Below are positions 1 through 64,000 of a stretch of DNA of 64,000 bases, piece after piece. The notes under the pieces are model-generated. The model saw only the letters and a list, made by a program, of their open reading frames with translations, did not search any database and had not been told where the DNA came from. Origin of the DNA: Candidatus Methanomethylicaceae archaeon (GTDB taxonomy: Archaea > Thermoproteota > Methanomethylicia > Methanomethylicales > Methanomethylicaceae); the NCBI GenBank assembly GCA_015660995.1, contig JACTUC010000003.1, forward strand, positions 30,525 through 94,524, in the 5' to 3' direction. The position numbers and the translations under genes are program-made. The stretch's first letter is position 1; every line of letters begins with the position of its first letter.

Positions 1-395
1 TGACAGGCAAGAAAGCAGCAGACGTTGAGAGGCTTAAGGCGATGCTCAAAGAGATCGTGACTGAGATCGCGCGGGATTGCATAGAGGGGGGCGCCATGGC
101 AATAGGCCATGTCAAATCGCACCTCAAGACTCCATCCGGTTATGTAAAGGCAGATATCGTCCAGCTGAAGCAAGGAGCGTACGCCGAGGGCAACGTGGGA
201 AAGAGCGAGAGATCAGGCACTCTAATTATAAACTCCATAGTTCTGGGGCTTGACAAGGACAGAATCGCCGAAACTACACTGGAAGGTACCCAGAAGGTTT
301 TGAAGAAGTATAGTTTCTCTGCGAGCATTGAGGTCGAAAACCAGGATTTCCAATTAGATTCCAATGAGAATTCTAATAAGAAAATAGAAAAATAA
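1..395 (+). CDS. Hypothetical protein, 5'-partial (the reading frame is open from the window edge; the track's ATG at 42 is internal)
   Basis: In-frame codons without a stop from position 3 to the TAA at 393-395. Protein-like composition. No recognisable family. Confidence 0.4.
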   Translation, partial: TGKKAADVERLKAMLKEIVTEIARDCIEGGAMAIGHVKSHLKTPSGYVKADIVQLKQGAYAEGNVGKSERSGTLIINSIVLGLDKDRIAETTLEGTQKVLKKYSFSASIEVENQDFQLDSNENSNKKIEK

Positions 396-519
396 AAAAA
401 GGGTTAGGGGAAGATGCTCCTGACATGTTCTTCGTCGAGTTGCTTCCCGATTCTGCTCATTATCGCAGCAACCATGATTGACACTAGTACACCGACGAAG
501 AAGGGATAGACCAGTGTGA

Positions 520-1233
520 CTAGCGTTTGCTATAGCGTTTGTCGAGCTTGATGGCCTCTTCAATGAATCTTTCCCTTGCGCCTGGAGAAAATTTGTTTAT
601 CTTCTGGATCATTTCAATTGTCTTCATGTTCTTATTAAGAAGTTTAAGTGTGTTCATAGTCTTCATTATGTTATGAGTTAGGAATGGCTCGAGACCCTCA
701 TTCTTGGCGTAACCTTGCCGTACCATGGCATTCTCCATGGATAGTAGGGCAAAATGGTGGATCACCTGCACTGTCGCCATTGCCCTGTCATGCTCCTCGG
801 CGCTGACCTCCGTAACTCGCATCCCGGATCTAGTTAAAAGGTCAGTCATGATGGGCAGCCAAGGTCCTGAGCGGACGGGTATTACCATTGTGTTCCTGAT
901 CTTTACCCTTGGTGATGAGAAGAGAGGATGGATGCTAATGTAAAAAATTTGGTCTGGTAGGATTCTGCCTATCTTATCAACAACGCCGCACTTTACAGAG
1001 GATACATCAACTAAGAGGGATCCAGGTCGCATCTGCTGAGAAGTCTGCCTAGAAATCGGTAGCAGCACCTCGGTGGGGATTGTTAGGATGACAATGTCCA
1101 TCTCTGATAAGCCCTTTGCTCCGCAGCCTTTGATGCCCAATCTGTCTGCTATCTCATTCGCCCTGCTTGAGTCCCTGCTAGTTATAGTGAGGTCGCATGC
1201 ACTCCTAAGGAGTGTAGCCATGCACCTCCCCAT
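520..1233 (-). CDS. tyrA: Prephenate dehydrogenase (TyrA). The true start probably lies upstream of the first ATG.
   Basis: EHDRAMATVQVIHHF motif. The Rossmann G-T-G-R-M-G loop straddles the annotated ATG, and the preceding strand KVAIV is encoded upstream of it in frame. Last gene of the tkt-aro operon. TAG stop. Confidence 0.75.
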   Translation of the reverse strand: MGRCMATLLRSACDLTITSRDSSRANEIADRLGIKGCGAKGLSEMDIVILTIPTEVLLPISRQTSQQMRPGSLLVDVSSVKCGVVDKIGRILPDQIFYISIHPLFSSPRVKIRNTMVIPVRSGPWLPIMTDLLTRSGMRVTEVSAEEHDRAMATVQVIHHFALLSMENAMVRQGYAKNEGLEPFLTHNIMKTMNTLKLLNKNMKTIEMIQKINKFSPGARERFIEEAIKLDKRYSKR

Positions 1234-1247
1234 TCTTCCAGTCCCGA

Positions 1248-2345
1248 CTATTGCAACTTTGAGTAGCTTCCGAGTATCCTCAGAAATCTTGTCTTCCTCC
1301 TTACCTCTTTCAGCGCCAATACAATATTCTTATCGCTGAGACTACCCTCGAAGTCGAGATAGAAGTAATATTCCCAGCTCCTGGTGGGCATTGGGCGCGA
1401 CAAGACCATGGTAATGTTGACACTCTGCTTAGCGAACTCGCTTAATACGGCTGCGAGTGAACCGGGGACGTGCTCTAGGGCAAATATCGCTGAAGACTTT
1501 ACGCCAACTTTAGGAGGCTCGCCCTTGTGGATCGTAACAAACCGCGTATAGTTGTTTGGGGTGTCCTCAATACCAGCCTCATATATCTTGAGCCCATTCA
1601 GCTCTGCTGCGGCCTTGCTGGCTACGGCAGCGCCCTTCATGTCCCTAAGGACGTGCTCAGCAGCCCTTGCAGTTGATTCAGTAACAACAATATTCTTGTC
1701 GCTCAGATATTTCGTGATGTATCCGTCACATTGCGCTAAGGCTTGGGGGTGCGAGTAGATGTTCTCTATCTCGCTGAGCGAATTCACCTGCGGGTTTACG
1801 ATTAAGTTCAAAGTTATCCGGAGCTGGATCTCCCCTGTTATGGACACGGGATAGTCTATGAAGCAATCAAGAGTCTCGTTTACAGCGCCTTCTATGGTGT
1901 TCTCCAGGGGTACTACCCCAACGTCGCATCTTCCAATGTCCACCTCTATGAAAATCTTCTTTATTCGCCTGCATGGTGAGAACTTGGATGAGTTGCCGAA
2001 GGTAGAGTATGCTGCCTCATGCGAAAAGCTCCCAGCTGGTCCGAGGTATGCTACAGAGGTTGGCCGCTGGATGTTCCTGCACATGGATATGATCTCTCGG
2101 TAGACCTCCCTTATCCCCTCAGGCGGGGCTTCTTCGGAGGCCGAAGTCACCCTCTCTAAGACCTGGCTCTCCCTGGCCATGTCCAGCACTTCCATGTTAA
2201 GGGCAGACTTTATCTTCCCGATCTCCTTGCATGTTGCCACCCTTTCATTGAGCAGCCTCACAACCTCTTCATCTATCCTGTTTATTTTTTTCCTGGCATT
2301 ATCGAGACTCAAATTCTTCTCCACATCTTTCCCTTTTTCACTCAT
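1248..2345 (-). CDS. pheA: Bifunctional chorismate mutase / prephenate dehydratase (PheA) with C-terminal ACT domain
   Basis: N-terminal chorismate mutase helix (RIDEEVVRLLNER). Prephenate dehydratase motif AYLGPAGSFSHEAA. C-terminal ACT-like region. Confidence 0.85.
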   Translation of the reverse strand: MSEKGKDVEKNLSLDNARKKINRIDEEVVRLLNERVATCKEIGKIKSALNMEVLDMARESQVLERVTSASEEAPPEGIREVYREIISMCRNIQRPTSVAYLGPAGSFSHEAAYSTFGNSSKFSPCRRIKKIFIEVDIGRCDVGVVPLENTIEGAVNETLDCFIDYPVSITGEIQLRITLNLIVNPQVNSLSEIENIYSHPQALAQCDGYITKYLSDKNIVVTESTARAAEHVLRDMKGAAVASKAAAELNGLKIYEAGIEDTPNNYTRFVTIHKGEPPKVGVKSSAIFALEHVPGSLAAVLSEFAKQSVNITMVLSRPMPTRSWEYYFYLDFEGSLSDKNIVLALKEVRRKTRFLRILGSYSKLQ

Positions 2346-3439
2346 ATCTTTCCCTCAACTCTCCCAATTTTATGCACCCTAATCATTAAGTCAGCAAGGC
2401 ATGTAGCTACCATTGCCTCGACAACTGGGACGGCCCTGACCGCTATGCATGGATCGTGCCTTCCTTCAACCCTGATTTCCTTCTTCTTCATCGTAGAAAT
2501 ATCAACGCTCCTCTGCTTCTTTCCTATGGATGGTGTAGGCTTGAAGGCTACACGTAGGACAATCGGCATTCCGTTTGTGATGCCACCTAGAATGCCCCCA
2601 GAATTGTTGGACTGCGTAACTATGCGCCCGCCTTCAATGGCAAACTCGTCATTCGCCTCCGAACCCCGCTTCGAAGAAAGACCGAACCCTCCTCCGAACT
2701 CGATCCCCTTAACCGCTGGTATACTGAATATGCCGTGAGATATTACACTCTCCACCGAGTCAAAAATGGGTTCGCCTACTCCTACTGGCAGGCCAAGGAC
2801 CCTACACTCAACAGTCCCCCCAAGGGAATCATTCTCTGACTTCGCCTTCTCTAGCTCCTCGGACATCAGCGCAGAAACCTCCTTGTCAGCGCACCATATG
2901 GGGCTCTCCCTCGCCTTCGCTTCAAGCTCAGCATCTGGGATTTCTCCCTTGGCACGTACATCACCGACCTGCACGAGGTGGGCTATTATCTTCACTCCCC
3001 TCCTGGATAACAGCTTCTTAGCGATTGCCCCCCCCATCACCATGCCTGCAGTTATCCTGCCAGAGAAGAAGCCTCCACCCCTCCAGTCGTTGAACCCACC
3101 ATACTTGACGAACGCAGTGTAGTCTGCATGACTGGGGCGAGGCACCATCCTGTTCCGGTCATACCATGAGGAGTCAGTGTCTTCGTTGCTTATCATCATC
3201 ATTATGGGGCCGCCGTTGGTTCTATTATTAGTCAGTCCGCTCTCTATTCTGACCAGATCTCTCTCTTTTCTCGAGCTTGTGGCCTCCCTGCCCGGCTTCC
3301 TCCTGTCGAGCTCCCACTGGATGTCGTCCACACCTATCTCGAGACCCGGTGGGCATCCCTCCACCACCACACCGATGCATCTTCCGTGTGACTCGCCAAA
3401 AACTGTCATCCTGAACTCACTACCAATTCCGAAGCTCAT
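2342..3439 (-). CDS. aroC: Chorismate synthase (AroC)
   Basis: MSFGIGSEFRMTVFGESHG N-terminus. The internal ATG at 3439 gives an ATGA overlap with the aroA stop. The track ORF is N-extended to 3511. Confidence 0.9.
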   Translation of the reverse strand: MSFGIGSEFRMTVFGESHGRCIGVVVEGCPPGLEIGVDDIQWELDRRKPGREATSSRKERDLVRIESGLTNNRTNGGPIMMMISNEDTDSSWYDRNRMVPRPSHADYTAFVKYGGFNDWRGGGFFSGRITAGMVMGGAIAKKLLSRRGVKIIAHLVQVGDVRAKGEIPDAELEAKARESPIWCADKEVSALMSEELEKAKSENDSLGGTVECRVLGLPVGVGEPIFDSVESVISHGIFSIPAVKGIEFGGGFGLSSKRGSEANDEFAIEGGRIVTQSNNSGGILGGITNGMPIVLRVAFKPTPSIGKKQRSVDISTMKKKEIRVEGRHDPCIAVRAVPVVEAMVATCLADLMIRVHKIGRVEGKI

Positions 3440-4713
3440 TTTATCATCTCCACTTTTCCACCCATCCTCACCAGGTCCTCGAAGAACGATGGATAGCTCT
3501 TCGAGACACATTCCGCATTCTTTATGATGGTCTCACCCTCGGAGAATAGGGCTAGAATGGAACAGGCCATGGCGATGCGGTGGTCGTTGCTTGGATCGAT
3601 TATCGCGCCCTTGGTCATGCCGACTCCATTTATCACCATCTCATTCTCCCCAGTCTCTATCCTCCCACCCATTCTCATGGCTGTTTCTGCTATTGTAGCT
3701 ATCCTGTCGCTTTCTTTATACCTCAATCGCTTAATCCCCGTTATTCTAGTCTCGCCCTCTGCCCTCGATGCGACTGCTGCCAGAATAGGCACAAGATCCG
3801 GTATCTGTCTAGCATCTATTTCGATCCCCCTCAGAACTGAGGTCTCGGCTGTGACTGTATTGCCAGAGCAAGAGATTTTAGCCCCCATTCTCTGGAGTAT
3901 TTCTATCGCCGCGCTGTCCCCCTGCAATGATGGCAATTGAATCCCATCCACTAGGACCTTGCCACAAAGGATCCCCGCTGCCAGCATGAACGCAGCTGAG
4001 GAGAAGTCACCCTCCACGTGGTAGGAGAGAGGATGAAGGATCTGCCTTGATGGCACGCTGAACTCCCCCCTCCCAGGGTCAAATGCTACCTTAGCCCCAA
4101 ACTTATGTAAGATTTCCATGGTCATGTCAATATAATTTTTCGACTCTAGCGCGCTACTCAGCATGATTGCTGTGTCATTCCTTGCAAGAGTGCTCGAGAC
4201 GAGCAGGGAAGAGATGAACTGGGAGCTGACGTCACCCGGGATTGCAGCTGTCCCGCCCTCCATTCCTCCTCCCATTACCACGACAGGCGGGAAGCCGTTG
4301 CTCTTTGTGGAGAAACACTTCGCTCCAAGGGAATTCATAGCCTTGAGGAGATCGCCCATCGGCCTCCTCCTCAGCTGATCGTCGCCAGTAAGTACTGTTG
4401 CTCCATCAGCATGGGACGAGACTGCTGTGAAGAACCTCAGGGCAGTAGCCGATCCCCCGCAATCAACAACATCCTCTGGCACCTCGATCCTGCCTCCTGA
4501 AATGCTAAATCGGTCATCAAAATCAGTAACCCGCGCCCCTAGCATTCTTGCAGCGCGCAGGGCAAACAGGGCGTCCTCAGATCTCGATGGATTGACGATC
4601 TCTGTCTTGCCATCTGCAATAAGGGCGCAGACCACTGCTCTCTGGGTATAGCTCTTTGATGGCGGGGCAACTACCCTGCCGCTCAGTTCTGACTTTCTTA
4701 TCCTTGCATCCAC
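3436..4713 (-). CDS. aroA: 3-phosphoshikimate 1-carboxyvinyltransferase (EPSP synthase, AroA)
   Basis: PSKSYTQRA motif. Two-domain EPSPS architecture, 425 aa. Confidence 0.9.
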   Translation of the reverse strand: MDARIRKSELSGRVVAPPSKSYTQRAVVCALIADGKTEIVNPSRSEDALFALRAARMLGARVTDFDDRFSISGGRIEVPEDVVDCGGSATALRFFTAVSSHADGATVLTGDDQLRRRPMGDLLKAMNSLGAKCFSTKSNGFPPVVVMGGGMEGGTAAIPGDVSSQFISSLLVSSTLARNDTAIMLSSALESKNYIDMTMEILHKFGAKVAFDPGRGEFSVPSRQILHPLSYHVEGDFSSAAFMLAAGILCGKVLVDGIQLPSLQGDSAAIEILQRMGAKISCSGNTVTAETSVLRGIEIDARQIPDLVPILAAVASRAEGETRITGIKRLRYKESDRIATIAETAMRMGGRIETGENEMVINGVGMTKGAIIDPSNDHRIAMACSILALFSEGETIIKNAECVSKSYPSFFEDLVRMGGKVEMIK

Positions 4714-5652
4714 CTAAACACCCATCCTAGCCTTGTTACTGTTGATCTCGGTCCGGATTATGCTGAACCCCAAACCCCCCCAGCCATCTACAATTTGCCC
4801 CTCGAATTCCTTTGTAGAAACTGCGCAAATTGTTGGCCCCTTCCCGCAGAGGCCTGCAGTGATTGCCCCATTCTTCATTGCAGCCACAATAGGAGCAGGG
4901 TTGATCTTGAAGGCATGAGCCATTGCTAGGCCGTTGAGAAGCATTGCCTGCCAGTGCCTCCCCGCGAGTGCCTCCTTCATGGCAATTTCCGTCACCTCTG
5001 CATATTGACTGATGAAGGTCTTGTTCACCTCGCCGGAGTAGCGCCTCTCTTCTGGGACTAGAAATATGGCGCTCATTGGCTCTAGGTTGCAGCTCATAAT
5101 TATTATCCTCTTTTTATTATCAGTCATATGGAGCCCGCCCAGATAGCTAGCACAAGCGTCGTCAAAGGCGCCAGTGAGGCTTACCTTAGCTCTGAGGGAG
5201 GCAGCTACGCCTATTTTTATAATATCCATGTCATCCATTTTTTCGCCAATAGCATCCAGGGTTGCCAGAATTATGGCATTGGAGGCGGCGCTAGAACTCT
5301 TCATCCCACGTGCTATGGGGATCTCACTGCGGGTTCTGATCATCCCACCGTGTTTTAAGCCGAAGCTCTCAAGGGTCGCCCTGAAGGACTCGCTGGCAAG
5401 CTCTTTCCTCTCATTGATACCGCCTAAGATCTCCACTTCAATGGAAGGATCTTCTCTAACCTCGACCTCTGCGAAAGTCCTCAAGCCCACGCTGAAGGCT
5501 GCGCCTCTGCCGGAAGGCATCGCGTTCACTATTGTAGCCGCACCGAAGGCAATACCCTTCCCAATCCCTTTGCCTTTGTTTTTGCCTTCAATTTGAGACT
5601 CGCTGCTTACCTCCCGCTCCATGACATGTGTTGTCATTATGACAGCTTCCAC
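4714..5652 (-). CDS. Archaeal-type shikimate kinase (GHMP kinase family). The start may be the ATG at 5637 (TAATG overlap with aroE).
   Basis: GAATIVNAMPSGRGAAF GHMP-like motif typical of archaeal shikimate kinase. Position between aroE and aroA. Confidence 0.75.
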   Translation of the reverse strand: MEAVIMTTHVMEREVSSESQIEGKNKGKGIGKGIAFGAATIVNAMPSGRGAAFSVGLRTFAEVEVREDPSIEVEILGGINERKELASESFRATLESFGLKHGGMIRTRSEIPIARGMKSSSAASNAIILATLDAIGEKMDDMDIIKIGVAASLRAKVSLTGAFDDACASYLGGLHMTDNKKRIIIMSCNLEPMSAIFLVPEERRYSGEVNKTFISQYAEVTEIAMKEALAGRHWQAMLLNGLAMAHAFKINPAPIVAAMKNGAITAGLCGKGPTICAVSTKEFEGQIVDGWGGLGFSIIRTEINSNKARMGV

Positions 5653-6497
5653 CCTGGTTGCAATGCCGCATCCCCCGAAAGCGCACGCCTCATTACATCA
5701 ATGGGCGCTGGCTCCCCGAGCCATATTTCAAAGGCTCTTGCCCCCTGCTGGACCAGCATCTCAAGACCGCTTATTATCTTGCAGCCCCTGAGTCTGGCTA
5801 GCCTCATCAGTTCGGTCTCGAGCGGGTTGTACACCAGATCCATCACTGTGCAGTTGGCGCCCAAGTCCTCAGCTTTAAGCAGACTCACATTTATCTTAGG
5901 CCACATTCCCACTGGTGTGCAATTGATTATGATATCTGCCCTTGCCTCCCTGCACCCGCTCAATGGTATCGCATGAGCAGGTGCGAGAGCAGAGACTTCG
6001 CGGGCAAGGCTCAGAGCCTTGGAGAGGGACCTCCCAGAAATGGCCAGTTCAGCGGGATTCCCCTTCTGGGCGATCTCGAAGGCGACTCCCCTGGCCGCCC
6101 CACCATAACCAAGGATGAGCACGTTTGCCCCCGATAACCTCCCTCCGCCAGCTTCAAGCGCTTTAAGCGCACCTGCCCCGTCCGTGTTGTAACCAATAAG
6201 CTCACCAGCACTGTTCGAGATAACATTCACCGCCCCTGAAAGCCTGGCGCTCTCGTCTATACTGTCGAGGTGCTCCTTCACGCTTACCTTATGCGGGATA
6301 GTCACGTTGCAGCCCAGGAAGCCGAGAGCTTTTAAGCCTTTTATCGTAATGCCGAGGTCTTCCTTCCTTACTCTAAAAGCCAGATAGACGCAATCCTTTC
6401 CCATCTCTCTAAAGGCGGCATTGATCATCTTTGGGCTCAAGGAGTGCTCTACCGGGTCCCCTATGAGGCAGAAGAGCTTAGTTTGGTTCCCTCTCAT
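5637..6497 (-). CDS. aroE: Shikimate 5-dehydrogenase (AroE)
   Basis: LIGDPVEHSLSP substrate motif. GYGGAARG NAD(P) motif. The ATG at 6497 overlaps the aroD stop (ATGA). Confidence 0.85.
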   Translation of the reverse strand: MRGNQTKLFCLIGDPVEHSLSPKMINAAFREMGKDCVYLAFRVRKEDLGITIKGLKALGFLGCNVTIPHKVSVKEHLDSIDESARLSGAVNVISNSAGELIGYNTDGAGALKALEAGGGRLSGANVLILGYGGAARGVAFEIAQKGNPAELAISGRSLSKALSLAREVSALAPAHAIPLSGCREARADIIINCTPVGMWPKINVSLLKAEDLGANCTVMDLVYNPLETELMRLARLRGCKIISGLEMLVQQGARAFEIWLGEPAPIDVMRRALSGDAALQPGWKLS

Positions 6498-7159
6498 CCC
6501 AGAAACACCTCCTGAGTGCGCCTCATCGTTTGCAGGTCCACCTGCCCAGGGGCAGCCTCCTTGCCTTCCTTGAGCGATGCATAGGTCCACTCCGAGCCGA
6601 AGAATGGTGCAAGGACCCTTGAGATCTTGCCAAGTGGGCCATAGCAGAAGACGATTCTACGCCCTGTGATGGAATCACTGGCGCCCAATGCTACCAGGTT
6701 GTCCTCAAAACGGGTTGCGGGCATCACTACCTTGAAAACAAAATTGCCATTCATTGCTAATATGAAATCCCGCATGTCTTTTACCTTAAGTAACCTCTGA
6801 CTGTGCCAAGAAATTACTGGTTGGGCGCCGCTGCTCTTTATTCTCCCCAGGCACTCCTCGAATAGGCCAGGATCCATCTCCTTATCGATGTCAACATACT
6901 CTGCAAACTTAGATGCCTCCGCAAGGAGCCTTGCCCGCTCCTTGTCATTCCCCTGGTAATGCCCAAAGATACTGTCTGGCATTATGGTTGCGACCTTCGG
7001 AATCTTGATGGATTCGAGCCTCCTGAAAAGGCCGCTTATTTTTTCTTCAGTTGGCCTTTCAAGGCAGTCCAGCCTTATCTCTATGAGGTCTGCCCCCTTC
7101 ACTTGGGCTTCCATCGCTGCAGAGATCATCACTTCCTCGCTATTCTCAGCGAGGCTCAC
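6494..7159 (-). CDS. aroD: 3-dehydroquinate dehydratase, type I (AroD)
   Basis: ADLIEIRLD motif and TIM-barrel DHQase I length. Confidence 0.8.
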   Translation of the reverse strand: MSLAENSEEVMISAAMEAQVKGADLIEIRLDCLERPTEEKISGLFRRLESIKIPKVATIMPDSIFGHYQGNDKERARLLAEASKFAEYVDIDKEMDPGLFEECLGRIKSSGAQPVISWHSQRLLKVKDMRDFILAMNGNFVFKVVMPATRFEDNLVALGASDSITGRRIVFCYGPLGKISRVLAPFFGSEWTYASLKEGKEAAPGQVDLQTMRRTQEVFLG

Positions 7160-7178
7160 ACAGATTTTTGGTCTAATC

Positions 7179-8270
7179 CTAAAGGCACCCCCTCATTGCA
7201 TCCGTGGCAGTCTTCTTTGGCGGATCTGAGACGATCGTGCCGTTCCCGAGACCGTTTGGAAGGGCAAACCTCAACCTACCGGCTTCTGCCTTTTTGTCAT
7301 GACCCATGAACCTGATGAGGTCTCTATGGTTGACGCCTTTGAGGCGAATGGGCAGGCCATAGCTGACTATCAGCGCTTCCAAACGCTCAACGTCCTTCTT
7401 GGAAACCATTCCAAGCGCCTCTGCCAGCCTGATCTCTCCTGCCATTCCAACTGCAATAGCCTCGCCATGGCTCAAGCCATGGTATTTCATAGCTGCCTCC
7501 ACAGCATGGCCAAAGGTGTGCCCGAAATTCAGAAGCGCCCTTAAACCTGATTGATCCCGCTCGTCCCTAGCGACTATGCCCGATTTTAGCTCAGTTGCCC
7601 AAGAGACTGCCCTCACCATTGCCCCTTCTTCGAGCCCTAGGATCGACACCCTTTCCTTCTCAAGGAATTCCAGTAAGCGGAGGTCCATAATGGCTGCGTA
7701 CTTGATAAGCTCAGCTACGCCGCATCTTACCTCCCTTGTCGGAAGCGTCTTTAGTAATGAAACATCGGAGAGGACGAGACTTGGTTGATGGAATGCCCCC
7801 ACGATATTCTTTGCCTCTGGGAGGTTCAACGCTGCCTTACCGCCGATGCTGCTGTCTACTTGTGCCAAGAGCGTTGTTGGAATTTGGACGAGCCTCACCC
7901 CCCTCATGTATGTTGCAGCTACGAACCCGGCGAGGTCACCAACGCACCCTCCCCCCAGAGCAATTACGATGGTGCCCCTCCCAACCTTCATTCTCAAGAG
8001 CTGTTCCATTACATGCTGGTATGTTCTAATGGTCTTCGCGCCCTCGCGGTCAGGGACTAGTATGGTCTCTGAAGGGATCCCACTGCCAGCCAAGCTCTCC
8101 CTAACTGCCCGACCATATAGGTCATCCACTATTGCTACGGCAAGGGTCGCAACCTTATCTCCTAGGTAGAGGTGAGCAACTTGCCTTCCTAGGTCTTTGA
8201 TGAGCTTCTTGCCAACTAGTATGGGATAGCTCCTCTCTCCAAGATCGACGGTAATGGACTGCGAGCTCAT
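7179..8270 (-). CDS. aroB: 3-dehydroquinate synthase, bacterial type (AroB)
   Basis: GGGCVGDLAGF glycine loop. HTFGHAVE metal-binding motif. 363 aa. Confidence 0.85.
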   Translation of the reverse strand: MSSQSITVDLGERSYPILVGKKLIKDLGRQVAHLYLGDKVATLAVAIVDDLYGRAVRESLAGSGIPSETILVPDREGAKTIRTYQHVMEQLLRMKVGRGTIVIALGGGCVGDLAGFVAATYMRGVRLVQIPTTLLAQVDSSIGGKAALNLPEAKNIVGAFHQPSLVLSDVSLLKTLPTREVRCGVAELIKYAAIMDLRLLEFLEKERVSILGLEEGAMVRAVSWATELKSGIVARDERDQSGLRALLNFGHTFGHAVEAAMKYHGLSHGEAIAVGMAGEIRLAEALGMVSKKDVERLEALIVSYGLPIRLKGVNHRDLIRFMGHDKKAEAGRLRFALPNGLGNGTIVSDPPKKTATDAMRGCL

Positions 8271-9241
8271 GATCTGCCGACTGCCTTCGCTATTCTAGAT
8301 ATATCCTTCATTGCTTGCCTGAACTCATCTGGAGTCAGTGACTGCGGTCCATCGCTTAGCGCCAACTCTGGCCTTGGATGAACCTCTATGAGGAGCCCAT
8401 CGGCGCCAGCTGCAATGGCGGCCTTCGATGCGGCTATCACAAGGTCCCGCCTGCCAGTTGCGTGACTTGGATCGGCGATCACCGGAAGGTGGCTAATTAA
8501 CTTGGCAAGTGCTATTCCTGGAGTATCTAGGATGTTTCTTGTCGCAGTCTCGAAGGTTCTCACACCCCTCTCGCAGAGTATGACATTCCAGTTGCCCTCT
8601 AGAAGAAGGTACTCAGCAGCCTGCATCCACTCATCGATGGTGGCTGATATGCCCCGCTTCAGGACTACGGGCAGACCAGATCTGCCTGCAGCCCGAAGGA
8701 GATCAAAGTTCTGCATGTTCCTTGCCCCTATTTGAATGGCATCTGCATACCTAGTGACCAGAGCGATTTGCTCAGGGTTGGTGGCTTCCGTGAGGACCGG
8801 GATCCCCAGTTCGTCAGAGGCATCCCTAAGGATCTTGAGACCCTCCTCACCGAGACCTTGGAATGAGTAGGGCGAAGTCCTGGGTTTGAATGCGCCTCCC
8901 CTCAACACACTGGCTCCAGCTGCCTTCACTAGCTTTGCAGTCTCCATAAGCTGCTGCCTAGTTTCGACGGCACATGGACCAGCGCAGACAACTATCTTCT
9001 TCCCTCCAAACTCTACCTTGCCTATCTTCACCTTTGATCCATTGGGTGCCATCTCCCGGCTAGCGAGCTGTGCATTCCCTTTGATCTCCAAGCAACTACC
9101 TTTCGGGAGCGTGAGCTGGATCCCATCAGGGAGTTTAGAGTTGACTACGTAGATTATCCCATCTCTTGCTTGGACTTTCCTGAATTTTCCGTTCAACGCC
9201 CTCTCCAATTCTTCTGATTTTCGTTGTAGCTTGATTATCAT
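8267..9241 (-). CDS. 3-deoxy-7-phosphoheptulonate (DAHP) synthase, type I-beta (KDO8PS-like) with N-terminal extension
   Basis: VVCAGPCAVE...KPRTSPYSFQGLG motif family. Overlaps aroB start and tktB stop. Confidence 0.8.
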   Translation of the reverse strand: MIIKLQRKSEELERALNGKFRKVQARDGIIYVVNSKLPDGIQLTLPKGSCLEIKGNAQLASREMAPNGSKVKIGKVEFGGKKIVVCAGPCAVETRQQLMETAKLVKAAGASVLRGGAFKPRTSPYSFQGLGEEGLKILRDASDELGIPVLTEATNPEQIALVTRYADAIQIGARNMQNFDLLRAAGRSGLPVVLKRGISATIDEWMQAAEYLLLEGNWNVILCERGVRTFETATRNILDTPGIALAKLISHLPVIADPSHATGRRDLVIAASKAAIAAGADGLLIEVHPRPELALSDGPQSLTPDEFRQAMKDISRIAKAVGRS

Positions 9242-10152
9242 GCAGCCTTCCTCCCAACTATGTTCATCATTACATCACCTATGGACTCGGCGACCAGCCC
9301 GTGCTTCCTGAGGAGGTCCCTCTGGGGACCAGACTCACCAAATACATCCTTTACGCCTACGCGTGTTATTGGGACTGGATACTCGCTCGAGAGGAGCTCG
9401 GCTATGGCGCCCCCCAGACCGCCAATGACGCTGTGCTCCTCCACGCATACCACGAGTCCCGTCTCTCGTGCAGCTGCCACTATTGCCTCCTCGTCGAGTG
9501 GCTTGACAGTCGGGACGTGGACAACCTTTGCGCTCAATTTCGTTGCTTTGACGGCATCCAGAACCTCTGATGTCATTGCGCCGTTCGAGAAGACCGTGAT
9601 GTCGTGGCCATCTGCAACGGTGGCAGCCTTGCCGAGCCGAAAGACACAATCGCCCTCAAGAAACTTCAGGGATTCGTCTCTCCCTAAGCGCATGTAGGCA
9701 GGTCCCTTCATCTGAACTATTGCTCTTGTTGCCTCCGCTATCTCCTGCCTGTCCCCTGGCACCACTACAGTCATGTTCGGGAGAACTCTCATCAAGCAGA
9801 CATCCTCCAGAGACTGGTGAGACCCCCCCTCGTCTGAGGCAGAGAGACCCGCGTGTGTGCCCACCATCTTTACGTTGAGGTTTGCCCTGGCGATCGTACT
9901 CCTAATCTGTTCCCAAGCCCTCATGAGGAATGGCGCGAAGACAGCCACGACTGGGATGTCCCCGCTGAGGGCGAGCCCTGCAGCTATCCCTATCATGTCC
10001 TGCTCGCTTATGCCTACATTGAAGAAGCGACTGGGGTACGCTTCCGCGAACTTTGAGACGCCGGTGGGCTTTGCAACATCCGCTGTCAGGGCCATCAAGG
10101 TATGGTTCTCCTCGCCCAGTGAGACAAGGGTGTCGCCGAAGATCGCCCTCAC
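9238..10152 (-). CDS. Transketolase, C-terminal (pyrimidine-binding) subunit
   Basis: Split archaeal transketolase, 304 aa. GISEQDMIGIAAGLA motif. Confidence 0.85.
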   Translation of the reverse strand: MRAIFGDTLVSLGEENHTLMALTADVAKPTGVSKFAEAYPSRFFNVGISEQDMIGIAAGLALSGDIPVVAVFAPFLMRAWEQIRSTIARANLNVKMVGTHAGLSASDEGGSHQSLEDVCLMRVLPNMTVVVPGDRQEIAEATRAIVQMKGPAYMRLGRDESLKFLEGDCVFRLGKAATVADGHDITVFSNGAMTSEVLDAVKATKLSAKVVHVPTVKPLDEEAIVAAARETGLVVCVEEHSVIGGLGGAIAELLSSEYPVPITRVGVKDVFGESGPQRDLLRKHGLVAESIGDVMMNIVGRKAA

Positions 10153-11007
10153 TCAAGAAGCCTCCTCTAGCTCGGCCAGTGCCTCAAGGTACTCTTCGTT
10201 GCTGAAGCGCATCTTATGCCCCTTGTTCGTGCCTTCCATGAAGGTGACACCCTTCCCCTTCATGGTGTTAGCTATTATCGCCGCAGGGCCATCTGAGAGC
10301 TCACAGAGGTCCAATGCGTCGAGGATCTTTTCAGGATCATGCCCGTTCACAACGTACGTTTGCCACCCGAAGCTCTCTATCTTACTCTTAAGGGGCGCCT
10401 TCCGCTTCACCTCTTCGGTCCTGTCGTCGAGCTGCCAGCCATTCCTATCTATTATGAGGACCAGGTTATTCAGTCTCAAGTGCGCCGCTGTCATGAGCGC
10501 CTCCCAGACCTGTCCCTCGTCGCACTCGCCATCTCCCACAAGCACATAGATGCGGTTCTTGCTCCCCCGATGCCTTGCAGCTAAGGCCATGCCTATGCCA
10601 ATGGAGAGGCCCTGCCCTAGTGAACCGGAGGGTGCGTCCACACCGGGTGTCCTTAGGTCAGGGTGCCCCTGAAGCCGCGAGTTGAGACTCTTAAGGGTCC
10701 CAAATTCCTCCTTCGGAAAGTATCCTGCCTCGGCGAGGACTGCATATAGGGCTGGTGCTGCGTGGCCTTTGCTCAAAATGAAACGGTCGCGGTCGCTCCA
10801 ATCCGGCCTATAGGGGCTATGGCGCATCTTCATGAAGTAGAGCGTGGCGATGATGTCTATGCATGACAGAGAGGCTCCAACATGGATACCTGGTAAGGTG
10901 CTTGCTGTCATCTCCAGGACCGACTTCCGAATTTTCTTTATCTTTTCCTTCAGCATCTGTATCTCTACTAAGTACCTTTGATCCATTTCTTCCTGCAATG
11001 CCCTCAT
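10153..11007 (-). CDS. Transketolase, N-terminal (thiamine-PP-binding) subunit. The start is taken at the internal ATG; the track ORF extends to a TTG at 11055.
   Basis: GHAAPALYAVLAEAGY and GSLGQGLSIGIGMA TPP-binding motifs. Confidence 0.85.
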   Translation of the reverse strand: MRALQEEMDQRYLVEIQMLKEKIKKIRKSVLEMTASTLPGIHVGASLSCIDIIATLYFMKMRHSPYRPDWSDRDRFILSKGHAAPALYAVLAEAGYFPKEEFGTLKSLNSRLQGHPDLRTPGVDAPSGSLGQGLSIGIGMALAARHRGSKNRIYVLVGDGECDEGQVWEALMTAAHLRLNNLVLIIDRNGWQLDDRTEEVKRKAPLKSKIESFGWQTYVVNGHDPEKILDALDLCELSDGPAAIIANTMKGKGVTFMEGTNKGHKMRFSNEEYLEALAELEEAS

Positions 11008-11055
11008 TGACAGAACCTCCTTTTGCACTTGGGGCTCGCGACAGTAATGAGCCAA

Positions 11056-11239
11056 AGGAGATTTTTTATTAAGATTTCTTTTTCGGATGATGTTTTATTT
11101 ACTGAAATCCTACCATTGCCAATGTCGGGTTTTATAGATATTGGAATTGGCTCACTCTGACCACCCCTTGGATTAGCTCCAATTATTCTGAGGAGGCTGA
11201 GGTTGGAGACTTGCTGGACCAGGAAGACCAGATCGATCA
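11056..11239 (-). promoter_or_regulatory. Putative promoter/5' leader of the 11-gene tkt-aro-phe-tyr operon
   Basis: AT-rich 184-bp gap upstream of tktA. TATA-like TAAATAAAAC and CTTAATAAAAAAT on the minus strand. Confidence 0.3.
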
Positions 11240-12442
11240 TTAGACCAGCCTCCTCATGTCCAGGACCCTCTTGGCCTTCCCCTCGGATCTGGGGAGGCTT
11301 CCCTGGGGCAAAACCACCACATTGGTCCGGAGGAGCGTGGAGTCCTTGATCTGTTCGAATATCTCGACCCTGAGGCGTTCCATGGTAGCTTGGTCCTTGG
11401 AAAAGCCATTGCTGACCTCCAGCTTCACAGCTATGTCGTCTATGCCCGTGAGCTCGATCAGGAAGTTGCCATTGGACTCCCTGTGCGAGGCGACGATCCT
11501 TTCTATGTTGGAAGGATAGACCCCGATGCCCCGTACCTTGATCATGTCATCGAGCCTCCCGGTGAACCAGTCGATACGCCGGTGGCTTCTGCCGCAGTCG
11601 CAGGGGCCGTCGACGATACGAGTCACGTCCCCTGTCCTGTAGCGGAGCAGGGGCATGGCCTCCCGGCTCAGGGGGGTCAGGACCAGCTCGCCCTCCTCCT
11701 CCTCACCGAGGGTCTCGCCTGTCTTCGGGTCTATAACCTCTGCGATGAAGTGGTCCTCCCAGACATGGAGACCCGATTTGGCGCTGCACTCGATGGCCAC
11801 GCCCGGGCCGCCCATCTCGGCCAGCCCGTAGTTGTTGAAGGCCTCAATGCCCAGGCAGTCCTCGATCTTGCCTCGCATGGCTTTGGTCCAGGGCTCGGCG
11901 CCAAGAACCCCGATCCTGATCTTGAGCGACTCCCGCAGCCCAGGCTGACCTTCGAAGGCCTCAATCATGCGGATGGCAAAGGACGGGATTGCGTGGAATA
12001 TGGTAACGCCGAAATCTCTCATCACCTCCAGCTGCTTCTCAGCATTGGCCGAGCCTAGTGGGATCACAGTGAGACCAAGCCGCTCTGCCCCTTGGATGAG
12101 ACCCAAGCCCCCCGTGAAGAGCCCCTGGGAGGTGGTGTTCTGGAAAATATCCCCCCTAGCGGCCCCTGCGCATGCCAAGCCCCTTGCCATCAGCTCAGAC
12201 CAAGTCCTCAGATCGCCATTGGTGTAAAAAGTCGTTATGGGCTTGCTGGTGGTGCCCGACGAGGTGTGAACTCTCACTACACTTGATAGGGGGACTGCTA
12301 GGGCGCTGAATGGGAAGCTGTCAGCGATATCCTTCTTAGTTGTGAAGGGCAGCTTGGTCAGATCTTTTAGTCCATTGAAGTTTTTCAATTTCTTTTCTCT
12401 TAGCCTCTGCCTCAAGAACGGGACGTTTTGAGCCCTCTTCAA
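11240..12442 (-). CDS. Phenylacetate-CoA ligase (PaaK)-family adenylate-forming enzyme. It is translatable only from an internal TTG, and the N-terminal region appears frameshifted.
   Basis: Strong similarity to PaaK across the central domain (NVPFLRQRL..LPFTTKKDI..SSGTTSKPI). Homologous N-terminal sequence continues upstream in frame without a start codon. Confidence 0.75.
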   Translation of the reverse strand: MKRAQNVPFLRQRLREKKLKNFNGLKDLTKLPFTTKKDIADSFPFSALAVPLSSVVRVHTSSGTTSKPITTFYTNGDLRTWSELMARGLACAGAARGDIFQNTTSQGLFTGGLGLIQGAERLGLTVIPLGSANAEKQLEVMRDFGVTIFHAIPSFAIRMIEAFEGQPGLRESLKIRIGVLGAEPWTKAMRGKIEDCLGIEAFNNYGLAEMGGPGVAIECSAKSGLHVWEDHFIAEVIDPKTGETLGEEEEGELVLTPLSREAMPLLRYRTGDVTRIVDGPCDCGRSHRRIDWFTGRLDDMIKVRGIGVYPSNIERIVASHRESNGNFLIELTGIDDIAVKLEVSNGFSKDQATMERLRVEIFEQIKDSTLLRTNVVVLPQGSLPRSEGKAKRVLDMRRLV

Positions 12443-12855
12443 GGCAATAAGTAGTTTCTTGTTTTGCAGTTTTTCTATCTCTGCATGGTTTGCTTTTTCG
12501 AGTTGCGGTTGGAAGCATCCATTAAAAGGTGTAAACGCAACCCCTTCTTATGGTAGTCTGCACTATCCATGCACCTCAAGAATTCTTTGTTTTTCTGGAA
12601 GGTTATTTATGGGGTGACCTAGGGGCGCGTCAATAAACGCAATTCCTTCTTCGATTTTGCACCCTATTGTCCTCCAGATTACTCTCATCACAACGCGCTT
12701 TTCATATTTAAAGGTTGTGGGGCGGTATGCCCACCCTTTAGATTTTCAATGGCTCAGCTGAATCGTCATCTGGTTGGAGATGGAAAATTTGCTATTTACA
12801 GAGCCCCATTAATAAGGAAAAAGACCTATTTGGAGAATATGGAAGCTGTGGTCCA

Positions 12856-13533
12856 ATGGATCTGAGAGAGATCATGAAGCTGCTCGAAAAGGAGAGCAAG
12901 CCAGAGAACAGGGAGGGGATGGCAAGGTTCGGAATTAACGTGGAGCGCGCCTATGGGGTTTCCATCCCCAGCCTGAGGAAGATGGCAAAGGAGCTTGGAA
13001 AGAGTCACGCGCTTGCCCAAGAGCTGTGGGGATCTGGCGTGCATGAGTCCAAGATACTTGCGTGCCTTGTCGACGATCCCCTAAAAGTTACCGAAGGGCA
13101 GATGGAGAAGTGGGTCATGGATTTTGACTCATGGGACATCTGTGACCTCTGCTGCAGCAACCTGTTCGATAGGACACCCTTTGCGTTCAGGAAGGCCTTC
13201 GAATGGAGCTCGAGGGATGAGGAATTCGTGAAACGGGCAGGGTTCGCCCTGATGGCTGCGCTCTCAGTGCACGATAAGAAGGCGGGTGACGAGAAGTTCC
13301 TGGAGTTTCTTCCCGTCATCAAAAGAGAGGCCACTGACCAAAGGAACTTCGTTAGGAAGGCTGTTAACTGGGCGCTGCGCCAGATAGGGAAGCGTAATGC
13401 TAAGCTTAACGAAGCCGCCATCCAGACTGCCAAGGAGATACAAGCAATAGACTCAAAGACCGCGAAGTGGATAGCGTCGGACGCGCTTCGCGAGCTGACG
13501 GGAAGGGCAGTGAGGTCTAGGATCTATGAGTAG
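12856..13533 (+). CDS. DNA alkylation repair protein (AlkD/AlkC-like HEAT-repeat glycosylase family)
   Basis: 225 aa, all-helical HEAT-like. Matches the AlkD-like 'DNA alkylation repair enzyme' family pattern (W..S...W..C). Confidence 0.65.
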   Translation: MDLREIMKLLEKESKPENREGMARFGINVERAYGVSIPSLRKMAKELGKSHALAQELWGSGVHESKILACLVDDPLKVTEGQMEKWVMDFDSWDICDLCCSNLFDRTPFAFRKAFEWSSRDEEFVKRAGFALMAALSVHDKKAGDEKFLEFLPVIKREATDQRNFVRKAVNWALRQIGKRNAKLNEAAIQTAKEIQAIDSKTAKWIASDALRELTGRAVRSRIYE

Positions 13534-13577
13534 GATTTATTTTTGTCCCCGCGTAAAATCTAACAGAATGGTCTGCT

Positions 13578-14408
13578 ATGCCACGCTTCCTATCGCTTCT
13601 GGATAGGGTAAAGGAACAACTAAAAGGTGAGAAGTCAGGTTCAGGCTTCACACGCGAGGGTTCGCTACTCATCCTCGATGCGTCCCCTCTGATTGTTGTC
13701 GGGGACCTCCATGGCGACCTAATCTCCCTAGAGACGATTCTGAACGAAGGCAGGATAAACGAGAGGCTCAAATCCGGCTGGAAGGTGGTGTTCCTGGGAG
13801 ACTATGCGGACAGGGGGCCCGATCCGCTTAGAGTATACGGAGCGCTCTTCGAGCTCAAGCTCGCTCACCCAGAAAGCGTATTCCTTCTAAAGGGCAACCA
13901 TGAAGGGATGGAGGTCGTGAAGTTCCTTCCCCATGACCTGCCTTGGCATGTGAGGAATAACTATCCAGACGATCACGAGGAGGTATACAGATCACTTCTC
14001 GAGCTCCATTCCCTGCTGCCCCTGGCAGCTGTCGTCGATTCCTGGCTTCTCTTGATGCATGGCGGCGTGACGCTGGGAATGACAAGGAGGACGCTTTCGT
14101 ACCCTTCCCAGGAGGAGCTGAAACTCATGCTTTGGAGCGATCCGTACGAGCAGGCGGAGAGGACGTCCGTCTCGCCGAGGGGGGCAGGAGTGCGATTTGG
14201 GCCAGAAGTGTCCAAAGAAGCGCTTAAGGAGCTTGGGGTCAAGTACCTGGTGAGAAGCCATTCGGCGGTGCCAGCAGGCTACCGGTTCAACCACCAGGGG
14301 ATGGTTCTAACGGTCTTCTCTGCCAAGCACGTCTACGCCCTCAAGAAAGGAGCCTACCTTGCACTGGAGCCTTTCCAGAGGCTCGAGTCAGGCATCCACC
14401 TTTTTTAA
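13578..14408 (+). CDS. PPP-family Ser/Thr protein phosphatase (PP1-arch-like metallophosphoesterase)
   Basis: GDLHGD, GDYADRG and GNHE motifs in canonical order. Confidence 0.8.
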   Translation: MPRFLSLLDRVKEQLKGEKSGSGFTREGSLLILDASPLIVVGDLHGDLISLETILNEGRINERLKSGWKVVFLGDYADRGPDPLRVYGALFELKLAHPESVFLLKGNHEGMEVVKFLPHDLPWHVRNNYPDDHEEVYRSLLELHSLLPLAAVVDSWLLLMHGGVTLGMTRRTLSYPSQEELKLMLWSDPYEQAERTSVSPRGAGVRFGPEVSKEALKELGVKYLVRSHSAVPAGYRFNHQGMVLTVFSAKHVYALKKGAYLALEPFQRLESGIHLF

Positions 14409-14488
14409 TTTGCTGCTACCTGGTTTGATGATCGTGCTGATGCCTGTCGGTCTAACCTTTATTAAACAGGTGGAAAAAAGTTCCGAGC

Positions 14489-14929
14489 ATGAGCGATCCT
14501 GAGAGGACCCGGTCGGAGCTTAAGGGTACCACTTTGAGAGTGTACTGGGTTCTACTCAGGAAAGGGGCAGAAGGGACTGGCCCCAGGGAGGTAATGAGGG
14601 AGCTCGGGCTCAGCAGCCCTAGCGTAGCTGTCTACCACCTGGAGAAGCTCAGGAACCTCGGGCTGGCAGGCAAGACGGAATCGGGAAGCTACTCAGTGAG
14701 GGAGGAGGTTAAGGTTGAGGTCTTCTCAGACTACGTCAGGGTCGTTGGGCTAATGCTGCCGAGGTACTTCTTCTACTCAGTACTCTTTACAACCATGCTC
14801 GCGACCTTCCTAATCCTATACGGGATACAGCTGTCACCGCAGTCGCTCATAACGCTTATTTTTGGCATTACTGCTTGCGCAGTGACCTGGGCGGAGACCT
14901 TGAGGGCGTGGTCGAGGAGGCCGTTCTAA
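14489..14929 (+). CDS. Winged-helix transcriptional regulator with two C-terminal transmembrane helices
   Basis: N-terminal wHTH (VAVYHLEKLRNLGL). Hydrophobic C-terminal helices. Confidence 0.5.
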   Translation: MSDPERTRSELKGTTLRVYWVLLRKGAEGTGPREVMRELGLSSPSVAVYHLEKLRNLGLAGKTESGSYSVREEVKVEVFSDYVRVVGLMLPRYFFYSVLFTTMLATFLILYGIQLSPQSLITLIFGITACAVTWAETLRAWSRRPF

Positions 14930-14978
14930 TGCGTGTTCTAAAATGTAGATTTATACCCTCTGGAAGGCTTCTATTATT

Positions 14979-15335
14979 TTGGAGTGTGTGAAAATGAAGC
15001 TAGCCCCCCTTGCCATATTCGCTGCAATAGTCGGTTTCGCACTCATATTTACGCCAGTTTTTCTGCTGAGCGGCGGAACGGTTGCCACGGGGCAATCAAC
15101 GAGCTTTTCACCAGTATTCGGAAATGGCTTGATCAACGTCTCTCAAAATACTAATGCGACGTACAATATCCTCGTCGCCGGTGCACTGACGACAAGTGCC
15201 AATGAAAGCGGAGGACAGACACAGGGGCTTTCGAACGGTTGGTCGCTCTTCGGTCCCTCGCTTGTTGTTGTGGTCGGGGTAGCAGTGGCTGGAATCGCTT
15301 ATTTTATTGTGAGGAAGGGCCTCATGGGCCTCTGA
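14979..15335 (+). CDS. Small secreted protein with N-terminal signal/anchor, multiple N-glycosylation sequons and a C-terminal TM anchor
   Basis: Signal-like N-terminus. NVS, NTN, NAT and NES sequons. C-terminal hydrophobic helix plus RKG. Confidence 0.4.
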   Translation: MECVKMKLAPLAIFAAIVGFALIFTPVFLLSGGTVATGQSTSFSPVFGNGLINVSQNTNATYNILVAGALTTSANESGGQTQGLSNGWSLFGPSLVVVVGVAVAGIAYFIVRKGLMGL

Positions 15336-15355
15336 TTTCCTTCTTACTGCAATGC

Positions 15356-16009
15356 TCATGGATAGTCTTTAAGGGTCTTTGCAGTTATCCCGTCGAGGTA
15401 GCTTGCGAGTTTCCCAGCCCTCTCGCCGACCTGCTTGATGCCAATGAATTCTGACATGCCCTTGAATTGCTTGGTCACAGATGGAGCAGTGATCACAACC
15501 AGTTTTGAGGACATCTCCGTAAGATCGAAACCCTTCCTTGGATCGTGCACAAGCAGCAAGTCACTCTTGTTTGCAACAAGTATGCAGATGTCTGGCGACG
15601 CCCTCAAGAATTCTTTCACAAGTTCCTTGGTTTTCAGCCTTTCGGAGAGGTCCCTGATGAATTTCTTTGGCTTGCCAGTCAGCTTGACGTTGTAGGGAAG
15701 GAGCAATTCATCTTCGGGTACAATGCCATACCTCGCAGTCATGAGCATGAAATCAACCTTTATTCCCTGGCTCCTTGCGTCCTCAATGCTCTTTACGATC
15801 TTCTGGAAAGAGCCTTGGAATAGGTCCTTTGCCCTTTTAACATAGCCTCCAGCTGCCTTAAGGTAGAGGGACTCGTTCTCGATGTCGAATGAAGGTACGT
15901 GGAGATCGGCTTTCTTGAGCGCCTTGACATAGTTGGAGTTCTTGGGGGAGGGAGACATGTAAACGGGCGTGCTTGCTATTACCAGAATCCGCATAGAGAA
16001 ACCTCGCAA
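15356..16009 (-). CDS. Conserved hypothetical protein (weak resemblance to the YaaA/DUF328 family)
   Basis: 217 aa. The RYGIVPEDELLLPYNVKLTG segment resembles the YaaA core. No confident assignment. Confidence 0.35.
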   Translation of the reverse strand: MRGFSMRILVIASTPVYMSPSPKNSNYVKALKKADLHVPSFDIENESLYLKAAGGYVKRAKDLFQGSFQKIVKSIEDARSQGIKVDFMLMTARYGIVPEDELLLPYNVKLTGKPKKFIRDLSERLKTKELVKEFLRASPDICILVANKSDLLLVHDPRKGFDLTEMSSKLVVITAPSVTKQFKGMSEFIGIKQVGERAGKLASYLDGITAKTLKDYP

Positions 16010-16094
16010 TCTCCCTGATGCTAGCTTGTCTGCATAGAGTTATTATCAATTTCTGTTAGCAGGCGAGGGCAAACGTGGAAACAAAGTTCCATAA

Positions 16095-17696
16095 TTATAT
16101 TGTAGCGAACCCCGATGTGGCATGGTTGTCGAGCGTGGGCCTGTAGCCTTTCAGATTCTCATCTAGGTACTCAACAACCCAGCCGTTCAGGTAGCCAGTT
16201 ACAATCCCTATGATCACTTTTATCGAGAGCTTCGCAAGAGGGTTCTTGTTATACTTGAGGTAATCCTCAGCAAGATCATTAATCCAGTGCATGTCATGCC
16301 GCCATATAGCCCGGTACAGCTCGAGGTGGTAGGTCTTTGCGTCCTCCTTCAGCCGCATGGGCTTGCTGCCACTCCCATCGAACGCTGTGAACAGTAGCGG
16401 AACAATGAAGCTCCTGCAGTCGTAGAGGTCCTCGACCAATTCAGCCGTCTTCAGAACATCATCTTCAGTTTCGCCGGGCAAGTTGATGACAAGCGTCCCG
16501 CACGGCACCCAGTTATTGTCGTGGCAGAGGCCGAATGCGTTCTTTACCACGATTTGCCAGTCAGCAGGCTTGAACGGCGCAGCTTTCATGCTCATAAGCT
16601 TGCAGATGAGTTCTGGGCTTGCTGTTTCTATCCCAGTCTGGAAGCCCATCCAGTTGTGCTTGTCCAGTGCCAGGATCTCCGATATCTCCTTGATGGTCTT
16701 CGGGGTAGTGACTATTGATGCCAAGGCAACATGGCTCGGGGCTACACCCGTGACTCCCTTAACGCCTTTAACTGCCTTGAAGAGCTCGATCACTTTCTCC
16801 GGTTGGGGAATGATGCTCGTCGTTCCGTATCTCAGGATGTCTTCAGCGTGTAAGCAGGGATAGGTCTGGCCGCTTTTAATGTTTAACTTAACCTCCTCAA
16901 CTATAACTGGCACAGACCGGTGCCTTATCCTCCTCAGGGTCGGCATGCAGAACCTGCACCCCCTCCCGCAGCCTCTTGAGACCTCGACTATTCCGCCCAC
17001 TGTTCCTCCCAGCAGGGGTGGGATCTGAGATGCATCAGGGACATGAGTCTGATCTGTCTTTATTATGACAGGCGTCTGGAGTTCTCCATTCAGGAGCTTC
17101 TTTGCCACATCGGGGAACATTAGGTCGGCCTCTCCATCGACAACAACATCGATGCCGTACCTGGCCATTAGGTCAAGGTTGAACTGGTAGGCGCCTGGCC
17201 CTCCCACGACTACTTTGGTTCCCCTCTTTCTAGTATCCTGCACGACTCTAGATAAGACCAAGTTCCTGAAGTGCACAGCATTGTATGGCTCTTCGTGTAT
17301 CCAGCCGAATTCCCCAGAGAAGGTCGAGGAAGACGGACCTTTTCCCAAGGGGTCGATCGCGGATATTCCGATTATCCTTGTTGACTCCGATAGGAAGCCC
17401 TTTATATTTCTCGGATCCGCAACCACAACTTCCTCCCTGCTAAAACCGCCATAATTTACCAGTGCAGACTCTACCCTCCGCATTCCTTGGGAGGCAATGA
17501 CAGCACGCCCTTCGCTATCCGATTTGACATTGTCAAAGATTGACCTAAGGAGCGGTGCTGTCGGGAAATATTTCAACACACGTGTCGGGGTAGAAGCCAA
17601 GAATCCATAGAATATGCTGTTGCCATAATTGCTCATCATCGTCCTATCTGCCGTGAGGAGTATCCGGCACGACGATTGATGCTCCAATACAAACAC
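16095..17696 (-). CDS. Cobalamin-binding (class B) radical SAM enzyme
   Basis: N-terminal B12-binding Rossmann-like domain (IIGISAIDPLG..VVVGGPGAY) followed by the CxxxCxxC radical-SAM motif SRGCGRGCRFC at about residue 240. 533 aa. Confidence 0.8.
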   Translation of the reverse strand: MFVLEHQSSCRILLTADRTMMSNYGNSIFYGFLASTPTRVLKYFPTAPLLRSIFDNVKSDSEGRAVIASQGMRRVESALVNYGGFSREEVVVADPRNIKGFLSESTRIIGISAIDPLGKGPSSSTFSGEFGWIHEEPYNAVHFRNLVLSRVVQDTRKRGTKVVVGGPGAYQFNLDLMARYGIDVVVDGEADLMFPDVAKKLLNGELQTPVIIKTDQTHVPDASQIPPLLGGTVGGIVEVSRGCGRGCRFCMPTLRRIRHRSVPVIVEEVKLNIKSGQTYPCLHAEDILRYGTTSIIPQPEKVIELFKAVKGVKGVTGVAPSHVALASIVTTPKTIKEISEILALDKHNWMGFQTGIETASPELICKLMSMKAAPFKPADWQIVVKNAFGLCHDNNWVPCGTLVINLPGETEDDVLKTAELVEDLYDCRSFIVPLLFTAFDGSGSKPMRLKEDAKTYHLELYRAIWRHDMHWINDLAEDYLKYNKNPLAKLSIKVIIGIVTGYLNGWVVEYLDENLKGYRPTLDNHATSGFATI

Positions 17697-17754
17697 CCCT
17701 CATATTCGTGACTGGTTGAGGATATAAGTATTCTCAATTGATCGAATATATCGA

Positions 17755-18575
17755 GTGGTGGGACGCATGGAGGATCTACTGGCAGCAATTTCAGCAATTC
17801 TCATTGCGCTATTGCCATGTCTTGTCGCGGCTGTCTATTTTGCCAGAGAAAACAAGCATGCTTGGATATGCTTCCTCGTTGGCGGAACTGGTTGGCTTGG
17901 CGCTCTGATCTTAAGGCTTCTGCCACTTCAGCTCCCTATCCTAATTGTTGGTCAATCCATTGCAACGACCCTCTTCTACTTGGCATATTCCTCCATATTG
18001 GCTGGAATCTTTGAAGAAGGCATCCGGTACTTGTTCCTGAGCAGAATACGTTACATTCAAAAGAGCTTGAAGTATGGCCTGAGCTTCGGCCTGGGCTGGG
18101 GTTTCGTCGAAGCGGTTGTGGTATGTGCGGTCAGCATTCTGGCTGCAAGCATGATGGGGTCCGGCTATCATTTCGCAGGGCATCTGCCGGGCGCTCTGGA
18201 GAGAATATCGCCATAGTCGCGCACGTTTCCTATACACTGATAGTGCTCAAGGCGCTGAAGTCCAAAAAGTTCCTGCTCGTGGCTATAGTTTTCCATGCCG
18301 TTGTCGATTTCTTCGCGTCGGTAATGACCTACTCATTGCAATTGTCTGTCTGGTCGGTTGAGGGTGTGATTGCTGCAATTACTATGGGCATCTTCATTTA
18401 CGCCTACTTATATGATGAAAAAGAAAGGCTAGCGAAGGCGATTGGAACTGCTTGGGCTTTTCCTTCTCACATCCCGCAGTGGGCTGGTTTCATCATATTT
18501 GCGCAGCCCTTTTCATCACAAAAGCTACCTTGTCTCTTGTTATACAGCCTGCAATGCCGAGGAAGAAAAGATTAA
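17755..18575 (+). pseudogene. CPBP/YhfC-type intramembrane metalloprotease, split across two frames by an apparent 1-nt frameshift near 18199-18206
   Basis: ORFs 17755..18216 and 18123..18575 are in different frames. Both are polytopic. The EExxR motif (FEEGIRY) is in the first part and FHAVVDF in the second. A GAGAGA repeat sits at the junction. Confidence 0.5.
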
Positions 18576-18602
18576 GTGCCATCTACGCAACCTTATGTCT
18601 AG

Positions 18603-19796
18603 GTGGGAATTTTGACCAAAGTTGAGATCATGAAGGATATTTACTGGGTGGGCGCTGTTGACTGGAACGCAAGGCATTTTCACGGCTACACCTACACCAC
18701 ACACCGCGGGACGACCTACAACTCTTACCTAATCATGGACGAGAAGTCAACCCTCGTCGACACCGTCTATGCCCCTTTTGCGGGCGAGATGATCGGCAGG
18801 ATAAGGGAGGTTGTCGACCCTTCCAGGATAGAATACATAATCGCCAACCACGTCGAGCCAGATCACTCCAGCTCCATAGCTGAGATCCTAAAACTGGCGC
18901 CTAATGCGAAGCTATACGGGACTGCAAGGTGCAAGCAGGGCCTCCAGAAGTACTACAATGGCAACTGGGACTTCACGGTAGTCAAGACAGGCGACGAGAT
19001 AAGCCTAGGCAGGAGGAAGCTTAGGTTCATCGAGGCGCCAATGCTGCACTGGCCGGACAGCATGTTCACCTACAGCGAGTCGGATGAACTCCTGATGCCA
19101 AACGATGCCTTTGGCCAGCACATTGCGTCGTCCTTCCGCTATGAGGACGAGGTGAACGAGTTCGAGCTGATGGAGGAGGCTGCCAAATACTATGCGAACA
19201 TACTCCTGCCACTCAGCGGGCTGGTGACTAAGAAGATAGAAGAGATAGTTAAGATGGGGCTCAAGATCAGGATGATAGCCCCGAGCCACGGCGTCATCTG
19301 GAGAAAGGACCCGATGAAGATAGTCAACGCCTATATGAGTTGGGCGAAGGCCGAATCGAAGAAGAAAGTGCTAATTGTCTACGACACCATGTGGCTGAGC
19401 ACCGAGAAGATGGCGAAGGCGATCCTTGAGGGGATCAGGGGCGAAGGTGTAGAGGCGAAGCTGTACCGCCTGCCAGACTCTGACGAGAGCGACATATTTG
19501 GCGAGCTGCTCGTATCTAAGGGGCTTCTTTTAGGATCTTCCACAATAAACAATGGAGTGCTGCCGACGCTCGGCGCGTTCCTGGTGGATGCTAAGGGGCT
19601 GAAGCCGAAAGGCAAAGTTGCGGCGGTCTTCGGATCATATGGCTGGGCCGGTGGCGCTACGAAGGTTCTTGAGGATACCCTGAAGGAAGCTGGGATGGAA
19701 GTGGTTATGCCACCCCTGACAATTAACTGGGCACCCACTGCGGAAGAGCTGCAAAAATGCTCGGAGTTTGGAAGAGATTTCGCGAGAAAGTTGTAA
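18603..19796 (+). CDS. fprA: Flavodiiron protein (FprA-type; metallo-beta-lactamase plus flavodoxin domains)
   Basis: HxExDH di-iron motif (NHVEPDHSS). C-terminal flavodoxin-like domain. 397 aa. Confidence 0.85.
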   Translation: MGILTKVEIMKDIYWVGAVDWNARHFHGYTYTTHRGTTYNSYLIMDEKSTLVDTVYAPFAGEMIGRIREVVDPSRIEYIIANHVEPDHSSSIAEILKLAPNAKLYGTARCKQGLQKYYNGNWDFTVVKTGDEISLGRRKLRFIEAPMLHWPDSMFTYSESDELLMPNDAFGQHIASSFRYEDEVNEFELMEEAAKYYANILLPLSGLVTKKIEEIVKMGLKIRMIAPSHGVIWRKDPMKIVNAYMSWAKAESKKKVLIVYDTMWLSTEKMAKAILEGIRGEGVEAKLYRLPDSDESDIFGELLVSKGLLLGSSTINNGVLPTLGAFLVDAKGLKPKGKVAAVFGSYGWAGGATKVLEDTLKEAGMEVVMPPLTINWAPTAEELQKCSEFGRDFARKL

Positions 19797-19840
19797 TTTT
19801 TTCCCTTTTTTCCTTACCCTTTTTTTGGCTATGCCTACAG
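19797..19840 (+). terminator. Oligo-T archaeal terminator downstream of fprA
   Basis: TTTTTTCCCTTTTTTCC...CCCTTTTTTTGG immediately after the stop. Confidence 0.35.
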
Positions 19841-20008
19841 TGTGAAGCCAATTCAGCGATGGAAGATAAAGGGTAGAGCACTGAATATGATAGGATTCTG
19901 ACTGGAGGCACCAAGCCATTGGCATATATGCGGATGATTCTTTTTGCCCCTTTTGGATTATCTTTTCCAAATTGGATCTCAATAGAATGCTGGGTGGGAG
20001 GGTCATCC

Positions 20009-21481
20009 TCACTTGCCACTTAGTGACTCGATGAACCCGTTGACGCAACCCTTTACGGCCTCAATGAAAGTATGGTGCTTCTTTGAGGTGTCGTAGTTTT
20101 CAAGCGTCCGTATCCGGTAGTAGAGAGGTGGATGGGTGTCAAAGTTTACCCATTCCCCGGCATGAATGAGCTCGAAGGCGTGGGATTGGTACTTGTAGAG
20201 ACCTAGCTTCCTGAGGGATTCTGCTAGCACCCGGGGCTGATCCGTTATGACCGCGGCGTCCAGGTCAGCCCGGGCTTCGAGGAACTTTGCCACAAAGAAA
20301 AGAAGCGTGAGTGAGAGGAAGAGGTAAGCCAAGTAAAAGAAGAAATTGTCGGCTAATAGAGGAAGGATGAAGTAAACGCCGCCAAGGTACTGGATGGTGA
20401 CGAGCGCCATCAGAACCAAGGGGTCCCTAGCGCGCACGTGGCTGAATTCATGTGCAAGCACTGTCTTGATCTCATCCTCTGACATTGTGGCGATGAGGCC
20501 ACTTGTCACCAGCACCGTCGCCCTGCTAGGCATGATTCCGGTCGCAGCAGCGTTAGGGGCTAGAACGTTCAGCAGCGTTATGCTCGGCATCTTAAACTTG
20601 AATTTCGAGACCAGATCCTTTACGAGCGCCCAGACGTTCACGCTCTTTATCCTCACAAGCTCGGGGTTACAGACCGAGCCGTAATCGTTGAGCGCCTTGA
20701 CTATTGTGCCCTGGTCCAGATCCTTCCCGACAGCCAGGGTGGAGTCGTAGATGTGCTTCTTGATCTCACCCATCTTCGGGACGCAAGTCCTGACTACCTG
20801 ATCGAACTCCGGCTTCTTCATCCTCAGCTCAGCTATGTGAATGGTCTGGTTATCAGCGGTTATTTCGAACTCGCCCCGGAACTTGATCAGGTTCCCAGCG
20901 AAGAAGACGATTACGAACTGGAAAGCCACCAGAACCAGTGGGGTGTAATTCCCTAAGTACGGCAGGATGAAGAGACCCAACAGAACTATCAGGACAAAGA
21001 ACCAGAGGAAGTTGCCGAAGATTATAGCCCCAAGGGCTTTCTTGATGGCGCTCTCCCTCTTTTTGGGCAGCAGATTCATCTTTGGCGAGAAGACCAGGAA
21101 GAGGGAAGCTTTGCCCTGATCTGCGAAGTACGACCTGATGATCGTCTCCAGCTCCAAGTTCAGGCCGATGAACTCGTTGTCCTTTACAGAACCCTGAGGG
21201 TAGGGGGCGTAATAAACCTCGATGTTGTCAGCCAGAAACTTGACCGCGATGTCCAGCACGCTACCGTCCTTCCCCGTAAGGCGGTACTGTAGTATTGGTA
21301 CGCCGTCCTTAGTGGATTTTGTCAAGCTCGAGAGAAACTTGTTCCGCTCCAGGATACCTATCACGTAGTTCAGGATGGACTCCTGCTGCTCCGGCGGCAC
21401 CCTAACGTCGATTACGAACGGCTTCTTCCAATCGTGCGCTGCCTGCGTGGCTTGGGCATCACTACCCATAGAAGTTCCCAC
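20009..21481 (-). CDS. M48-family (HtpX-like) membrane zinc metalloprotease with a long N-terminal domain
   Basis: HEFSH zinc motif. Multiple TM helices flanking. 490 aa. Confidence 0.75.
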   Translation of the reverse strand: MGTSMGSDAQATQAAHDWKKPFVIDVRVPPEQQESILNYVIGILERNKFLSSLTKSTKDGVPILQYRLTGKDGSVLDIAVKFLADNIEVYYAPYPQGSVKDNEFIGLNLELETIIRSYFADQGKASLFLVFSPKMNLLPKKRESAIKKALGAIIFGNFLWFFVLIVLLGLFILPYLGNYTPLVLVAFQFVIVFFAGNLIKFRGEFEITADNQTIHIAELRMKKPEFDQVVRTCVPKMGEIKKHIYDSTLAVGKDLDQGTIVKALNDYGSVCNPELVRIKSVNVWALVKDLVSKFKFKMPSITLLNVLAPNAAATGIMPSRATVLVTSGLIATMSEDEIKTVLAHEFSHVRARDPLVLMALVTIQYLGGVYFILPLLADNFFFYLAYLFLSLTLLFFVAKFLEARADLDAAVITDQPRVLAESLRKLGLYKYQSHAFELIHAGEWVNFDTHPPLYYRIRTLENYDTSKKHHTFIEAVKGCVNGFIESLSGK

Positions 21482-21615
21482 AAGAATCCTCCTAAGGATA
21501 TAATATATTGACTGAGTATGACGGGTATTGTTTTACAATCCGTTTAATTAAGGTTAGCGGTGATTTCGTTCACTTTTTAAGGGTTAAGGTCAGATAATTA
21601 GACGGGGTCGAGCAC

Positions 21616-22038
21616 TTGAAAGTAATGGATAATGTCGACAGGAAACTGATCGCTGCCCTCAAACAGAACTCAAGGGTGCCCTTCACAAAGATAGCAGAGG
21701 AGGTGGGCCTCTCCGAAGCTGCAGTCAGGAAGAGGGTGGAGAGGCTCCAGTCTGGGGGAGTAATAAAGAGATTCACGCTGGAGGTCGAGACCGGTGAGAG
21801 TGTCAAGGCAGCGGTGCTGGTTTCAGTGCAACCGTCGCACCCCAACCCATCTGTCGCGCAGGCGGTAAAGAAGGTGCAGGGGGTCGAACTCGTCTATGAG
21901 GTTGCTGGGGAGGTTGACATAATCGCTATAGCCTCAGGGGGCAGCATTCAAGAAGTAAATAAGTACATTGACGAGATCAGGCGTATCGATGGCGTAGCGA
22001 AGACAAACTCCATGATAGTACTCCGCTCGTGGGTTTGA
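21616..22038 (+). CDS. Lrp/AsnC-family transcriptional regulator (likely regulator of the adjacent LysW-pathway cluster)
   Basis: N-terminal HTH (KIAEEVGLSEAAVRKRVERL) plus C-terminal RAM domain. Immediately upstream of lysX. Confidence 0.8.
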   Translation: MKVMDNVDRKLIAALKQNSRVPFTKIAEEVGLSEAAVRKRVERLQSGGVIKRFTLEVETGESVKAAVLVSVQPSHPNPSVAQAVKKVQGVELVYEVAGEVDIIAIASGGSIQEVNKYIDEIRRIDGVAKTNSMIVLRSWV

Positions 22039-22152
22039 ATGTCGAACCAAATAATCCTTATATCGAACCTTTTTAGTGCACTTTTTGCATAGAAATGCTT
22101 AAATAACTTCGTTATTCGAATCTATCTATTTGAAAATAGGGGTTGCAGGAAC

Positions 22153-23007
22153 ATGCCGAAGCTCAACATATTGTTTGATCATATGAGGTGGGAGGAGAAG
22201 GCTATCTACAGCGCCTGCGAGAAGCGTGGAGTGGACTTTTCCCTCGTTGACGCCGAGAAGATATTCTTTGATCTTACTTCAGATAGCAAACCGAAGGGGA
22301 TTGGCGACGTCGTGCTACAGAGGTGCGTCGGGCACTTCAGGGGGCTTCATGCCACAGCAGCCCTTGAGAGCTACGGGGTGACGGTCGTCAATAGGTACAG
22401 CGTCTCGGAGCTCTGCGGCAACAAGGTCTTGAGCACCCTGTTGTTCAAGAAGAGCAGAATACCCACCCCAAGGACTTACATGTCGTTTGCGGTTGAGTCG
22501 ACGCTCAACGCGCTTCAGGAGCTTGGCTACCCCGCCATACTGAAGCCTGTAGTGGGGAGCTGGGGAAGGCTTGTCTCGCTCGTACAGGACCCAACCGCTG
22601 CGGTCGTTGCGCTCGAGCACCGGGAGATGATGTTTCCTCTCTACCAGATCTACTATGCGCAGGAGATGGTCAAGAGGCCCCCAAGGGACCTGAGGGTCTT
22701 CGTGATCGGCGACGATGTGCCTGTTGCGATCTACAGAGTCAACGAGACTGGTGACTGGAGAACCAACACAGCAAGGGGAGGCAAGGTGGAGAACTGCCCC
22801 GTAACGGCTGAGATAAGGGAGCTTGCGCTCAAGGCAGCAGCAGCCGTAGGTGGCGGGGTCTTCGGGGTTGACATGATGGAGTGCAACGGCGGGCTCACGG
22901 TCCATGAGATCAACAGCACCGTTGAGTTTAAGAATACAGTGCCGGCAACAGGTGTTGACATACCAGGCATGATAGTCGAGTATGCGCTAGGGGAGGCAAA
23001 GAGGTAA
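22153..23007 (+). CDS. lysX: RimK-type ATP-grasp ligase LysX/ArgX (LysW-amino acid ligase)
   Basis: ATP-grasp fold, 284 aa. Clustered with argC/argB/argD/argE homologues in LysW-pathway order. Confidence 0.8.
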   Translation: MPKLNILFDHMRWEEKAIYSACEKRGVDFSLVDAEKIFFDLTSDSKPKGIGDVVLQRCVGHFRGLHATAALESYGVTVVNRYSVSELCGNKVLSTLLFKKSRIPTPRTYMSFAVESTLNALQELGYPAILKPVVGSWGRLVSLVQDPTAAVVALEHREMMFPLYQIYYAQEMVKRPPRDLRVFVIGDDVPVAIYRVNETGDWRTNTARGGKVENCPVTAEIRELALKAAAAVGGGVFGVDMMECNGGLTVHEINSTVEFKNTVPATGVDIPGMIVEYALGEAKR

Positions 23008-23008
23008 A

Positions 23009-24067
23009 ATGAAAAATGTTGGCATAATAGGCGCTTCAGGATACACTGGAGGCGAACTTCTTAGGATCTTGATCAACCACCCTGATGCAGATGTAAAGGT
23101 CGCAACATCAAGGGAGAACGCAGGGGAGCCAGTGTTCAGGATCCATCCGCAGCTGAGGAAGCTTACCGAGCTAGAGTTCGTGGAGCCGGATGTTGAGAAG
23201 ATAGTCCAGACCTGCGAGTTCGTCTTCCTCGGACTCCCGCACGGCAGCTCTGCCCCCGTGGCCAAGAGGCTGCTGGAAGGGGGCGTGAGGGTAATAGACC
23301 TGAGCGCTGATTTCAGGCTCAAGAATAAGGACGATTACCCCAAGTGGTACGGCTGGGAGCACCCTTGCCCCGAGCTCCTTCAGGTCGCTGTATTCGGTCT
23401 CCCTGAATTTCACAGGGAGGAGATCAAGGGTGCGAAGCTTGTGGCGAACCCGGGCTGCATAGCAACTGCCAGTATACTGAGCCTCGCACCTGCGGTGAAG
23501 ACGGGGGCGGTCGAGAAGAACAGGATCGTGGCAGATGCCAAGATCGGTTCATCTGGCGCGGGTACCTCGGTGAGCATGTCCAGCCACCATCCTGAGCACT
23601 CCAACCTGGTGAGGGCGTACAAGCCGGTGATGCACAGACACACTGCAGAGGTGGAGCAGGAATTGTCGCTCAAGGCGAACGGCGAAAAGGTAATCATAGC
23701 CATGACGGCGCACGCGGTGGACATGGTCAGGGGGATAATGGTCACGGGCCATTCATTCTTGACTAGGGAGGTGAAGTCACCCGAGCTCTGGAAGATCTAC
23801 AGGGAACTCTACCAGAAAGAGCCATTTGTGAGGATAGTGAAGGAGCAGAAGGGTCTGCACCTTCTCCCAGATCCCAAAAATGTTGTTGGCTCAAACTTCT
23901 GTGACGTCGGCTTTGAGATTGACCCGCACGCGAGCCGCCTCGTGACGTTTGGCGCTATAGATAACCTGCTGAAAGGCGCGGCTGGCCAGGCAGTGCAGAA
24001 CTTCAATCTGATGATTGGAGTGGACGAGAGGACTGCCATAGGCTTCGCAGGAGTGCGCCCCATATGA
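23009..24067 (+). CDS. lysY: LysY/ArgC-type semialdehyde dehydrogenase (N-acetyl-gamma-glutamyl-phosphate reductase family)
   Basis: GASGYTGGELLRIL NAD(P) motif. Catalytic PGCIATA region. Confidence 0.85.
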   Translation: MKNVGIIGASGYTGGELLRILINHPDADVKVATSRENAGEPVFRIHPQLRKLTELEFVEPDVEKIVQTCEFVFLGLPHGSSAPVAKRLLEGGVRVIDLSADFRLKNKDDYPKWYGWEHPCPELLQVAVFGLPEFHREEIKGAKLVANPGCIATASILSLAPAVKTGAVEKNRIVADAKIGSSGAGTSVSMSSHHPEHSNLVRAYKPVMHRHTAEVEQELSLKANGEKVIIAMTAHAVDMVRGIMVTGHSFLTREVKSPELWKIYRELYQKEPFVRIVKEQKGLHLLPDPKNVVGSNFCDVGFEIDPHASRLVTFGAIDNLLKGAAGQAVQNFNLMIGVDERTAIGFAGVRPI

Positions 24068-24873
24068 GAATCGCCATTAAGATGGGAGGGGACCTCCTCA
24101 AGGGCGAGAGCCTGAACACACCCCTGCTTGAGGACCTCAAGTCCGTAGCGAAGGAGCACAGCATCATAATAGTGCACGGCGGTGGCGACCTTGTCACAGA
24201 GATGGCTAAGAGGCTGGGCAAGGAGCAGGTCTTCGTTATTTCCCCAGAGGGGTTCAAGAGCAGGTTCACGGACAGGGAGACCGCTGATATTTACGCGATG
24301 GTCATGGCCGGCGAGATCAGCACAAAGATCGTCGGGACGCTCCAGTCGTTCGGGATAAACGCCGTTGGGCTATCTGGCTTCGATGGCGGCCTCCTGAGGG
24401 CGGAGAGGAAGAAGCGCCTCGTGGTAGTGGGCGATCAGGGAAGAAAGATGGCGATTGATGGAGGCTATACAGGCAAAATTGTCTCGGTAAATGGCAGGTT
24501 GCTGGAAGCATTGATGAAGGAGGGCTACACGCCTGTGGTCTCGCCACTTGCTATGGGCTTGGAAAATGAGCCACTAAATGTAGATGGCGACAGGACGACA
24601 GCTGCCGTGGCGGCTGCGGTAAAGACCGATGTAATACTGTACCTGACCGATGTCTCGGGTGTGCTCAAGGATGGCAAGGTAATAGGGAAGATAAGCGCGC
24701 TCGATGTGGAGGGTCTGCTCAAGGAGATCGGCCCAGGGATGAGCACAAAGATCCATGCGGCGGTAGAGGGGATACGGGGAGGGGTAGGCAAGGCAATAAT
24801 AACCTCAGGACTCACAGAGAGACCCCTCACAGGCGCGCTTGAGGGGAGATGTGGCACGGTGATTTCACTATGA
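24064..24873 (+). CDS. lysZ: LysZ/ArgB-type amino-acid kinase (acetylglutamate kinase family)
   Basis: Amino-acid kinase fold (IVHGGG...), 269 aa. Overlaps neighbours by 4 nt. Confidence 0.8.
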   Translation: MRIAIKMGGDLLKGESLNTPLLEDLKSVAKEHSIIIVHGGGDLVTEMAKRLGKEQVFVISPEGFKSRFTDRETADIYAMVMAGEISTKIVGTLQSFGINAVGLSGFDGGLLRAERKKRLVVVGDQGRKMAIDGGYTGKIVSVNGRLLEALMKEGYTPVVSPLAMGLENEPLNVDGDRTTAAVAAAVKTDVILYLTDVSGVLKDGKVIGKISALDVEGLLKEIGPGMSTKIHAAVEGIRGGVGKAIITSGLTERPLTGALEGRCGTVISL

Positions 24874-26051
24874 GCAGATTGGAAGACACTTTCTTGGCGG
24901 ACACATTCTGGAAGCGCCCGATTACCCTTACGAGGGGCATGGGCGACAGGGTCTGGGATTCCGATGGCAAGGAGTACATAGACTGCAGCTGCGGGTATGG
25001 TGTCGCTTTGTTAGGTCACTGCAACCCGAGGGTCGTGGAGGCGATGAGGAGGCAAAGTGAAAAGCTCCTGACGTGCCACGGATCCTTCTACAGCGACGCA
25101 AGGGAAGAGTGCCTCTCAAGGCTCTCGAAGATCAAGCCCGAGGGGACTGACAAGGTATTCTTGAGCAACTCGGGAACTGAATCTGTGGAATCCGCAATGA
25201 AGCTTGTGCGCAGGTTCACGAAGAAGAAGAGCTTCATTGCGACTGTCGGGGGTTACCATGGCAAGACAATGGGTGCCCTCTCTCTAACATGGGCGGCCAA
25301 ATACAGGGAGCCATTCATGCCGCTCCTTGAAGGCGTGAAGTTTGCCCCATATGGCAAGGCTGATAAGATCAGGGAGCTTGTCGATGAGAATACAGGAGCG
25401 GTCTTCGTCGAGCCGGTGCAGGGAGAAGGAGGGATAATTACACCGCCTCCGGACTACCTGAAGGCTGTGAGGGAGGTGTGCGATGAGAAGGGCGTGCTGC
25501 TCGTGCTCGACGAGGTCCAGTGCGGCTTCGGTAGGACAGGCAAAGTGTGGGCGCACCAGCACTTTGGTGTAAAGCCAGACATTCTCTGTTCTAGTAAGGC
25601 GTTGGGAGGGGGCATGCCGATAGCAGCCACATTCGCTAGGGCGGACATAATGGATTCGATCAAGAGGGGGGAGCACTCCAACACATTCGGAGGGAACCCT
25701 CTGGCCTGCGCAGCCTGCACCGGGGCAGTTGACGCCCTGCTTGGGGACGGGCTTCTACAGAACGCCACCGAGATGGGCGCGCTGTTCAAGAGGGGCTTCG
25801 AAGCTGTCGACAGCAGGATGATCCGCGAGGTGAGGGGCCTCGGGCTGATGCTGGGCATTGACATGCGCTTCGAGGTAATGAACATCATACTCAGCTCTCT
25901 CGAAAGGGGGGTGATCGTGCTCGAGGCCGGGAAGACTGTCCTGAGGCTGCTCCCGCCACTTATAATAACGAAGCAGGACGTCGAGAGGGTAGTTGAAGTC
26001 GTGAGCATTGCGATAAAGGTAGAGGAGAAGAAGAGAGCACCTGGTGCATGA
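24870..26051 (+). CDS. lysJ: LysJ/ArgD-type class III aminotransferase (acetylornithine aminotransferase family)
   Basis: PLP class III motifs (DEVQCGFGRTG, SSKALGGG). ATGA overlap with the lysZ stop. Confidence 0.85.
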   Translation: MSRLEDTFLADTFWKRPITLTRGMGDRVWDSDGKEYIDCSCGYGVALLGHCNPRVVEAMRRQSEKLLTCHGSFYSDAREECLSRLSKIKPEGTDKVFLSNSGTESVESAMKLVRRFTKKKSFIATVGGYHGKTMGALSLTWAAKYREPFMPLLEGVKFAPYGKADKIRELVDENTGAVFVEPVQGEGGIITPPPDYLKAVREVCDEKGVLLVLDEVQCGFGRTGKVWAHQHFGVKPDILCSSKALGGGMPIAATFARADIMDSIKRGEHSNTFGGNPLACAACTGAVDALLGDGLLQNATEMGALFKRGFEAVDSRMIREVRGLGLMLGIDMRFEVMNIILSSLERGVIVLEAGKTVLRLLPPLIITKQDVERVVEVVSIAIKVEEKKRAPGA

Positions 26052-27177
26052 TCGTATGGATGTTGGATACCCCGAGAGCCTTCTTCTCAGGATGCTTGAG
26101 ATCTACAGCCCAAGCGGGGGGGAGGGGAAGATCTCGAAAGTTCTGGCTAAGGAGATAGTGGGCCTTGGGTTCAACGTAAGTGTGGACGGAGTGGGCAATG
26201 TGCTGGGCAAAGCTGGGGAGGGTTCGCCCAAGGTGCTACTGTGCGGCCACATGGACACCATCGAGGGAGCACTTGAGGTGAAGAAGAGGGGAAGAGTGAT
26301 ATTCGGTAGGGGGGCAGTGGACGCGAAGTCACCGCTTGCTGCTCTGATCTGCGGCGCTGCAAAGCACATAGAGGAGGGAAGGAAGGGGACTGTCCACGTG
26401 CTTGCGGTCATTGACGAAGAGGGCAAGAGCAGGGGGATGAAGCATTTTCTCTCCAACTGCAAGGAAAGTTATGATTACGCGATATTCGGTGAGCCCAGCG
26501 GAGCCTATGCGGTCACTGTAGGCTACAAGGGCAGGCTTGTATTGAAAGCCATGGTTAAGACAACGCCCGGCCACGCAAGCGCTCCGCAGCTTTTTGAGAA
26601 TGCGGTCTACGTTGCAATGAGGCTTGTAGGAAGGCTCAGGCTGCTTGAGGCGGTGTGGACAGGTGATGGTAAGAAGAGCCTTTTCGAGGTGCCTACGCTC
26701 TGCGTCACGTGCTTTAGGGGAGGGGCACAGGACAATACGGTTCCATCAGAATGCGAGGTCACAGTTGATGTGAGGGTGCCTCCTTCGCAGAGCCTGAATG
26801 AGATCAAGGGAAAGCTGATTGAGACCATAGAAGATTTCAGGGACGGAGAGAAGAGAGCTGAGATCGAGGTCGCCTTCGCTGACGAGAACGAGCCATATCT
26901 TGAGAATTCAAGATCGAAACTCGTCAAGGCATTCGTAAAGTCAATCAACGGAGTGAGCGGAAGGGAAGGGCGGCTCTCGCATAAGACAGGAACAGGGGAC
27001 GTTAACGACTTTGTGAAAAAGTTCAAAACCTCAGCCGTAGTTTACGGGCCTGGAAATTCTAAGCTTGACCACACACCCCTGGAGAATATCTCGCTGACAG
27101 AGTACCTTGACAGCATAAGCATCGTCGAAGCTGTGCTTAAGCGGATTTCAGCAGATGCCACGAAGAAACAAGCATAA
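26044..27177 (+). CDS. lysK: LysK/ArgE-type M20 metallohydrolase (LysW-lysine/ornithine hydrolase)
   Basis: M20 peptidase motifs (GHMDTI, GAVDAKS, DEEG). GTG/ATG start overlapping the lysJ stop. Confidence 0.75.
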   Translation: MHDRMDVGYPESLLLRMLEIYSPSGGEGKISKVLAKEIVGLGFNVSVDGVGNVLGKAGEGSPKVLLCGHMDTIEGALEVKKRGRVIFGRGAVDAKSPLAALICGAAKHIEEGRKGTVHVLAVIDEEGKSRGMKHFLSNCKESYDYAIFGEPSGAYAVTVGYKGRLVLKAMVKTTPGHASAPQLFENAVYVAMRLVGRLRLLEAVWTGDGKKSLFEVPTLCVTCFRGGAQDNTVPSECEVTVDVRVPPSQSLNEIKGKLIETIEDFRDGEKRAEIEVAFADENEPYLENSRSKLVKAFVKSINGVSGREGRLSHKTGTGDVNDFVKKFKTSAVVYGPGNSKLDHTPLENISLTEYLDSISIVEAVLKRISADATKKQA

Positions 27178-27212
27178 TGTTAACACCTCGCGAACAAGGT
27201 TATGGTAGAAAA

Positions 27213-27887
27213 TCAGAAGCGTGCCTTAGCTAGGTGAATGAGCTTGGTGAGATCATCTATGACCATATCGGCATCGCATTTTGATAGCTCGTCAAGCGAG
27301 TAGAAGCCACCTGTGTATGCAACAGTCATCATGCCAGCTGCCTTGCCTGCAGCAAGATCCTCTGGAGAGTCGCCCACAACAATGCACTCCTTGACCTTAC
27401 TTTTTAGCTTCTTTGCCGCAAGGAGGAAGGGCTCTGGGGACGGCTTTGAGGCCGAAACGTCCTTGGATGTGACTACAAGGTCAATCATGTCACCTATGCC
27501 ACAGTTTTTCAGTAGTGGGATGATGTAGTCGGCGAATGCCAGGCGAGATGAGACCACACCGATCTTCAGGTTCAATGACCTCAAGCGCCGGATTGTTTCT
27601 TTTGAGTGTGGGCAGAGCTTCACGTTCGAAAGGTACAGCTCGCTGTAGGCTTCCTTAAGGTCTTCAACGAATGACTCGACAAATGCTGCATCACCGTACT
27701 TTCCCTCCCCCATAAGCCTCGGAAAGATCTCCTCCATAGGCCTTCTCAGGATACGGATGGCCTTGTATTCATCCGAGGGTAGTGGCGGAAGGTTATGCTT
27801 AACCAGCACGCGGTTGTAGGCGATTACGAAGGGTTTTCTTGAATCAACTATGGTGCCGTCTAGGTCCATTAGGAATGCCGAGAACAT
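27213..27887 (-). CDS. HAD-superfamily hydrolase (phosphatase, subfamily IA)
   Basis: DLDGTIVDS motif I. Downstream HAD motifs (VVSS..., GDSPEDLAAGKAAG). Confidence 0.7.
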   Translation of the reverse strand: MFSAFLMDLDGTIVDSRKPFVIAYNRVLVKHNLPPLPSDEYKAIRILRRPMEEIFPRLMGEGKYGDAAFVESFVEDLKEAYSELYLSNVKLCPHSKETIRRLRSLNLKIGVVSSRLAFADYIIPLLKNCGIGDMIDLVVTSKDVSASKPSPEPFLLAAKKLKSKVKECIVVGDSPEDLAAGKAAGMMTVAYTGGFYSLDELSKCDADMVIDDLTKLIHLAKARF

Positions 27888-28352
27888 GGTGCATCATCCA
27901 ATATAGGAATTGCTAGTTGTAAAAAAACATATTGTACCAAATATGGCGCAAGACAACGGTAAAAAGTGCACTCCCCTATGCACCATCAGGGTCAAGCTAC
28001 TCTTGTGGCTCCCACTCTTCAAGTGGGCTCTTCCAAAGAGCTCCCTCACGGGTCTCAACAGGTAAAGATCTAAACCTTCTCACTCTTCGGACGACCTTTT
28101 TAACCTGCAGTAGGGACATTAGCAATCGCCACATAATAGATAGCTGTCGAAGTATATAATGCTAATGCTCGGCGATTATCGTTATTAAATTCGACTATTG
28201 TCTAACTCCTTTCCCCCTATTTCCGCTTCTTGCCGCGCCTTTGATACTCCGTTCAGGATTTGATTTTCTATGTCGATCTAATCTGAACGATCTATACATA
28301 TGTAAAGCAATATCTTTTTTAATGTAATACTCCACTTTACTGATTTCGTTGG

Positions 28353-29765
28353 GTGCAGATATTGCTGAAGGTCGTTGACACCACCATACGGGATGGGCAG
28401 CAGTCGCTTTTCGCGACTAGGATGAGGACAGAGGACATGTTGCCCATACTGGAGAAGATGGATGAGATCGGCTTCTACGGCATGGAAGCCTGGGGAGGAG
28501 CGACCTTCGATTCATGCATGCGCTACCTGAACGAGGACCCTTGGGAGAGACTCAGGAAAATAAAGAGGATCCTGAAGAAGACTAAGGTCGTGATGCTCCT
28601 CCGCGGAAAGAATCTGGTGGGGTACAGGCACTACGCTGACGATGTCATCGAGGCCTTTGTGAAGCTGTCCTACGAAAACGGAGTTGATGTCTTCAGGATA
28701 TTCGATGCCTTGAACGATGTCAGCAACCTGAAGCTTGCGGTGAAAGTAGCAAAAGACTGCGGTGCCGAGGTCCACGGGGACGTTGTCTACACGACCAGTC
28801 CCATCCATACGGTCGATCACTTCATAAATGTGGCGAAGGGGATTGCCGAGCTAGGCGTGGACGCGATCAGGATCAAGGACATGGCGGGGCTGCTGGCGCC
28901 GCGCAATGCGTACGACATTGTGAGGGGGATAAAGAAGGAGACCGGGTTGCCAGTGGGGCTGCATTGTCATTACACGTGCGGCCTCGCCTCGCTATCTTAC
29001 CTGAAGGGCATCGAAGCAGGGGCAGAGTTCATAGACACCGCCCTCTTCCCGTTCGCCTTTGGGGCTTCCCAGCCGGCGATAGAGACTATATACGAGGCGC
29101 TGAGGGGAACAGGGCTGCTAGCCCACCTCAACTTGGAGAACATTAACGACGCCGCGGATTTCTTCGAGAGCGTCAGGGACAAATACAGGGGCTATGCCTC
29201 AGAGGCAACGGAGAGGATAGACCCTCGGGCACTGCGCCACCAGATTCCAGGCGGGATGCTGTCTAACCTCGTCGTCCAGCTCAAGGAGTACAACGCGCTA
29301 TCCAAGATGGATGAGGTCCTGAAGGAGGTTCCGGATGTGAGGAGGGACCTCGGATACCCACCGCTCGTGACGCCCATGAGCCAGATTGTCGGCACCCAGG
29401 CGGTAATGAATGTTATAACGGGGAAGAAGTACGGCATGCTCACCAAGGAGTTCGAGAACTACGTCAGGGGGGACTACGGCATGCCGCCAGGGGAGATAAG
29501 CAGGGAACTCCTGGAGAGGGTCCCCAAGACCGAAGCGCCCAAGCTGCCGACGATGGAGAGCATCCCCAAGGATGCCAGGGTGTCCTTCAGGAAGGATGAG
29601 GACGCCGTGACCTACATGATGTTCCCGCAGCTCGCAATGTCTTTCCTTAAGGGGGAAATTAGACCCGCCAACGAAAATGGCGGCGAGAAGAGGAAGAACG
29701 TGAAGTGGTTCAAGGTCAACATAGGTGGCGAGGAGCTGGAGGTAAAGATAGAAGGAGAGGAATAG
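28353..29765 (+). CDS. Carboxyltransferase 5S subunit (pyruvate carboxylase subunit B / oxaloacetate decarboxylase alpha-like) lacking a biotinyl domain
   Basis: VVDTTIRDGQQS and GLHCHYTCG(L) TIM-barrel carboxyltransferase motifs. No AMKM biotin-attachment motif at the C-terminus. Confidence 0.75.
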   Translation: MQILLKVVDTTIRDGQQSLFATRMRTEDMLPILEKMDEIGFYGMEAWGGATFDSCMRYLNEDPWERLRKIKRILKKTKVVMLLRGKNLVGYRHYADDVIEAFVKLSYENGVDVFRIFDALNDVSNLKLAVKVAKDCGAEVHGDVVYTTSPIHTVDHFINVAKGIAELGVDAIRIKDMAGLLAPRNAYDIVRGIKKETGLPVGLHCHYTCGLASLSYLKGIEAGAEFIDTALFPFAFGASQPAIETIYEALRGTGLLAHLNLENINDAADFFESVRDKYRGYASEATERIDPRALRHQIPGGMLSNLVVQLKEYNALSKMDEVLKEVPDVRRDLGYPPLVTPMSQIVGTQAVMNVITGKKYGMLTKEFENYVRGDYGMPPGEISRELLERVPKTEAPKLPTMESIPKDARVSFRKDEDAVTYMMFPQLAMSFLKGEIRPANENGGEKRKNVKWFKVNIGGEELEVKIEGEE

Positions 29766-29857
29766 CTGCCTGCGTTTTTTTACAAAATCAGAGGGTATAA
29801 AAGGCGAAAGCAATAACTTCAGAAGTTAGTTAATGGTTAGGCAGCGGAGGAATTGCG

Positions 29858-30904
29858 ATGAATCTTAATCTCTTGAAAGCGATAAGCGAGGCGCCTGGTG
29901 TCTCCGGCTTCGAATACGGGGTGCCAACACTCATAAGGAAGGAACTTGGTGGTCACACAGACGGGATGAGGGAGGACAGGTTCGGAAACCTGTACGTCAG
30001 CAAGGGGAATGGCAAGAGGACGCTGATGGTTGCCGCTCACACCGATGAAATAGGGCTAATAGTGAAGCACATCGACGACAAGGGATTTATCCGCTTCGCA
30101 AAGCTGGGTGGGGTCCCCGATCACATCCTGCTGGCACAGAGGGTTTCTGTCCACGGCATGAAAGAGAGGGTGCGCGGCGTCATAGGCTGCAAGGCAATAC
30201 ATGTAATGAAGGACGAGGAGAAGAAGCAGCTTGTGACATATGACAAGATGTTCATAGACACCGGCGCCACGAAGGATCAGCTCTCCAAGATGGGTGTCAG
30301 TGTCGGAACACCCATAACGATGGAGAGAGGGTTGACCGAACTGAAAGGCGACTTGGTAGTCGCGAAGGCAATGGACGACAGGGCGGGATGCTACATGCTG
30401 ATCGAGGCGCTCAAGATCGCAAAACCTGCAAACAAGGTTGTCGGCGTCTTCACAGTCCAAGAGGAGGTTGGGTTGAGGGGAGCGACCATGAGTGCATTCG
30501 CTGTCAAGCCTGACATCGGCATCGCGATCGACACAACCATAGCCGGGGATCACCCCGAGATTGGGGAGAGCGAGGCCCCGGTGAAGCTTGGCTACGGCCC
30601 TGTCATACTGGCTGCAGACGGCAGGAGGGACTCTCTTGGCGGTGGGCTGATAGCAAATCCCATAATCAGGGGCTGGATAATGGATCTTGCAGACAAGTCA
30701 AAGATACCTTACCAGCTCGAGGTCCTCGAGGGCGGGACCACCGACGCGACAGCAATGCAGCTTGCCCATGAGGGAGTCCCAGCAGGATGCATCTCGATCC
30801 CGTCCAGATACGTCCACAGCTTCAGCGAGGTTGTGTCCAAGAAGGACCTTGACAGCGGAGTGAAGCTGCTCGCAAAGATGATGGAGAGCAAATTACCATT
30901 CTAG
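29858..30904 (+). CDS. M42-family (TET/FrvX-like) aminopeptidase
   Basis: AHTDEIG, DDRAGC, QEEVGLRGA and TTDA motifs. 348 aa. Confidence 0.85.
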   Translation: MNLNLLKAISEAPGVSGFEYGVPTLIRKELGGHTDGMREDRFGNLYVSKGNGKRTLMVAAHTDEIGLIVKHIDDKGFIRFAKLGGVPDHILLAQRVSVHGMKERVRGVIGCKAIHVMKDEEKKQLVTYDKMFIDTGATKDQLSKMGVSVGTPITMERGLTELKGDLVVAKAMDDRAGCYMLIEALKIAKPANKVVGVFTVQEEVGLRGATMSAFAVKPDIGIAIDTTIAGDHPEIGESEAPVKLGYGPVILAADGRRDSLGGGLIANPIIRGWIMDLADKSKIPYQLEVLEGGTTDATAMQLAHEGVPAGCISIPSRYVHSFSEVVSKKDLDSGVKLLAKMMESKLPF

Positions 30905-30905
30905 A

Positions 30906-31607
30906 GTGTCCCAAATGTCCCTAATGCGAAACCTGTACATGGAGAGGATTAACGAGTCGCACGAAAAGGGGAGGATAAGCGATGAGATCCTCAAGAGTTT
31001 CTACGACAGGCTGCCATTGCTTGAGAGGGCAGTGACCGCGGTCGAGAATGCCTCCGGGCTCCCCTACCCTATGATAGTCTTCGATCCAACGCTTATGTTG
31101 CTGAAGTATCCAACGACGTTCTCGGAGACTATCATCTACGCCTCCACCGGTATAGAGAAGCTGGATGGGACTTACCAGCTGTATGTGCAGGTGTCGCTGC
31201 CTTTCCTTCTTTATGCTGGCGAGGACACTCTCAAAGCGTGCCTAGCGCACGAGTTCCTCCATTATGTCTTCATCACAATAATCCTGAGCAAGAAGGCTTT
31301 TAGCACCCTCTCCGGCGAAAGGCTTGACTCGCCAGAGGTCCACATGGCTTATGACGACACGCATATAGTGGTACCAGAGGAGTGGTTAACGGACGCAGGG
31401 CTCGTGAACCTGATCAAGGTGAACTTCAACCCAGTTATCTCCGACAAGGCGCTGGAAGCTGACGTGAAGAGCAGGTGGATAGACGCACAGCTTCCGGTGA
31501 GGCAGATCTCGGCTGACGAGAGCGGAATAAGCATTCCAATCCTCGAGGTCTCCAAGATTCCGCTGGATCAAAGCATAATACGTTTGAGCAAAGCCAAGAG
31601 CAAATGA
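30906..31607 (+). CDS. Hypothetical cytoplasmic HExxH protein (putative zinc metallopeptidase) at the head of an ABC-2 exporter operon
   Basis: CLAHEFLHYVF HExxH motif. No TM segments. 1-nt and 4-nt gaps to neighbouring genes. Confidence 0.4.
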   Translation: MSQMSLMRNLYMERINESHEKGRISDEILKSFYDRLPLLERAVTAVENASGLPYPMIVFDPTLMLLKYPTTFSETIIYASTGIEKLDGTYQLYVQVSLPFLLYAGEDTLKACLAHEFLHYVFITIILSKKAFSTLSGERLDSPEVHMAYDDTHIVVPEEWLTDAGLVNLIKVNFNPVISDKALEADVKSRWIDAQLPVRQISADESGISIPILEVSKIPLDQSIIRLSKAKSK

Positions 31608-31611
31608 TACG

Positions 31612-32571
31612 ATGGATCTAACTATGCTGGCCATCGAAACAGACTCGCTTACAAAAAAGTTCAGCAACATCACAGCTGTGGACAAGCTGAGCTTTTCTGT
31701 CGAGGAGGGTGAGATCTTCGGTCTACTTGGACCGAATGGTGCTGGCAAGACGACCACCATAAGGATGCTTGCCTGCGTCATCAGTCCAACCTCTGGCACT
31801 GCCAACGTGGGAGGGCATGACTTGCTGAAGGAGCCTCAGCAGATCCGCAGGAATGTCGGCATCCTCACGGAGAACCCAAGCCTGTACGAGAAGATGACAG
31901 CGGTGGAGAACCTCGATTTCTTTGCCAGGGCCTACGGAATGAGGGATCAAGTGGCCATCTCAGACAGGATCAAAGAGCTGCTGGAATTCTTCCAGCTCTG
32001 GGACAGGAGGAGAGAGAGGGTTGCTGTCTACTCGAAGGGAATGAAGCAGAAGCTTGCCATAGCCAGGGCGCTGGTTCACGACCCGCCTCTGCTGTTCCTG
32101 GATGAGCCGACCTCGGGATTGGACCCTGAGTCTTCAAAGCTGATACGCGAGCTCGTAGAGAAGCTCGGCAGGTATGAGAGACGCACGATCCTGCTTTCAA
32201 CGCATCGCCTTGAGGACGCGCAGAAGCTTTGTAATAGGGTAATGATCATCAATAGAGGGTCCAGCAAGGTAATCGGGACCGTTAACGAGCTACGCAGCCG
32301 GATGGCTGGGCACCCCAAACTGGAGATCGTCATGACGAAGATTGCCCCCGAAGGCGTGGTGAAGGTCCGCAGCATTAAATCCGTTGAGAGCGTTGAGGTG
32401 GACGATGTTACGGGGCGCATGGTGGTCGAGGCAGAGGGCGTTCAGGCGGTCGCGCCATACATTGTGAAGGTGCTTGTGGATTCAGGTTCGATGATAGTGG
32501 ATGTGCACACAGTCCTACCTTCGCTTGAAGACGCCTATCTGGCCCTGGTGAATGGAGGGATCAAGGTATGA
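31612..32571 (+). CDS. ABC transporter ATP-binding protein (ABC-2 exporter type)
   Basis: Walker A GPNGAGKTT. Signature YSKGMKQKL. Walker B LLFLDEP. Confidence 0.85.
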   Translation: MDLTMLAIETDSLTKKFSNITAVDKLSFSVEEGEIFGLLGPNGAGKTTTIRMLACVISPTSGTANVGGHDLLKEPQQIRRNVGILTENPSLYEKMTAVENLDFFARAYGMRDQVAISDRIKELLEFFQLWDRRRERVAVYSKGMKQKLAIARALVHDPPLLFLDEPTSGLDPESSKLIRELVEKLGRYERRTILLSTHRLEDAQKLCNRVMIINRGSSKVIGTVNELRSRMAGHPKLEIVMTKIAPEGVVKVRSIKSVESVEVDDVTGRMVVEAEGVQAVAPYIVKVLVDSGSMIVDVHTVLPSLEDAYLALVNGGIKV

Positions 32572-33389
32572 GCCTTGAGAATGCGATGCTTGTCTTCAGG
32601 AAAGATTGGCGTGAGATGAGCAGGAACATGCAGATTGTGGCGCCGATCGTGATCGTGCCTCTGGTGATCTCTGTTGTGCTGCCGCTGATAGTCATATTGG
32701 TACCCACCATGCTCTCAATCCCTGGCTCGAGCTTTAGCAACTCTGCTGCGCTCCTGCAGAGCTTACCCGCGGACGTGCAGGCCCAGGTGGTAGGCATGAG
32801 CACCGTGCAGAGCCTCACCTACGTCTTTGCGGTGTACTTCTTCGCTCCTTTCTTCCTCATAATTCCGGTGATGGCTTCCAGCGTCCTCGCGGCGGACAGT
32901 TTTGCGGGGGAGAAGGACCGGAAGACCCTTGAAGCGTTGCTGGCTACACCGCTTACGGATGGTGACCTCCTCCTTGGCAAGATACTCGTATCATTCATAC
33001 CGGCGATGCTAGTTACCCTCCTAGCGTTTGTCGTCTACACCGTAGTAGTCGATTTTGGTGCGCTGGGTCTCTTCGGCAGGTTCATCCTACCGAACGGTCT
33101 TTGGCTCGCGTTCATATTGCTGGTGACACCCGCTGTGGCCCTGGCGGGTATAGGCGTGACGGTAATAGTCTCATTGAGGGTAAAAGGATTCAGAGAAGCA
33201 CAGCAGCTGAGCGCCTTGCTGGTCCTCCCGATACTGGCCATAATATTAGCCCAGGTTGGTGGCGCGCTCTTCTTCGGACTTACCATGCTGATCCTGATGT
33301 TAGTAGGTTTCGCCCTGCTCGATGTCGCCGTCTTCTACATCGGCATCAGGCTCTTCAAGCGCGAGGACATACTGGTCAAGTCTGTCTGA
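32568..33389 (+). CDS. ABC-2 family transporter permease
   Basis: Six predicted TM helices. 4-nt overlap with the ATPase gene. Confidence 0.65.
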
Positions 33390-33468
33390 TCGTTCATCGG
33401 GGGGACGGCAGCAGAATATGTTTTTAAATTGCATGCAAGATATTCGAGAGTGTTCTGGGGAAGTTTCC

Positions 33469-34722
33469 ATGGATTACAAAGTTAAGGATGTTGAGCTTGC
33501 TGGGAAGGGAATGTATCTTATGAGGTGGGCAGAGGATCACATGCCGGTCCTCATCACCATCAGGAGCCGTTTTACCAAGGAGAAGCCCCTGAAGGGAGTC
33601 CAGATCGTAGCGTGCCTGCATGTGACCAAGGAGACAGGTATCCTGATCAGGACCCTCATGGCAGGAGGGGCGAAGGTAGCGCTTGCGGCTTCCAACCCGC
33701 TCTCCACACAGGATGAGGTGGCGGCAGCTCTGGCGGAGGAAGGGGCGAATGTCTATGCCTGGAAGGGGCAGACCAAGAGCGAGTATTACGACTGCATAAA
33801 GATGGCCCTGAAGCATGGGCCGAGCATAACCATGGATGACGGCGCAGATGTGGTCTCGGAGCTCCATTCCGGCAAAGGGGATGTATCGAAGGTTCTTGGC
33901 GGGACGGAGGAGACGACCACGGGAGTTGTGAGGCTCAAGGCGATGGCTGAGAGAGGGGTTCTGAAATATCCAATAATAGCAGTGAACAACGCCGAGACGA
34001 AGTGGGACTTCGACAATGTCTACGGCACGGGGCAGAGCACGCTGGACGGGATAATGAGGGCAACAAACATCCTTCTCGCAGGCAAGGAGTTCGTGGTGGC
34101 GGGGTACGGACACTGCGGGAGGGGGCTCGCGAACAGGGCAAGGGGGATGGGCGCGCACGTGATTGTTACGGAAGTGGATCCCATGAAAGCTCTGAAGGCA
34201 GTGATGGATGGCTTCGAGGTGATGCCGATGCTGAAAGCTGCTGAGGTCGGGGACATATTTGTGACCGCGACGGGGAACAAGAGCGTGATACGCGGTGACC
34301 ATTACAAGAGGATGAAGAATGGCGCCATCCTTGCCAATACTGGGCACTTCAACGTTGAGGTCGACATCAAGGATCTCGAGTCGATGTCAAAGGGAAAGAT
34401 CAAGATAAGGGACTCGGTCGACGAATATACATTGAAGGACGGGAGGAAGGCGTATCTCCTTGCGGACGGCAGGCTTGTGAACCTTGCAGCTGCCGAGGGG
34501 CACCCAAGCGAGGTGATGGACATGAGCTTTGCCAACCAAGCTCTGGCAGCGGAGTACATCCAGAAATTCGGGAGGGAGCTTGAACCAAAGGTCTACGATG
34601 TACCAAAGGAGATCGATACCGCAATCGCGCAACTGAAACTGGAAACTATGGGCATCAGGATTGACAGCATGACAAAAGAGCAGGAAAAGTACGTTAGAGG
34701 ATGGTCTGAGGGAACCGAGTAA
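33469..34722 (+). CDS. ahcY: S-adenosyl-L-homocysteine hydrolase (adenosylhomocysteinase)
   Basis: [15 protein letters not shown]-terminus. NAD-binding GYGHCGRG. The track ORF carries a spurious Ser-rich N-extension from 33322. Confidence 0.9.
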
Positions 34723-34937
34723 ATGCAAGCTACGTCAGCTAAAAAATAGCGGCCAAATACAAAGAATAAAAGTGGGCGAAAGGCAGACTATCGAGACGTT
34801 GATCAATGAAGAAGCAATGCTCTTTGCGAAATATCTCAGAAATGAGAATGAACGATGGATTCCTAGAATTGTTCGGATATGATGTTAGTACTGAAATCAA
34901 AAAAAAATAAAAAAATTATTTGTTTGCATCTCACTGT

Positions 34938-36026
34938 TTAACTGTGTACTGGATATGCAACTGGCGTTCCGTCAGTGGCAAAGACTTTTATGGTGTGCGC
35001 AGAACCATCTGCCCAATTGGTAGCAGTCGAAACAACTGTTACTGTGCAGACATCACCAGGAGCTAATACTCCATTAGCGGGGTTAAATGTTATGGTAGTT
35101 GTGCCAACACCGTTCTGTAGAACGTTATCCACGTACACCGAACCTAGAGTCTCTGATTGAGCTCCTGTATTTCGTACGTAGACAGTAATTGTACTCCCTG
35201 GATTATTGAACATGACATTTCCTGTATCAATAGACATGGCTCCTTGTTGGGGTGCGGGCGGAATAGTTGTTGCATGGATCTCAAGTGGACCATTATACGC
35301 TTGGTCGGGCAGTCCGATCTCAAGCTGGAATTGAACTGTCAAACTGCTCCCCTGCGTCGAGGCTGGCAGTAGCGGACTAATCGATAATATGGTAAATGAT
35401 GCTGGCAATATGGATAAATTGTAAATGGTGAATGGCGGCACGTAAACATATCCTACCGTCAGGTTAATGATTTGATTCGCAAAAAGCCTGCCGAGAGACA
35501 AGGGAGCCGTGTAAAGCATGTTTGGATTATCTGACGTAACATTAATGTCTGTTATTTGAACCTCAGGTATCGACGGGATTTGGACCAGCGAATAGGTTTT
35601 TGAAAAAGTGTTTCCTGAAGTTGTGGTGAAAGTCACTTCTGCAACGCCGTTCCCTAGCGCGTCTGGGATGCCTGCGACCACACTGTTAGCTGAAATGTCT
35701 TGGGCATAGCCAACATAATCACCGATGATCGGATCAGTGAGTTTTTTGAAAAAGGAGGTCTTTATTGCAGAGGTGACGGTCATGAGGATGTTCCCTTGGC
35801 TATCCTTAATTGTCATCCTAACGGAGCCATCAGCAGGACCTATGGTTTGTGCCGCATCAGAAAGCGCAAATTTGAAAGTATAAACCCCTTCAGTCGGGCT
35901 TCCGCTTACAGTAAACAAGGCAAACTTGTCGGGGTTAATCCCTTGTGGCAATGATAAATAATAGCCTACACCTAATGCCACAACCACGATTACAACAACA
36001 AGCGCGATTATCGCAATTTTATTCAT
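34938..36026 (-). CDS. Secreted/surface protein with N-terminal signal anchor, Thr/Ser/Asn-rich (possible cell-surface glycoprotein or adhesin)
   Basis: MNKIAIIALVVVIVVVALGVGY hydrophobic N-terminus. Many N-x-S/T sequons. Beta-rich low-complexity composition. Confidence 0.45.
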   Translation of the reverse strand: MNKIAIIALVVVIVVVALGVGYYLSLPQGINPDKFALFTVSGSPTEGVYTFKFALSDAAQTIGPADGSVRMTIKDSQGNILMTVTSAIKTSFFKKLTDPIIGDYVGYAQDISANSVVAGIPDALGNGVAEVTFTTTSGNTFSKTYSLVQIPSIPEVQITDINVTSDNPNMLYTAPLSLGRLFANQIINLTVGYVYVPPFTIYNLSILPASFTILSISPLLPASTQGSSLTVQFQLEIGLPDQAYNGPLEIHATTIPPAPQQGAMSIDTGNVMFNNPGSTITVYVRNTGAQSETLGSVYVDNVLQNGVGTTTITFNPANGVLAPGDVCTVTVVSTATNWADGSAHTIKVFATDGTPVAYPVHS

Positions 36027-36366
36027 AACTAACCTTGAGTTAAAAGATGGTAATAGGATTTACGTGATATACGCTATACGTGATACGCAGTAAGGGAGAG
36101 AGATATAGAATAGAAGAGTAAGGAAGCAGGAGCTAGAGAGTAAGTAGTAGAATAAAAGTGTGTGTGTGGGGATTAAAATTTAACCCCAAACCCACATCTT
36201 CTTCTCCTCAAAGATCGAATGAAACTTCATAGATATGCATTATTTTAAATCAAATATTTCTTTGAGCCCCAGATTTTGCAGAAAGTCTCATTTATTTGAG
36301 ATCAGCATATAATCAATATCATTTTATCGAATATCGATCACAGGCGTATTCCTTGGGTGACTCTGC

Positions 36367-37350
36367 ATGATAGGAGATTTGGTGATTGAAACTAAAGGGC
36401 TTCGAAAGACTTTCATTTCTAAAGGGAGAGGCGGAAACAAAAAGGTAGAGGCCGTTAGGGGCATAGATCTGACTGTTAGGAGGGGGGAAATCTTCGGTTT
36501 CCTCGGCCCAAACGGCGCGGGCAAGTCTACAACTCAGAAAATGCTTTCAACTTTGCTATGTCCAACTGGTGGAGAAGCTAAGGTTCTTGGATATGACCTA
36601 GCAGAGCAGCAGGAACAGATTAGACAGAACGTTGGATGCGTCAGTCAAGCAGGAGGCGCAGACCTATCTTCCACAGGAATTGAAAATCTAGTCCTCATGG
36701 CTCAGCTTTATGGCGTGGATGCTTTGACTGCAAAGAAATACGCCTCCGAATTCGTGGAGCGTTTACAGATGAGTTCATTCATAGAACGACCCGCTCAATC
36801 CTATTCCGGCGGTCAAAAGCGCCGCCTAGACATTGCGCTTGGAATGATTCACCATCCACAACTACTTCTTCTCGACGAGCCGACAGCAGGTCTTGACCCG
36901 CAAAGCAGAGCCTACCTATGGGGCGAAATAAAAAAACTCAAAGCTGATGGTGTCACCATCTTTCTAACCACTCAATACATGGACGAGGCTGACAAGCTCT
37001 GTGACACAATAGCGATTATAGATAACGGGAATATTGTTGTGACAGGAACACCCGAGGAATTGAAAAGCTCCGTTGGCGGAGACACAATAGTTTTCAGTTT
37101 TCAATCAGAAGAAACCGCCCGTAAGGCTGAAACATTCTTGACCGAGAAGGTTCAGGGAGCGAGAATTCAAACTAAAGACAACACCGTCCGTTTAACCATC
37201 AAAGATGGAGAGAAGATGATGCCTGAGCTATTGCGTTCACTCGACGCACAAAACTTGGAGGCGCAAAGCGTAATGTTGTCCCGGCCAAGTCTTGATGATG
37301 TTTTCCTCAAGTACACAGGCCGTTCACTGAGGGAGGATGAAAGAAAATGA
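36367..37350 (+). CDS. ABC transporter ATP-binding protein (DrrA-like, ABC-2 exporter)
   Basis: Walker A GPNGAGKST. Signature YSGGQKRRL. Walker B LLLLDEP. Confidence 0.85.
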   Translation: MIGDLVIETKGLRKTFISKGRGGNKKVEAVRGIDLTVRRGEIFGFLGPNGAGKSTTQKMLSTLLCPTGGEAKVLGYDLAEQQEQIRQNVGCVSQAGGADLSSTGIENLVLMAQLYGVDALTAKKYASEFVERLQMSSFIERPAQSYSGGQKRRLDIALGMIHHPQLLLLDEPTAGLDPQSRAYLWGEIKKLKADGVTIFLTTQYMDEADKLCDTIAIIDNGNIVVTGTPEELKSSVGGDTIVFSFQSEETARKAETFLTEKVQGARIQTKDNTVRLTIKDGEKMMPELLRSLDAQNLEAQSVMLSRPSLDDVFLKYTGRSLREDERK

Positions 37351-38108
37351 AAATTCTACACGACACAAGACTAATGTTCATACGCAACATGCAGCACACT
37401 CTCAGAAGCCCGGTTTTTGTTTTCGTGAGCATGTTTCAACCCCTTATGTACTTGATCTTGTTTATGCCGCTCCTGAACGGTCTTGGCGGTGTCCCTGGGT
37501 TGCCTGCTGGGAAAACGGTAGATGTTTTTATTCCAGGGCTTTTGGTTCTGCAAGCGCTCTTCGGCACAGCTTTTGTTGGGTTTTCACTTATTGACGATAT
37601 CAGAACTGGAGTCATAGAACGATTTTTAGTGACTCCTGTGAACCGTTCTGCAATTCTTTTGGGTAGGGTTCTGAGAGATGCGATCATCCTTCTGTTCCAA
37701 TGTATTTTGATTACGCTAGTTGCCATTCCTTTTGGGCTGAGCATAAACATTTATGGATTTTTGCTTTCTCTATTGCTATACGCTTTGATCGGGATTACCA
37801 TGGCATCCCTTTCATACGGATTCGCTCTCATTTACAAAATTGAGGACCCGCTTGCTCCCACTTTGAACACGATAGCACTGCCCGTTTCTCTGCTATCGGG
37901 CATAATTCTTCCTCTAGCACTTGCGCCCGTGTGGCTTCAAGACATTTCTAAGATTAACCCGTTCTCCTACGCAGTCTATGCCACTCGTGCTTTATTTGCT
38001 GGAAGCTTTAGTAGCATCGATATTGCAGAAGGATTCGTCGTTATCGGTGTACTCGCAATCCTTGTATTCTTATGGGGGTTAAACTCACTCAAGAAAATGG
38101 CATCATAA
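37347..38108 (+). CDS. ABC-2 family transporter permease
   Basis: Six TM helices. 4-nt overlap with the upstream ATPase. Confidence 0.7.
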   Translation: MKILHDTRLMFIRNMQHTLRSPVFVFVSMFQPLMYLILFMPLLNGLGGVPGLPAGKTVDVFIPGLLVLQALFGTAFVGFSLIDDIRTGVIERFLVTPVNRSAILLGRVLRDAIILLFQCILITLVAIPFGLSINIYGFLLSLLLYALIGITMASLSYGFALIYKIEDPLAPTLNTIALPVSLLSGIILPLALAPVWLQDISKINPFSYAVYATRALFAGSFSSIDIAEGFVVIGVLAILVFLWGLNSLKKMAS

Positions 38109-38116
38109 TTATGAGG

Positions 38117-38160
38117 TTTCAAGTGCCTATCCCTTTTCCGAAATAGGCTGAAAATTGGTT
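38117..38160 (+). terminator. Putative terminator: 6-bp stem hairpin (GCCTAT...ATAGGC) followed by a T-tract
   Basis: Inverted repeat right after the permease stop, followed by GGTTTTTATT. Confidence 0.3.
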
Positions 38161-38344
38161 TTTATTCCCAATCTGAGCCTGAGTTTAGCCCTGAAGTTAC
38201 TATGAGAATATATGGCTTCAGGGCAAGAATCAAGCTCAAAGCCGATGAGGGCAAGCAGTTTGATGAGGGTTCACTTATCCATAAGCAGACCAAATGAAGT
38301 TTACACAAAAGCCTTTTATTCACTTCACTAGCTTACATTAAGGG

Positions 38345-39247
38345 TTGCGGATGGTGAAATCTTTGCAGGAACCATTAGTCTATATAGACGGGGAGTTCGT
38401 ACCGAAGTCAAAGGCGGCAATATCAGTATTCGACCATGGCTTGCTTTACGGGGATGGAGTCTTTGAAGGGATAAGGGCATACAATGGCTCGATCTTCAAG
38501 TTCAAGGAGCACCTCGACAGGCTTTACGCCTCGGCGCACTCCCTACTGCTCAAGATCCCCCTCTCCAGGGATGAGATGAAGGCTGCAGTAATAGAGACGC
38601 TGAAGAGGAATTCCATGAAAGATGCCTACATCAGGCTGGTTGTCACGAGGGGTGTTGGCGACCTAGGGGTTGATCCCAAGAAATGCGCAAAGCCCACTGT
38701 CTTCATAATAGTCGGGAGCATATCGGTCGTGCCCAAGGAGGTCGCCGAGAAAGGGATCAAAACCATGATTACATGGGTCAGGCGGGACCCTGTGGACGGG
38801 ACCTCGCACGAGGTAAAGTCGCTCAATTACCTCAATAGCATACTCGCGAAGCTAGAAGCTAACACCTACGGCATGGATGAAGCCATATTCCTCACTTCGC
38901 AGGGGTATTTATGCGAGGGTACTGCCGAAAACATCTTCGTTATCATGGGTAATGACATGTGGTCCCCACCGGCGTACACGGGGGCACTGCCAGGAATAAC
39001 CAAGACAGCGGTCACCGAAGTTGCCAATAAACTAGGTCTGAAGGTGGAGGAACGGCTGATAACGGCACACGAATTGTTCAACGCCAACGAAGTCTTCTTC
39101 ACAGGCACTGGCGCAGAGGTAATACCGGTGACCGAGGTAAACGGGAGGAAGATTGGAGACGGCAAGCCAGGCATGGTAACCCTCAAGATAGGCTCTGAGT
39201 TTCGGAAGTACGCAGCTGACCCTGCGAATGGCGAGAAGTACGCTTAG
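38345..39247 (+). CDS. ilvE: Branched-chain amino acid aminotransferase (class IV PLP enzyme)
   Basis: Class IV aminotransferase fold. EGTAENIF(V) motif region. 300 aa. Confidence 0.8.
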   Translation: MRMVKSLQEPLVYIDGEFVPKSKAAISVFDHGLLYGDGVFEGIRAYNGSIFKFKEHLDRLYASAHSLLLKIPLSRDEMKAAVIETLKRNSMKDAYIRLVVTRGVGDLGVDPKKCAKPTVFIIVGSISVVPKEVAEKGIKTMITWVRRDPVDGTSHEVKSLNYLNSILAKLEANTYGMDEAIFLTSQGYLCEGTAENIFVIMGNDMWSPPAYTGALPGITKTAVTEVANKLGLKVEERLITAHELFNANEVFFTGTGAEVIPVTEVNGRKIGDGKPGMVTLKIGSEFRKYAADPANGEKYA

Positions 39248-39292
39248 TCGCTATAGCCTCGGGGAAAGGGAAGAAGAAGCGTTTGTCAGCGC

Positions 39293-40000
39293 TCATATTT
39301 TCGACAGGATGGCGGAATACTTTGCCATCCTCATCATCTTTCCCTCGGGTTGCACGAGCCATGTCATCCAACATAAATCGATTGGTCTGTAACCGCAGAT
39401 CTTCGCAAGATCTTCGACCCTCTCCACAAATGCAACATCCTCCTTCACTAAGTCAATTCCAGATTTGATCAGGATCTCATTTAGAACCCGTTTCACAATC
39501 TTGTCTGGCATGACCGTATCGACACCGCCCATCATCCTTAGATATTGGAAGGTGACAATGCCCACTCCGATAATCCTACCGACGGGGTCCAACCCCCACT
39601 CTCGAAGATTAGCATTCTTCGCCCAGGCCCTTAGGGCTTCCTTGTCGTTGCCCATATCCATCCTTAAAACAGAGGAGGCGGCACCCCTTGCCACTGCCCA
39701 TGATCTTCTGTTCTTCCATACTTCCCTCAACTTATCCAAGTCTGCATTCGACAGCTTGTCTAGAGAATCTACGCTTCCCGTGTCTACGTATCTTCTGCCA
39801 AACTCCTCTACCTTTGGGATAACCGCTGTGAAGTAATTGAGCCCAATGGACGTGAAGGCAGCGTCTATGATCATCAAAACTACGCTCCCTCCCCACCTCT
39901 CTGTCCTGAGACAACGATTGGTTATGACATCAATCCCCGGAACCCTATGCATGTATTCGTCCACCACTTTTTTCAGCGAGGAGATTTCTCGGTAAGTCAT
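39293..40000 (-). CDS. Hypothetical protein
   Basis: 235 aa, soluble, no recognisable motif. Confidence 0.3.
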   Translation of the reverse strand: MTYREISSLKKVVDEYMHRVPGIDVITNRCLRTERWGGSVVLMIIDAAFTSIGLNYFTAVIPKVEEFGRRYVDTGSVDSLDKLSNADLDKLREVWKNRRSWAVARGAASSVLRMDMGNDKEALRAWAKNANLREWGLDPVGRIIGVGIVTFQYLRMMGGVDTVMPDKIVKRVLNEILIKSGIDLVKEDVAFVERVEDLAKICGYRPIDLCWMTWLVQPEGKMMRMAKYSAILSKI

Positions 40001-40087
40001 GCCCTGTTCTTACCTTCAATTTCTTGGTGCATTCTTTTTTACATACAACTCGAAAAAAAGTTGATTTTTTGTCCTATTTTGGCAGCC

Positions 40088-40651
40088 TTATGCCTTCCAC
40101 CACATGAACATGTAGTAAAGTACCTTTTTCTGCCCCTCGTCAATAGTCGCAAGGATGAACTTCTTCCTGACGGTGTGCGAGAGCCTGCCTGCTCTTACCA
40201 TCTCGATGGGGTCAATGGCTGCTGAGCTCGGTAGGACATGGACTATGAAAGGCGCGTGGTCTATGCCTGGTCCGTACTGGTATACGGCGAAATCAGCTCC
40301 GAACTTCATTGCTGGCCTAACCACGTACCCCTTGCTTCGAAGGTCCTTGTAGACCGTGTAAAGCTCATCGAAGAGCTTGAAATGCTTCTTCGCCAAGCTT
40401 ACCAGCTTCTTCTGCTGGATCGGTCTACCGCCCGAAGAGACGCGTATCGTGCCCTTCTCCAGCAGGTAGTTGGCTTCTAAGAGCGAAAGCTCCAAGTAGG
40501 CGGTTGCCTCGGTCTCGTCCTTCGGCTTGCTAACGTTAAGGGGCTTTCCAAAGAAGCCCGCCTTGTAGAGATGGGCCCCATCGTCCTTGGACCAGACCAG
40601 CACCCTTGATCCTATCACCGAGGCTACTATCGCAGTGTCTTCAGGCATCAT
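40088..40651 (-). CDS. endA: tRNA-intron endonuclease (EndA), catalytic subunit
   Basis: KGYVVRPAMKFGADFAVY catalytic-domain motif. 187 aa. Confidence 0.75.
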   Translation of the reverse strand: MMPEDTAIVASVIGSRVLVWSKDDGAHLYKAGFFGKPLNVSKPKDETEATAYLELSLLEANYLLEKGTIRVSSGGRPIQQKKLVSLAKKHFKLFDELYTVYKDLRSKGYVVRPAMKFGADFAVYQYGPGIDHAPFIVHVLPSSAAIDPIEMVRAGRLSHTVRKKFILATIDEGQKKVLYYMFMWWKA

Positions 40652-40737
40652 AAAACCCCAAGCTATAAAAGGGGAATCTATTTCTAAAAACTAAAAGCCA
40701 GCCTGATTCATAAGCCTTATTCGAAAAGTGACACCAT

Positions 40738-41775
40738 TTGAGGAAGCCTATCATAAGCCTCACCAGCATTATGCTCATCATAGGCATGGTAATCCTTGTT
40801 GCTTACCTGTACTTCGTGGGCTTTTGGAATGTTGTAAACATCATAAGAAGCCTCGACCTCTGGTTGGCGCTCAGCACGATAGCCATTAACCTGATATGTG
40901 TTGGTCTTTACACATACGCGTGGAAGATCCTAATCAGGAAGGGCATGAAGTTTAGGGACTGCTTCGAGATCGTTCTCGTAAGCATTTTCGCGGACCTCAT
41001 GATACCCACTGGCTCAGTCTCCATGGAGGTCATGAGGATCTCCCTCACTCAGAAGAGGACGAAGATGTCGCTCGGTGAGATAACCGCAAGCATCCTGCTC
41101 CACAGGGTGTTGTTGGTGGTCTCTTTTGGCATAGTGCTAGCTTTCAGCCTTGCGGCATTGATAGTGACTGAGAAGATGCCCTTGGTCCAGCTTCTGATCT
41201 TTGCAGTCGTAGCTGCAGCCTGCCTCATTGGAGGTGCGATAGGGATGTATGCAGCATTCAACTCGAAGAGGTTCCGCGGGCTGATCGAAAGCTGGGCCAA
41301 GAGGATCGGCAGGGCAATAGTATTCTTCAGGCCGCATTACGACATTGGTAAGATCAGTGGGGAGATCCTGCAGGGAGCGGAGTCCTTTGATGAGTCCATC
41401 GCAGGGCTAAAGAGAAGCCGCATAGGGGCATCAGCCCTCATCTTGATACTGTGGTGGCTCCTGACAGCAACTATACCGTACCTCATGTTTGTGTCACTTC
41501 ACTACCAGATCTCGTACATAGTTGTACTCACAGTAGCCATTTTCGTAAGTATGGTTGGGCTGATCCCAATTGGGATTCCGGGCATGGTTGGCGTAATAGA
41601 AATTTCGATGACAGCCTTCTTCGTGAGCTTTGGGGTGCCAGCTACCATTGCAGCTTCGGTCACCATCCTAACGAGGCTCGTGCTCTTCTGGTTCGAGCTG
41701 GCCCTGAGCGGCGTGGCTGCCTCCCTACAGGGCATAAGGGGGATGCTCACCGGAAAGAGCAGATCGATTGACTGA
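40738..41775 (+). CDS. Polytopic membrane protein, flippase-like/UPF0104 (LPG synthase TM domain) family
   Basis: About 8 TM helices. Family-typical length (345 aa) and spacing. Confidence 0.5.
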   Translation: MRKPIISLTSIMLIIGMVILVAYLYFVGFWNVVNIIRSLDLWLALSTIAINLICVGLYTYAWKILIRKGMKFRDCFEIVLVSIFADLMIPTGSVSMEVMRISLTQKRTKMSLGEITASILLHRVLLVVSFGIVLAFSLAALIVTEKMPLVQLLIFAVVAAACLIGGAIGMYAAFNSKRFRGLIESWAKRIGRAIVFFRPHYDIGKISGEILQGAESFDESIAGLKRSRIGASALILILWWLLTATIPYLMFVSLHYQISYIVVLTVAIFVSMVGLIPIGIPGMVGVIEISMTAFFVSFGVPATIAASVTILTRLVLFWFELALSGVAASLQGIRGMLTGKSRSID

Positions 41776-41780
41776 GAGAA

Positions 41781-42461
41781 TCAGGCTACCCTTTGAAGCG
41801 CCAATACCCTCAGGTCGTCTGAAGCATCTTCGATATTATCAGCCATGTGCTCCAGCAGCCCTAACAGGTCGCGGAAGATTAGCAGCTTCTCTATCTGCTT
41901 AACCTCGGTCAGCGCCTTGAAGTCCAGATCGTGGTAGATCTCATCGACCTTCGCTTCGTACTCATGCACTTTTGGCACAAGCTGTATCGCGCGCCTCGGG
42001 TTCATAGGGAGCGCGAGGATGGCGTCGCGGAGCGCTTCGAAGGTGGAAAGCACCTCAAGGGACATCGTCTTAAAGCCCTCGGCGAACGAGGAATTCGGTA
42101 TCCATTTGTTCTTGGCCATTCTGACCATCAGGCGCGATATTGACTGCGAGGATTCTGCGATCTCATCTACCATAACGACGAGCCTGAGGAAGTCTTCTCT
42201 GTACAGTAGGCTCGGGGCAACCTTTGTGAGCTGCTCGATTAGCTCCCTCTTGATCCTGTCAGCTTCCTCCTCTAGCACTGCGATCTTCTGGTAGTCGCTC
42301 TCCAAGTCAGAGAGTTGGGATCCGAGGAAACTGTCAAATGCGTTGACTAAAACCCTTACGGAGTCCTGAACTTTTCTTACGTGGTCCGATATGAGGTCGA
42401 GGGACTTCCGATACACATTGTTCTCGATTTCAGTTGTTTCTTCTTCTGATGGCAAGGTCAA
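41781..42461 (-). CDS. DUF47/PhoU-like family protein (TIGR00153-type)
   Basis: All-helical 226 aa with the PhoU-like repeat pattern. Confidence 0.6.
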   Translation of the reverse strand: MTLPSEEETTEIENNVYRKSLDLISDHVRKVQDSVRVLVNAFDSFLGSQLSDLESDYQKIAVLEEEADRIKRELIEQLTKVAPSLLYREDFLRLVVMVDEIAESSQSISRLMVRMAKNKWIPNSSFAEGFKTMSLEVLSTFEALRDAILALPMNPRRAIQLVPKVHEYEAKVDEIYHDLDFKALTEVKQIEKLLIFRDLLGLLEHMADNIEDASDDLRVLALQRVA

Positions 42462-42662
42462 AACAATGCCTCCAAGGTTTGCGTAACAAAAAACGGAGGC
42501 GTTTAATAAAGGTTTAGCGAAAAAATCTTAAGGAAATTTCGGATTCTTGGTGAGGAAATGATCATACGTCAAGTGCCCTTTTATCCTAAGTGCTCATCCT
42601 GCGTATTGAACGGATGATCAAGGTTTTTAGATTGAGAGACCAGTATCAAGGTGGGGTTTTTT

Positions 42663-43577
42663 ATGGCAGAGAGCTATGATGTTGCGGTACTGGGCGCAGG
42701 CCCGGCCGGCCTTGCTGCAGCTATATACGCCTCCAGGGCAGGGGTCAGGACTGCAGTCTTTGAGGAGGCGGTGGTCGGCGGGAGGGCAACCTATGCTCAC
42801 ACCATAGACAACTACCCTGGCTTCCCTGAGGGGATCTCGGGCAACGAATTGACGTCAAGGCTTGTTAAGCAGGCGGAGAAGTTCGGAACGATCATGAGGA
42901 GCGGTGAGATGGTTATAGGCTTGGACCTCTCTGGGGAATTGAAAAAGATAACTACGCATTCGGGGGAGTGCCTCGCAAGGTCGATCGTGATTGCCACCGG
43001 GCTGAAGCAGAAGAGGCTCAACCTGCCCGGCGAGGAGAGGCTGGTCGGCAGGGGGGTCTCGTACTGCGCAACCTGCGATGGCTTCTTCTTCAGGAGTAAG
43101 AAGGTGGTTGTGGTCGGCGCTGGCGACGACGCTGCTAGCGACCTGATTTACCTTGCATCGCTGGCGGCAAAGCTGATTTGGCTGCCCAATGCCGCAGAGA
43201 TTACAGCTGAAGAGGGCTACCTGAGGGCGCTGAAAGAGAAGGGGATAGTGCCAATCTTGGGGCGCAGGGCTTCGGAAGTGGTCGGGGGCGAGAGGGTGCG
43301 CGGTCTGAAGGTGATTGACGAGACAGGCGCAGAAGACATCGTCGAATCGGACGGGATCTTCATCGCTGTCGGTACGGTGCCCACTGCAGAGATACTCAAG
43401 TCTGCGGGCATAAAGACCGACGAACGTGACTACGTAGTCGTTAACGACGAGATGAAAACAAACGTGGCTGGCGTGTATGCTGCGGGGGACTGCACCGGGA
43501 AGAGCCACCAGATCATAGTGGCAGTGGGCCAGGGATCCACAGCCGGCATCAATGCATCGGCATTCGTAAAAGGCTAG
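42663..43577 (+). CDS. trxB: Thioredoxin-disulfide reductase
   Basis: FAD motif YDVAVLGAGPAG. Redox-active CATCDG. NADPH motif VVVVGAGDDA. Confidence 0.85.
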   Translation: MAESYDVAVLGAGPAGLAAAIYASRAGVRTAVFEEAVVGGRATYAHTIDNYPGFPEGISGNELTSRLVKQAEKFGTIMRSGEMVIGLDLSGELKKITTHSGECLARSIVIATGLKQKRLNLPGEERLVGRGVSYCATCDGFFFRSKKVVVVGAGDDAASDLIYLASLAAKLIWLPNAAEITAEEGYLRALKEKGIVPILGRRASEVVGGERVRGLKVIDETGAEDIVESDGIFIAVGTVPTAEILKSAGIKTDERDYVVVNDEMKTNVAGVYAAGDCTGKSHQIIVAVGQGSTAGINASAFVKG

Positions 43578-43601
43578 CGCTTTCCGAAGGAAAAAGGGAG
43601 C

Positions 43602-43865
43602 CTAAGCTTTCCTTACCGTTGCGATTGAGTTGTCGGATAGCCCCTGGACCTTCATCTCGTCAGAATTTATCCAGGTCTCATTCTCCGGGACGTCTGACAA
43701 GGACACCGCGTTGAGCACGAGCTTCTTCTTGCCCGCTACCACTATCTCTATCTTTCCGCCTACTTGTAGGAACTTCGACGTTTTAGAATTGAGCTTGCCG
43801 ACGCCCTTGTCGATCTCGTCCCTTCTGCGCAGGCGAAGCCTCTTTTCTGGTGGTCTTTGCGACAT
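43602..43865 (-). CDS. Small basic hypothetical protein (possible nucleic-acid-binding beta-barrel)
   Basis: 87 aa with Arg/Lys-rich N-terminus. No family assignable. Confidence 0.3.
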   Translation of the reverse strand: MSQRPPEKRLRLRRRDEIDKGVGKLNSKTSKFLQVGGKIEIVVAGKKKLVLNAVSLSDVPENETWINSDEMKVQGLSDNSIATVRKA

Positions 43866-43906
43866 GGTATCACTGCCTATGTTATCATTACTCCCTTTTT
43901 AAAAAA

Positions 43907-45610
43907 TTACCGCTTATAATAGCCTTCAAGGTAGTCTCTTAGTCCATTCGAAGCGATGCGGAACTGCTGCCAGGTATCCCTGTCCCTTACGGTGACGGTT
44001 CCGTCCTTCAGGGTCTCGTAGTCAACGGTCACGGCAAGAGGGGAGCCTATCTCGTCTGACCTGGCGTACCTCCTCCCTATTGATCCACCATCGTCAAAGT
44101 CCGAGATGAAGCCTGCGGATCTGATGTCGTTGTGGATCTCCATAGATTTCTCCCAGATGCCGTCCTTGTTAACAAGCGGGAAGACCGACACGTGGACTGG
44201 TGCTATCGACCGTGGAAGGCTCAGGATTACCCTACCCTCCTTCTCGGTGTAAGCGGATTCCATGGCGAAGTAGGTGAGTCTGTCAGCGCCGAAGGATGGC
44301 TCGGCTACATGCGGGACGAAACGCTTCCCTGCAATGGACTGCTCCTCCTCAGCGAACCTGACGTACTCAGGCTTCACGTTCACGCCGTTCATCACTGCCG
44401 AACCGGACTTCAGTTTCTCCATCAGGCTTTTAGCATCGATGGACTTTATGGCGGCAAGAACCTTACCTGTGTCACTCTTGCACTCGCGGCTTATCACAGA
44501 AACGTCGGGGTGCGCGATAAGAATTCTCTCCTTAACCGGAAGATCGAACTTCTTGAAGACGCTGAGGTCCTGCCCACTATGCTGCTGGTGCCTCGAGACG
44601 TCATAGTCAGTCCTATATGCGTGCCCGGAGACCTCGACCCACCCCCACCTGTCCAACTGGACCATCTGGTCGAAGGTCTGGGCTGAGTAGTGGGCCCTCT
44701 CGGTCGCAAGCTTGGCCATGAACATCTGGGACTGGTGCGGCGCACCGAGCTCAGATATGAAGTCCGCGGAAAGCGCCATGAAGTATGCCATCCACTCGGA
44801 CAGTATCATCTTCTCCTTGACAGCCTCCTCCACCGTGACCTCGATAGGGTCCATACTCCCCTTCTTCACGAGATCCTCGGTCAGGAGCCTCAGTTTCCTC
44901 CCCGCAACTTGGTCCAAGAGATCGGACCGGGGTGACTCGGGATCGAAGAAGAACTCGATCTCCATTATGGTGAATTCCCTGAGCCTTATGGGACCCTGGC
45001 GCGGGGAGATCTCGTTCCGCATCACCTTGCCAATCTGGGCCAGGCCAACAGGAAGCCGCTCCCTCATTGAGGTGTAGATATTCTTGAAGTTAGTGAACAT
45101 ACCCTGGGCTGCTTCAGGCCGCAAGTAGGCGACGTTCTCTGAATAAGGGCCAATGGAGGTCTTGAAGAGCAAGTTGAAGGTCTCAACCTTCCCTAGCTTT
45201 CCGCCGCATTCTGTGCACTTGACCCCCCTTTTGGCAATTACATCATCCAGCTCCTCGGTCGTCATGCCCTCAATCCCTTGCACCTCGCCCATCTGCTCCA
45301 GGATTATGTGATCCGCCCTGAAGCGTTTCCTGCAGCCGGTGCACTCAACAATCACGTCCGTGAAGTGGTCAACGTGGCCCGATGCTTCGAAGATCCTTGA
45401 GGGTGTAATGACTGGAGTCTCTATCTCGTAGACCAAACCGTGATGCCTGCGAATGAAGACCTCCCTCCACCTGCGCTCTATGTTCCTCTTGAGGAGGGTT
45501 CCCATAGGTCCAAAGTCCAAAAAGCCAGCCACTCCACCGTATATCTCGCTCGACGGCCAGAAGAAACCGCGTCTCTTTGCAAGATCGATTACCTTATCGT
45601 ATTTGTCCAT
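43907..45610 (-). CDS. glyS: Glycyl-tRNA synthetase (archaeal/eukaryotic dimeric type)
   Basis: LAKRRGFFWPSSEIYGG N-terminal motif. Class II aaRS motifs. ATG at 45610 (track TTG at 45637). Confidence 0.9.
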   Translation of the reverse strand: MDKYDKVIDLAKRRGFFWPSSEIYGGVAGFLDFGPMGTLLKRNIERRWREVFIRRHHGLVYEIETPVITPSRIFEASGHVDHFTDVIVECTGCRKRFRADHIILEQMGEVQGIEGMTTEELDDVIAKRGVKCTECGGKLGKVETFNLLFKTSIGPYSENVAYLRPEAAQGMFTNFKNIYTSMRERLPVGLAQIGKVMRNEISPRQGPIRLREFTIMEIEFFFDPESPRSDLLDQVAGRKLRLLTEDLVKKGSMDPIEVTVEEAVKEKMILSEWMAYFMALSADFISELGAPHQSQMFMAKLATERAHYSAQTFDQMVQLDRWGWVEVSGHAYRTDYDVSRHQQHSGQDLSVFKKFDLPVKERILIAHPDVSVISRECKSDTGKVLAAIKSIDAKSLMEKLKSGSAVMNGVNVKPEYVRFAEEEQSIAGKRFVPHVAEPSFGADRLTYFAMESAYTEKEGRVILSLPRSIAPVHVSVFPLVNKDGIWEKSMEIHNDIRSAGFISDFDDGGSIGRRYARSDEIGSPLAVTVDYETLKDGTVTVRDRDTWQQFRIASNGLRDYLEGYYKR

Positions 45611-45669
45611 TCTGACACACCAATCAGATAAATTCAAGAGATTGAACGAGGCAGATATATCTTATTCTG

Positions 45670-46569
45670 GTGGTTGTGATGGTTAGAGAGTCGTTTTATA
45701 TCGACAGCCTTTCAAAAGGTTTTGGCGGTTTCCAGACAGATTTCTCGAAGGCAGATTTTGTCTTCTTCGGGGTTCCATTCGACAGCTCCTCGAGCTTCAG
45801 GCCTGGGTCGAGGTTCGGTCCCAGGGCATTGAGGGAAGTTTCCGCGAACCTCGAGACGTGGTCTTGGCGCACGGGGATGGACTTCGAGGGGATCAAGCTC
45901 CATGACCTTGGTGATGTCGCGGTAGTCCATGGCGACTCCGCAGAGACCATAAGGAGAGTTAGCGAGACCGTGGAGGACATCATAGGATCAAAGAAAATAC
46001 CAGTGATGGCGGGCGGCGAGCATTCCATGACGCTTGGCGCTGTGAAGGCGTTCAAGGACGTGACAGTTGTGTCGTTCGATGCCCACTTCGATTTGAGAGA
46101 TGATTACCTGTCGAACAAGCTTTCGCATGCTTCAGTCATGAGAAGGTCCTCAGAGGAGGTAGGGCCCGGTAATATCGTAATAGTCGGTCCAAGGGGGACG
46201 TACAGGGATGAGGTCGATTTCGTAAGGAAGAAGGGGATCTGCTACCTTTCGTCGCTGGACATAATCCGCTCTGGTTCCCAGCCAGCGGGGAAGTGGCTTC
46301 GCGAGAAGCTGAAGGGAGCCAAGAAGCTCTACGTGTCAGTCGACATAGATGTGCTCGATCCTGCCTACGCCCCGGGAGTCGGCAATCCAGAGCCAGAGGG
46401 GATCTCTACCACCGCGTTGCTCGACCTACTGCACGAGGTGGTTGATGGCCGCGTTGTGGGGTTCGACCTCGTTGAGGTATCTCCCCCCTATGACAATGGG
46501 AGCACAGCTGCGGTCGGGTCAAAAATAATATTCGAGATATGTTCGATGATCAAGTCCTCGGGTGGCTAG
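45670..46569 (+). CDS. Agmatinase/arginase-family ureohydrolase
   Basis: Mn-binding motifs GGEHS, DAHFD and SVDIDVLDPAYAPG. Confidence 0.8.
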   Translation: MVVMVRESFYIDSLSKGFGGFQTDFSKADFVFFGVPFDSSSSFRPGSRFGPRALREVSANLETWSWRTGMDFEGIKLHDLGDVAVVHGDSAETIRRVSETVEDIIGSKKIPVMAGGEHSMTLGAVKAFKDVTVVSFDAHFDLRDDYLSNKLSHASVMRRSSEEVGPGNIVIVGPRGTYRDEVDFVRKKGICYLSSLDIIRSGSQPAGKWLREKLKGAKKLYVSVDIDVLDPAYAPGVGNPEPEGISTTALLDLLHEVVDGRVVGFDLVEVSPPYDNGSTAAVGSKIIFEICSMIKSSGG

Positions 46570-46712
46570 TGGGATCGGATCTCATGGACTATCTGTGATC
46601 TTGCCTTGTACAGTATCCTGTGACCGCATGTTGGGCACCTTATGCCAGGCAGCCCGACGAGCTCGTTGCTCTCGATAACCTTCCCGCATTTTTCACATAT
46701 ATAGTGGGCCAA
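46566..46712 (-). CDS. rpoP: DNA-directed RNA polymerase subunit P (RpoP/Rpb12-like), 48 aa, TTG start. Not present in the ORF track (<60 aa).
   Basis: Translation gives MAHYICEKCGKVIESNELVGLPGIRCPTCGHRILYKARSQIVHEIRSH, with a CxxC...CxxC zinc ribbon. Convergently overlaps the speB stop by about 4 nt. Confidence 0.6.
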   Translation of the reverse strand: MAHYICEKCGKVIESNELVGLPGIRCPTCGHRILYKARSQIVHEIRSH

Positions 46713-46822
46713 GAATTTTCACTGTCCGAGAGTCCCATCGCGCGGTTGCACTAATATATTTTGCGCTTTGGCCTTCTGAACTAGCAGAAAGATAATCTAC
46801 AGCTTTGGAGAGATGTAGGGCT

Positions 46823-48088
46823 ATGGCACCAGAATCGAAGGTATCGGGTTTCTACAAGATGGGCATTGACGAGAGGCTGCTCATCATCAAGGAAAAGGCA
46901 GGGCTATCGGACTCTGACCTACGGACTCTGAAGTGCGGGCTCGAACTGGGCACGGCCAACAGGATGGTAGAGAATGTCATCGGCATGACCCAGCTTCCAG
47001 TTGGAATTGCGATGAACTTCAGGATCAACGGCAGAGACTACCTCATCCCAATGGCGATTGAGGAGCCGTCGGTTGTGGCAGCGGCCAGCCATGCAGCCAA
47101 GCTTTCCCTGCCTGAGGGATTCACCGCCACGAGCACAAGGCCAGTGATGAGGGGACAGATGCAGGTTGTTGGGGTTAGGGATCTGGAGGAGGGCAAGAGG
47201 AAGGTCGGCGAAAATAGAAAAGACCTCGTGGAGAAGGCCAACAGCTTCGCGGATATGCTCCCATCAATCGGCGGGGGCGTGCTGGACGTCACGGCAAGGA
47301 TCATTGGTCCCCCCAGGGAGGGGATGCTCGTAGTGGAGTTCTTCGTGGATTGCAGGGACGCAATGGGTGCCAATACCATAAACACCATAGTGGAGGGTAT
47401 GGCCCCGGAGGTGGAGCAACTGGTGGGCGCGAAGGCGCTGCTCAAGATCATCTCGAATTTGGCGACGGAGAGATTGGCCAAGGCAAAGGTAGTCTACCGG
47501 AAGGAGGCCATTGGCGGCGAGGAGGTGGTCAGCAGGATAGTCGATGCGTACAAGTTCGCCTATTACGACCACTATAGGGCGACAACCCACAATAAAGGAA
47601 TAATGAATGGGATTACAGCAGTCACACTGGCGCTCGGCAACGACACGAGGGCGATCGAGGCAGGCGCTCATTCATACGCGGCCTTATCCGGAAAATACAT
47701 GCCCCTATCAAGATGGTCCAAGGACGAGGGTGGGAACCTCGTTGGCGAGCTGGAGCTGCCCTTGGCGTACGGGATAGTGGGCGGTGCGACAAAGACCCAC
47801 CCAGTGGCGCAAGTCTGCCTCAAGATTATCGGGGTCAAAACTGCTTCCGAGCTCGCGGAAGTGGCTTGTTCGGTGGGGCTTGCCCAGAACTTCGCCGCGC
47901 TTAGGGCGCTTGTTACTGAGGGGATACAGAGAGGACACATGGAGCTCCACGCAAGGAACATTGCGATACTAGCAGGCGCAACTGGAGACCAGATAGACAA
48001 GATCGCAGAGATCCTCGCCAAAGAGAGAAATGTCAAGGTCACGAGGGCGAAAGAGCTCATTGAATTGCTCAATAAAAAGGAGAGGTAA
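46823..48088 (+). CDS. hmgA: Hydroxymethylglutaryl-CoA reductase, class II
   Basis: DAMGANTIN motif. ENVIG..LPVG region. 421 aa from the first ATG. Confidence 0.85.
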   Translation: MAPESKVSGFYKMGIDERLLIIKEKAGLSDSDLRTLKCGLELGTANRMVENVIGMTQLPVGIAMNFRINGRDYLIPMAIEEPSVVAAASHAAKLSLPEGFTATSTRPVMRGQMQVVGVRDLEEGKRKVGENRKDLVEKANSFADMLPSIGGGVLDVTARIIGPPREGMLVVEFFVDCRDAMGANTINTIVEGMAPEVEQLVGAKALLKIISNLATERLAKAKVVYRKEAIGGEEVVSRIVDAYKFAYYDHYRATTHNKGIMNGITAVTLALGNDTRAIEAGAHSYAALSGKYMPLSRWSKDEGGNLVGELELPLAYGIVGGATKTHPVAQVCLKIIGVKTASELAEVACSVGLAQNFAALRALVTEGIQRGHMELHARNIAILAGATGDQIDKIAEILAKERNVKVTRAKELIELLNKKER

Positions 48089-48438
48089 TGATAGAAATTC
48101 TAGAGGTTAGTTTAATGAAGAAAGTTGAAATCATCCTGTTTCAGGCAGGAATTTGCGACTCTTGCGACGTCACTTGGGCGATAATGCAGAGCTTGGCCGG
48201 CATAATAAATGGCTATGTTGGGGATGAGATTGTTAAGCTGAAGCATTACACCCTCGGCGACGAGGAGGGAAGGGAGGCAGCATTGGACATGGGAGTGGAG
48301 GTTGGGCCCACGTTCTTCATTAATGGCGAAAAACACGAAGGCAAGGAGACCGGCGAGGAGATCTTTGAAGCCATCTTAGCCAAGCTCGATATTGACAAGA
48401 GCAAGAAAGATGCGATAAGGAAGTCATTGCTGGATTGA
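48088..48438 (+). CDS. Thioredoxin/glutaredoxin-fold protein with CDSC redox motif, translationally coupled (TAATG) to HMG-CoA reductase
   Basis: CDSC CxxC motif. VGPTFFINGE glutaredoxin-like strand. 116 aa. Confidence 0.55.
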   Translation: MIEILEVSLMKKVEIILFQAGICDSCDVTWAIMQSLAGIINGYVGDEIVKLKHYTLGDEEGREAALDMGVEVGPTFFINGEKHEGKETGEEIFEAILAKLDIDKSKKDAIRKSLLD

Positions 48439-48631
48439 GAATGGCTTCAAAGCAAATTAAGGAATGTCGTGGTTCGAGTTAGGATCGCGTAGCCCATCAT
48501 TTTCATGATGAGGTTGAAAGTCCTGAAGTTGGTGCACTCCATTTCAGTATTGACTAATGCAAACTTGGGCTCCCCAGATCTCAAAGCCCGATGGTGGGGA
48601 TGATTGAAATATGTAGAAAAATTATTGTTTT

Positions 48632-48862
48632 TTACTTTGCTAGAGTTCTCTGACCAGTCTTTGGATCCACATTGAACCATGTTTTGACATAGCTATCATA
48701 GACGCGCGTCGTGACAGGAGTCGCGGCAGGCATTGGGTGAGCTTGTTTCGTATGAGCGTCAAGTTCTTCTTTAGTCTTGAAAGAAGCACTGCAAGCTGAA
48801 CATTTAAAATCTTTCTTACTTCCAAATGGCCATCGCATATATATCGCATTTATTGTTATCAC
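48632..48862 (-). CDS. Small C2H2 zinc-finger protein (putative), located in an AT-rich island
   Basis: FKCSACSASFKTKEELDAHTKQAH matches the C-x2-C-x12-H-x4-H classical zinc finger. 68-76 aa. Confidence 0.4.
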   Translation of the reverse strand: MITINAIYMRWPFGSKKDFKCSACSASFKTKEELDAHTKQAHPMPAATPVTTRVYDSYVKTWFNVDPKTGQRTLAK

Positions 48863-49631
48863 TGATCCTTAATATAAGTAACTATGGTGCTGACAGTCAC
48901 AGTTTCATTCTCCCAATAAAAAATCCAACTAGGCGCAATTATACTGTAAGCCTCAAAAGGTTGAATATAGAAGATGATCCCTTACAATTTCACAGTTTAA
49001 GCATTGTTATTGAACTTTAGGAATTGGCTTGGCTGGGTTTGACCCACGACCAGCAAGATAAAGCTGCAAACTATTGGAAAATCATCGAAGCTCTTGCATC
49101 TTCTTCAAAATTTCGTTGTATCCCAACAGCCTGCAGGATTCACAGTGCTTTTCAATGTGAACTGTCTTGTTGCTCTCGCACCACCAATAATCTTTGATCC
49201 TCCAATCGTCTCTTTTCAATTCTTTTCATTCTCCACTTTTTTCTGTTTTACTATTTCTTCTTTGATCCGATCCAGACCAATTCTTCCTTCTCAGGTTTCT
49301 GATAGATACTCTGAGATTCTTAGTTTCCTGGAAGATTACTGCTTCCAGTGTGAACTTGATTCTGGTATAAGTTCACCACAACTCCAGCTTCCTAGTAGGA
49401 GTCGATAATGATAAGGTCGACTGTTCGCTCATGGAGCAAGACGAAAGTAATATCCGGTGACTCACATGAAGTGACTCATTCTTAGTTTCGCAAAAAAATT
49501 ACTGATGGATTTTGACGCATTACTCTATGCGTGGAAGGTAGGTGATCTACCACTGCAAAGTTCCTCCTTCTGCGAAATATGATAGCACGCCTTATTTTGA
49601 AGTTAACAAATAGTAATGTTTGGTGTGGTCA

Positions 49632-50180
49632 ATGAACCCGAAAATTCTGACAGATAACGCCAGGATACTCAAGAATATACCCAGGACAGGCTGGCTTCAG
49701 CGCGGAATACCGCTCTCTGTAGCGGAGACCGTGGCTGAGCACTCATTCGAAGTGGCATCCATACTCGCGGTAATATCAATGGAAGCGGGGGGAGGTCTTG
49801 ACAAGGAGAAGCTTCTGATAATGGGAACTATTCACGACTGGGGGGAGGCGGTGGCTGGGGATATACCCAGGTCACTCACCAAGAGGTTGGGAAAGGAAAC
49901 AAAAAGCAAGGCAGAGATGAAGATAATGAAAGAACTCTCCGCTGCAAGCGGGTCCAAGAGGCTCGCGCAAATCTTCGAGGAGTATGAGGGAGGGAAGAGC
50001 GTTGAAGCAGTAGTGGCAAAGATAGCAGACGTGCTCTCCACCCTCAGGCAGGCAAAAGCATACTCGGATAGGGGTTACCATGTGGAGGACATAGTATCGG
50101 GATGCAAGGAAGAACTCAACGAGCTCCTGGAGCGGATCAGCAGCGAGGGATTAAGGAGAATAATAAGAAAGCTCCAATGA
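49632..50180 (+). CDS. HD-domain phosphohydrolase (YfbR-like 5'-nucleotidase family)
   Basis: AEHSF...HDWGEAVAGD HD motif. Confidence 0.7.
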   Translation: MNPKILTDNARILKNIPRTGWLQRGIPLSVAETVAEHSFEVASILAVISMEAGGGLDKEKLLIMGTIHDWGEAVAGDIPRSLTKRLGKETKSKAEMKIMKELSAASGSKRLAQIFEEYEGGKSVEAVVAKIADVLSTLRQAKAYSDRGYHVEDIVSGCKEELNELLERISSEGLRRIIRKLQ

Positions 50181-50241
50181 AAGACCAACAGGTTAAGCGC
50201 GGGTATAGGTATAAATCGAACTTCTCTCATTTCTGGATAAT

Positions 50242-50508
50242 ATGAGCAAACCCGATAAGAAAAAGGATGAGCCGGATAATGAAAAGTTCATTATGCCTAT
50301 ACCGGCTGGTGTCCCTTACTCCATCCTTGCCCAGGCGGTAAACAAGTTCGGCATAGAGTTGGTTGAGAAAGAAGTTGTTCTGCCAGGATCGGCGGGGGAC
50401 GAGATTGTTCCCAAGGCATGGGTTCTTCGGGGCGATAAGGAAGGCCTTGGAAAGGCCAGGGAGTTCATCGCAAAGAAGATCTTGGAATCGATGAGAAGGT
50501 TCGAGTAG
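50242..50508 (+). CDS. Small hypothetical protein
   Basis: 88 aa. No assignable family. Confidence 0.3.
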   Translation: MSKPDKKKDEPDNEKFIMPIPAGVPYSILAQAVNKFGIELVEKEVVLPGSAGDEIVPKAWVLRGDKEGLGKAREFIAKKILESMRRFE

Positions 50509-50520
50509 GATAGGAAAAAA

Positions 50521-51030
50521 TCACTTTTTGGCCTTGAACTTCTCGGAGATCCTCTTGTCCTCTTCGACGATCTCAGCCTTGTAGTCCTCAATTATCCTGG
50601 AAAAAGAGCTCAAGAGCAGCTGCTCAATAGCCCTGCCAATGGACATCCCGTAGTTTTCGCACAGTGCGCTGATTTCTTGAGAATTGGCCTCGAGGAAGGG
50701 CACGATTGGTTCGCTCATGGCATCCGAAAGCATTTTGACGGTCTTTCTCTTCGGGTACCCCCCGAACCTCTCGAGGGATAACTCGAGTGCATAGAGATCG
50801 GAGCGGCTGTCGGTTGAGATTATTCTCCTTACCAACCCAAGCTCACGGAGCCTGTCAAGCCTCTTTATGAGGGCATCTTCCTTCACTTTTAGGATCTCAG
50901 CCATGCTTTCTTGCGTCATTGGCCCGTCTTGCAGAAAGAACATCACTTCCCTTAGTTCTTCGTCCATGTATGCATTTGCGAAGCCTAGCAGCTTCTCTTC
51001 AGGAATTACGAGTGTTACCATTTTTATCAC
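50521..51030 (-). CDS. Winged-helix transcriptional regulator, last gene of the mcrC operon
   Basis: wHTH segment (ESMAEILKVKEDALIKRLDRLRELGLVRR). 32-nt overlap with the upstream ORF. Confidence 0.5.
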   Translation of the reverse strand: MIKMVTLVIPEEKLLGFANAYMDEELREVMFFLQDGPMTQESMAEILKVKEDALIKRLDRLRELGLVRRIISTDSRSDLYALELSLERFGGYPKRKTVKMLSDAMSEPIVPFLEANSQEISALCENYGMSIGRAIEQLLLSSFSRIIEDYKAEIVEEDKRISEKFKAKK

Positions 51031-51469
51031 CTAGAGTCTTGAGGAACGTTCTTATCTTTGAGAGCATTACCTTGGCCTCCTCCTCGTTGCCAGGATAGGG
51101 GACTTTGATGAACGGGATCTTCTTCTGTGTAATCAGGTATATGAGGAACTCGTTAGTCCTTGCACAACTGGCGCACCCGAACAGCGCCTCGGACTCCTCC
51201 ACAATTATGGCGGCATCTGCCTCCTCGACCAGCGGGGCCATGAGCGCCAGTCGCCCCCTTACTCCTGATGGAACCTCTATGGCGACCCACTTGAGCCCCC
51301 GCCTCGGGAAGTCAGGGGTAATGTTCATAGGAGGCGAGTCGAGCTCGGGCTTGTTCAGGTTCTTTGACACCTCTTCACCGAGCCCCAATGGGGTATGACC
51401 CTCCCTCTTTACGAGATCGTAGAGTATTAGGCTATTGGGCGGGAATATGAATATCTTGGCCACTCGCAT
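50999..51469 (-). CDS. Uncharacterized protein co-transcribed with mcrC (candidate methanogenesis-associated protein)
   Basis: Strong SD-like GGAGGAG directly upstream of the ATG at 51469. Overlaps the mcrC 3' end by 38 nt. Contains a FGCASCARTNE motif. Confidence 0.4.
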   Translation of the reverse strand: MRVAKIFIFPPNSLILYDLVKREGHTPLGLGEEVSKNLNKPELDSPPMNITPDFPRRGLKWVAIEVPSGVRGRLALMAPLVEEADAAIIVEESEALFGCASCARTNEFLIYLITQKKIPFIKVPYPGNEEEAKVMLSKIRTFLKTLGDKNGNTRNS

Positions 51470-52115
51470 CTCCTCCTCTAGGCAGTTCTCCGCTTTCGAT
51501 CTTGCCTAGCCAGAACTTGGTCTTTATCACTATCTCATTGAGCTTCTCCCTGGGCGCGCTGACCCCCCTCACAACGCCTGTAATGAGGTCGACTATTTCG
51601 CCAGCGCACTCGACCTTCCCAGGAGGGGGCCTTACCAGCCGCGTTATTATACCTACCCTTGCGAAATCCTCATAGTCGACGGGAGCTTCACAGACAATAA
51701 TAATCGGAATGTCAACGAAGTGCAGGAAAGACTTCGCCTTGTGTACAACGTGCCCACCTATGCCACCCAGGTGGAACAGACCAAGTTTGAACCTTCTGAT
51801 CTGCATTATCTCCTTCTCGTTTATTGTTGCCATGGAACCTCCGGGTGCACCACTATAGGGCGAATCTGCCGGGATGCCTGAGCCGGAATCCAGCACAAGG
51901 ACACTGGTCCTTATTCCCTGTTCGCGGAGTCCATATGTGATCTCACAGACGGGTTTTGTGATGTGCCTCTTGCCCGGGGACATCGCGATCGCCACCACCT
52001 CGAACTTCTCGGACTCGGAGATAGTGCCTCGCTGCGCGAGGCCTCCACCCTCGCCCATACCTTGGGCTTCCCTGCAATCGACTATCTGGACGTTTCTACC
52101 CAGGGCATCCTGCAA
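51432..52115 (-). CDS. mcrC: Methyl-coenzyme M reductase operon protein C (McrC)-family protein
   Basis: N-terminal IVDCREAQGMGEGGGLAQRGT and AMSPGKRHITKPVCEITYGLRE blocks are characteristic of McrC. TTG start. Confidence 0.65.
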   Translation of the reverse strand: MQDALGRNVQIVDCREAQGMGEGGGLAQRGTISESEKFEVVAIAMSPGKRHITKPVCEITYGLREQGIRTSVLVLDSGSGIPADSPYSGAPGGSMATINEKEIMQIRRFKLGLFHLGGIGGHVVHKAKSFLHFVDIPIIIVCEAPVDYEDFARVGIITRLVRPPPGKVECAGEIVDLITGVVRGVSAPREKLNEIVIKTKFWLGKIESGELPRGGDASGQDIHIPAQ

Positions 52116-52156
52116 TCCGCTTACCTCGAGACAGTGTTAATAGCACAAACAGTCCT

Positions 52157-52501
52157 TTAACGCTTCTTTCGGGTATTCCTTTGGTACTCCCTTATGTAAT
52201 CCTTGACCGTAGGTTTAGGTTTTGTGAAACGCCCGTAGCGTACGTCATAGCCATAGGGCATCATCTGATCCATGACAGGTTTCAGCTTTGCAACAATAGC
52301 TTCAGCGTCGGTGCCCTCTTTTAAGATAACTATGAAGTGACCGACGAGAAAACCACCGCCACGCCAGTTGTGTGTCTTTACGCCGACGTCGGAGACCTCC
52401 TCCATGTCCTTTATTATCTGGACAAATTCGTCGGATTTCTTCCGTTCCATGAGTCTTCGGGGCAAGATGTCAATATCAGGAGTTCCTGAATAATCAGGCA
52501 T
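52157..52501 (-). CDS. Uncharacterized small protein, first gene of the mcrC-side operon
   Basis: 114 aa, ATG start at the divergent promoter. No family assignable. Confidence 0.35.
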   Translation of the reverse strand: MPDYSGTPDIDILPRRLMERKKSDEFVQIIKDMEEVSDVGVKTHNWRGGGFLVGHFIVILKEGTDAEAIVAKLKPVMDQMMPYGYDVRYGRFTKPKPTVKDYIREYQRNTRKKR

Positions 52502-52568
52502 AAGATGTTACCTTGCGTATAGATTTAATTAACCTTTATTAAATTAATGCTATGTCGGTGAGAGGTCG
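52502..52568. promoter_or_regulatory. 67-bp bidirectional promoter region between divergent MCR-activation operons
   Basis: AT-rich with TATA-like TTTAATTAACCTTTATTAAATTAA. SD-like GGTGAGAGG before the mmp3 TTG start. Confidence 0.4.
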
Positions 52569-54095
52569 TTGAGGGTATCAATAGACGGCAAGCAGGTTGA
52601 GGTCGAGCCCAGCACAACGATAGGTTCTGTGGCGAAGACTCTAGGAATAGAACTTGCAACCGGTTGCATATTGGCAGTGAAGAAGGAAGTCGAAGGCGAG
52701 AAGGTCCAGACCAACCTGTACGAGGTTTACACATCAAAAGGGAAGATGGTAATCAGGATAGAGTGCGAAAAGATCCTCGACGGCTGGCGAAAGACATTCA
52801 AGAAGTTCGAAGGCACAGGCATAAGGTGGGTCACAAGGGATGCGGTAGTCTTTGGCCCCATCGTCAGCGACTTCGAGCCTTCCAGGGAATCAGTTGAGCT
52901 CAGGCAGTACGAGATCACCCTAAGCCTTGGTGGCTATAGCAGCGATAACACTCACCTTGTCTTCGGCCGCAGGCTACACAGTAGCTTATACGCGCCGCCC
53001 AAGGGGTGCGGGGTGCTAGGTAGAGTCGTATATGGTAGGCATCTAGTTGACGAGCTGAAGATGGGAGACAGGATTGTCAAGGTTGAGCCAGTCATAGAGA
53101 TAAAGACCGGCGAAGGCGCGGTCTTCAAGGCTGACAGGGGTTATCAGATCAAGGAGCCGGTCCAGATCTTCACGAAGCTCGGGATCGAGCTAGATGGTGC
53201 ATCGCCCTTGAGTGGGGAGCTCGTGTATAAGGTCACAGGCAACGACATGCTGACCATTGACAGGATAACAAGCAGGTTCGTAGCGTGCGACAGCATGAGC
53301 ATGGGTGCCCTGGCTAGCGAGAGGCAGGAAAGGAGGTCCAGGGGGATCGTTACTGTGAGGAATTCGGGAGCCAATTCGGGCTCGGTTTACGTTTATTTGA
53401 AGGAGGCTGCTCTGACCCTTGCGCACAATATAGCTGGCAGGGTGATGGAAGGCATGGAGCTTGCCGACGTCACGGAGAACGGCGATAGGATATCAGTGAA
53501 GGTATCTCCTCAAATGCTTAGTCTACTGGGCAGGACGCAAAAAGACTCAGGGGAGTTGCTGAAGAGCCGCGGGATCAAGCAGAAAAGGAGCGGTGACTCT
53601 TCGGACAGTGCTATTGTGGTCGAGCAGGACCCGCCGACCACCCTGGAGCTTTTGGCAAAGGGCGAGGCCACGTGCTTTGGGGTAAAACCCTCGGAGCTGA
53701 TCGGCATCCGCCTCTTTGGCAAGGAGGCTCCTAATTCCGTGAGGTATTTCAGGCGACTTACCGGGTTGGAACTGAGGAAGACGGGCAAGATGACGGTCTA
53801 TTTTACGACGCCCAAGTCTGAGATGATACTCTTCAAGGGCGACGAGGTCATGGCAAAGGAACTCCTGCCAGAGAACGTGCCCGAAAGGAAGGTTGGCGCG
53901 AACATTCTGGGGGTGACAAACGCGGTGAAGAAGTTTGCGGGAATGGTGGGTGTGCGCTTCACTGAGAGTGCCGAGTTTGGCCCGACGGCAGAGAAGTTCG
54001 AGGGGACAAACATCATCGGGGAGGTCGTGGCTAACCTGGAGGGAGTGAAGAAGCTGGGCGGGAAGAAGACGGTATACATCGCGGAGGTAAAATGA
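52569..54095 (+). CDS. Methanogenesis marker protein 3-like (UPF0288 family)
   Basis: 508 aa, size and composition fit Mmp3. Located in operon with atwA. Confidence 0.55.
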   Translation: MRVSIDGKQVEVEPSTTIGSVAKTLGIELATGCILAVKKEVEGEKVQTNLYEVYTSKGKMVIRIECEKILDGWRKTFKKFEGTGIRWVTRDAVVFGPIVSDFEPSRESVELRQYEITLSLGGYSSDNTHLVFGRRLHSSLYAPPKGCGVLGRVVYGRHLVDELKMGDRIVKVEPVIEIKTGEGAVFKADRGYQIKEPVQIFTKLGIELDGASPLSGELVYKVTGNDMLTIDRITSRFVACDSMSMGALASERQERRSRGIVTVRNSGANSGSVYVYLKEAALTLAHNIAGRVMEGMELADVTENGDRISVKVSPQMLSLLGRTQKDSGELLKSRGIKQKRSGDSSDSAIVVEQDPPTTLELLAKGEATCFGVKPSELIGIRLFGKEAPNSVRYFRRLTGLELRKTGKMTVYFTTPKSEMILFKGDEVMAKELLPENVPERKVGANILGVTNAVKKFAGMVGVRFTESAEFGPTAEKFEGTNIIGEVVANLEGVKKLGGKKTVYIAEVK

Positions 54096-54547
54096 TGATC
54101 AAGACTTATCTGGCGATGCTCTCGACCGACTCGAACCTGACGCCTTCCATGCTGGCAGAGAAGGTAGCGACCATTGGAGGGGTGGAGTACAAGGAGACTT
54201 GCTATGGCCTGCTGCTGGAGGGGGAGGAGGAGACTCTCGAGAAGGTCATGGATGAGCTCAGGAGGATGGATCCCAACAGGATCTTCTTCAAGGTAAGGGG
54301 TTACAAGATAGGGGACGCAAGGATCTGTAGGGCCAAGAGGGGAGGTGGACCAAGGCCTGGATACCACGTGCTTGGCGTCGAGAGGGAAGCCTTGAAGAAC
54401 GTCTCCAAAGCGCTGGACAGCTCCGAACTGCCGACCTATGCCGAGAAGAAGAAGGGGAAGCTGAACGTGGATTCACTGAAGAAGATCATCGAGAAGGAAG
54501 AACCGAGAGAGGAAAAGGGAAAGATAGACGGAGGGAAGAAGGATTAG
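54092..54547 (+). CDS. Methanogenesis marker protein 6-like
   Basis: 151 aa with RICRAKRGGGPRPGYH motif. 4-nt overlap with the upstream gene. Confidence 0.45.
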   Translation: MMIKTYLAMLSTDSNLTPSMLAEKVATIGGVEYKETCYGLLLEGEEETLEKVMDELRRMDPNRIFFKVRGYKIGDARICRAKRGGGPRPGYHVLGVEREALKNVSKALDSSELPTYAEKKKGKLNVDSLKKIIEKEEPREEKGKIDGGKKD

Positions 54548-54584
54548 GATCGTTGCAGTTTCCACGGACAGCGTCGGTGGGCAG

Positions 54585-55094
54585 ATGTACGAGTACATAG
54601 CCAAGAAGACTCTTGAGGATCTGGCGCTTGGGGGCAGCGTAACTGGACTCAAGATGTGCATGCGCTCCGAGATACCCCTCTTCATCATAAAGATCAAGTT
54701 CAGGGAGGCTATGGGTAAGAATGCACTAGGCGGTCTCGCCAATATCGAGGAACGCGAGAACGGATCCAAGATAACCCTCGAAAGTGAGATCGATCTTGGC
54801 GATGCCCTCAAGACACTGTGGAGCACCTTCGGGAGAGACAAGGTCGAGCAGTCCGGGAGGACGGACATTATTGTGTCCGGCGTTGCGCCAAAGGACCTCC
54901 GGGATTTGAAGATAAGGGACAAGGCAATTGACGTCCCAGCTAGGATAAACGAACTCGCAGCAAGAATCATACCCGAGGGTCTGAGGGTCAGGAGCATAAT
55001 CAGAGAGCCCGGGGTCATGACATTCATAGCTGCGGAGGACCCAATGAGGGAGGAGTGGAAGGATATGGGGCGGAAGCTGGAGGTCGACGAGTAA
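54585..55094 (+). CDS. Methanogenesis marker protein (Mmp17- or Mmp5-like), uncertain
   Basis: 169 aa. Operon position between the mmp6-like and mmp7-like genes. Confidence 0.35.
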   Translation: MYEYIAKKTLEDLALGGSVTGLKMCMRSEIPLFIIKIKFREAMGKNALGGLANIEERENGSKITLESEIDLGDALKTLWSTFGRDKVEQSGRTDIIVSGVAPKDLRDLKIRDKAIDVPARINELAARIIPEGLRVRSIIREPGVMTFIAAEDPMREEWKDMGRKLEVDE

Positions 55095-56002
55095 TGCTCA
55101 AGTACATAATATTTGAGGGGGGACTATACAAGCACGAGATCCTGGAGGAGTTCCTGGAGGACATAGGTGGCTTCATAGTGCAGAGGGTCTCCGTGAGCCT
55201 AGATCTCATACTGAACCTTGCGGTCCCTGAGGAGGAGGTACAGAGGCTGAACGATATCGCTGTAGGGTTGAAAGGCAAGCTTAAGGAAGCCCCACTCATA
55301 GGGACGGAGGTCGCTGTGGTCGCACCGACGCTCTCTCGCCACCACTTGCCACACCCGTCATGCGACGTAGCGGAGAACCTCAGGCGGTATGGGGCGAAGA
55401 CCAATATCATCGGGCTGGCTAGGGGCGTCGGCCAGAAGATTGTCAATAGATCCACGAGAGAGAAGGAGCTCATAGAGGAACACGACCTGGCAGTCTTTAC
55501 TCTTGGCAACTTCGAGCATTGCCTAAAAGAAGCAAAGCTTCCGCTCTTCAAGGACCTGTCGATACCTGTAATCGTCACTGGCGGCCCTTATTTCAACGGC
55601 CTGCCAGGAGCACAGGGCTATGTCGGGGGAATAGGCAGGTTCCCGGAGAGAGCGAGGACGGGCGATCTGATAGAGAGGCTGAATGCGGTCTCAGAGCTCT
55701 CCGGGAAGGTCGTGGAGCAGAGGAGGCGTGAGCTGGACCTCGATCCACTGATTGTTAACCCCATTGTCGTGAAGGAGGAAGTGGAGAGGCAGGTGCCGGA
55801 GGCTGAAGAGGGTCTCTCCCCCAACCCGATAACACTTAAGGTCGAGGGGGTTAGGATAAAGCTGCCATACGACGAGTACCATGAGAAGGTCGAGGGGATC
55901 AAGGTCGAGGGGAGAAGGCTTGGCGACATCGCAAATATCAGCAAGTCGCTCATGAGAGACTACATCCTTGTCCGCGTACTGCCGGAGTCAATGTTCAAGT
56001 GA
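55094..56002 (+). CDS. Methanogenesis marker protein 7-like
   Basis: About 302 aa from the ATG overlapping the upstream stop (TAATG). Size fits Mmp7. Confidence 0.4.
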   Translation: MLKYIIFEGGLYKHEILEEFLEDIGGFIVQRVSVSLDLILNLAVPEEEVQRLNDIAVGLKGKLKEAPLIGTEVAVVAPTLSRHHLPHPSCDVAENLRRYGAKTNIIGLARGVGQKIVNRSTREKELIEEHDLAVFTLGNFEHCLKEAKLPLFKDLSIPVIVTGGPYFNGLPGAQGYVGGIGRFPERARTGDLIERLNAVSELSGKVVEQRRRELDLDPLIVNPIVVKEEVERQVPEAEEGLSPNPITLKVEGVRIKLPYDEYHEKVEGIKVEGRRLGDIANISKSLMRDYILVRVLPESMFK

Positions 56003-56012
56003 GGTATTTGAG

Positions 56013-57680
56013 ATGGTCTTAAGAGTGGAGTCACTTAGCAAACGGTACAGTTCGGATAATGTCACCGCCCTTGATTCGGTGAGCTTCAGTGTCAAGACGG
56101 GAGAGATAGTCGGCATCATCGGGGAGAGTGGGGCGGGCAAGACCACGCTCCTTAGGATCCTGAGGGGCGCGGAACCCTTCGACAGCGGCAGGATCTGCTT
56201 CGATAGGATGGTTATAGAACCATCGTCTCCCCAATCTGCCGTGATGGAATTCCAGAGGAAGACCGCGATACAGCTACAGCGTAGCTTCGGGCTCTGGCCT
56301 GAGAGCGCCCAGGACAATATTGTCAGGGCATTACGCTATGTTGACATCGGTGAGGAGAGCTTCCCCGACGACGAGGGTGAGGTGAGAGAATATCGAAAAA
56401 AGGCGATGGAGATACTGAAGGTCGTCGGTCTGGAGGGGAAGGCGAACCTATGGTCACAAGTCCTCAGCGGGGGCGAGAAGCAGAGGCTCATAGTGGCGAG
56501 GCAGATAGCGCGGAAGCCGAAGCTCCTGCTACTTGACGAGCCGGGGACCATGACAGACCCTGCCAGCAGGAAAGCGCTCGTGGAGACTCTGAGGCGCGTG
56601 AGGGACGAACTGAATACTAGCATCGTATTCGCATCGCACAACCCCCAGATGCATAGGGCTCTAGCGGACAGGATCCTGCTCCTCGAGAAGGGGAGGATCA
56701 AGGACGACGGGAAGACAGAGAAGGTCCTGAAAGAGTTCCTGTCGGGTCTGGAGAAGCCACTGGAGAAGGAGAAAATCCCCGGGCCCACAGTCATGAAGAT
56801 GGTCCATGTCTCGAAGATTTATGACTTATTCTCCTATGGCAGAGTATTTGAGCTCCTGGACACGAACCTCGAGTTCAGGCGTGGGGAGATAGTTGGCATA
56901 GTTGGACCCTCCAGCGCTGGCAAGACAGTTATACTGAGGATGATGGCTGGGTTGGAGCTCCCGGACACTGGTGAGGTCAAACTTCTCCACAAGGGAGAGT
57001 GGGTGGCATTGGGTAAGTTTGGTAGGAAGAGCCTCCATGCCAGGACCCATATTGGCATGTTACACCAGGAGTTCGATCTGTCGTATTGGGCGAGAGTCCT
57101 TGACCTCTTCGCTGCCCGCCTCGGGATGAAGGACCCGAAGATGATGGAAGCTGCCCTCAGGAGGGGAGAGAAGGCTGGGATAAAAGATGAGGTAGTGGAC
57201 GCACTCAGCAGGGCTGCCGAACTTCCGGAGAGCGAGATGGAGGAGAGGCTGAGGGAGATAGGCCTAGACCGTGAGGTCCTTAAGCAGCTCTTCAAGAGCA
57301 AGGATCCGGAGAAGGCGAAGGATGTGGCCCTGGCAGCGCTCCAAGAAATGGGGCTGGACAGGGGAATTCTAGATAGGTACGTCTATGAGCTCTCGGGAGG
57401 TGAGAAGATCAGAGTGGCTTTAGCGCTTTCCCTCGTATTCAACCCCGAGGTCCTGTTACTGGATGAGCCTTTTGGTGACTTGGATCCCCTTACGCTGCGC
57501 AAGGTCGCAAACTCCCTGAAGAGGGTCAAGAAATCCTTCAGGCCGGCGATAGTCATCGTCAGCCACCAGCTCGATTTCGTAGAGGAGGTGGCGGACAGGT
57601 GCATCCTAATAGCTGAAGGAAAAGTTATAATGGAGGGAGACCCCTCAAAAGTTATCAATCATTTCAACGGGAGTGCCTAG
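56013..57680 (+). CDS. atwA: Methyl-coenzyme M reductase system component A2 (AtwA), tandem ABC-type ATPase
   Basis: Two nucleotide-binding domains, each with Walker A (GESGAGKTT; GPSSAGKTV), signature (LSGGEKQRL; LSGGEKIRV) and Walker B. No TM domain. Confidence 0.8.
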   Translation: MVLRVESLSKRYSSDNVTALDSVSFSVKTGEIVGIIGESGAGKTTLLRILRGAEPFDSGRICFDRMVIEPSSPQSAVMEFQRKTAIQLQRSFGLWPESAQDNIVRALRYVDIGEESFPDDEGEVREYRKKAMEILKVVGLEGKANLWSQVLSGGEKQRLIVARQIARKPKLLLLDEPGTMTDPASRKALVETLRRVRDELNTSIVFASHNPQMHRALADRILLLEKGRIKDDGKTEKVLKEFLSGLEKPLEKEKIPGPTVMKMVHVSKIYDLFSYGRVFELLDTNLEFRRGEIVGIVGPSSAGKTVILRMMAGLELPDTGEVKLLHKGEWVALGKFGRKSLHARTHIGMLHQEFDLSYWARVLDLFAARLGMKDPKMMEAALRRGEKAGIKDEVVDALSRAAELPESEMEERLREIGLDREVLKQLFKSKDPEKAKDVALAALQEMGLDRGILDRYVYELSGGEKIRVALALSLVFNPEVLLLDEPFGDLDPLTLRKVANSLKRVKKSFRPAIVIVSHQLDFVEEVADRCILIAEGKVIMEGDPSKVINHFNGSA

Positions 57681-57681
57681 A

Positions 57682-59589
57682 ATGGACTGCGAAGTCAGGT
57701 TCCTCCCCGAGGGCAAGAGGAGTACGGTGCCCGAGGGGTCGACAATAATGTTTGCAGCGATAGAGAGCGGGGTCGACCTTTCCAATATCTGCAGCGGCAA
57801 GGGATACTGCGGGAAGTGCATTGTGGAGGTACTGAATGGAGAGCTGTCACCGCTGACTGATCAGGAGAAGAAGAGGATCCCGCCTGAGAAGCTGGCCAAG
57901 GGCTATAGGCTCGCCTGCCAAGCCCATATCGCAGGTGACGTCGTGGTGAGGGTGCCAGACCAGAGCAGGGCGGGTAGGCAGCGCCTCGTCATAATGGGCA
58001 AGGAGCCGCCGGTGACGCTCAAACAGAATGTAGAGAAGGTATATGTGGAGCTGGTTGCACCAACCCTCCAAGATCCAATGGCGGATGACGAGCGCCTTCT
58101 CAGGGCACTTGCAGAAAAGGGGTACGGCGGGCTGAAGGCGGACTTCATAATAACCAAAGAGCTACCGAAGGTGCTGCGGAAGAGTGGCTGGAAAGCCACT
58201 GTAACGATCCTTGGGAAGAAAGAAATAGTTAACATTCAGGCAGGTGACACGAAGACCCAGAACTTTGGCGTGGCAGTAGATATTGGAACCACTAAGCTGG
58301 CCGTCTTCCTAGTTGATCTCACTGATGGCAACCTGATATTCGCAGATGGTATGATGAACCCTCAGATAAGGTACGGTGAGGACGTCATCTCTAGGATCAA
58401 CTTCGCCACGCAGGGTGAGAAGGAGCTCAAGGAAATACAGAGCACGATCATCGGTGGCATCAACGAACTCATTTGCAAGGGAGTTGGAGAAACGGCGATA
58501 GATGCGCAGGACCTGTATGAGCTAGTTGCGGTCGGAAACACCGCAATGCACCACCTGTTTGTGGGGATGCAGATCAAGAGCCTAGGCCTCTGCCCATACC
58601 CTGCCGGCCTGGGAAGAGCCTATGACATCAAATCCAGGGAGATGAACATTGCGATCAACCCTTCAGGCAACGTTCACGTGCTCCCGAACCTGGCAGGCTT
58701 CGTCGGGGCGGACGCTATCGCTGATATCCTTGCGTCGAGGCTTCACGAGAAGGAGAAACTTACTCTGCTCATGGACGTCGGGACCAACACCGAGGTCATG
58801 CTCGGCAGCAGGGATGGCATCTGGTCCTGCTCCACGGCTTCTGGTCCGGCATTCGAGGGAGCACACATAAAGTGCGGCATGAGGGCAGCTACTGGCGCTG
58901 TGGAGAAGGTAAAGATAACGCCTGAGTTCGACGTGACCTACAAGACAATTGAGGATGAAAAAGCACGCGGCATCTGTGGCTCGGGTATAATCGACGCGGT
59001 GGCGGAAGCACTGAAAAGCGGTGTCATTGACACTTCTGGGAAGTTTATCCTTCAAGGCCACAAGAGGGTCAAAGGGGAGGGTGCTGCCAAGGAGTTCATC
59101 CTGATATACAAGGATGAGACCTCGACTGGGAAGGAGGATATTGTGCTAACACAGGATGATGTGAGGGAGATACAGAAGGCCAAGGCCGCAATGTACGGTG
59201 GCTACGCGACGCTTATGAGAAAGGCAGGTTTTAAGAAGGATGATCTAAACGAGATCGTGATCGCCGGAGCCTTCGGGAACTATATAGACCCGTCCAGCGC
59301 AAGGACCATCGGCATGATACCCGAGATACCACTGGAGAAGGTATCCTTCCTCGGCAACACAGCTGGCTCGGGCGCGAGGATGTGTCTAAAGTCGCTAGAC
59401 AAGAGACGGGAAGCCCAAGAGATCAACGACAAGATGAAGTACATCGAGCTGGCAGTTGAACCGATATTCGAGGAGGAGTACATCAATGCAATGTATATGC
59501 CAAACAGCAGGCTCGAGGAGTACCCCGAGACCGTGAAGGGGATAAGAGGACCAATGAATGTAAGGCGCTACGTCCGAAGATCGGTTTAG
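57682..59589 (+). CDS. RACE/RamA-type ATP-dependent reductive activase: N-terminal plant-type [2Fe-2S] ferredoxin plus ASKHA (DUF4445) ATPase domain
   Basis: Cys pattern C-x5-C-x2-C...C (NICSGKGYCGKC...LAC). DUF4445/COG3894 motifs DIGTTKLAV, VGNTAMHHLF, LMDVGTNTEV, GPAFEGAHIKCGMRA, ICGSGIIDA. Start is 2 nt after the atwA stop. Confidence 0.8.
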   Translation: MDCEVRFLPEGKRSTVPEGSTIMFAAIESGVDLSNICSGKGYCGKCIVEVLNGELSPLTDQEKKRIPPEKLAKGYRLACQAHIAGDVVVRVPDQSRAGRQRLVIMGKEPPVTLKQNVEKVYVELVAPTLQDPMADDERLLRALAEKGYGGLKADFIITKELPKVLRKSGWKATVTILGKKEIVNIQAGDTKTQNFGVAVDIGTTKLAVFLVDLTDGNLIFADGMMNPQIRYGEDVISRINFATQGEKELKEIQSTIIGGINELICKGVGETAIDAQDLYELVAVGNTAMHHLFVGMQIKSLGLCPYPAGLGRAYDIKSREMNIAINPSGNVHVLPNLAGFVGADAIADILASRLHEKEKLTLLMDVGTNTEVMLGSRDGIWSCSTASGPAFEGAHIKCGMRAATGAVEKVKITPEFDVTYKTIEDEKARGICGSGIIDAVAEALKSGVIDTSGKFILQGHKRVKGEGAAKEFILIYKDETSTGKEDIVLTQDDVREIQKAKAAMYGGYATLMRKAGFKKDDLNEIVIAGAFGNYIDPSSARTIGMIPEIPLEKVSFLGNTAGSGARMCLKSLDKRREAQEINDKMKYIELAVEPIFEEEYINAMYMPNSRLEEYPETVKGIRGPMNVRRYVRRSV

Positions 59590-59605
59590 GAAAGTGTTTT
59601 GAAAA

Positions 59606-60160
59606 ATGGAAGGGCAAGATGCATGCGCGCGTGCGGAGGAAGCCATGAGGGCGCTCAAAGGGATCTTGAAGGTCCAGCTTCTCACCGACGAGGACAGGAA
59701 GGAGCTCTCGAGGCTGGAGCAGGAAGCGGAGGGCAAAGTGATGATGGGGCTCTGCCCCGGGACGAACGTTGGCATCGCTGAAGCCTTGAAGAAGAAGCAT
59801 ATCTTTGCCTGTATTACTGACAACACCATGGTCTGGCCCCGCAGCTCGTACATAAAGCTCGTCTGTGGCGAGGATGTGATCGGCCAGGACATATATGACG
59901 AGTCTGAACTCGAGAAGATGAAGAGCGAAGGCAATCTAGTTGCAGGCAACTTAGTTTTTTACAGGAACAAGATCAAGGTTCTGAAGGAGCGGAGGGAGGG
60001 AATGATGGTGCATATGCTGCCCATGCAAATACCAGAGCTAACCGCATGCGGCGCGGTTGTGGCCAGCCCGTCACCACCCACGGACCTATACCTGAAGAAT
60101 AGGCTCGGGCAGAATACAGAGGACAGCCGTCTTGGTTCGATAATAGTGGGCGTGGACTAG
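59606..60160 (+). CDS. Uncharacterized protein, last gene of the atwA-side operon
   Basis: 184 aa, soluble, Cys-containing (CPGTNVG, FACITDN). 16-nt gap after the RamA-like gene. Confidence 0.35.
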   Translation: MEGQDACARAEEAMRALKGILKVQLLTDEDRKELSRLEQEAEGKVMMGLCPGTNVGIAEALKKKHIFACITDNTMVWPRSSYIKLVCGEDVIGQDIYDESELEKMKSEGNLVAGNLVFYRNKIKVLKERREGMMVHMLPMQIPELTACGAVVASPSPPTDLYLKNRLGQNTEDSRLGSIIVGVD

Positions 60161-60336
60161 CCCTCTCTTTACGCCTTTTTGATATTTTGAGTGAATAAAC
60201 TGTAGTAATGGAATAAAATAATTTATTCAGCTTTACTTTTCTCTTTTGTGTAAGACAGTTGTTGGAATAAAGGGGATAGTACTTATATTCAAGAGTACAA
60301 ACTATGTACTGTAATGAGAGGGATGGGGGTGAATTA

Positions 60337-60942
60337 ATGAGTTTATTTGTATTTCTAGTTTGGCCTCTATTGATGTTCGTCTTCGGGTTCTTCCCGTTAT
60401 CATTGGCGTTGTTAGGGAAGGCAGACATGGTGGCTTCGCTTAAGTTTGCTATTGTTCCAGGCATCTTCGGATTTATGATGGCTACATACTTCTTTACAAC
60501 CGCAAACAACGTCCTATTACCAACGATTGTCCAAACACTATTAGGTGCAAACACCAGCCTTGCCGCTGTTGCCCAGAACCTATATGCTGTCCAGGTTGTC
60601 GCAATAATACTTGGCTTGGCATCTGCCGCATTCGTCTGTGTAGGGATTACTGGCTTCTACTTCAAGCCCGAAGCTGCGCCAGTCACGGCATGGGTTGTAA
60701 ACTTCACCGGCATACTATTGATAATCCTAGGCATTTTCGTGGGATACTGGCATACCTACCTGGCATTTAATGAAGTGTACATTGCAGCCGCTATGGTATT
60801 CTTGTTTGGCGTCGCTTGCCTTGTTGCTGGGTTCTCAGTACTTGGCAAGATGAAGGGCGGCTATCCTCTGCTGGCTATTGTTGTCATCAATTTCCTACTA
60901 GCTTTCGTCATACTCTTCATGAACCTAACGACCATAGCATAA
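60337..60942 (+). CDS. Polytopic membrane protein, unknown function
   Basis: About 6 TM helices. Start taken at the internal ATG (MSLFVF). Confidence 0.4.
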   Translation: MSLFVFLVWPLLMFVFGFFPLSLALLGKADMVASLKFAIVPGIFGFMMATYFFTTANNVLLPTIVQTLLGANTSLAAVAQNLYAVQVVAIILGLASAAFVCVGITGFYFKPEAAPVTAWVVNFTGILLIILGIFVGYWHTYLAFNEVYIAAAMVFLFGVACLVAGFSVLGKMKGGYPLLAIVVINFLLAFVILFMNLTTIA

Positions 60943-61046
60943 ACAAATGGGGCACAAAACCCCCTTTTTATTCTTTTTTTGAAGTTTTTTAACTAGGAAA
61001 ACCGTCTTTTATATGCATTCATGTGCAGAGATATACTTGAATTGCC

Positions 61047-61550
61047 ATGTGGACAGAGATCGTAAAGTTTTTTTCAGCCTCCCCTTCGAAACTTAAGGTT
61101 GCGAGGCTCATGGTGGAACTCGGTTTCAGCATAAATACTGAAGGCAAGATTAGCTGTGGAGAGGTGGAGATCCCTGATTCGAGCATAGCCCGTGCGACCA
61201 ATGCGGATAGGCGGGTAGTAAGGGAAACCATAAAGGACATACTCGCAGATGCCAGGATGAAGAGGATATTTGTCGGTATTAAGCCCGCGGGGAGTTTTCT
61301 AATAGATGTTGCGCCAACGCTTGGCTATGCTGTTGTCGAAATTAGGGCGCGCCCAGATGCGGTTGGGGTGATAGCTAAGGCCACTGGGTTAATAGCTGAA
61401 GCTGGCCTTTCAATAAGGCAGATCCTCGCCGAAGACCCTGACCTGAACCCTGATCCAAAACTCCTTATAATCACCGAGAAAAGGGTTCCGGGAGAGGTAG
61501 TATCCAAGCTTCTCAACATTCCTACGGTGACAAAGGTTTCCATTAGTTGA
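61047..61550 (+). CDS. ACT-domain protein (predicted regulator of amino-acid metabolism, COG2150-like)
   Basis: 167 aa. C-terminal ACT-like beta-alpha-beta-beta-alpha-beta region. Confidence 0.45.
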   Translation: MWTEIVKFFSASPSKLKVARLMVELGFSINTEGKISCGEVEIPDSSIARATNADRRVVRETIKDILADARMKRIFVGIKPAGSFLIDVAPTLGYAVVEIRARPDAVGVIAKATGLIAEAGLSIRQILAEDPDLNPDPKLLIITEKRVPGEVVSKLLNIPTVTKVSIS

Positions 61551-61700
61551 GAGTTCAGGGCTGTCAGAGAAAAAGAATAGCAGGAAGGTGATTTAGGATC
61601 TAATCAAGGATCGAGTGGGGCTTATATTCGACCTATGGGGTCGCACCTTTTTCTATTTTTACAAAGGGATAAATAAAAAAAGGGAAGTTAGGCCAAAACA

Positions 61701-63068
61701 CTAGATGCGAGCATTATAGGGCAGATCGTTCAGCGAAAGTTCCTTTGGTTCGCTATTGTTCACAAGCCTTCCATCGAGGTATTCTCCATAACCGCCTAGA
61801 TCGAGCAATCCGTGCCCGCTCAGGTTGAAGAGAAGGATCTTCTTCTCGTTTCTCTCCTTGCACTGCCTCGCGAGATCTATCACTGTGCAGATGGCGTGAG
61901 CGCTCTCGGGCGCGGGGACTATGCCTTCGCACTGGGCGAACATCCTCCCGGCGTCAAAGACCTCGCGTTGACCAACCGCAACTGGTGTAATCCTTTTATT
62001 TTTCACGAGGACACTCATCGTGGGAGCCTTTCCGTGATAGCGAAGACCGCCTGCATGGATGGGCGGGGTTACAAAGTTGTGGCCCACAGTGTACATTGGG
62101 AAAAGCGGCGTCATGCCAGCGGTATCACCGTAGTCGTAGGTGTAGACACCCCTCGTGAATGATGGAACGGCCTTGGGCTCGACGCATATGAACTCAGCAT
62201 CGCACTTTTTGTTGAGCTTATCGTAGATGAAAGGATAGCAGAGACCGGCGTAGTTACTCCCTCCTCCGACGCATCCTATAACGTAGTCAGGCTTCTTATC
62301 TATGAGCTCCATCTGCTTCCTGGCTTCCTGGCCAATAACGGTCTGGTGGAGCAGAACGAAGTTTGTCACCGACCCCAGCGAATACTTTGAGTGCGGGTCG
62401 TTCTTCACCGTCTCGATAGCTTCGCTGATGGCAACCCCCAAGCTGCCAGGGTGATTCGGCATCTCTGCTCGGAGTTTCCTCCCGAATTCGGTATTCGTGC
62501 TGGGGGAAGCATGGACCTCAGCGCCATAGAGCTCCATCAGAGTGCGCCTGTACGGCTTCTGATCGTGAGACGCCCGGGTCATGAAGACGGTGCACTTCAT
62601 ATCGAAGAACGCACAGGCAAGGGCAAGGGCAGTACCCCATTGGCCTGCTCCAGTCTCTGTGCAGAGCCTCTCAACGCCCTCCCTCTTGTTGTAGAAGGCC
62701 TGGGCGATTGCAGTGTTCCCCTTATGGCTGCCTAGCGGGGAGATACCCTCATACTTGTAGTAGATCTCGGCAGGGGTCTTTAGGTGATCCTCGAGTCTCT
62801 TTGCCCTGAACAATGGGGTCGGGCGGGACATCTTTATGAATATCTCGCGGACCTCGTCTGGGATCTGAATGAAGCGCTCGGTAGACACCTCCTGCATGAT
62901 GAGACCCTTTGGGAAGAACCATAGGTCCTCCAGGCCTGCTGGGGCTTTTGTTATCGGGTTTAGAGGCGGTGGGCAGGGCTCAGGCAGATCGGGTACTATG
63001 TTATACCAGAACTTTGGAATTTCATCGACCGGAAGGTCGACTCTCGTGTTCGTGCCAAAAACGGTCAC
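61701..63068 (-). CDS. trpB2: Tryptophan synthase beta chain, TrpB2 type
   Basis: PLP-lysine motif GSHKGNTA. 455 aa long form with TrpB2-specific N-terminal extension. GTG start. Confidence 0.85.
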
Positions 63069-63123
63069 CCATACAATTCACCATTGAACACAATAGGGTT
63101 GCAATATTCATATTTAAGCATTA

Positions 63124-63141
63124 TTGTACATATATGTACAA
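63124..63141. promoter_or_regulatory. Perfect 18-bp palindrome TTGTACATATATGTACAA in the trpB2 upstream / tpiA downstream region
   Basis: Self-complementary over 18 nt. Lies about 56-73 nt upstream of the trpB2 start and about 23 nt after the tpiA stop. Confidence 0.35.
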
Positions 63142-63163
63142 GATATTTATTGAGGAAAAAAAC

Positions 63164-63892
63164 TTAAATATGGATAGCTTGTGCAGCGAAGTCCCTGAGC
63201 ACCGATTCAGGGTCTGTGGCTTTAATGACACCTGAAGCCACAAGTATTCCCTCGGCTCCCAGCTTCAGCGCAGTGGCCACGTCCTCGCCAGTTGTGACAC
63301 CTGCGCCACAGAGGATGTGGATCTTCGGGTTTGCGCCCTTTATCATCCTTACAGAATCCCTTATGACCTCAGGTTTTGCCTTAGAGACGGATATCCCGCT
63401 TCCTATCAGTTCAGGAGGCTCCACGGCAACCATGTCCGGGTTAAGCGACGATAGTACCTTCCCTGCGTGAGCCGTCTTTGAGCACACGCAAGTGAGTAGC
63501 CCTACCGATCTGCACCTTCGGACTGCCTCTGCGAGGGTTGCGGTTCTGAGCCTGTGCTCAGAATGGTTGAGGATCGTCCCGCTTGCCCCGGCTTCTTTGA
63601 TGGACTCGGGTGAAATGTAGCCCGTGTGTGGTCCAGGCATTTCAGGGTCAAGATGCTGAGAGAATACGGGGATTTCAGCACTCCCAACAACAGCGCGGAT
63701 GTCTACTAACTGAGGTGCAACCGAGATGCAGATGCCATATTCGTGCGCAACTTTCTCTGCGGATTTTGCCAAAGCGACTGCCCTTTTCCCTTGGGATTCG
63801 GTATAGGTTTTGAAATTTACAAGTATGAGCGGGTAAGATATCCTCAATGCTTTCACCCAATTATAAGGCGTTGAATTTTTACGCTTAAACAT
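63164..63892 (-). CDS. tpiA: Triosephosphate isomerase, archaeal type
   Basis: NHSEHR catalytic motif and ILVNFKTY N-terminal strand. About 230 aa. Confidence 0.8.
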   Translation of the reverse strand: MFKRKNSTPYNWVKALRISYPLILVNFKTYTESQGKRAVALAKSAEKVAHEYGICISVAPQLVDIRAVVGSAEIPVFSQHLDPEMPGPHTGYISPESIKEAGASGTILNHSEHRLRTATLAEAVRRCRSVGLLTCVCSKTAHAGKVLSSLNPDMVAVEPPELIGSGISVSKAKPEVIRDSVRMIKGANPKIHILCGAGVTTGEDVATALKLGAEGILVASGVIKATDPESVLRDFAAQAIHI

Positions 63893-64000
63893 AAATGGTA
63901 AGAGCGGAGTTTTTAGAGTTTGGCTTTCTTTTATTGTATAGCATCTTTGTTTGGTTATTTTTAAGCCGTACTATCAGTGTGAACCGCAGTTTCATTGCAA

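Follow-up and report, generated by a model that had tools for sequence, protein, structure and literature searches.

A divergent MCR activation gene cluster of Methanomethylicia, probably coupled to a corrinoid reactivation module

The activation complex of MCR has been described by cryo-EM with the subunits McrC, Mmp7, Mmp17, Mmp3 and A2, and it uses ATP to reduce the Ni(II) of F430 to Ni(I) (PMC12176620). An activation operon is also described for M. acetivorans (bioRxiv 10.64898/2026.03.18.712670). In at least 30 euryarchaeal loci, the canonical order of the activation genes is A2-mmp3-mmp6-mmp5-mmp15-mmp17-mmp7. We believe that the region presented here is probably the Methanomethylicia (Verstraetearchaeota) form of this known gene set, with a corrinoid module coupled to it, and we hold this explanation as a whole with some confidence, well short of certainty.

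Gene content and layout

Two divergent gene strings flank a 67-bp gap at 52502-52568 of the window, which is the whole 64-kb stretch of DNA that we analysed (Table 1). On either side of the gap, the minus-strand mcrD-like gene starts with ATG at 52501 and the plus-strand mmp3 with TTG at 52569. The original prediction had this gap in the same place, and its gene order agrees with our profile assignments along both strings. It also reported that genes overlap by 4-38 nt. The packing is indeed tight, but those overlap values came from longest-ORF starts and do not hold. By the gene calls of the source contig, neighbouring genes either overlap (by 23, 32, 4 and 1 nt) or are separated by gaps (of 41, 1, 10, 1 and 16 nt), with different starts for the wHTH gene (51021), mmp5 (51463), mmp17 (54549), mmp7 (55094), A2 (56013) and the RACo-like gene (57682). 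The earlier 169-aa version of Mmp17 begins at 54585. Because the TIGR03291 match starts at profile position 12, the longer start is favoured and Mmp17 is more likely to be 181 aa than 169 aa.

Table 1. Features of the cluster, with positions in the window.
Feature	Position	Strand	Remarks
wHTH protein, 166 aa	50521..51021	-	Terminal gene of the mcrD-mcrC-mmp5 string; 23-nt overlap with mmp5
Mmp5 (methanogenesis marker 5, DUF2112), 154 aa	50999..51463	-	TIGR03271, PF09885
McrC, 227 aa	51432..52115	-	TIGR03264, PDB 8S7V_I/9H1L
Short McrD homologue, 114 aa	52157..52501	-	PF02505, PDB 8W33 and 8GF5
Divergent promoter region (predicted), 67 bp	52502..52568	.	Conserved AT-rich boxes
Mmp3, 508 aa, TTG start	52569..54095	+	TIGR03268
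Mmp6 (DUF2102), 151 aa	54092..54547	+	TIGR03272, PF09875
Mmp17 (DUF2113), 181 aa from upstream start	54549..55094	+	TIGR03291, PF09886, PDB 8S7V_G
Mmp7, 302 aa	55094..56002	+	TIGR03274, PDB 8S7V_H
Component A2 (AtwA), 555 aa, divergent double ABC ATPase	56013..57680	+	TIGR03269 best family
RACo/AcsV-type ATP-dependent reductive activase, 635 aa	57682..59589	+	Pfam RACo domains, PDB 3ZYY
p184, 184-aa protein, unnamed family	59606..60160	+	Accompanies RACo/RamA activase genes

The cluster encodes all of McrC, Mmp7, Mmp17, Mmp3 and A2, and in addition Mmp5, Mmp6 and an McrD without the wedge loop. McrC scored 278.6 bits against TIGR03264 (cut-off 213.5) and matched PDB 8S7V_I/9H1L with an E-value of 4e-68, while Mmp3 matched TIGR03268 over its full length with 484.8 bits (cut-off 234). 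Mmp6 (TIGR03272, 133.3 bits, cut-off 126; PF09875, 109.6 bits) and Mmp7 (TIGR03274, 396 bits, cut-off 349; PDB 8S7V_H, E 1e-81) also scored above their NCBIfam cut-offs. The plus-strand 169-aa ORF is Mmp17 (TIGR03291, 96.7 bits, cut-off 67; PF09886, 124.8 bits; PDB 8S7V_G, E 3e-16). In the alignments, all four FeS-cluster ligands of McrC are kept (C14, H51, C57 and H122, which are C12, H49, C55 and H118 in M. maripaludis), as are H84, C90 and C143 of Mmp7 when aligned to 8S7V_H, so that the McrC and Mmp7 residues holding the three [8Fe-9S-C] clusters are present. For A2, TIGR03269 is the top family at 314 bits, which is under its cut-off of 517. In the PDB, it matches the A2 chain of 8S7V/9H1L best (225 bits), and the next ABC protein follows at 147 bits. 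Canonical A2 orthologues adjoining mmp3 score 205-230 bits and other ABC ORFs 50-90 bits.

The original prediction counted four uncharacterized small ORFs and suggested that those of 114, 156 and 184 aa could be new components of MCR activation or lineage-specific replacements of Mmp5 and Mmp17. None of the three is recognisable by eye, and the last has no named family. However, the 156-aa ORF is Mmp5 itself (TIGR03271, 198.8 bits, cut-off 140.25; PF09885, 194.9 bits), with 958 homologues that include Methanocella, Methanocaldococcus and Methanoliparum at 55-63% identity. Mmp17 is the neighbouring 169/181-aa ORF, the 114-aa ORF is McrD-like, and the family of the 184-aa ORF tracks RACo/RamA and not mmp genes. 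Three of the four small ORFs thus fall in known families, which rules out the 114- and 156-aa ORFs as new components, and we consider the suggestion as a whole very unlikely. Two findings had been named as counting against the prediction: that the unknown ORFs resolve to known families, which they mostly do, and that the wHTH gene is not conserved near mcrC, which is not what we see.

The 114-aa protein scored 37.7 bits against PF02505 (gathering score 25) and 42.2 bits against TIGR03260, under the cut-off of 100, and it matched McrD structures 8W33 (E 2e-6) and 8GF5 (E 3e-4). The alignment takes in the N-terminal strand as well as the stretch 'pyGYdvryGRftKpkPTVkDY' on the C-terminal side. 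The wedge loop is largely missing (~8 residues, compared to ~36 in McrD), and so is the C-terminal extension. McrD variants without the loop are known from earlier work (PMC10288656). The mcrD-like gene is upstream of mcrC in all 23 informative relatives.

Conservation, promoter region and the wHTH gene

The whole layout recurs in 24 species-level loci of Methanomethylicia, from relatives named Methanomethylicota, Methanosuratincola and Methanomethylicus, and so it is not due to chance. In these loci, mcrD and mcrC adjoin mmp5 in 23 of 23, the RACo-like gene comes after A2 in 21 of 21, and p184 is present in 16 of 20. We found no mcrC, mcrD, wHTH, RACo or p184 gene within 10 kb of the canonical euryarchaeal loci (at least 30), and the arrangement is specific to Methanomethylicia. 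We also searched for mmp15, which is absent from the cluster and from the whole window; in Methanosuratincola, a 413-aa BcrAD_BadFG gene ~10 kb downstream opens with an Mmp15 N-terminus. Since p184 and the wHTH gene are each missing from some Methanomethylicia clades, neither is essential to the cluster.

The 67-bp gap contains conserved AT-rich boxes (tataga at 52518-52523, tttaattaa at ~52524-52532 and tttattaaat at ~52535-52544), and these TATA-like boxes are kept in three individual relatives (L006, L008 and L010) and across the 24 loci. Conserved SD-like motifs precede both start codons. Scans of the gap for sigma-70 promoters and terminators were at background level, with models that are not relevant to archaea. 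When we compared the gap across the 24 loci, the only conserved palindrome was the pair of opposed TATA-like boxes, and we found no operator distinct from these boxes. Each gene string would be read as one transcript, and through the shared promoter region the MCR activation machinery would be expressed in step with the assembly chaperone McrD and the corrinoid reactivation module.

In the wHTH protein, an ArsR/Phr-like winged helix spans residues ~8-84, and a long helical domain makes up the C-terminal part (92-164). By fold and profile, the protein matches DNA-binding regulators of the ArsR/SmtB, MarR, Phr and PH1932 types. The sequence matches are marginal (HTH_5, 23 bits). The family is confined to Methanomethylicia, with 11 homologues, and the gene was found in 0 of 56 other methanogen loci. 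The prediction that a wHTH gene closes the mcrC string stands up well, as the gene is conserved there in 15 of the 24 related species loci, and the searched literature held no description of such a gene in an mcrC operon, as had been claimed. It may encode a dedicated regulator of the cluster. If so, the protein, made from the end of the mcrD-mcrC-mmp5 transcript, would most likely feed back on the shared promoter region.

ArsR-type autoregulators usually sit in the operon under their own control, which argues for a dedicated role here, as do the matches to DNA-binding regulators and the strict synteny in all loci that carry the gene, the deep-branching L040 among them. It is possible, but on balance unlikely, that the protein instead controls other genes or is a non-DNA-binding adaptor or subunit merely co-expressed with McrC and Mmp5. 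The gene is absent from nine of the 24 loci, whose promoter regions keep similar AT-rich boxes, and no palindrome other than the TATA-like pair is conserved. The C-terminal helical domain, with invariant 'GR..EQLLLS.FS' and 'EEDK', is better kept than the recognition helix, and the activation operon of M. acetivorans is reported to be constitutive (bioRxiv 10.64898/2026.03.18.712670).

The RACo-like activase and p184

The original prediction that atwA is followed by a RamA-like gene and by a 184-aa ORF of no known family is supported. The first of these proteins begins with a plant-type [2Fe-2S] domain and ends with an ASKHA ATPase domain, with a linker and a middle domain in between (Fer2 40.8, RACo_linker 77.5, Raco_middle 177.3 and RACo_C_ter 320.4 bits in Pfam), and it matches RACo (PDB 3ZYY) over its full length with an E-value of 1.9e-117. 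It is under the curated cut-offs for AcsV (NF040756, 509 vs 800 bits) and RamA (TIGR04270, 161 vs 500). We found no match for p184 in Pfam or NCBIfam. Its family has ~150 sequence clusters. These adjoin RACo/RamA genes, and most of the neighbourhoods are those of corrinoid methyltransferases and have no mmp genes; encoded nearby are a B12-binding/URO-D fusion, MtmB together with pyl genes, MtaB, a B12-binding protein and DUF1638. The partner of the homologue is a true RamA in L013 (TIGR04270, 724 bits) and a RACo/AcsV-type gene in L015. The RACo-like gene and p184 form a module that also stands alone elsewhere, beside corrinoid methyltransferase genes. Because the family tracks RACo/RamA loci that have no mmp genes, we infer that p184 assists the activase as an accessory partner and is not an Mmp substitute. 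It may serve in docking, in the handling of a cofactor or in electron input, and its predicted fold is alpha/beta and weakly nitroreductase-like.

In the window, neither a corrinoid protein nor a methyltransferase is encoded close to the RACo-like gene, so a corrinoid role rests on homology and on the contexts in relatives. On these grounds the activase and p184 would form an ATP-driven module for corrinoid reactivation from Co(II) to Co(I). If this is true, a single unit would provide for the repair of the two tetrapyrrole metalloenzymes in methyl-reducing methanogenesis.

The invariant coupling of the RACo-like gene to atwA across the class, with the two genes overlapping in the gene calls of three relatives, could equally reflect a direct role in MCR activation. 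The activase with p184 would then have been recruited to MCR activation itself and would pass ATP-driven low-potential electrons from its own [2Fe-2S] cluster to FeSIII, the surface-exposed cluster at the Mmp7/Mmp17 interface. In this lineage, it would be the electron donor that the activation complex is missing. Neither the cluster nor the window encodes Mmp15, the other ASKHA-type 'activase', which belongs to the canonical operon. The RACo-like protein falls under both equivalog cut-offs, and p184 has three cysteines (C50, C69 and C87) that are invariant within its Methanomethylicia subfamily, though not across the family at large. It has also been noted that the complex may be a transient target of an additional ATPase (bioRxiv 10.64898/2026.03.18.712670). 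Even so, we regard this recruitment as improbable. The module adjoins MtmB/pyl and other corrinoid methyltransferase genes where there are no mmp genes, and this includes close relatives of the RACo-like protein (755-835 bits). Pairing of p184 with a bona fide RamA and the candidate Mmp15 gene of Methanosuratincola, which indicates that Mmp15 is not lost, also speak against it. A corrinoid activase is required by a methyl-reducing methanogen anyway. We thus prefer a corrinoid reactivation module that shares its expression with MCR activation.

Comparison with known systems

The p184 protein differs from the nitroreductase-fold superfamily (including BluB and CblC/CblD) in having no sequence match to any nitroreductase family; only about half of it aligns to the fold, and flavin- or corrinoid-binding residues were not identified. 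The RACo-like protein has the full architecture of RACo/AcsV (3ZYY), but its gene follows atwA and is not beside acs or methyltransferase genes as for RACo/AcsV and RamA. The wHTH protein, a putative DNA binder, matches ArsR/SmtB-type and Phr/PH1932-type archaeal regulators only marginally. The short McrD aligns with McrD (PF02505/TIGR03260), the MCR assembly chaperone seen in 8GF5 and 8W33, in its N-terminal strand and in the beta-alpha-beta half at the C-terminus; unlike known McrD, it has only 114 aa, scores too low for the NCBIfam cut-off and has its gene next to mcrC and mmp5.

As in the MCR activation set of M. maripaludis and M. acetivorans, orthologues of McrC, Mmp7, Mmp17, Mmp3, A2, Mmp5 and Mmp6 are tightly linked, and the FeS-cluster ligands of the M. 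maripaludis complex (8S7V/9H1L) are kept in McrC and Mmp7. Whereas the known activation operon is co-directional, the cluster here has two divergent strings. It places mmp5 beside mcrC, contains the mcrC and mcrD genes that are elsewhere in the mcrBDCGA operon, and leaves mmp15 outside. Its A2 is under the curated cut-off, and it adds a wHTH gene, a RACo-like gene and p184 to the canonical set.

Genes of the cluster

The ORF positions of the original prediction were the same when we re-inspected the window, and its 67 bp gap between the two divergent gene strings is exact, running from a minus-strand ATG at 52501 to a plus-strand TTG at 52569. The prediction had listed the 114-, 156-, 169- and 184-aa ORFs as four uncharacterized small ORFs. 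Three of these belong to known families, because profile searches assign them to Mmp5, Mmp17 and a short McrD; the 184-aa protein, which we call p184, does lack a family that can be named. The claim of tight packing stands, while the overlaps of 4–38 nt do not, since these come from longest-ORF starts and the gene calls differ. In the gene calls of GCA_049514975.1, the junctions have overlaps of 23, 32, 4 and 1 nt and gaps of 41, 1, 10, 1 and 16 nt.

Genes of the cluster and its neighbourhood, with the matches that assign them
Feature	Position	Strand	Match
HD/YfbR-like phosphohydrolase	49620-50180	+	
88-aa protein	50242-50508	+	weak precomputed MJ0093 match only
wHTH protein (166 aa)	50521-51021	-	marginal ArsR, MarR and TFE matches
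Mmp5	50999-51463	-	TIGR03271, 198.8 bits (cut-off 140)
McrC	51432-52115	-	TIGR03264, 278.6 bits (cut-off 213.5)
Short McrD-like (114 aa)	52157-52501	-	PF02505, 37.7 bits (above gathering score 25); TIGR03260, 42.2 bits (below cut-off 100)
Mmp3		+	484.8 bits (cut-off 234), profile search
Mmp6		+	133.3 bits (cut-off 126), profile search
Mmp17		+	96.7 bits (cut-off 67), profile search
Mmp7		+	TIGR03274, 396 bits (cut-off 349)
A2 (atwA)	56013-57680	+	TIGR03269 is best family, 314 bits (below cut-off 517)
RACo-type protein (635 aa)	57682-59589	+	Pfam Fer2, RACo_linker, Raco_middle, RACo_C_ter
p184	59606-60160	+	no match in profile searches
TrpY-family regulator (167 aa, ACT domain)	61047-61550	+	NF053754, 190 bits (cut-off 180)
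TrpB-like PALP enzyme	61701-63068	-	
LysX/ArgX-type amino-acid biosynthesis operon	22153-27177	+	

The cluster proteins have homologues named Candidatus Verstraetearchaeota, Methanomethylicota, Methanosuratincola and Methanomethylicus, and the p184 sequence occurs verbatim on contig JBEKUN010000001.1 of GCA_049514975.1 and on peat-metagenome contigs. Methanomethylicia are methyl-reducing methanogens within Thermoproteota. Rfam and tRNA scans of the cluster region gave no matches, and a limited search of the literature on Verstraetearchaeota and Methanosuratincola found no mention of this cluster.

We compared the activation proteins with the cryo-EM activation complex of M. maripaludis, in which McrC, Mmp7, Mmp17, Mmp3, A2 and a DUF2098 protein sit on McrABG and three [8Fe-9S-C] clusters are present (PMC12176620). 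There McrC binds one cluster through H49 and H118 and another through C55 and C12, the third is bound by H84 and C143 of Mmp7, and C90 of Mmp7 lies near the C55/C12 cluster (PMC12176620). McrC of the window matches chain 8S7V_I with an E-value of 4e-68, and its C14, H51, C57 and H122 align to the FeSI/FeSII ligands. Mmp7 matches 8S7V_H with an E-value of 1e-81 and keeps all of H84, C90 and C143, and Mmp17 matches chain 8S7V_G. Among PDB entries, A2 matches the A2 chain of 8S7V/9H1L best, at 225 bits, and the ABC protein that comes next scores 147 bits. The place of A2 beside mmp7 is kept in relatives. A2 falls below its family cut-off, so automated annotation may list it under a generic ABC ATPase name. 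Even the PDB deposit from M. maripaludis labels its A2 chain OpuCA.

The PF02505 match in the short McrD spans only profile positions 73–121 of 142. The protein aligns with 8W33 (E-value 2e-6) and 8GF5 through the N-terminal strand and the C-terminal half. Compared with solved McrD (8W33), about 8 residues (43–50) replace a wedge-loop region of about 36 residues, the role of which is described in PMC10288656, and the C-terminal extension is missing. It is an already known kind of McrD variant.

The gene for the 88-aa protein and the wHTH gene are convergent and 12 nt apart. In 22 of 24 Methanomethylicia loci the former keeps its place by the cluster, including loci that have no wHTH gene, and the HD/YfbR-like phosphohydrolase is its usual neighbour. 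We considered the 88-aa protein as the DUF2098 subunit and ruled this out, as it has no Pfam, NCBIfam or PDB match. On the other side of the cluster, the TrpY-family gene adjoins the TrpB-like gene. In L101, a locus that has no mmp genes, the p184 homologue is also followed by a comparable ACT-domain ORF, so the RACo-p184-TrpY-like synteny reaches beyond Methanomethylicia. The LysX/ArgX-type operon has an AsnC-type regulator in front and consists of a RimK-like ATP-grasp protein, a semialdehyde dehydrogenase, an amino-acid kinase, an aminotransferase and an M20 peptidase. The rest of the window at about 20–41 kb holds housekeeping genes; neither 20–41 kb nor the cluster's 14 kb of flanks showed any mcrABG or methyltransferase genes.

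Arrangement in relatives and the putative shared promoter region

A scan with an Mmp5 alignment, limited to a single genome for each species, gave 80 loci, which we mapped by phmmer and hmmsearch with the window proteins as queries. All 24 Methanomethylicia loci have one design of two divergent strings. The left string is mcrD-short, mcrC, mmp5 and sometimes the wHTH gene; the right string is mmp3, mmp6, mmp17, mmp7, atwA, the RACo-like gene and sometimes p184. Among informative Methanomethylicia loci, mcrD and mcrC adjoin mmp5 in 23 of 23, the RACo-like gene follows atwA in 21 of 21, and p184 follows the RACo-like gene in 16 of 20. The proposal of a regulator gene belonging to the mcrC string agrees with its conservation in relatives, where the wHTH gene follows mmp5 in 15 of the 24 loci. 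Where p184 or wHTH is missing from a locus the absence is genuine, as the position holds other genes or leaves no room for one.

At least 30 non-Methanomethylicia loci (Methanocella, Methanoperedens, Methanobacteriaceae, Methanofastidiosa, Methanoliparum, ANME-2 and others) have co-directional forms of the canonical string atwA-mmp3-mmp6-mmp5-mmp15-mmp17-mmp7. It is complete in some lineages, and others are without atwA, mmp3 or mmp7 within 10 kb; in Methanococci-type loci we found mmp5 alone. None of mcrC, mcrD, wHTH, RACo and p184 was found within 10 kb in those 30 or more loci. The canonical string is known as the "MCR activation operon" and is co-transcribed in M. acetivorans (bioRxiv 10.64898/2026.03.18.712670). 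A Methanocella Mmp15 query (TIGR03286, 697 bits) matched 44 ORFs in non-Methanomethylicia loci and had no match in the window or in the 24 Methanomethylicia loci.

The wHTH protein has a winged-helix fold like that of DNA-binding regulators of the ArsR/SmtB-Phr type. Its relatives are confined to Methanomethylicia and include the deep-branching locus L040, a distribution that suggests an old acquisition with later losses. The 23-nt overlap with mmp5 makes it probable that the wHTH gene is translated from the mmp5 mRNA. The protein may autoregulate the shared promoter region. In the intergenic regions of the 24 loci we found no conserved wHTH operator beyond TATA-like boxes. The sole conserved inverted symmetry is the opposed pair of TATA-like boxes, which we rejected as an operator candidate; loci without wHTH retain similar AT-rich boxes, so the comparison singles out no operator apart from them.

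Three AT-rich boxes of the divergent region are conserved in relatives, and SD-like motifs lie 6–10 nt before both starts (GGTG/GGAG for mmp3, the complement of CACC/TACC for mcrD). The shortest gaps are 44–55 bp (L034 and L036–L038), and there the canonical TATA-to-TSS distance of about 26 nt can be fitted only with each TATA box on the far side of the other. This spacing suggests interdigitated divergent core promoters. Scans with sigma-70 and terminator models, which are not applicable to archaea, stayed at background level.

In one clade without wHTH (L019, L020, L021, L024 and L029) the mcrD-mmp3 gap has grown to 149–826 bp. The AT-rich boxes are duplicated at both ends of this expanded gap, with a TATAAAGGTTAATTAA element near mmp3 and a AATAAATAAATAG element near mcrD. 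The peat-metagenome contig Ga0116137_1000774 (L002) equals the window from 52529 rightwards, a stretch that takes in the third AT-rich box and mmp3 onwards; leftward it has unrelated AT-rich DNA and a PIN-domain gene, not mcrD-mcrC-mmp5. The breakpoint falls inside the 67-bp promoter region; it reflects a rearrangement or insertion at strain level, or else a chimeric assembly.

The RACo-like activase and p184

The RACo-like protein matches C. hydrogenoformans RACo (3ZYY) over its full length with an E-value of 1.9e-117. All four Pfam domains (Fer2, RACo linker, middle domain and ASKHA C-terminal domain) are above threshold, and the four cysteines of the plant-type [2Fe-2S] site and the ASKHA motifs "DIGTT" and "DVGTNTE" can be read in the sequence. 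It scores 509 bits with the AcsV model NF040756, below the curated cut-off of 800, and 161 bits with the RamA model TIGR04270, below the curated cut-off of 500. RamA has a C-terminal 2x[4Fe-4S] domain, whereas the RACo-like protein has an N-terminal [2Fe-2S] domain instead. The gene is very likely co-expressed with A2 because its junction with atwA is so tight, with a 1-nt gap in the window and an 11-nt overlap in the gene calls of three relatives.

We also considered that RACo replaces a lost Mmp15. This is ruled out by an Mmp15-like gene in Methanosuratincola sp. GCA_038801705.1, which has a BcrAD_BadFG gene of 413 aa about 10 kb downstream; the N-terminus of its product matches those of Mmp15 from Methanoperedens and Methanobacterium.

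A word-based search with p184 gave no more than 21 close relatives, and an exhaustive profile search found 154 representatives of the family, of about 190 aa. None of 47 sampled members had a Pfam match. A metagenome scan with an alignment of the distant subfamily added 48 loci. A RACo/RamA-like ORF lies within 700 nt of the p184 homologue in 25 of 38 clusters (90% identity), and in two more it lies at 736 nt or beside a paralogue. Of the clusters whose flanks reach at least 3 kb on each side, just two were without such an ORF, one of them with a B12-binding protein directly downstream. Of two distant homologues, P0033 lies 4–13 nt after a true RamA (TIGR04270, 724 bits) with a B12-binding/URO-D fusion nearby, and P0035 follows a RACo/AcsV-type gene and adjoins MtmB and pyl genes; both are without mmp genes in their neighbourhood. 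Other neighbours of p184 homologues are MtaB, an MtaA-like URO-D protein, DUF1638 and MoxR-AAA/VWA pairs. They also include a sigma-54 activator, so the family is present in bacteria too.

The 184-aa ORF had been proposed as a possible new component or substitute for Mmp5/Mmp17. Because its homologues sit by RACo/RamA genes, with no mmp genes near P0033 and P0035, we instead assign p184, on genomic context, as a predicted partner of corrinoid reductive activases.

C50, C69 and C87 of p184 are invariant in the Methanomethylicia (mmp-operon) subfamily and are not kept in the wider RACo/RamA-associated family; they may form a lineage-specific metal or redox site. In two loci (L012 and L131) the p184 homologue follows a MoxR/CbbQ-type AAA ATPase and a VWA protein, and in L131 a RamA-like gene comes after this set. 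Such AAA and VWA pairs are typical of metal-cofactor insertion chaperones.

Reading of the cluster and comparison with the canonical operon

The best reading is that the cluster serves MCR and corrinoid proteins together as a "reductive maintenance" unit; the p184 neighbourhoods speak for the corrinoid side. The main rival, which is less probable, is that the RACo-p184 module is used directly by the MCR activation complex, which would be important if true. The tight atwA junction is what this rival can draw on, and the mmp-free loci with RACo/RamA-type genes are what it has to accommodate. We also weighed a further reading and think it improbable: that in Methanomethylicia RACo and p184 on the atwA operon form an ATP-driven low-potential electron injector for MCR activation, instead of or besides reactivating corrinoid proteins. 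Separately, under this reading the p184 family would be an unrecognised corrinoid-activase subunit widespread in archaea and bacteria. If the injector were real, comparative genomics would have named a candidate for the physiological electron donor of the F430 Ni(II)-to-Ni(I) reduction.

Independently of these readings, the p184 family is a guilt-by-association lead, a protein without a family that goes with RamA/RACo genes in archaea and bacteria, and it bears on methylotrophic methanogenesis and acetogenesis. The MCR activation machinery was reportedly defined structurally only in 2025, in a euryarchaeon, and this cluster shows how the same parts are arranged in a cultured, non-euryarchaeal methanogen class. 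The assembly chaperone McrD, McrC and Mmp/A2 share a single divergent unit, to which Mmp15 is not linked, and by the A2 gene lies a second predicted reductive activase driven by ATP, very likely co-expressed.

The region rearranges a known system in a lineage-specific way and adds three genes to it. The orthologues of the activation set McrC, Mmp7, Mmp3, Mmp17, Mmp5 and Mmp6 are all above curated cut-offs here. However, the canonical set is a single co-directional operon that carries mmp15 between mmp5 and mmp17, whereas the Methanomethylicia cluster is split into two divergent strings and is without mmp15.

Follow-up and report, generated by a model that had tools for sequence, protein, structure and literature searches.

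In the 64,000-nucleotide stretch of Candidatus Methanomethylicaceae archaeon DNA analysed here (the window), a gene for a RACo-type reductive activase ends an operon of MCR-activation genes (Table 1), and we asked whether this activase serves MCR or corrinoid proteins. A RACE-type enzyme encoded in an Mmp operon seemed a possible in vivo source of the low-potential electron of MCR. The sequence-only reading of this DNA had proposed that such an enzyme acts in MCR activation here in the place of Mmp15 or, alternatively, that a corrinoid activase shares its regulation with MCR activation. Our results make the former role unlikely, and the evidence favors the latter as the probable one.

Table 1. 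Features of the activase operon and its neighbourhood (window positions)
Feature	Coordinates	Strand	Basis or remark
mmp5	50999..51469	-	TIGR03271, 199 bits (cut-off 140)
mcrC	51432..52115	-	TIGR03264, 279 bits (cut-off 214)
mcrD-like, first gene of divergent mcrD-mcrC-mmp5 unit	52157..52501	-	TIGR03260, 42 bits, below cut-off
mmp3	52569..54095	+	TIGR03268, 485 bits (cut-off 234)
mmp6	54092..54547	+	TIGR03272, 133 bits (cut-off 126)
mmp17	54585..55094	+	TIGR03291, 97 bits (cut-off 67)
mmp7 (McrC paralogue; exact start codon uncertain)	55055..56002	+	TIGR03274, 396 bits (cut-off 349); PF04609
A2h, double-ABC ATPase, zinc-motif-less component-A2 homologue (AtwA2 / MA_3967 type)	56013..57680	+	TIGR03269, 314 bits; no CxxC
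RACo-type ATP-dependent reductive activase	57682..59589	+	635 aa; Pfam domains, NCBIfam, PDB 3ZYY alignment
unk184, uncharacterised 184-aa protein, predicted nitroreductase-like fold	59606..60160	+	Conserved activase partner; invariant GSPSPPxD motif
TrpY-family regulator	61047..61550	+	NF053754, 190 bits (cut-off 180); downstream neighbour in all related loci

The activase ORF is intact. We defined the RACo/RACE family by COG3894 and by the Pfam models PF17650, PF17651 and PF14574 together with Fer2. The product matched Fer2 at 2e-10 (PF00111, plant-type [2Fe-2S] ferredoxin, at the N-terminus), RACo_linker at 7e-22, Raco_middle at 2e-52 and RACo_C_ter at 9e-96, the last three with scores of 77, 177 and 320 bits, well over the gathering thresholds. 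The domains follow one another from the N- to the C-terminus as [2Fe-2S] ferredoxin, RACo linker, middle domain and ASKHA ATPase and cover the whole protein. This four-part architecture is common to RACo, the CoFeSP reductive activator of Carboxydothermus hydrogenoformans (PDB 3ZYY, 4C1N; COG3894), with which the activase aligned over its full length (residues 4-616 versus 5-629 of 3ZYY, 397 bits). The cluster-ligating cysteines (Cys37, 43, 46 and 79), which hold the same aligned positions in the homologue alignment, and the ASKHA nucleotide-binding motifs AVDIGTTKL (phosphate-1, DxGTT) and LLMDVGTNTEV (phosphate-2, DxGTN) correspond to those of RACo, and the four cysteines and the DIGTT and DVGTNTE motifs were kept across about 120 homologues. 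Judged by its architecture, the protein truly belongs to the RACo-type ATP-dependent reductive activases, so that the earlier description of a 635-aa RACo-like protein with an N-terminal [2Fe-2S] ferredoxin and an ASKHA domain was borne out.

The top NCBIfam model was AcsV (NF040756, corrinoid activation/regeneration protein), which matched end to end (residues 5-615 versus 2-632); because its 509 bits were less than the curated cut-off of 800, the activase is not an AcsV equivalog, and the genomic context differs as well. RamA of Methanosarcina barkeri, the methylamine corrinoid protein activase, shares the ASKHA/RACo core and presumably the same job, ATP-dependent Co(II) to Co(I) reduction for methylotrophic methanogenesis. 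However, RamA bears a C-terminal 2x[4Fe-4S] part and lacks the N-terminal [2Fe-2S] domain, whereas the window activase has the latter and gave no Fer4 domain in the Pfam search; its match to the RamA model TIGR04270 was confined to the ASKHA core and reached 161 bits versus a cut-off of 500. Unlike RACo, the archaeal activase does not stand beside acs/CoFeSP genes; it ends an MCR-activation operon and is paired with a 184-aa protein of predicted nitroreductase fold. Around the Co-ligating Ser398, RACo reads CSAGPAFEG and the activase TASGPAFEG, and xASGPAFEG occurred in both mmp-linked and methyltransferase-linked homologues. There is thus no clade-specific change in this region that would discriminate between the two groups.

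We also considered whether the activase is a divergent Mmp15, a BcrAD/BadFG-type protein that has in common with it the ASKHA-superfamily ATPase fold and a location near MCR-maturation genes. This was rejected, since neither TIGR03286 nor PF01869 (BcrAD_BadFG) matched the activase at E<=0.001, the RACo domains being found instead, and since relatives have a true Mmp15. The bona fide Mmp15 of these relatives (653 bits in locus L003, cut-off 456) is encoded 4-10 kb downstream of the operon, in a separate cluster that also contains ycaO, tfuA and the gene of a canonical A2 (754 bits). The earlier claim that the activase occupies a slot usually held by Mmp15 thus fails. No copy of this mmp15-ycaO-tfuA-atwA cluster was found within the window; by synteny, its position falls just past the window end.

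The gene directly upstream of the activase had been taken for atwA, the gene of component A2. A2 and this gene product (A2h), which lies directly 3' of mmp7, are both double ABC nucleotide-binding-domain ATPases of a methanogen-specific family. However, A2h scored 314 bits with TIGR03269, under the cut-off of 517, and its orthologues in L001 and L003 scored 322-323 bits. An N-terminal CxxCx12CxxC zinc-binding motif (ZBM) defines component A2 (Adler & Nayak 2026; Ramirez-Amador 2025). In the canonical A2 from L003, the CxxC pairs are located at C71 and at C87, whereas no CxxC was found anywhere in A2h, and alignment with the canonical L003 A2 showed that the insert bearing the motif is missing. 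Because of the score and the absence of the zinc motif, we rejected the assignment as atwA and regard the gene as that of a zinc-less A2 paralogue, whose place after mmp7 suggests an MCR-related role. Methanobacterium and Methanomicrobiales have homologues of A2h, at 45% identity, and in one euryarchaeal genome (L008) A2h occurs without any RACo gene.

The MCR-activation neighbourhood itself was confirmed, with mmp3, mmp6, mmp17 and mmp7 all over their NCBIfam cut-offs, and the orthologues of the mcrD-like gene in L001, L003 and L009 carry PF02505 (MCR_D). The activase does start right behind the stop of the upstream ATPase gene, as described earlier, with a gap of 1 nt between the TAG (57678-57680) and the ATG (57682), and a GGGAG motif lies 8 nt 5' of the ATG. 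All Methanomethylicales loci that we examined have the order mmp3-mmp6-mmp17-mmp7-A2h-RACo, as does a deeper lineage (L009), which groups with sequences labelled Nezhaarchaeales; the A2h and RACo genes overlap by 11 nt in L001 and L003 and are 50 nt apart in L009. Gene order was held while the proteins diverged to 60-67% identity. A scan of genome contigs with the activase alone gave three loci, all from Methanomethylicales. Adjacency to the mmp genes and A2h is invariant within Methanomethylicales, and is therefore not a random coincidence. Our literature search found no description linking a RamA/RACo-type (DUF4445) activase with MCR/Mmp genes or with Methanosuratincola/Verstraetearchaeota.

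Outside the Methanomethylicales clade, the nearest activase relatives all lie in corrinoid methyltransferase loci. Their neighbours include URO-D, MttB and B12-binding proteins (L010), URO-D, MtmB and B12-binding proteins (L012), B12-binding proteins and MtmB (L013), URO-D (L014), and URO-D and mcrGA (L017). In L016, the neighbourhood includes unk184, MtmB, URO-D, a mtbA-like gene, pylBCD and a corrinoid-protein gene, and its activase (P0063) is 81% identical to the mmp-linked activase P0064 of L009, the two being sisters in a neighbor-joining tree. RACE-family genes are expected to adjoin those of their corrinoid-protein or methyltransferase substrates, which is seen in L010, L012, L013, L014 and L016 but not in the window: tblastn over all 64 kb with MttB, URO-D and B12-binding queries found no corrinoid-protein or methyltransferase genes, and Pfam found no such domains in ORFs of at least 150 aa between 28 and 64 kb. 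The window also contained no tRNA genes or Rfam features. The sequence-only reading had named a pair of observations that would together tell against its proposal. One of these, a bona fide mmp15 elsewhere, was seen in relatives, and the other, clustering with methyltransferase or corrinoid genes, was seen only for the nearest out-group orthologues, such as that of L016.

The truly conserved unit is the activase gene together with unk184, a pair that is also found without mmp genes. In the L015/L033 lineage, RACo-unk184-TrpY and the downstream synteny are kept, and no mmp gene or A2h stands upstream. We searched metagenome loci for the unk184 family using a narrower alignment, the wider one having no sufficiently conserved stretch. 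In 28 of 40 loci the family adjoins RACo/RamA-type activases, and in four more B12-binding proteins, so that 32 carry an activase or a corrinoid protein; in one of them (L052), the unk184 homologue occurs with a true RamA-type (2x[4Fe-4S]) activase, MttB and a corrinoid protein. The unk184 family appears to be an undescribed accessory of RamA/RACo activases. In the window, unk184 may be a helper that binds a flavin or a corrinoid, such as the point of electron entry.

We infer that the substrates of the window activase are corrinoid proteins and that it is co-transcribed with the mmp/A2h genes. It is probably a corrinoid reductive activase expressed together with MCR-activation genes, and in this H2-dependent methyl-reducing Methanomethylicia methanogen it would be the functional counterpart of RamA. 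Methanomethylicia rely on corrinoid methyltransferases and so need such an activase (PMC10033731). If the activase works as RACo does, its N-terminal [2Fe-2S] cluster would accept one electron from a cellular donor, and the ASKHA domain would bind ATP and dock on a Co(II)-corrinoid protein of the MtaC/MtmC/MtbC/MttC type. ATP binding and hydrolysis would then enable the uphill transfer from Co(II) to Co(I), restoring methyl-transfer activity. The activase may act with unk184 as a two-gene module. In Methanomethylicales, this pair has become a constant 3' part of the mmp3-mmp6-mmp17-mmp7-A2h operon, translationally coupled to A2h. With such coupling, the cell would co-express its two systems of metal re-reduction, that of MCR for Ni(I)-F430 and that of the corrinoid proteins for Co(I). 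A counterpoint to a corrinoid substrate is that in Methanomethylicales the activase is tied to the mmp/A2h operon, often with overlapping stop and start codons, and not to methyltransferase genes. Moreover, a second RACo paralogue (L010), which UniRef attributes to Methanomethylicus mesodigestus and whose tetranucleotide composition is Methanomethylicales-like, lies in an MttB/corrinoid cluster, suggesting that dedicated activases may exist for at least some methyltransferases; the cognate substrate of the window copy would then be less certain. On the 1.52-Mb Methanosuratincola verstraetei contig, no second paralogue was present among the 120 matches listed for the query P0110.

The invariant mmp3-6-17-7-A2h-RACo order, with its overlapping or 1-nt junctions in the Methanomethylicales loci and its extension to L009, could instead mean that the RACo-type protein and A2h, perhaps with unk184, provide an auxiliary ATP-driven input of low-potential electrons to the MCR activation complex of Thermoproteota methanogens. 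This complex has McrC, Mmp7, Mmp17 and Mmp3 among its structural components; its physiological electron donor and additional factors were stated to be unidentified (PMC12176620, 2025 cryo-EM). The [2Fe-2S] cluster would feed the iron-sulfur chain of McrC/Mmp7/Mmp3 or act on F430 to give Ni(I). The separate paralogue that seems to serve the MttB cluster, and the habit of RamA-family genes to adjoin the genes of their cognate substrates, are consistent with this. However, an 81%-identical orthologue sits in a methylamine methyltransferase/pyl locus, the RACo-unk184 pair persists at loci without mmp genes, and the unk184 family tracks corrinoid systems. A2h, in turn, is unlinked to RACo outside the class Methanomethylicia, the Ser398-region motif is the same in both groups of homologues, and relatives possess canonical A2 and Mmp15. 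We therefore consider an auxiliary input of this kind unlikely. The stricter form, in which A2h, the activase and unk184 together make up an extra ATP-driven electron-input module for McrC/Mmp7/Mmp17/Mmp3 in Methanomethylicales and the Nezhaarchaeales-like lineage, is quite improbable, and a direct role of the activase in MCR activation is equally doubtful. The idea that a RACE-like enzyme takes over from Mmp15 is disfavored, given the Mmp15 and canonical A2 of relatives, the A2 paralogue next door and the presence of the RACo-unk184 pair in methylamine-methyltransferase/corrinoid loci.

Two further readings leave MCR aside. The target may be another cobamide protein, such as the CODH/ACS corrinoid subunit (CdhDE), MtrA or MtrH-associated corrinoid proteins, the mmp position being irrelevant to it. 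AcsV, the acetogen CoFeSP activase type, was the top NCBIfam match, and the nearest solved structure is that of the CoFeSP activator RACo. In Culexarchaeia, a sister class, RamA-like genes stand beside those of CODH (bioRxiv 10.1101/2022.04.06.487207), and the Nezhaarchaeales, with whose labelled sequences L009 groups, are an order described with the Wood-Ljungdahl pathway and Mtr. But the AcsV score was far under its cut-off, Methanomethylicia reportedly have neither the Wood-Ljungdahl pathway nor a complete Mtr, and the closest out-group contexts are MtmB/MttB/URO-D rather than CODH, which leaves little probability for such a target. The adjacency might also be nothing but inherited gene order, with RACo-unk184 under its own promoter and uncoordinated with the mmp/A2h genes. 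In L015 and L016 the pair does travel by itself, in L009 A2h and RACo are 50 nt apart, and the mmp-linked loci are all from a single class, so that common descent could account for the conservation. Against this, the 1-nt gap with its internal GGGAG in the window and the 11-nt overlap in L001/L003 leave no space for a promoter at the junction, and the order was retained despite the divergence of the proteins; we regard mere inheritance as very unlikely.

If the activase, although this is unlikely, did act on MCR, a corrinoid-activase scaffold would have been recruited, exclusively or additionally, to regenerate Ni(I)-F430, and this would identify the physiological reductant that is still missing for MCR activation. 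Under the favored reading, that of a corrinoid activase in one transcript with MCR-activation genes, methylotrophic methanogenesis seems to have both of its ATP-dependent repair systems for "super-reduction", one for Co(I) and one for Ni(I), joined in one operon across a whole archaeal class. Methanosuratincola strains exist in culture, and they would offer a clean test bed for a shared Co(I)/Ni(I) repair operon.

The gene that follows the component-A2 homologue (A2h) starts with an ATG 1 nt past the TAG (57678-57680) of A2h, and a GGGAG motif lies 8 nt 5' of this ATG. Its product was divided by Pfam into Fer2 (residues 11-82), RACo_linker (108-191), Raco_middle (195-357) and RACo_C_ter (360-616; 9e-96), and in a PDB search its full length aligned with Carboxydothermus hydrogenoformans RACo (3ZYY; 397 bits). 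An alignment of about 120 homologues showed conservation both of the phosphate motifs of the ASKHA domain (AVDIGTTKL and LLMDVGTNTEV) and of the four cluster cysteines (37, 43, 46 and 79). On this evidence, the RACo architecture proposed in the sequence-only reading, a [2Fe-2S] ferredoxin plus an ASKHA domain, is correct, and the protein itself belongs to a known kind of enzyme. Among NCBIfam models, AcsV matched best, but its 509 bits fall short of the cut-off of 800; the RamA model (TIGR04270), whose cut-off is 500, gave no more than 161 bits.

Coordinates of the features discussed, in the window and in related loci (L handles)
Locus	Feature	Coordinates	Strand
Window	mcrD-like, mcrC, mmp5 unit	50999-52501	-
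Window	A2h, double-ABC ATPase	56013-57680	+
Window	RACo-type activase gene, intact ORF, 635 aa	57682-59589	+
Window	unk184, 184-aa protein	59606-60160	+
Window	Segment absent from L019	60117-61015	
Window	TrpY-family regulator (ACT domain)	61047-61550	
L003	A2h, gene after mmp7	8338-10011	
L003	Canonical A2	19292-20890	
L008	A2 homologue and oxidative-stress cluster	8001-17704	
L016	unk184 family member	8566-9129	
L043	unk184 family member	9983-10516	
L052	unk184 family member	9968-10552	
L017	RACo-type gene, mtaA-like gene, mcrG-mcrA	10001-15674	

The same reading had placed the activase gene beside atwA, in the usual slot of Mmp15. The protein matched neither the methan_mark_15 nor the BcrAD_BadFG model in the Pfam/NCBIfam search. 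The lineage of the window is Methanomethylicia (Verstraetearchaeota). In the relative L003/L004, a second cluster lies 4-9 kb downstream. Its products are, in order, a BcrAD_BadFG protein that reaches 653 bits with the methan_mark_15 model, YcaO, TfuA and a double-ABC ATPase that reaches 754 bits as canonical A2. In L006, L007, L025, L026 and L028-L030, the same mmp15 was found at a downstream distance of about 9-10 kb. No mmp15 copy was found in the window, past whose end the syntenic position falls. Because relatives keep a separate mmp15, the Mmp15 slot was misassigned; the RACo-type protein has not replaced Mmp15.

The ATPase upstream could not be retained as atwA either: it scored 314 bits against TIGR03269 (cut-off 517), and alignment with the canonical A2 of a relative showed that the CxxCx12CxxC-bearing insert is absent, with no CxxC anywhere. 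This zinc motif sets component A2 apart from the widespread, uncharacterised 'A2 homologue' of the MA_3967 type (Adler & Nayak, bioRxiv 2026; Ramirez-Amador et al. 2025); the A2 paralogues have been named AtwA1 and AtwA2 (Kaster et al. 2011). Methanobacterium and Methanomicrobiales have homologues of A2h with about 45% identity. In L008, a 1.9-Mb euryarchaeal contig, an A2 homologue (45% identical) stands alone beside an oxidative-stress cluster of flavin reductase, Usp, two rubredoxins, an FprA-like flavodiiron protein, ferritin, peroxiredoxin and SOD. Thus mmp7 is followed in Methanomethylicia by the homologue without the zinc motif (AtwA2/MA_3967 type), and canonical A2 lies within the second cluster, mmp15-ycaO-tfuA-atwA. 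The position of the A2 homologue behind mmp7 hints that this paralogue has a function related to MCR.

Upstream of the activase gene and on the same strand are mmp3, mmp6, mmp17 and mmp7, all above curated cut-offs. The order (mmp5-mcrC-mcrD)<>(mmp3-mmp6-mmp17-mmp7-A2h-RACo) recurred in Methanosuratincola verstraetei (L001, a 1.52-Mb contig), L003-L007, L019, L020, L023-L026 and L028-L030, and also in a deeper lineage, L009, with 54% (RACo) and 48% (A2h) identity to the window proteins. At the A2h-RACo junction, the two genes are 1 nt apart in the window and 50 nt apart in L009, and they overlap by 11 nt in L001 and L003. The linkage within the class is not accidental, and the activase gene is likely co-transcribed with the mmp/A2h operon. 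The mcrD-like/mcrC/mmp5 unit is transcribed away from the mmp3 operon and adjoins no mcrABG gene; this divergent arrangement was also seen in L001, L003, L007, L009, L019, L024-L025 and L028-L030.

We then considered the gene after RACo, an ORF of 181-193 aa in almost all mmp-linked loci (unk184 in the window) that had no Pfam/NCBIfam match. In L015, L033 and L034 (RACo 59% identical to that of the window), the synteny RACo-unk184-TrpY-TIM-NAD synthase is kept, with no mmp/A2h genes in the 3-8 kb upstream of RACo. The RACo-unk184 pair of L016 and L041 (unk184 HMM score, 216 bits) precedes genes for MtmB, a URO-D methyltransferase, pylD/C/B and a B12-binding protein. Scanning metagenomes with the unk184 alignment yielded 40 loci; the family adjoined a RACo/RamA-type activase in 28 and a B12-binding corrinoid protein in 4 further loci, and 7 of the other 8 were on short or truncated contigs. 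Among these loci, L052 reads unk184, a true RamA-type activase (C-terminal 2x[4Fe-4S]), MttB and corrinoid protein. L003 has no unk184 after RACo; in L043, which comes from the same metagenome and nearly matches L003 in tetranucleotide composition (r=0.99), an unk184 homologue lies directly upstream of a B12-binding protein. These contexts and the scan show that the conserved unit is RACo plus unk184 rather than A2h plus RACo.

The unk184 family (112 representative clusters among 1.84 billion proteins) is about 185 aa long, with an invariant GSPSPPxD motif and a predicted nitroreductase-like fold; the AF2 model made with the alignment was confident (pLDDT 95). We infer that unk184 is a putative helper that binds a flavin or a corrinoid and assists the activase; the family is a candidate for a previously undescribed accessory in the reductive activation of corrinoids. 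Between the window and its closest relative, L019, the 184-aa protein is only 69% identical and RACo 94%. A segment of about 900 bp, made up of the 3' end of the 184-aa gene and a low-GC region (GC ~0.46) in which lies a hydrophobic ORF of 212 aa without a family match, has no counterpart in L019; to either side of it the two sequences are collinear, with about 87-88% nucleotide identity. The TrpY-family regulator is downstream of RACo (past unk184 where present) in most related loci, including the L015/L033 lineage, whose locus has no mmp genes.

Taxonomic names here follow those supplied by the sources. A neighbour-joining tree of 67 sequences, rooted with bacterial RACo, placed the Methanomethylicales mmp-linked sequences in one clade (98-100% bootstrap); deeper nodes had only moderate support (53-73%). 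The sister group of this clade was (L015,(L009 mmp-linked, L016 MtmB-linked)), the L016-type RACo being 81% identical to that of L009. The next-outer groups (L012, L013, L014, L017) were all methyltransferase-linked, and farther out were Bathyarchaeia/Asgard sequences, including L010 beside MttB and a corrinoid protein. Therefore, the mmp-linked genes are nested in a family characterised by its genomic links to corrinoid methyl transfer. L017 shows an activase-MCR proximity of another kind than the mmp-operon linkage: there, a RACo-type gene (54% identical) adjoins an mtaA-like URO-D gene, directly upstream of mcrG-mcrA.

The sequence-only reading had offered two roles, a RACE-like enzyme serving MCR activation or a co-regulated corrinoid activase. 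Action on the MCR activation complex would fit the mmp-operon linkage, invariant within the order, the unknown physiological electron donor of that complex (PMC12176620) and a second RACo paralogue, attributed to Methanomethylicus, that sits in an MttB cluster. However, RACo travels with unk184, including in corrinoid loci, rather than with A2h, and the mmp-linked RACo is nested among methyltransferase-linked relatives, so that we regard this role as quite improbable. The second role is best supported: a RACo-type corrinoid reductive activase with an accessory protein, for methyltransferase corrinoid proteins, on which H2-dependent methyl-reducing Methanomethylicia depend (PMC10033731).

We found neither a RACo/RamA-type gene in an mmp operon nor the unk184 family described in the literature searched. 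Three modest observations are new: conservation of the operon context, the position of the A2 homologue behind mmp7 and an activase-associated nitroreductase-fold family. With the activase gene at the 3' end of the MCR-activation operon in this class, the two metal re-reduction systems would be co-expressed.
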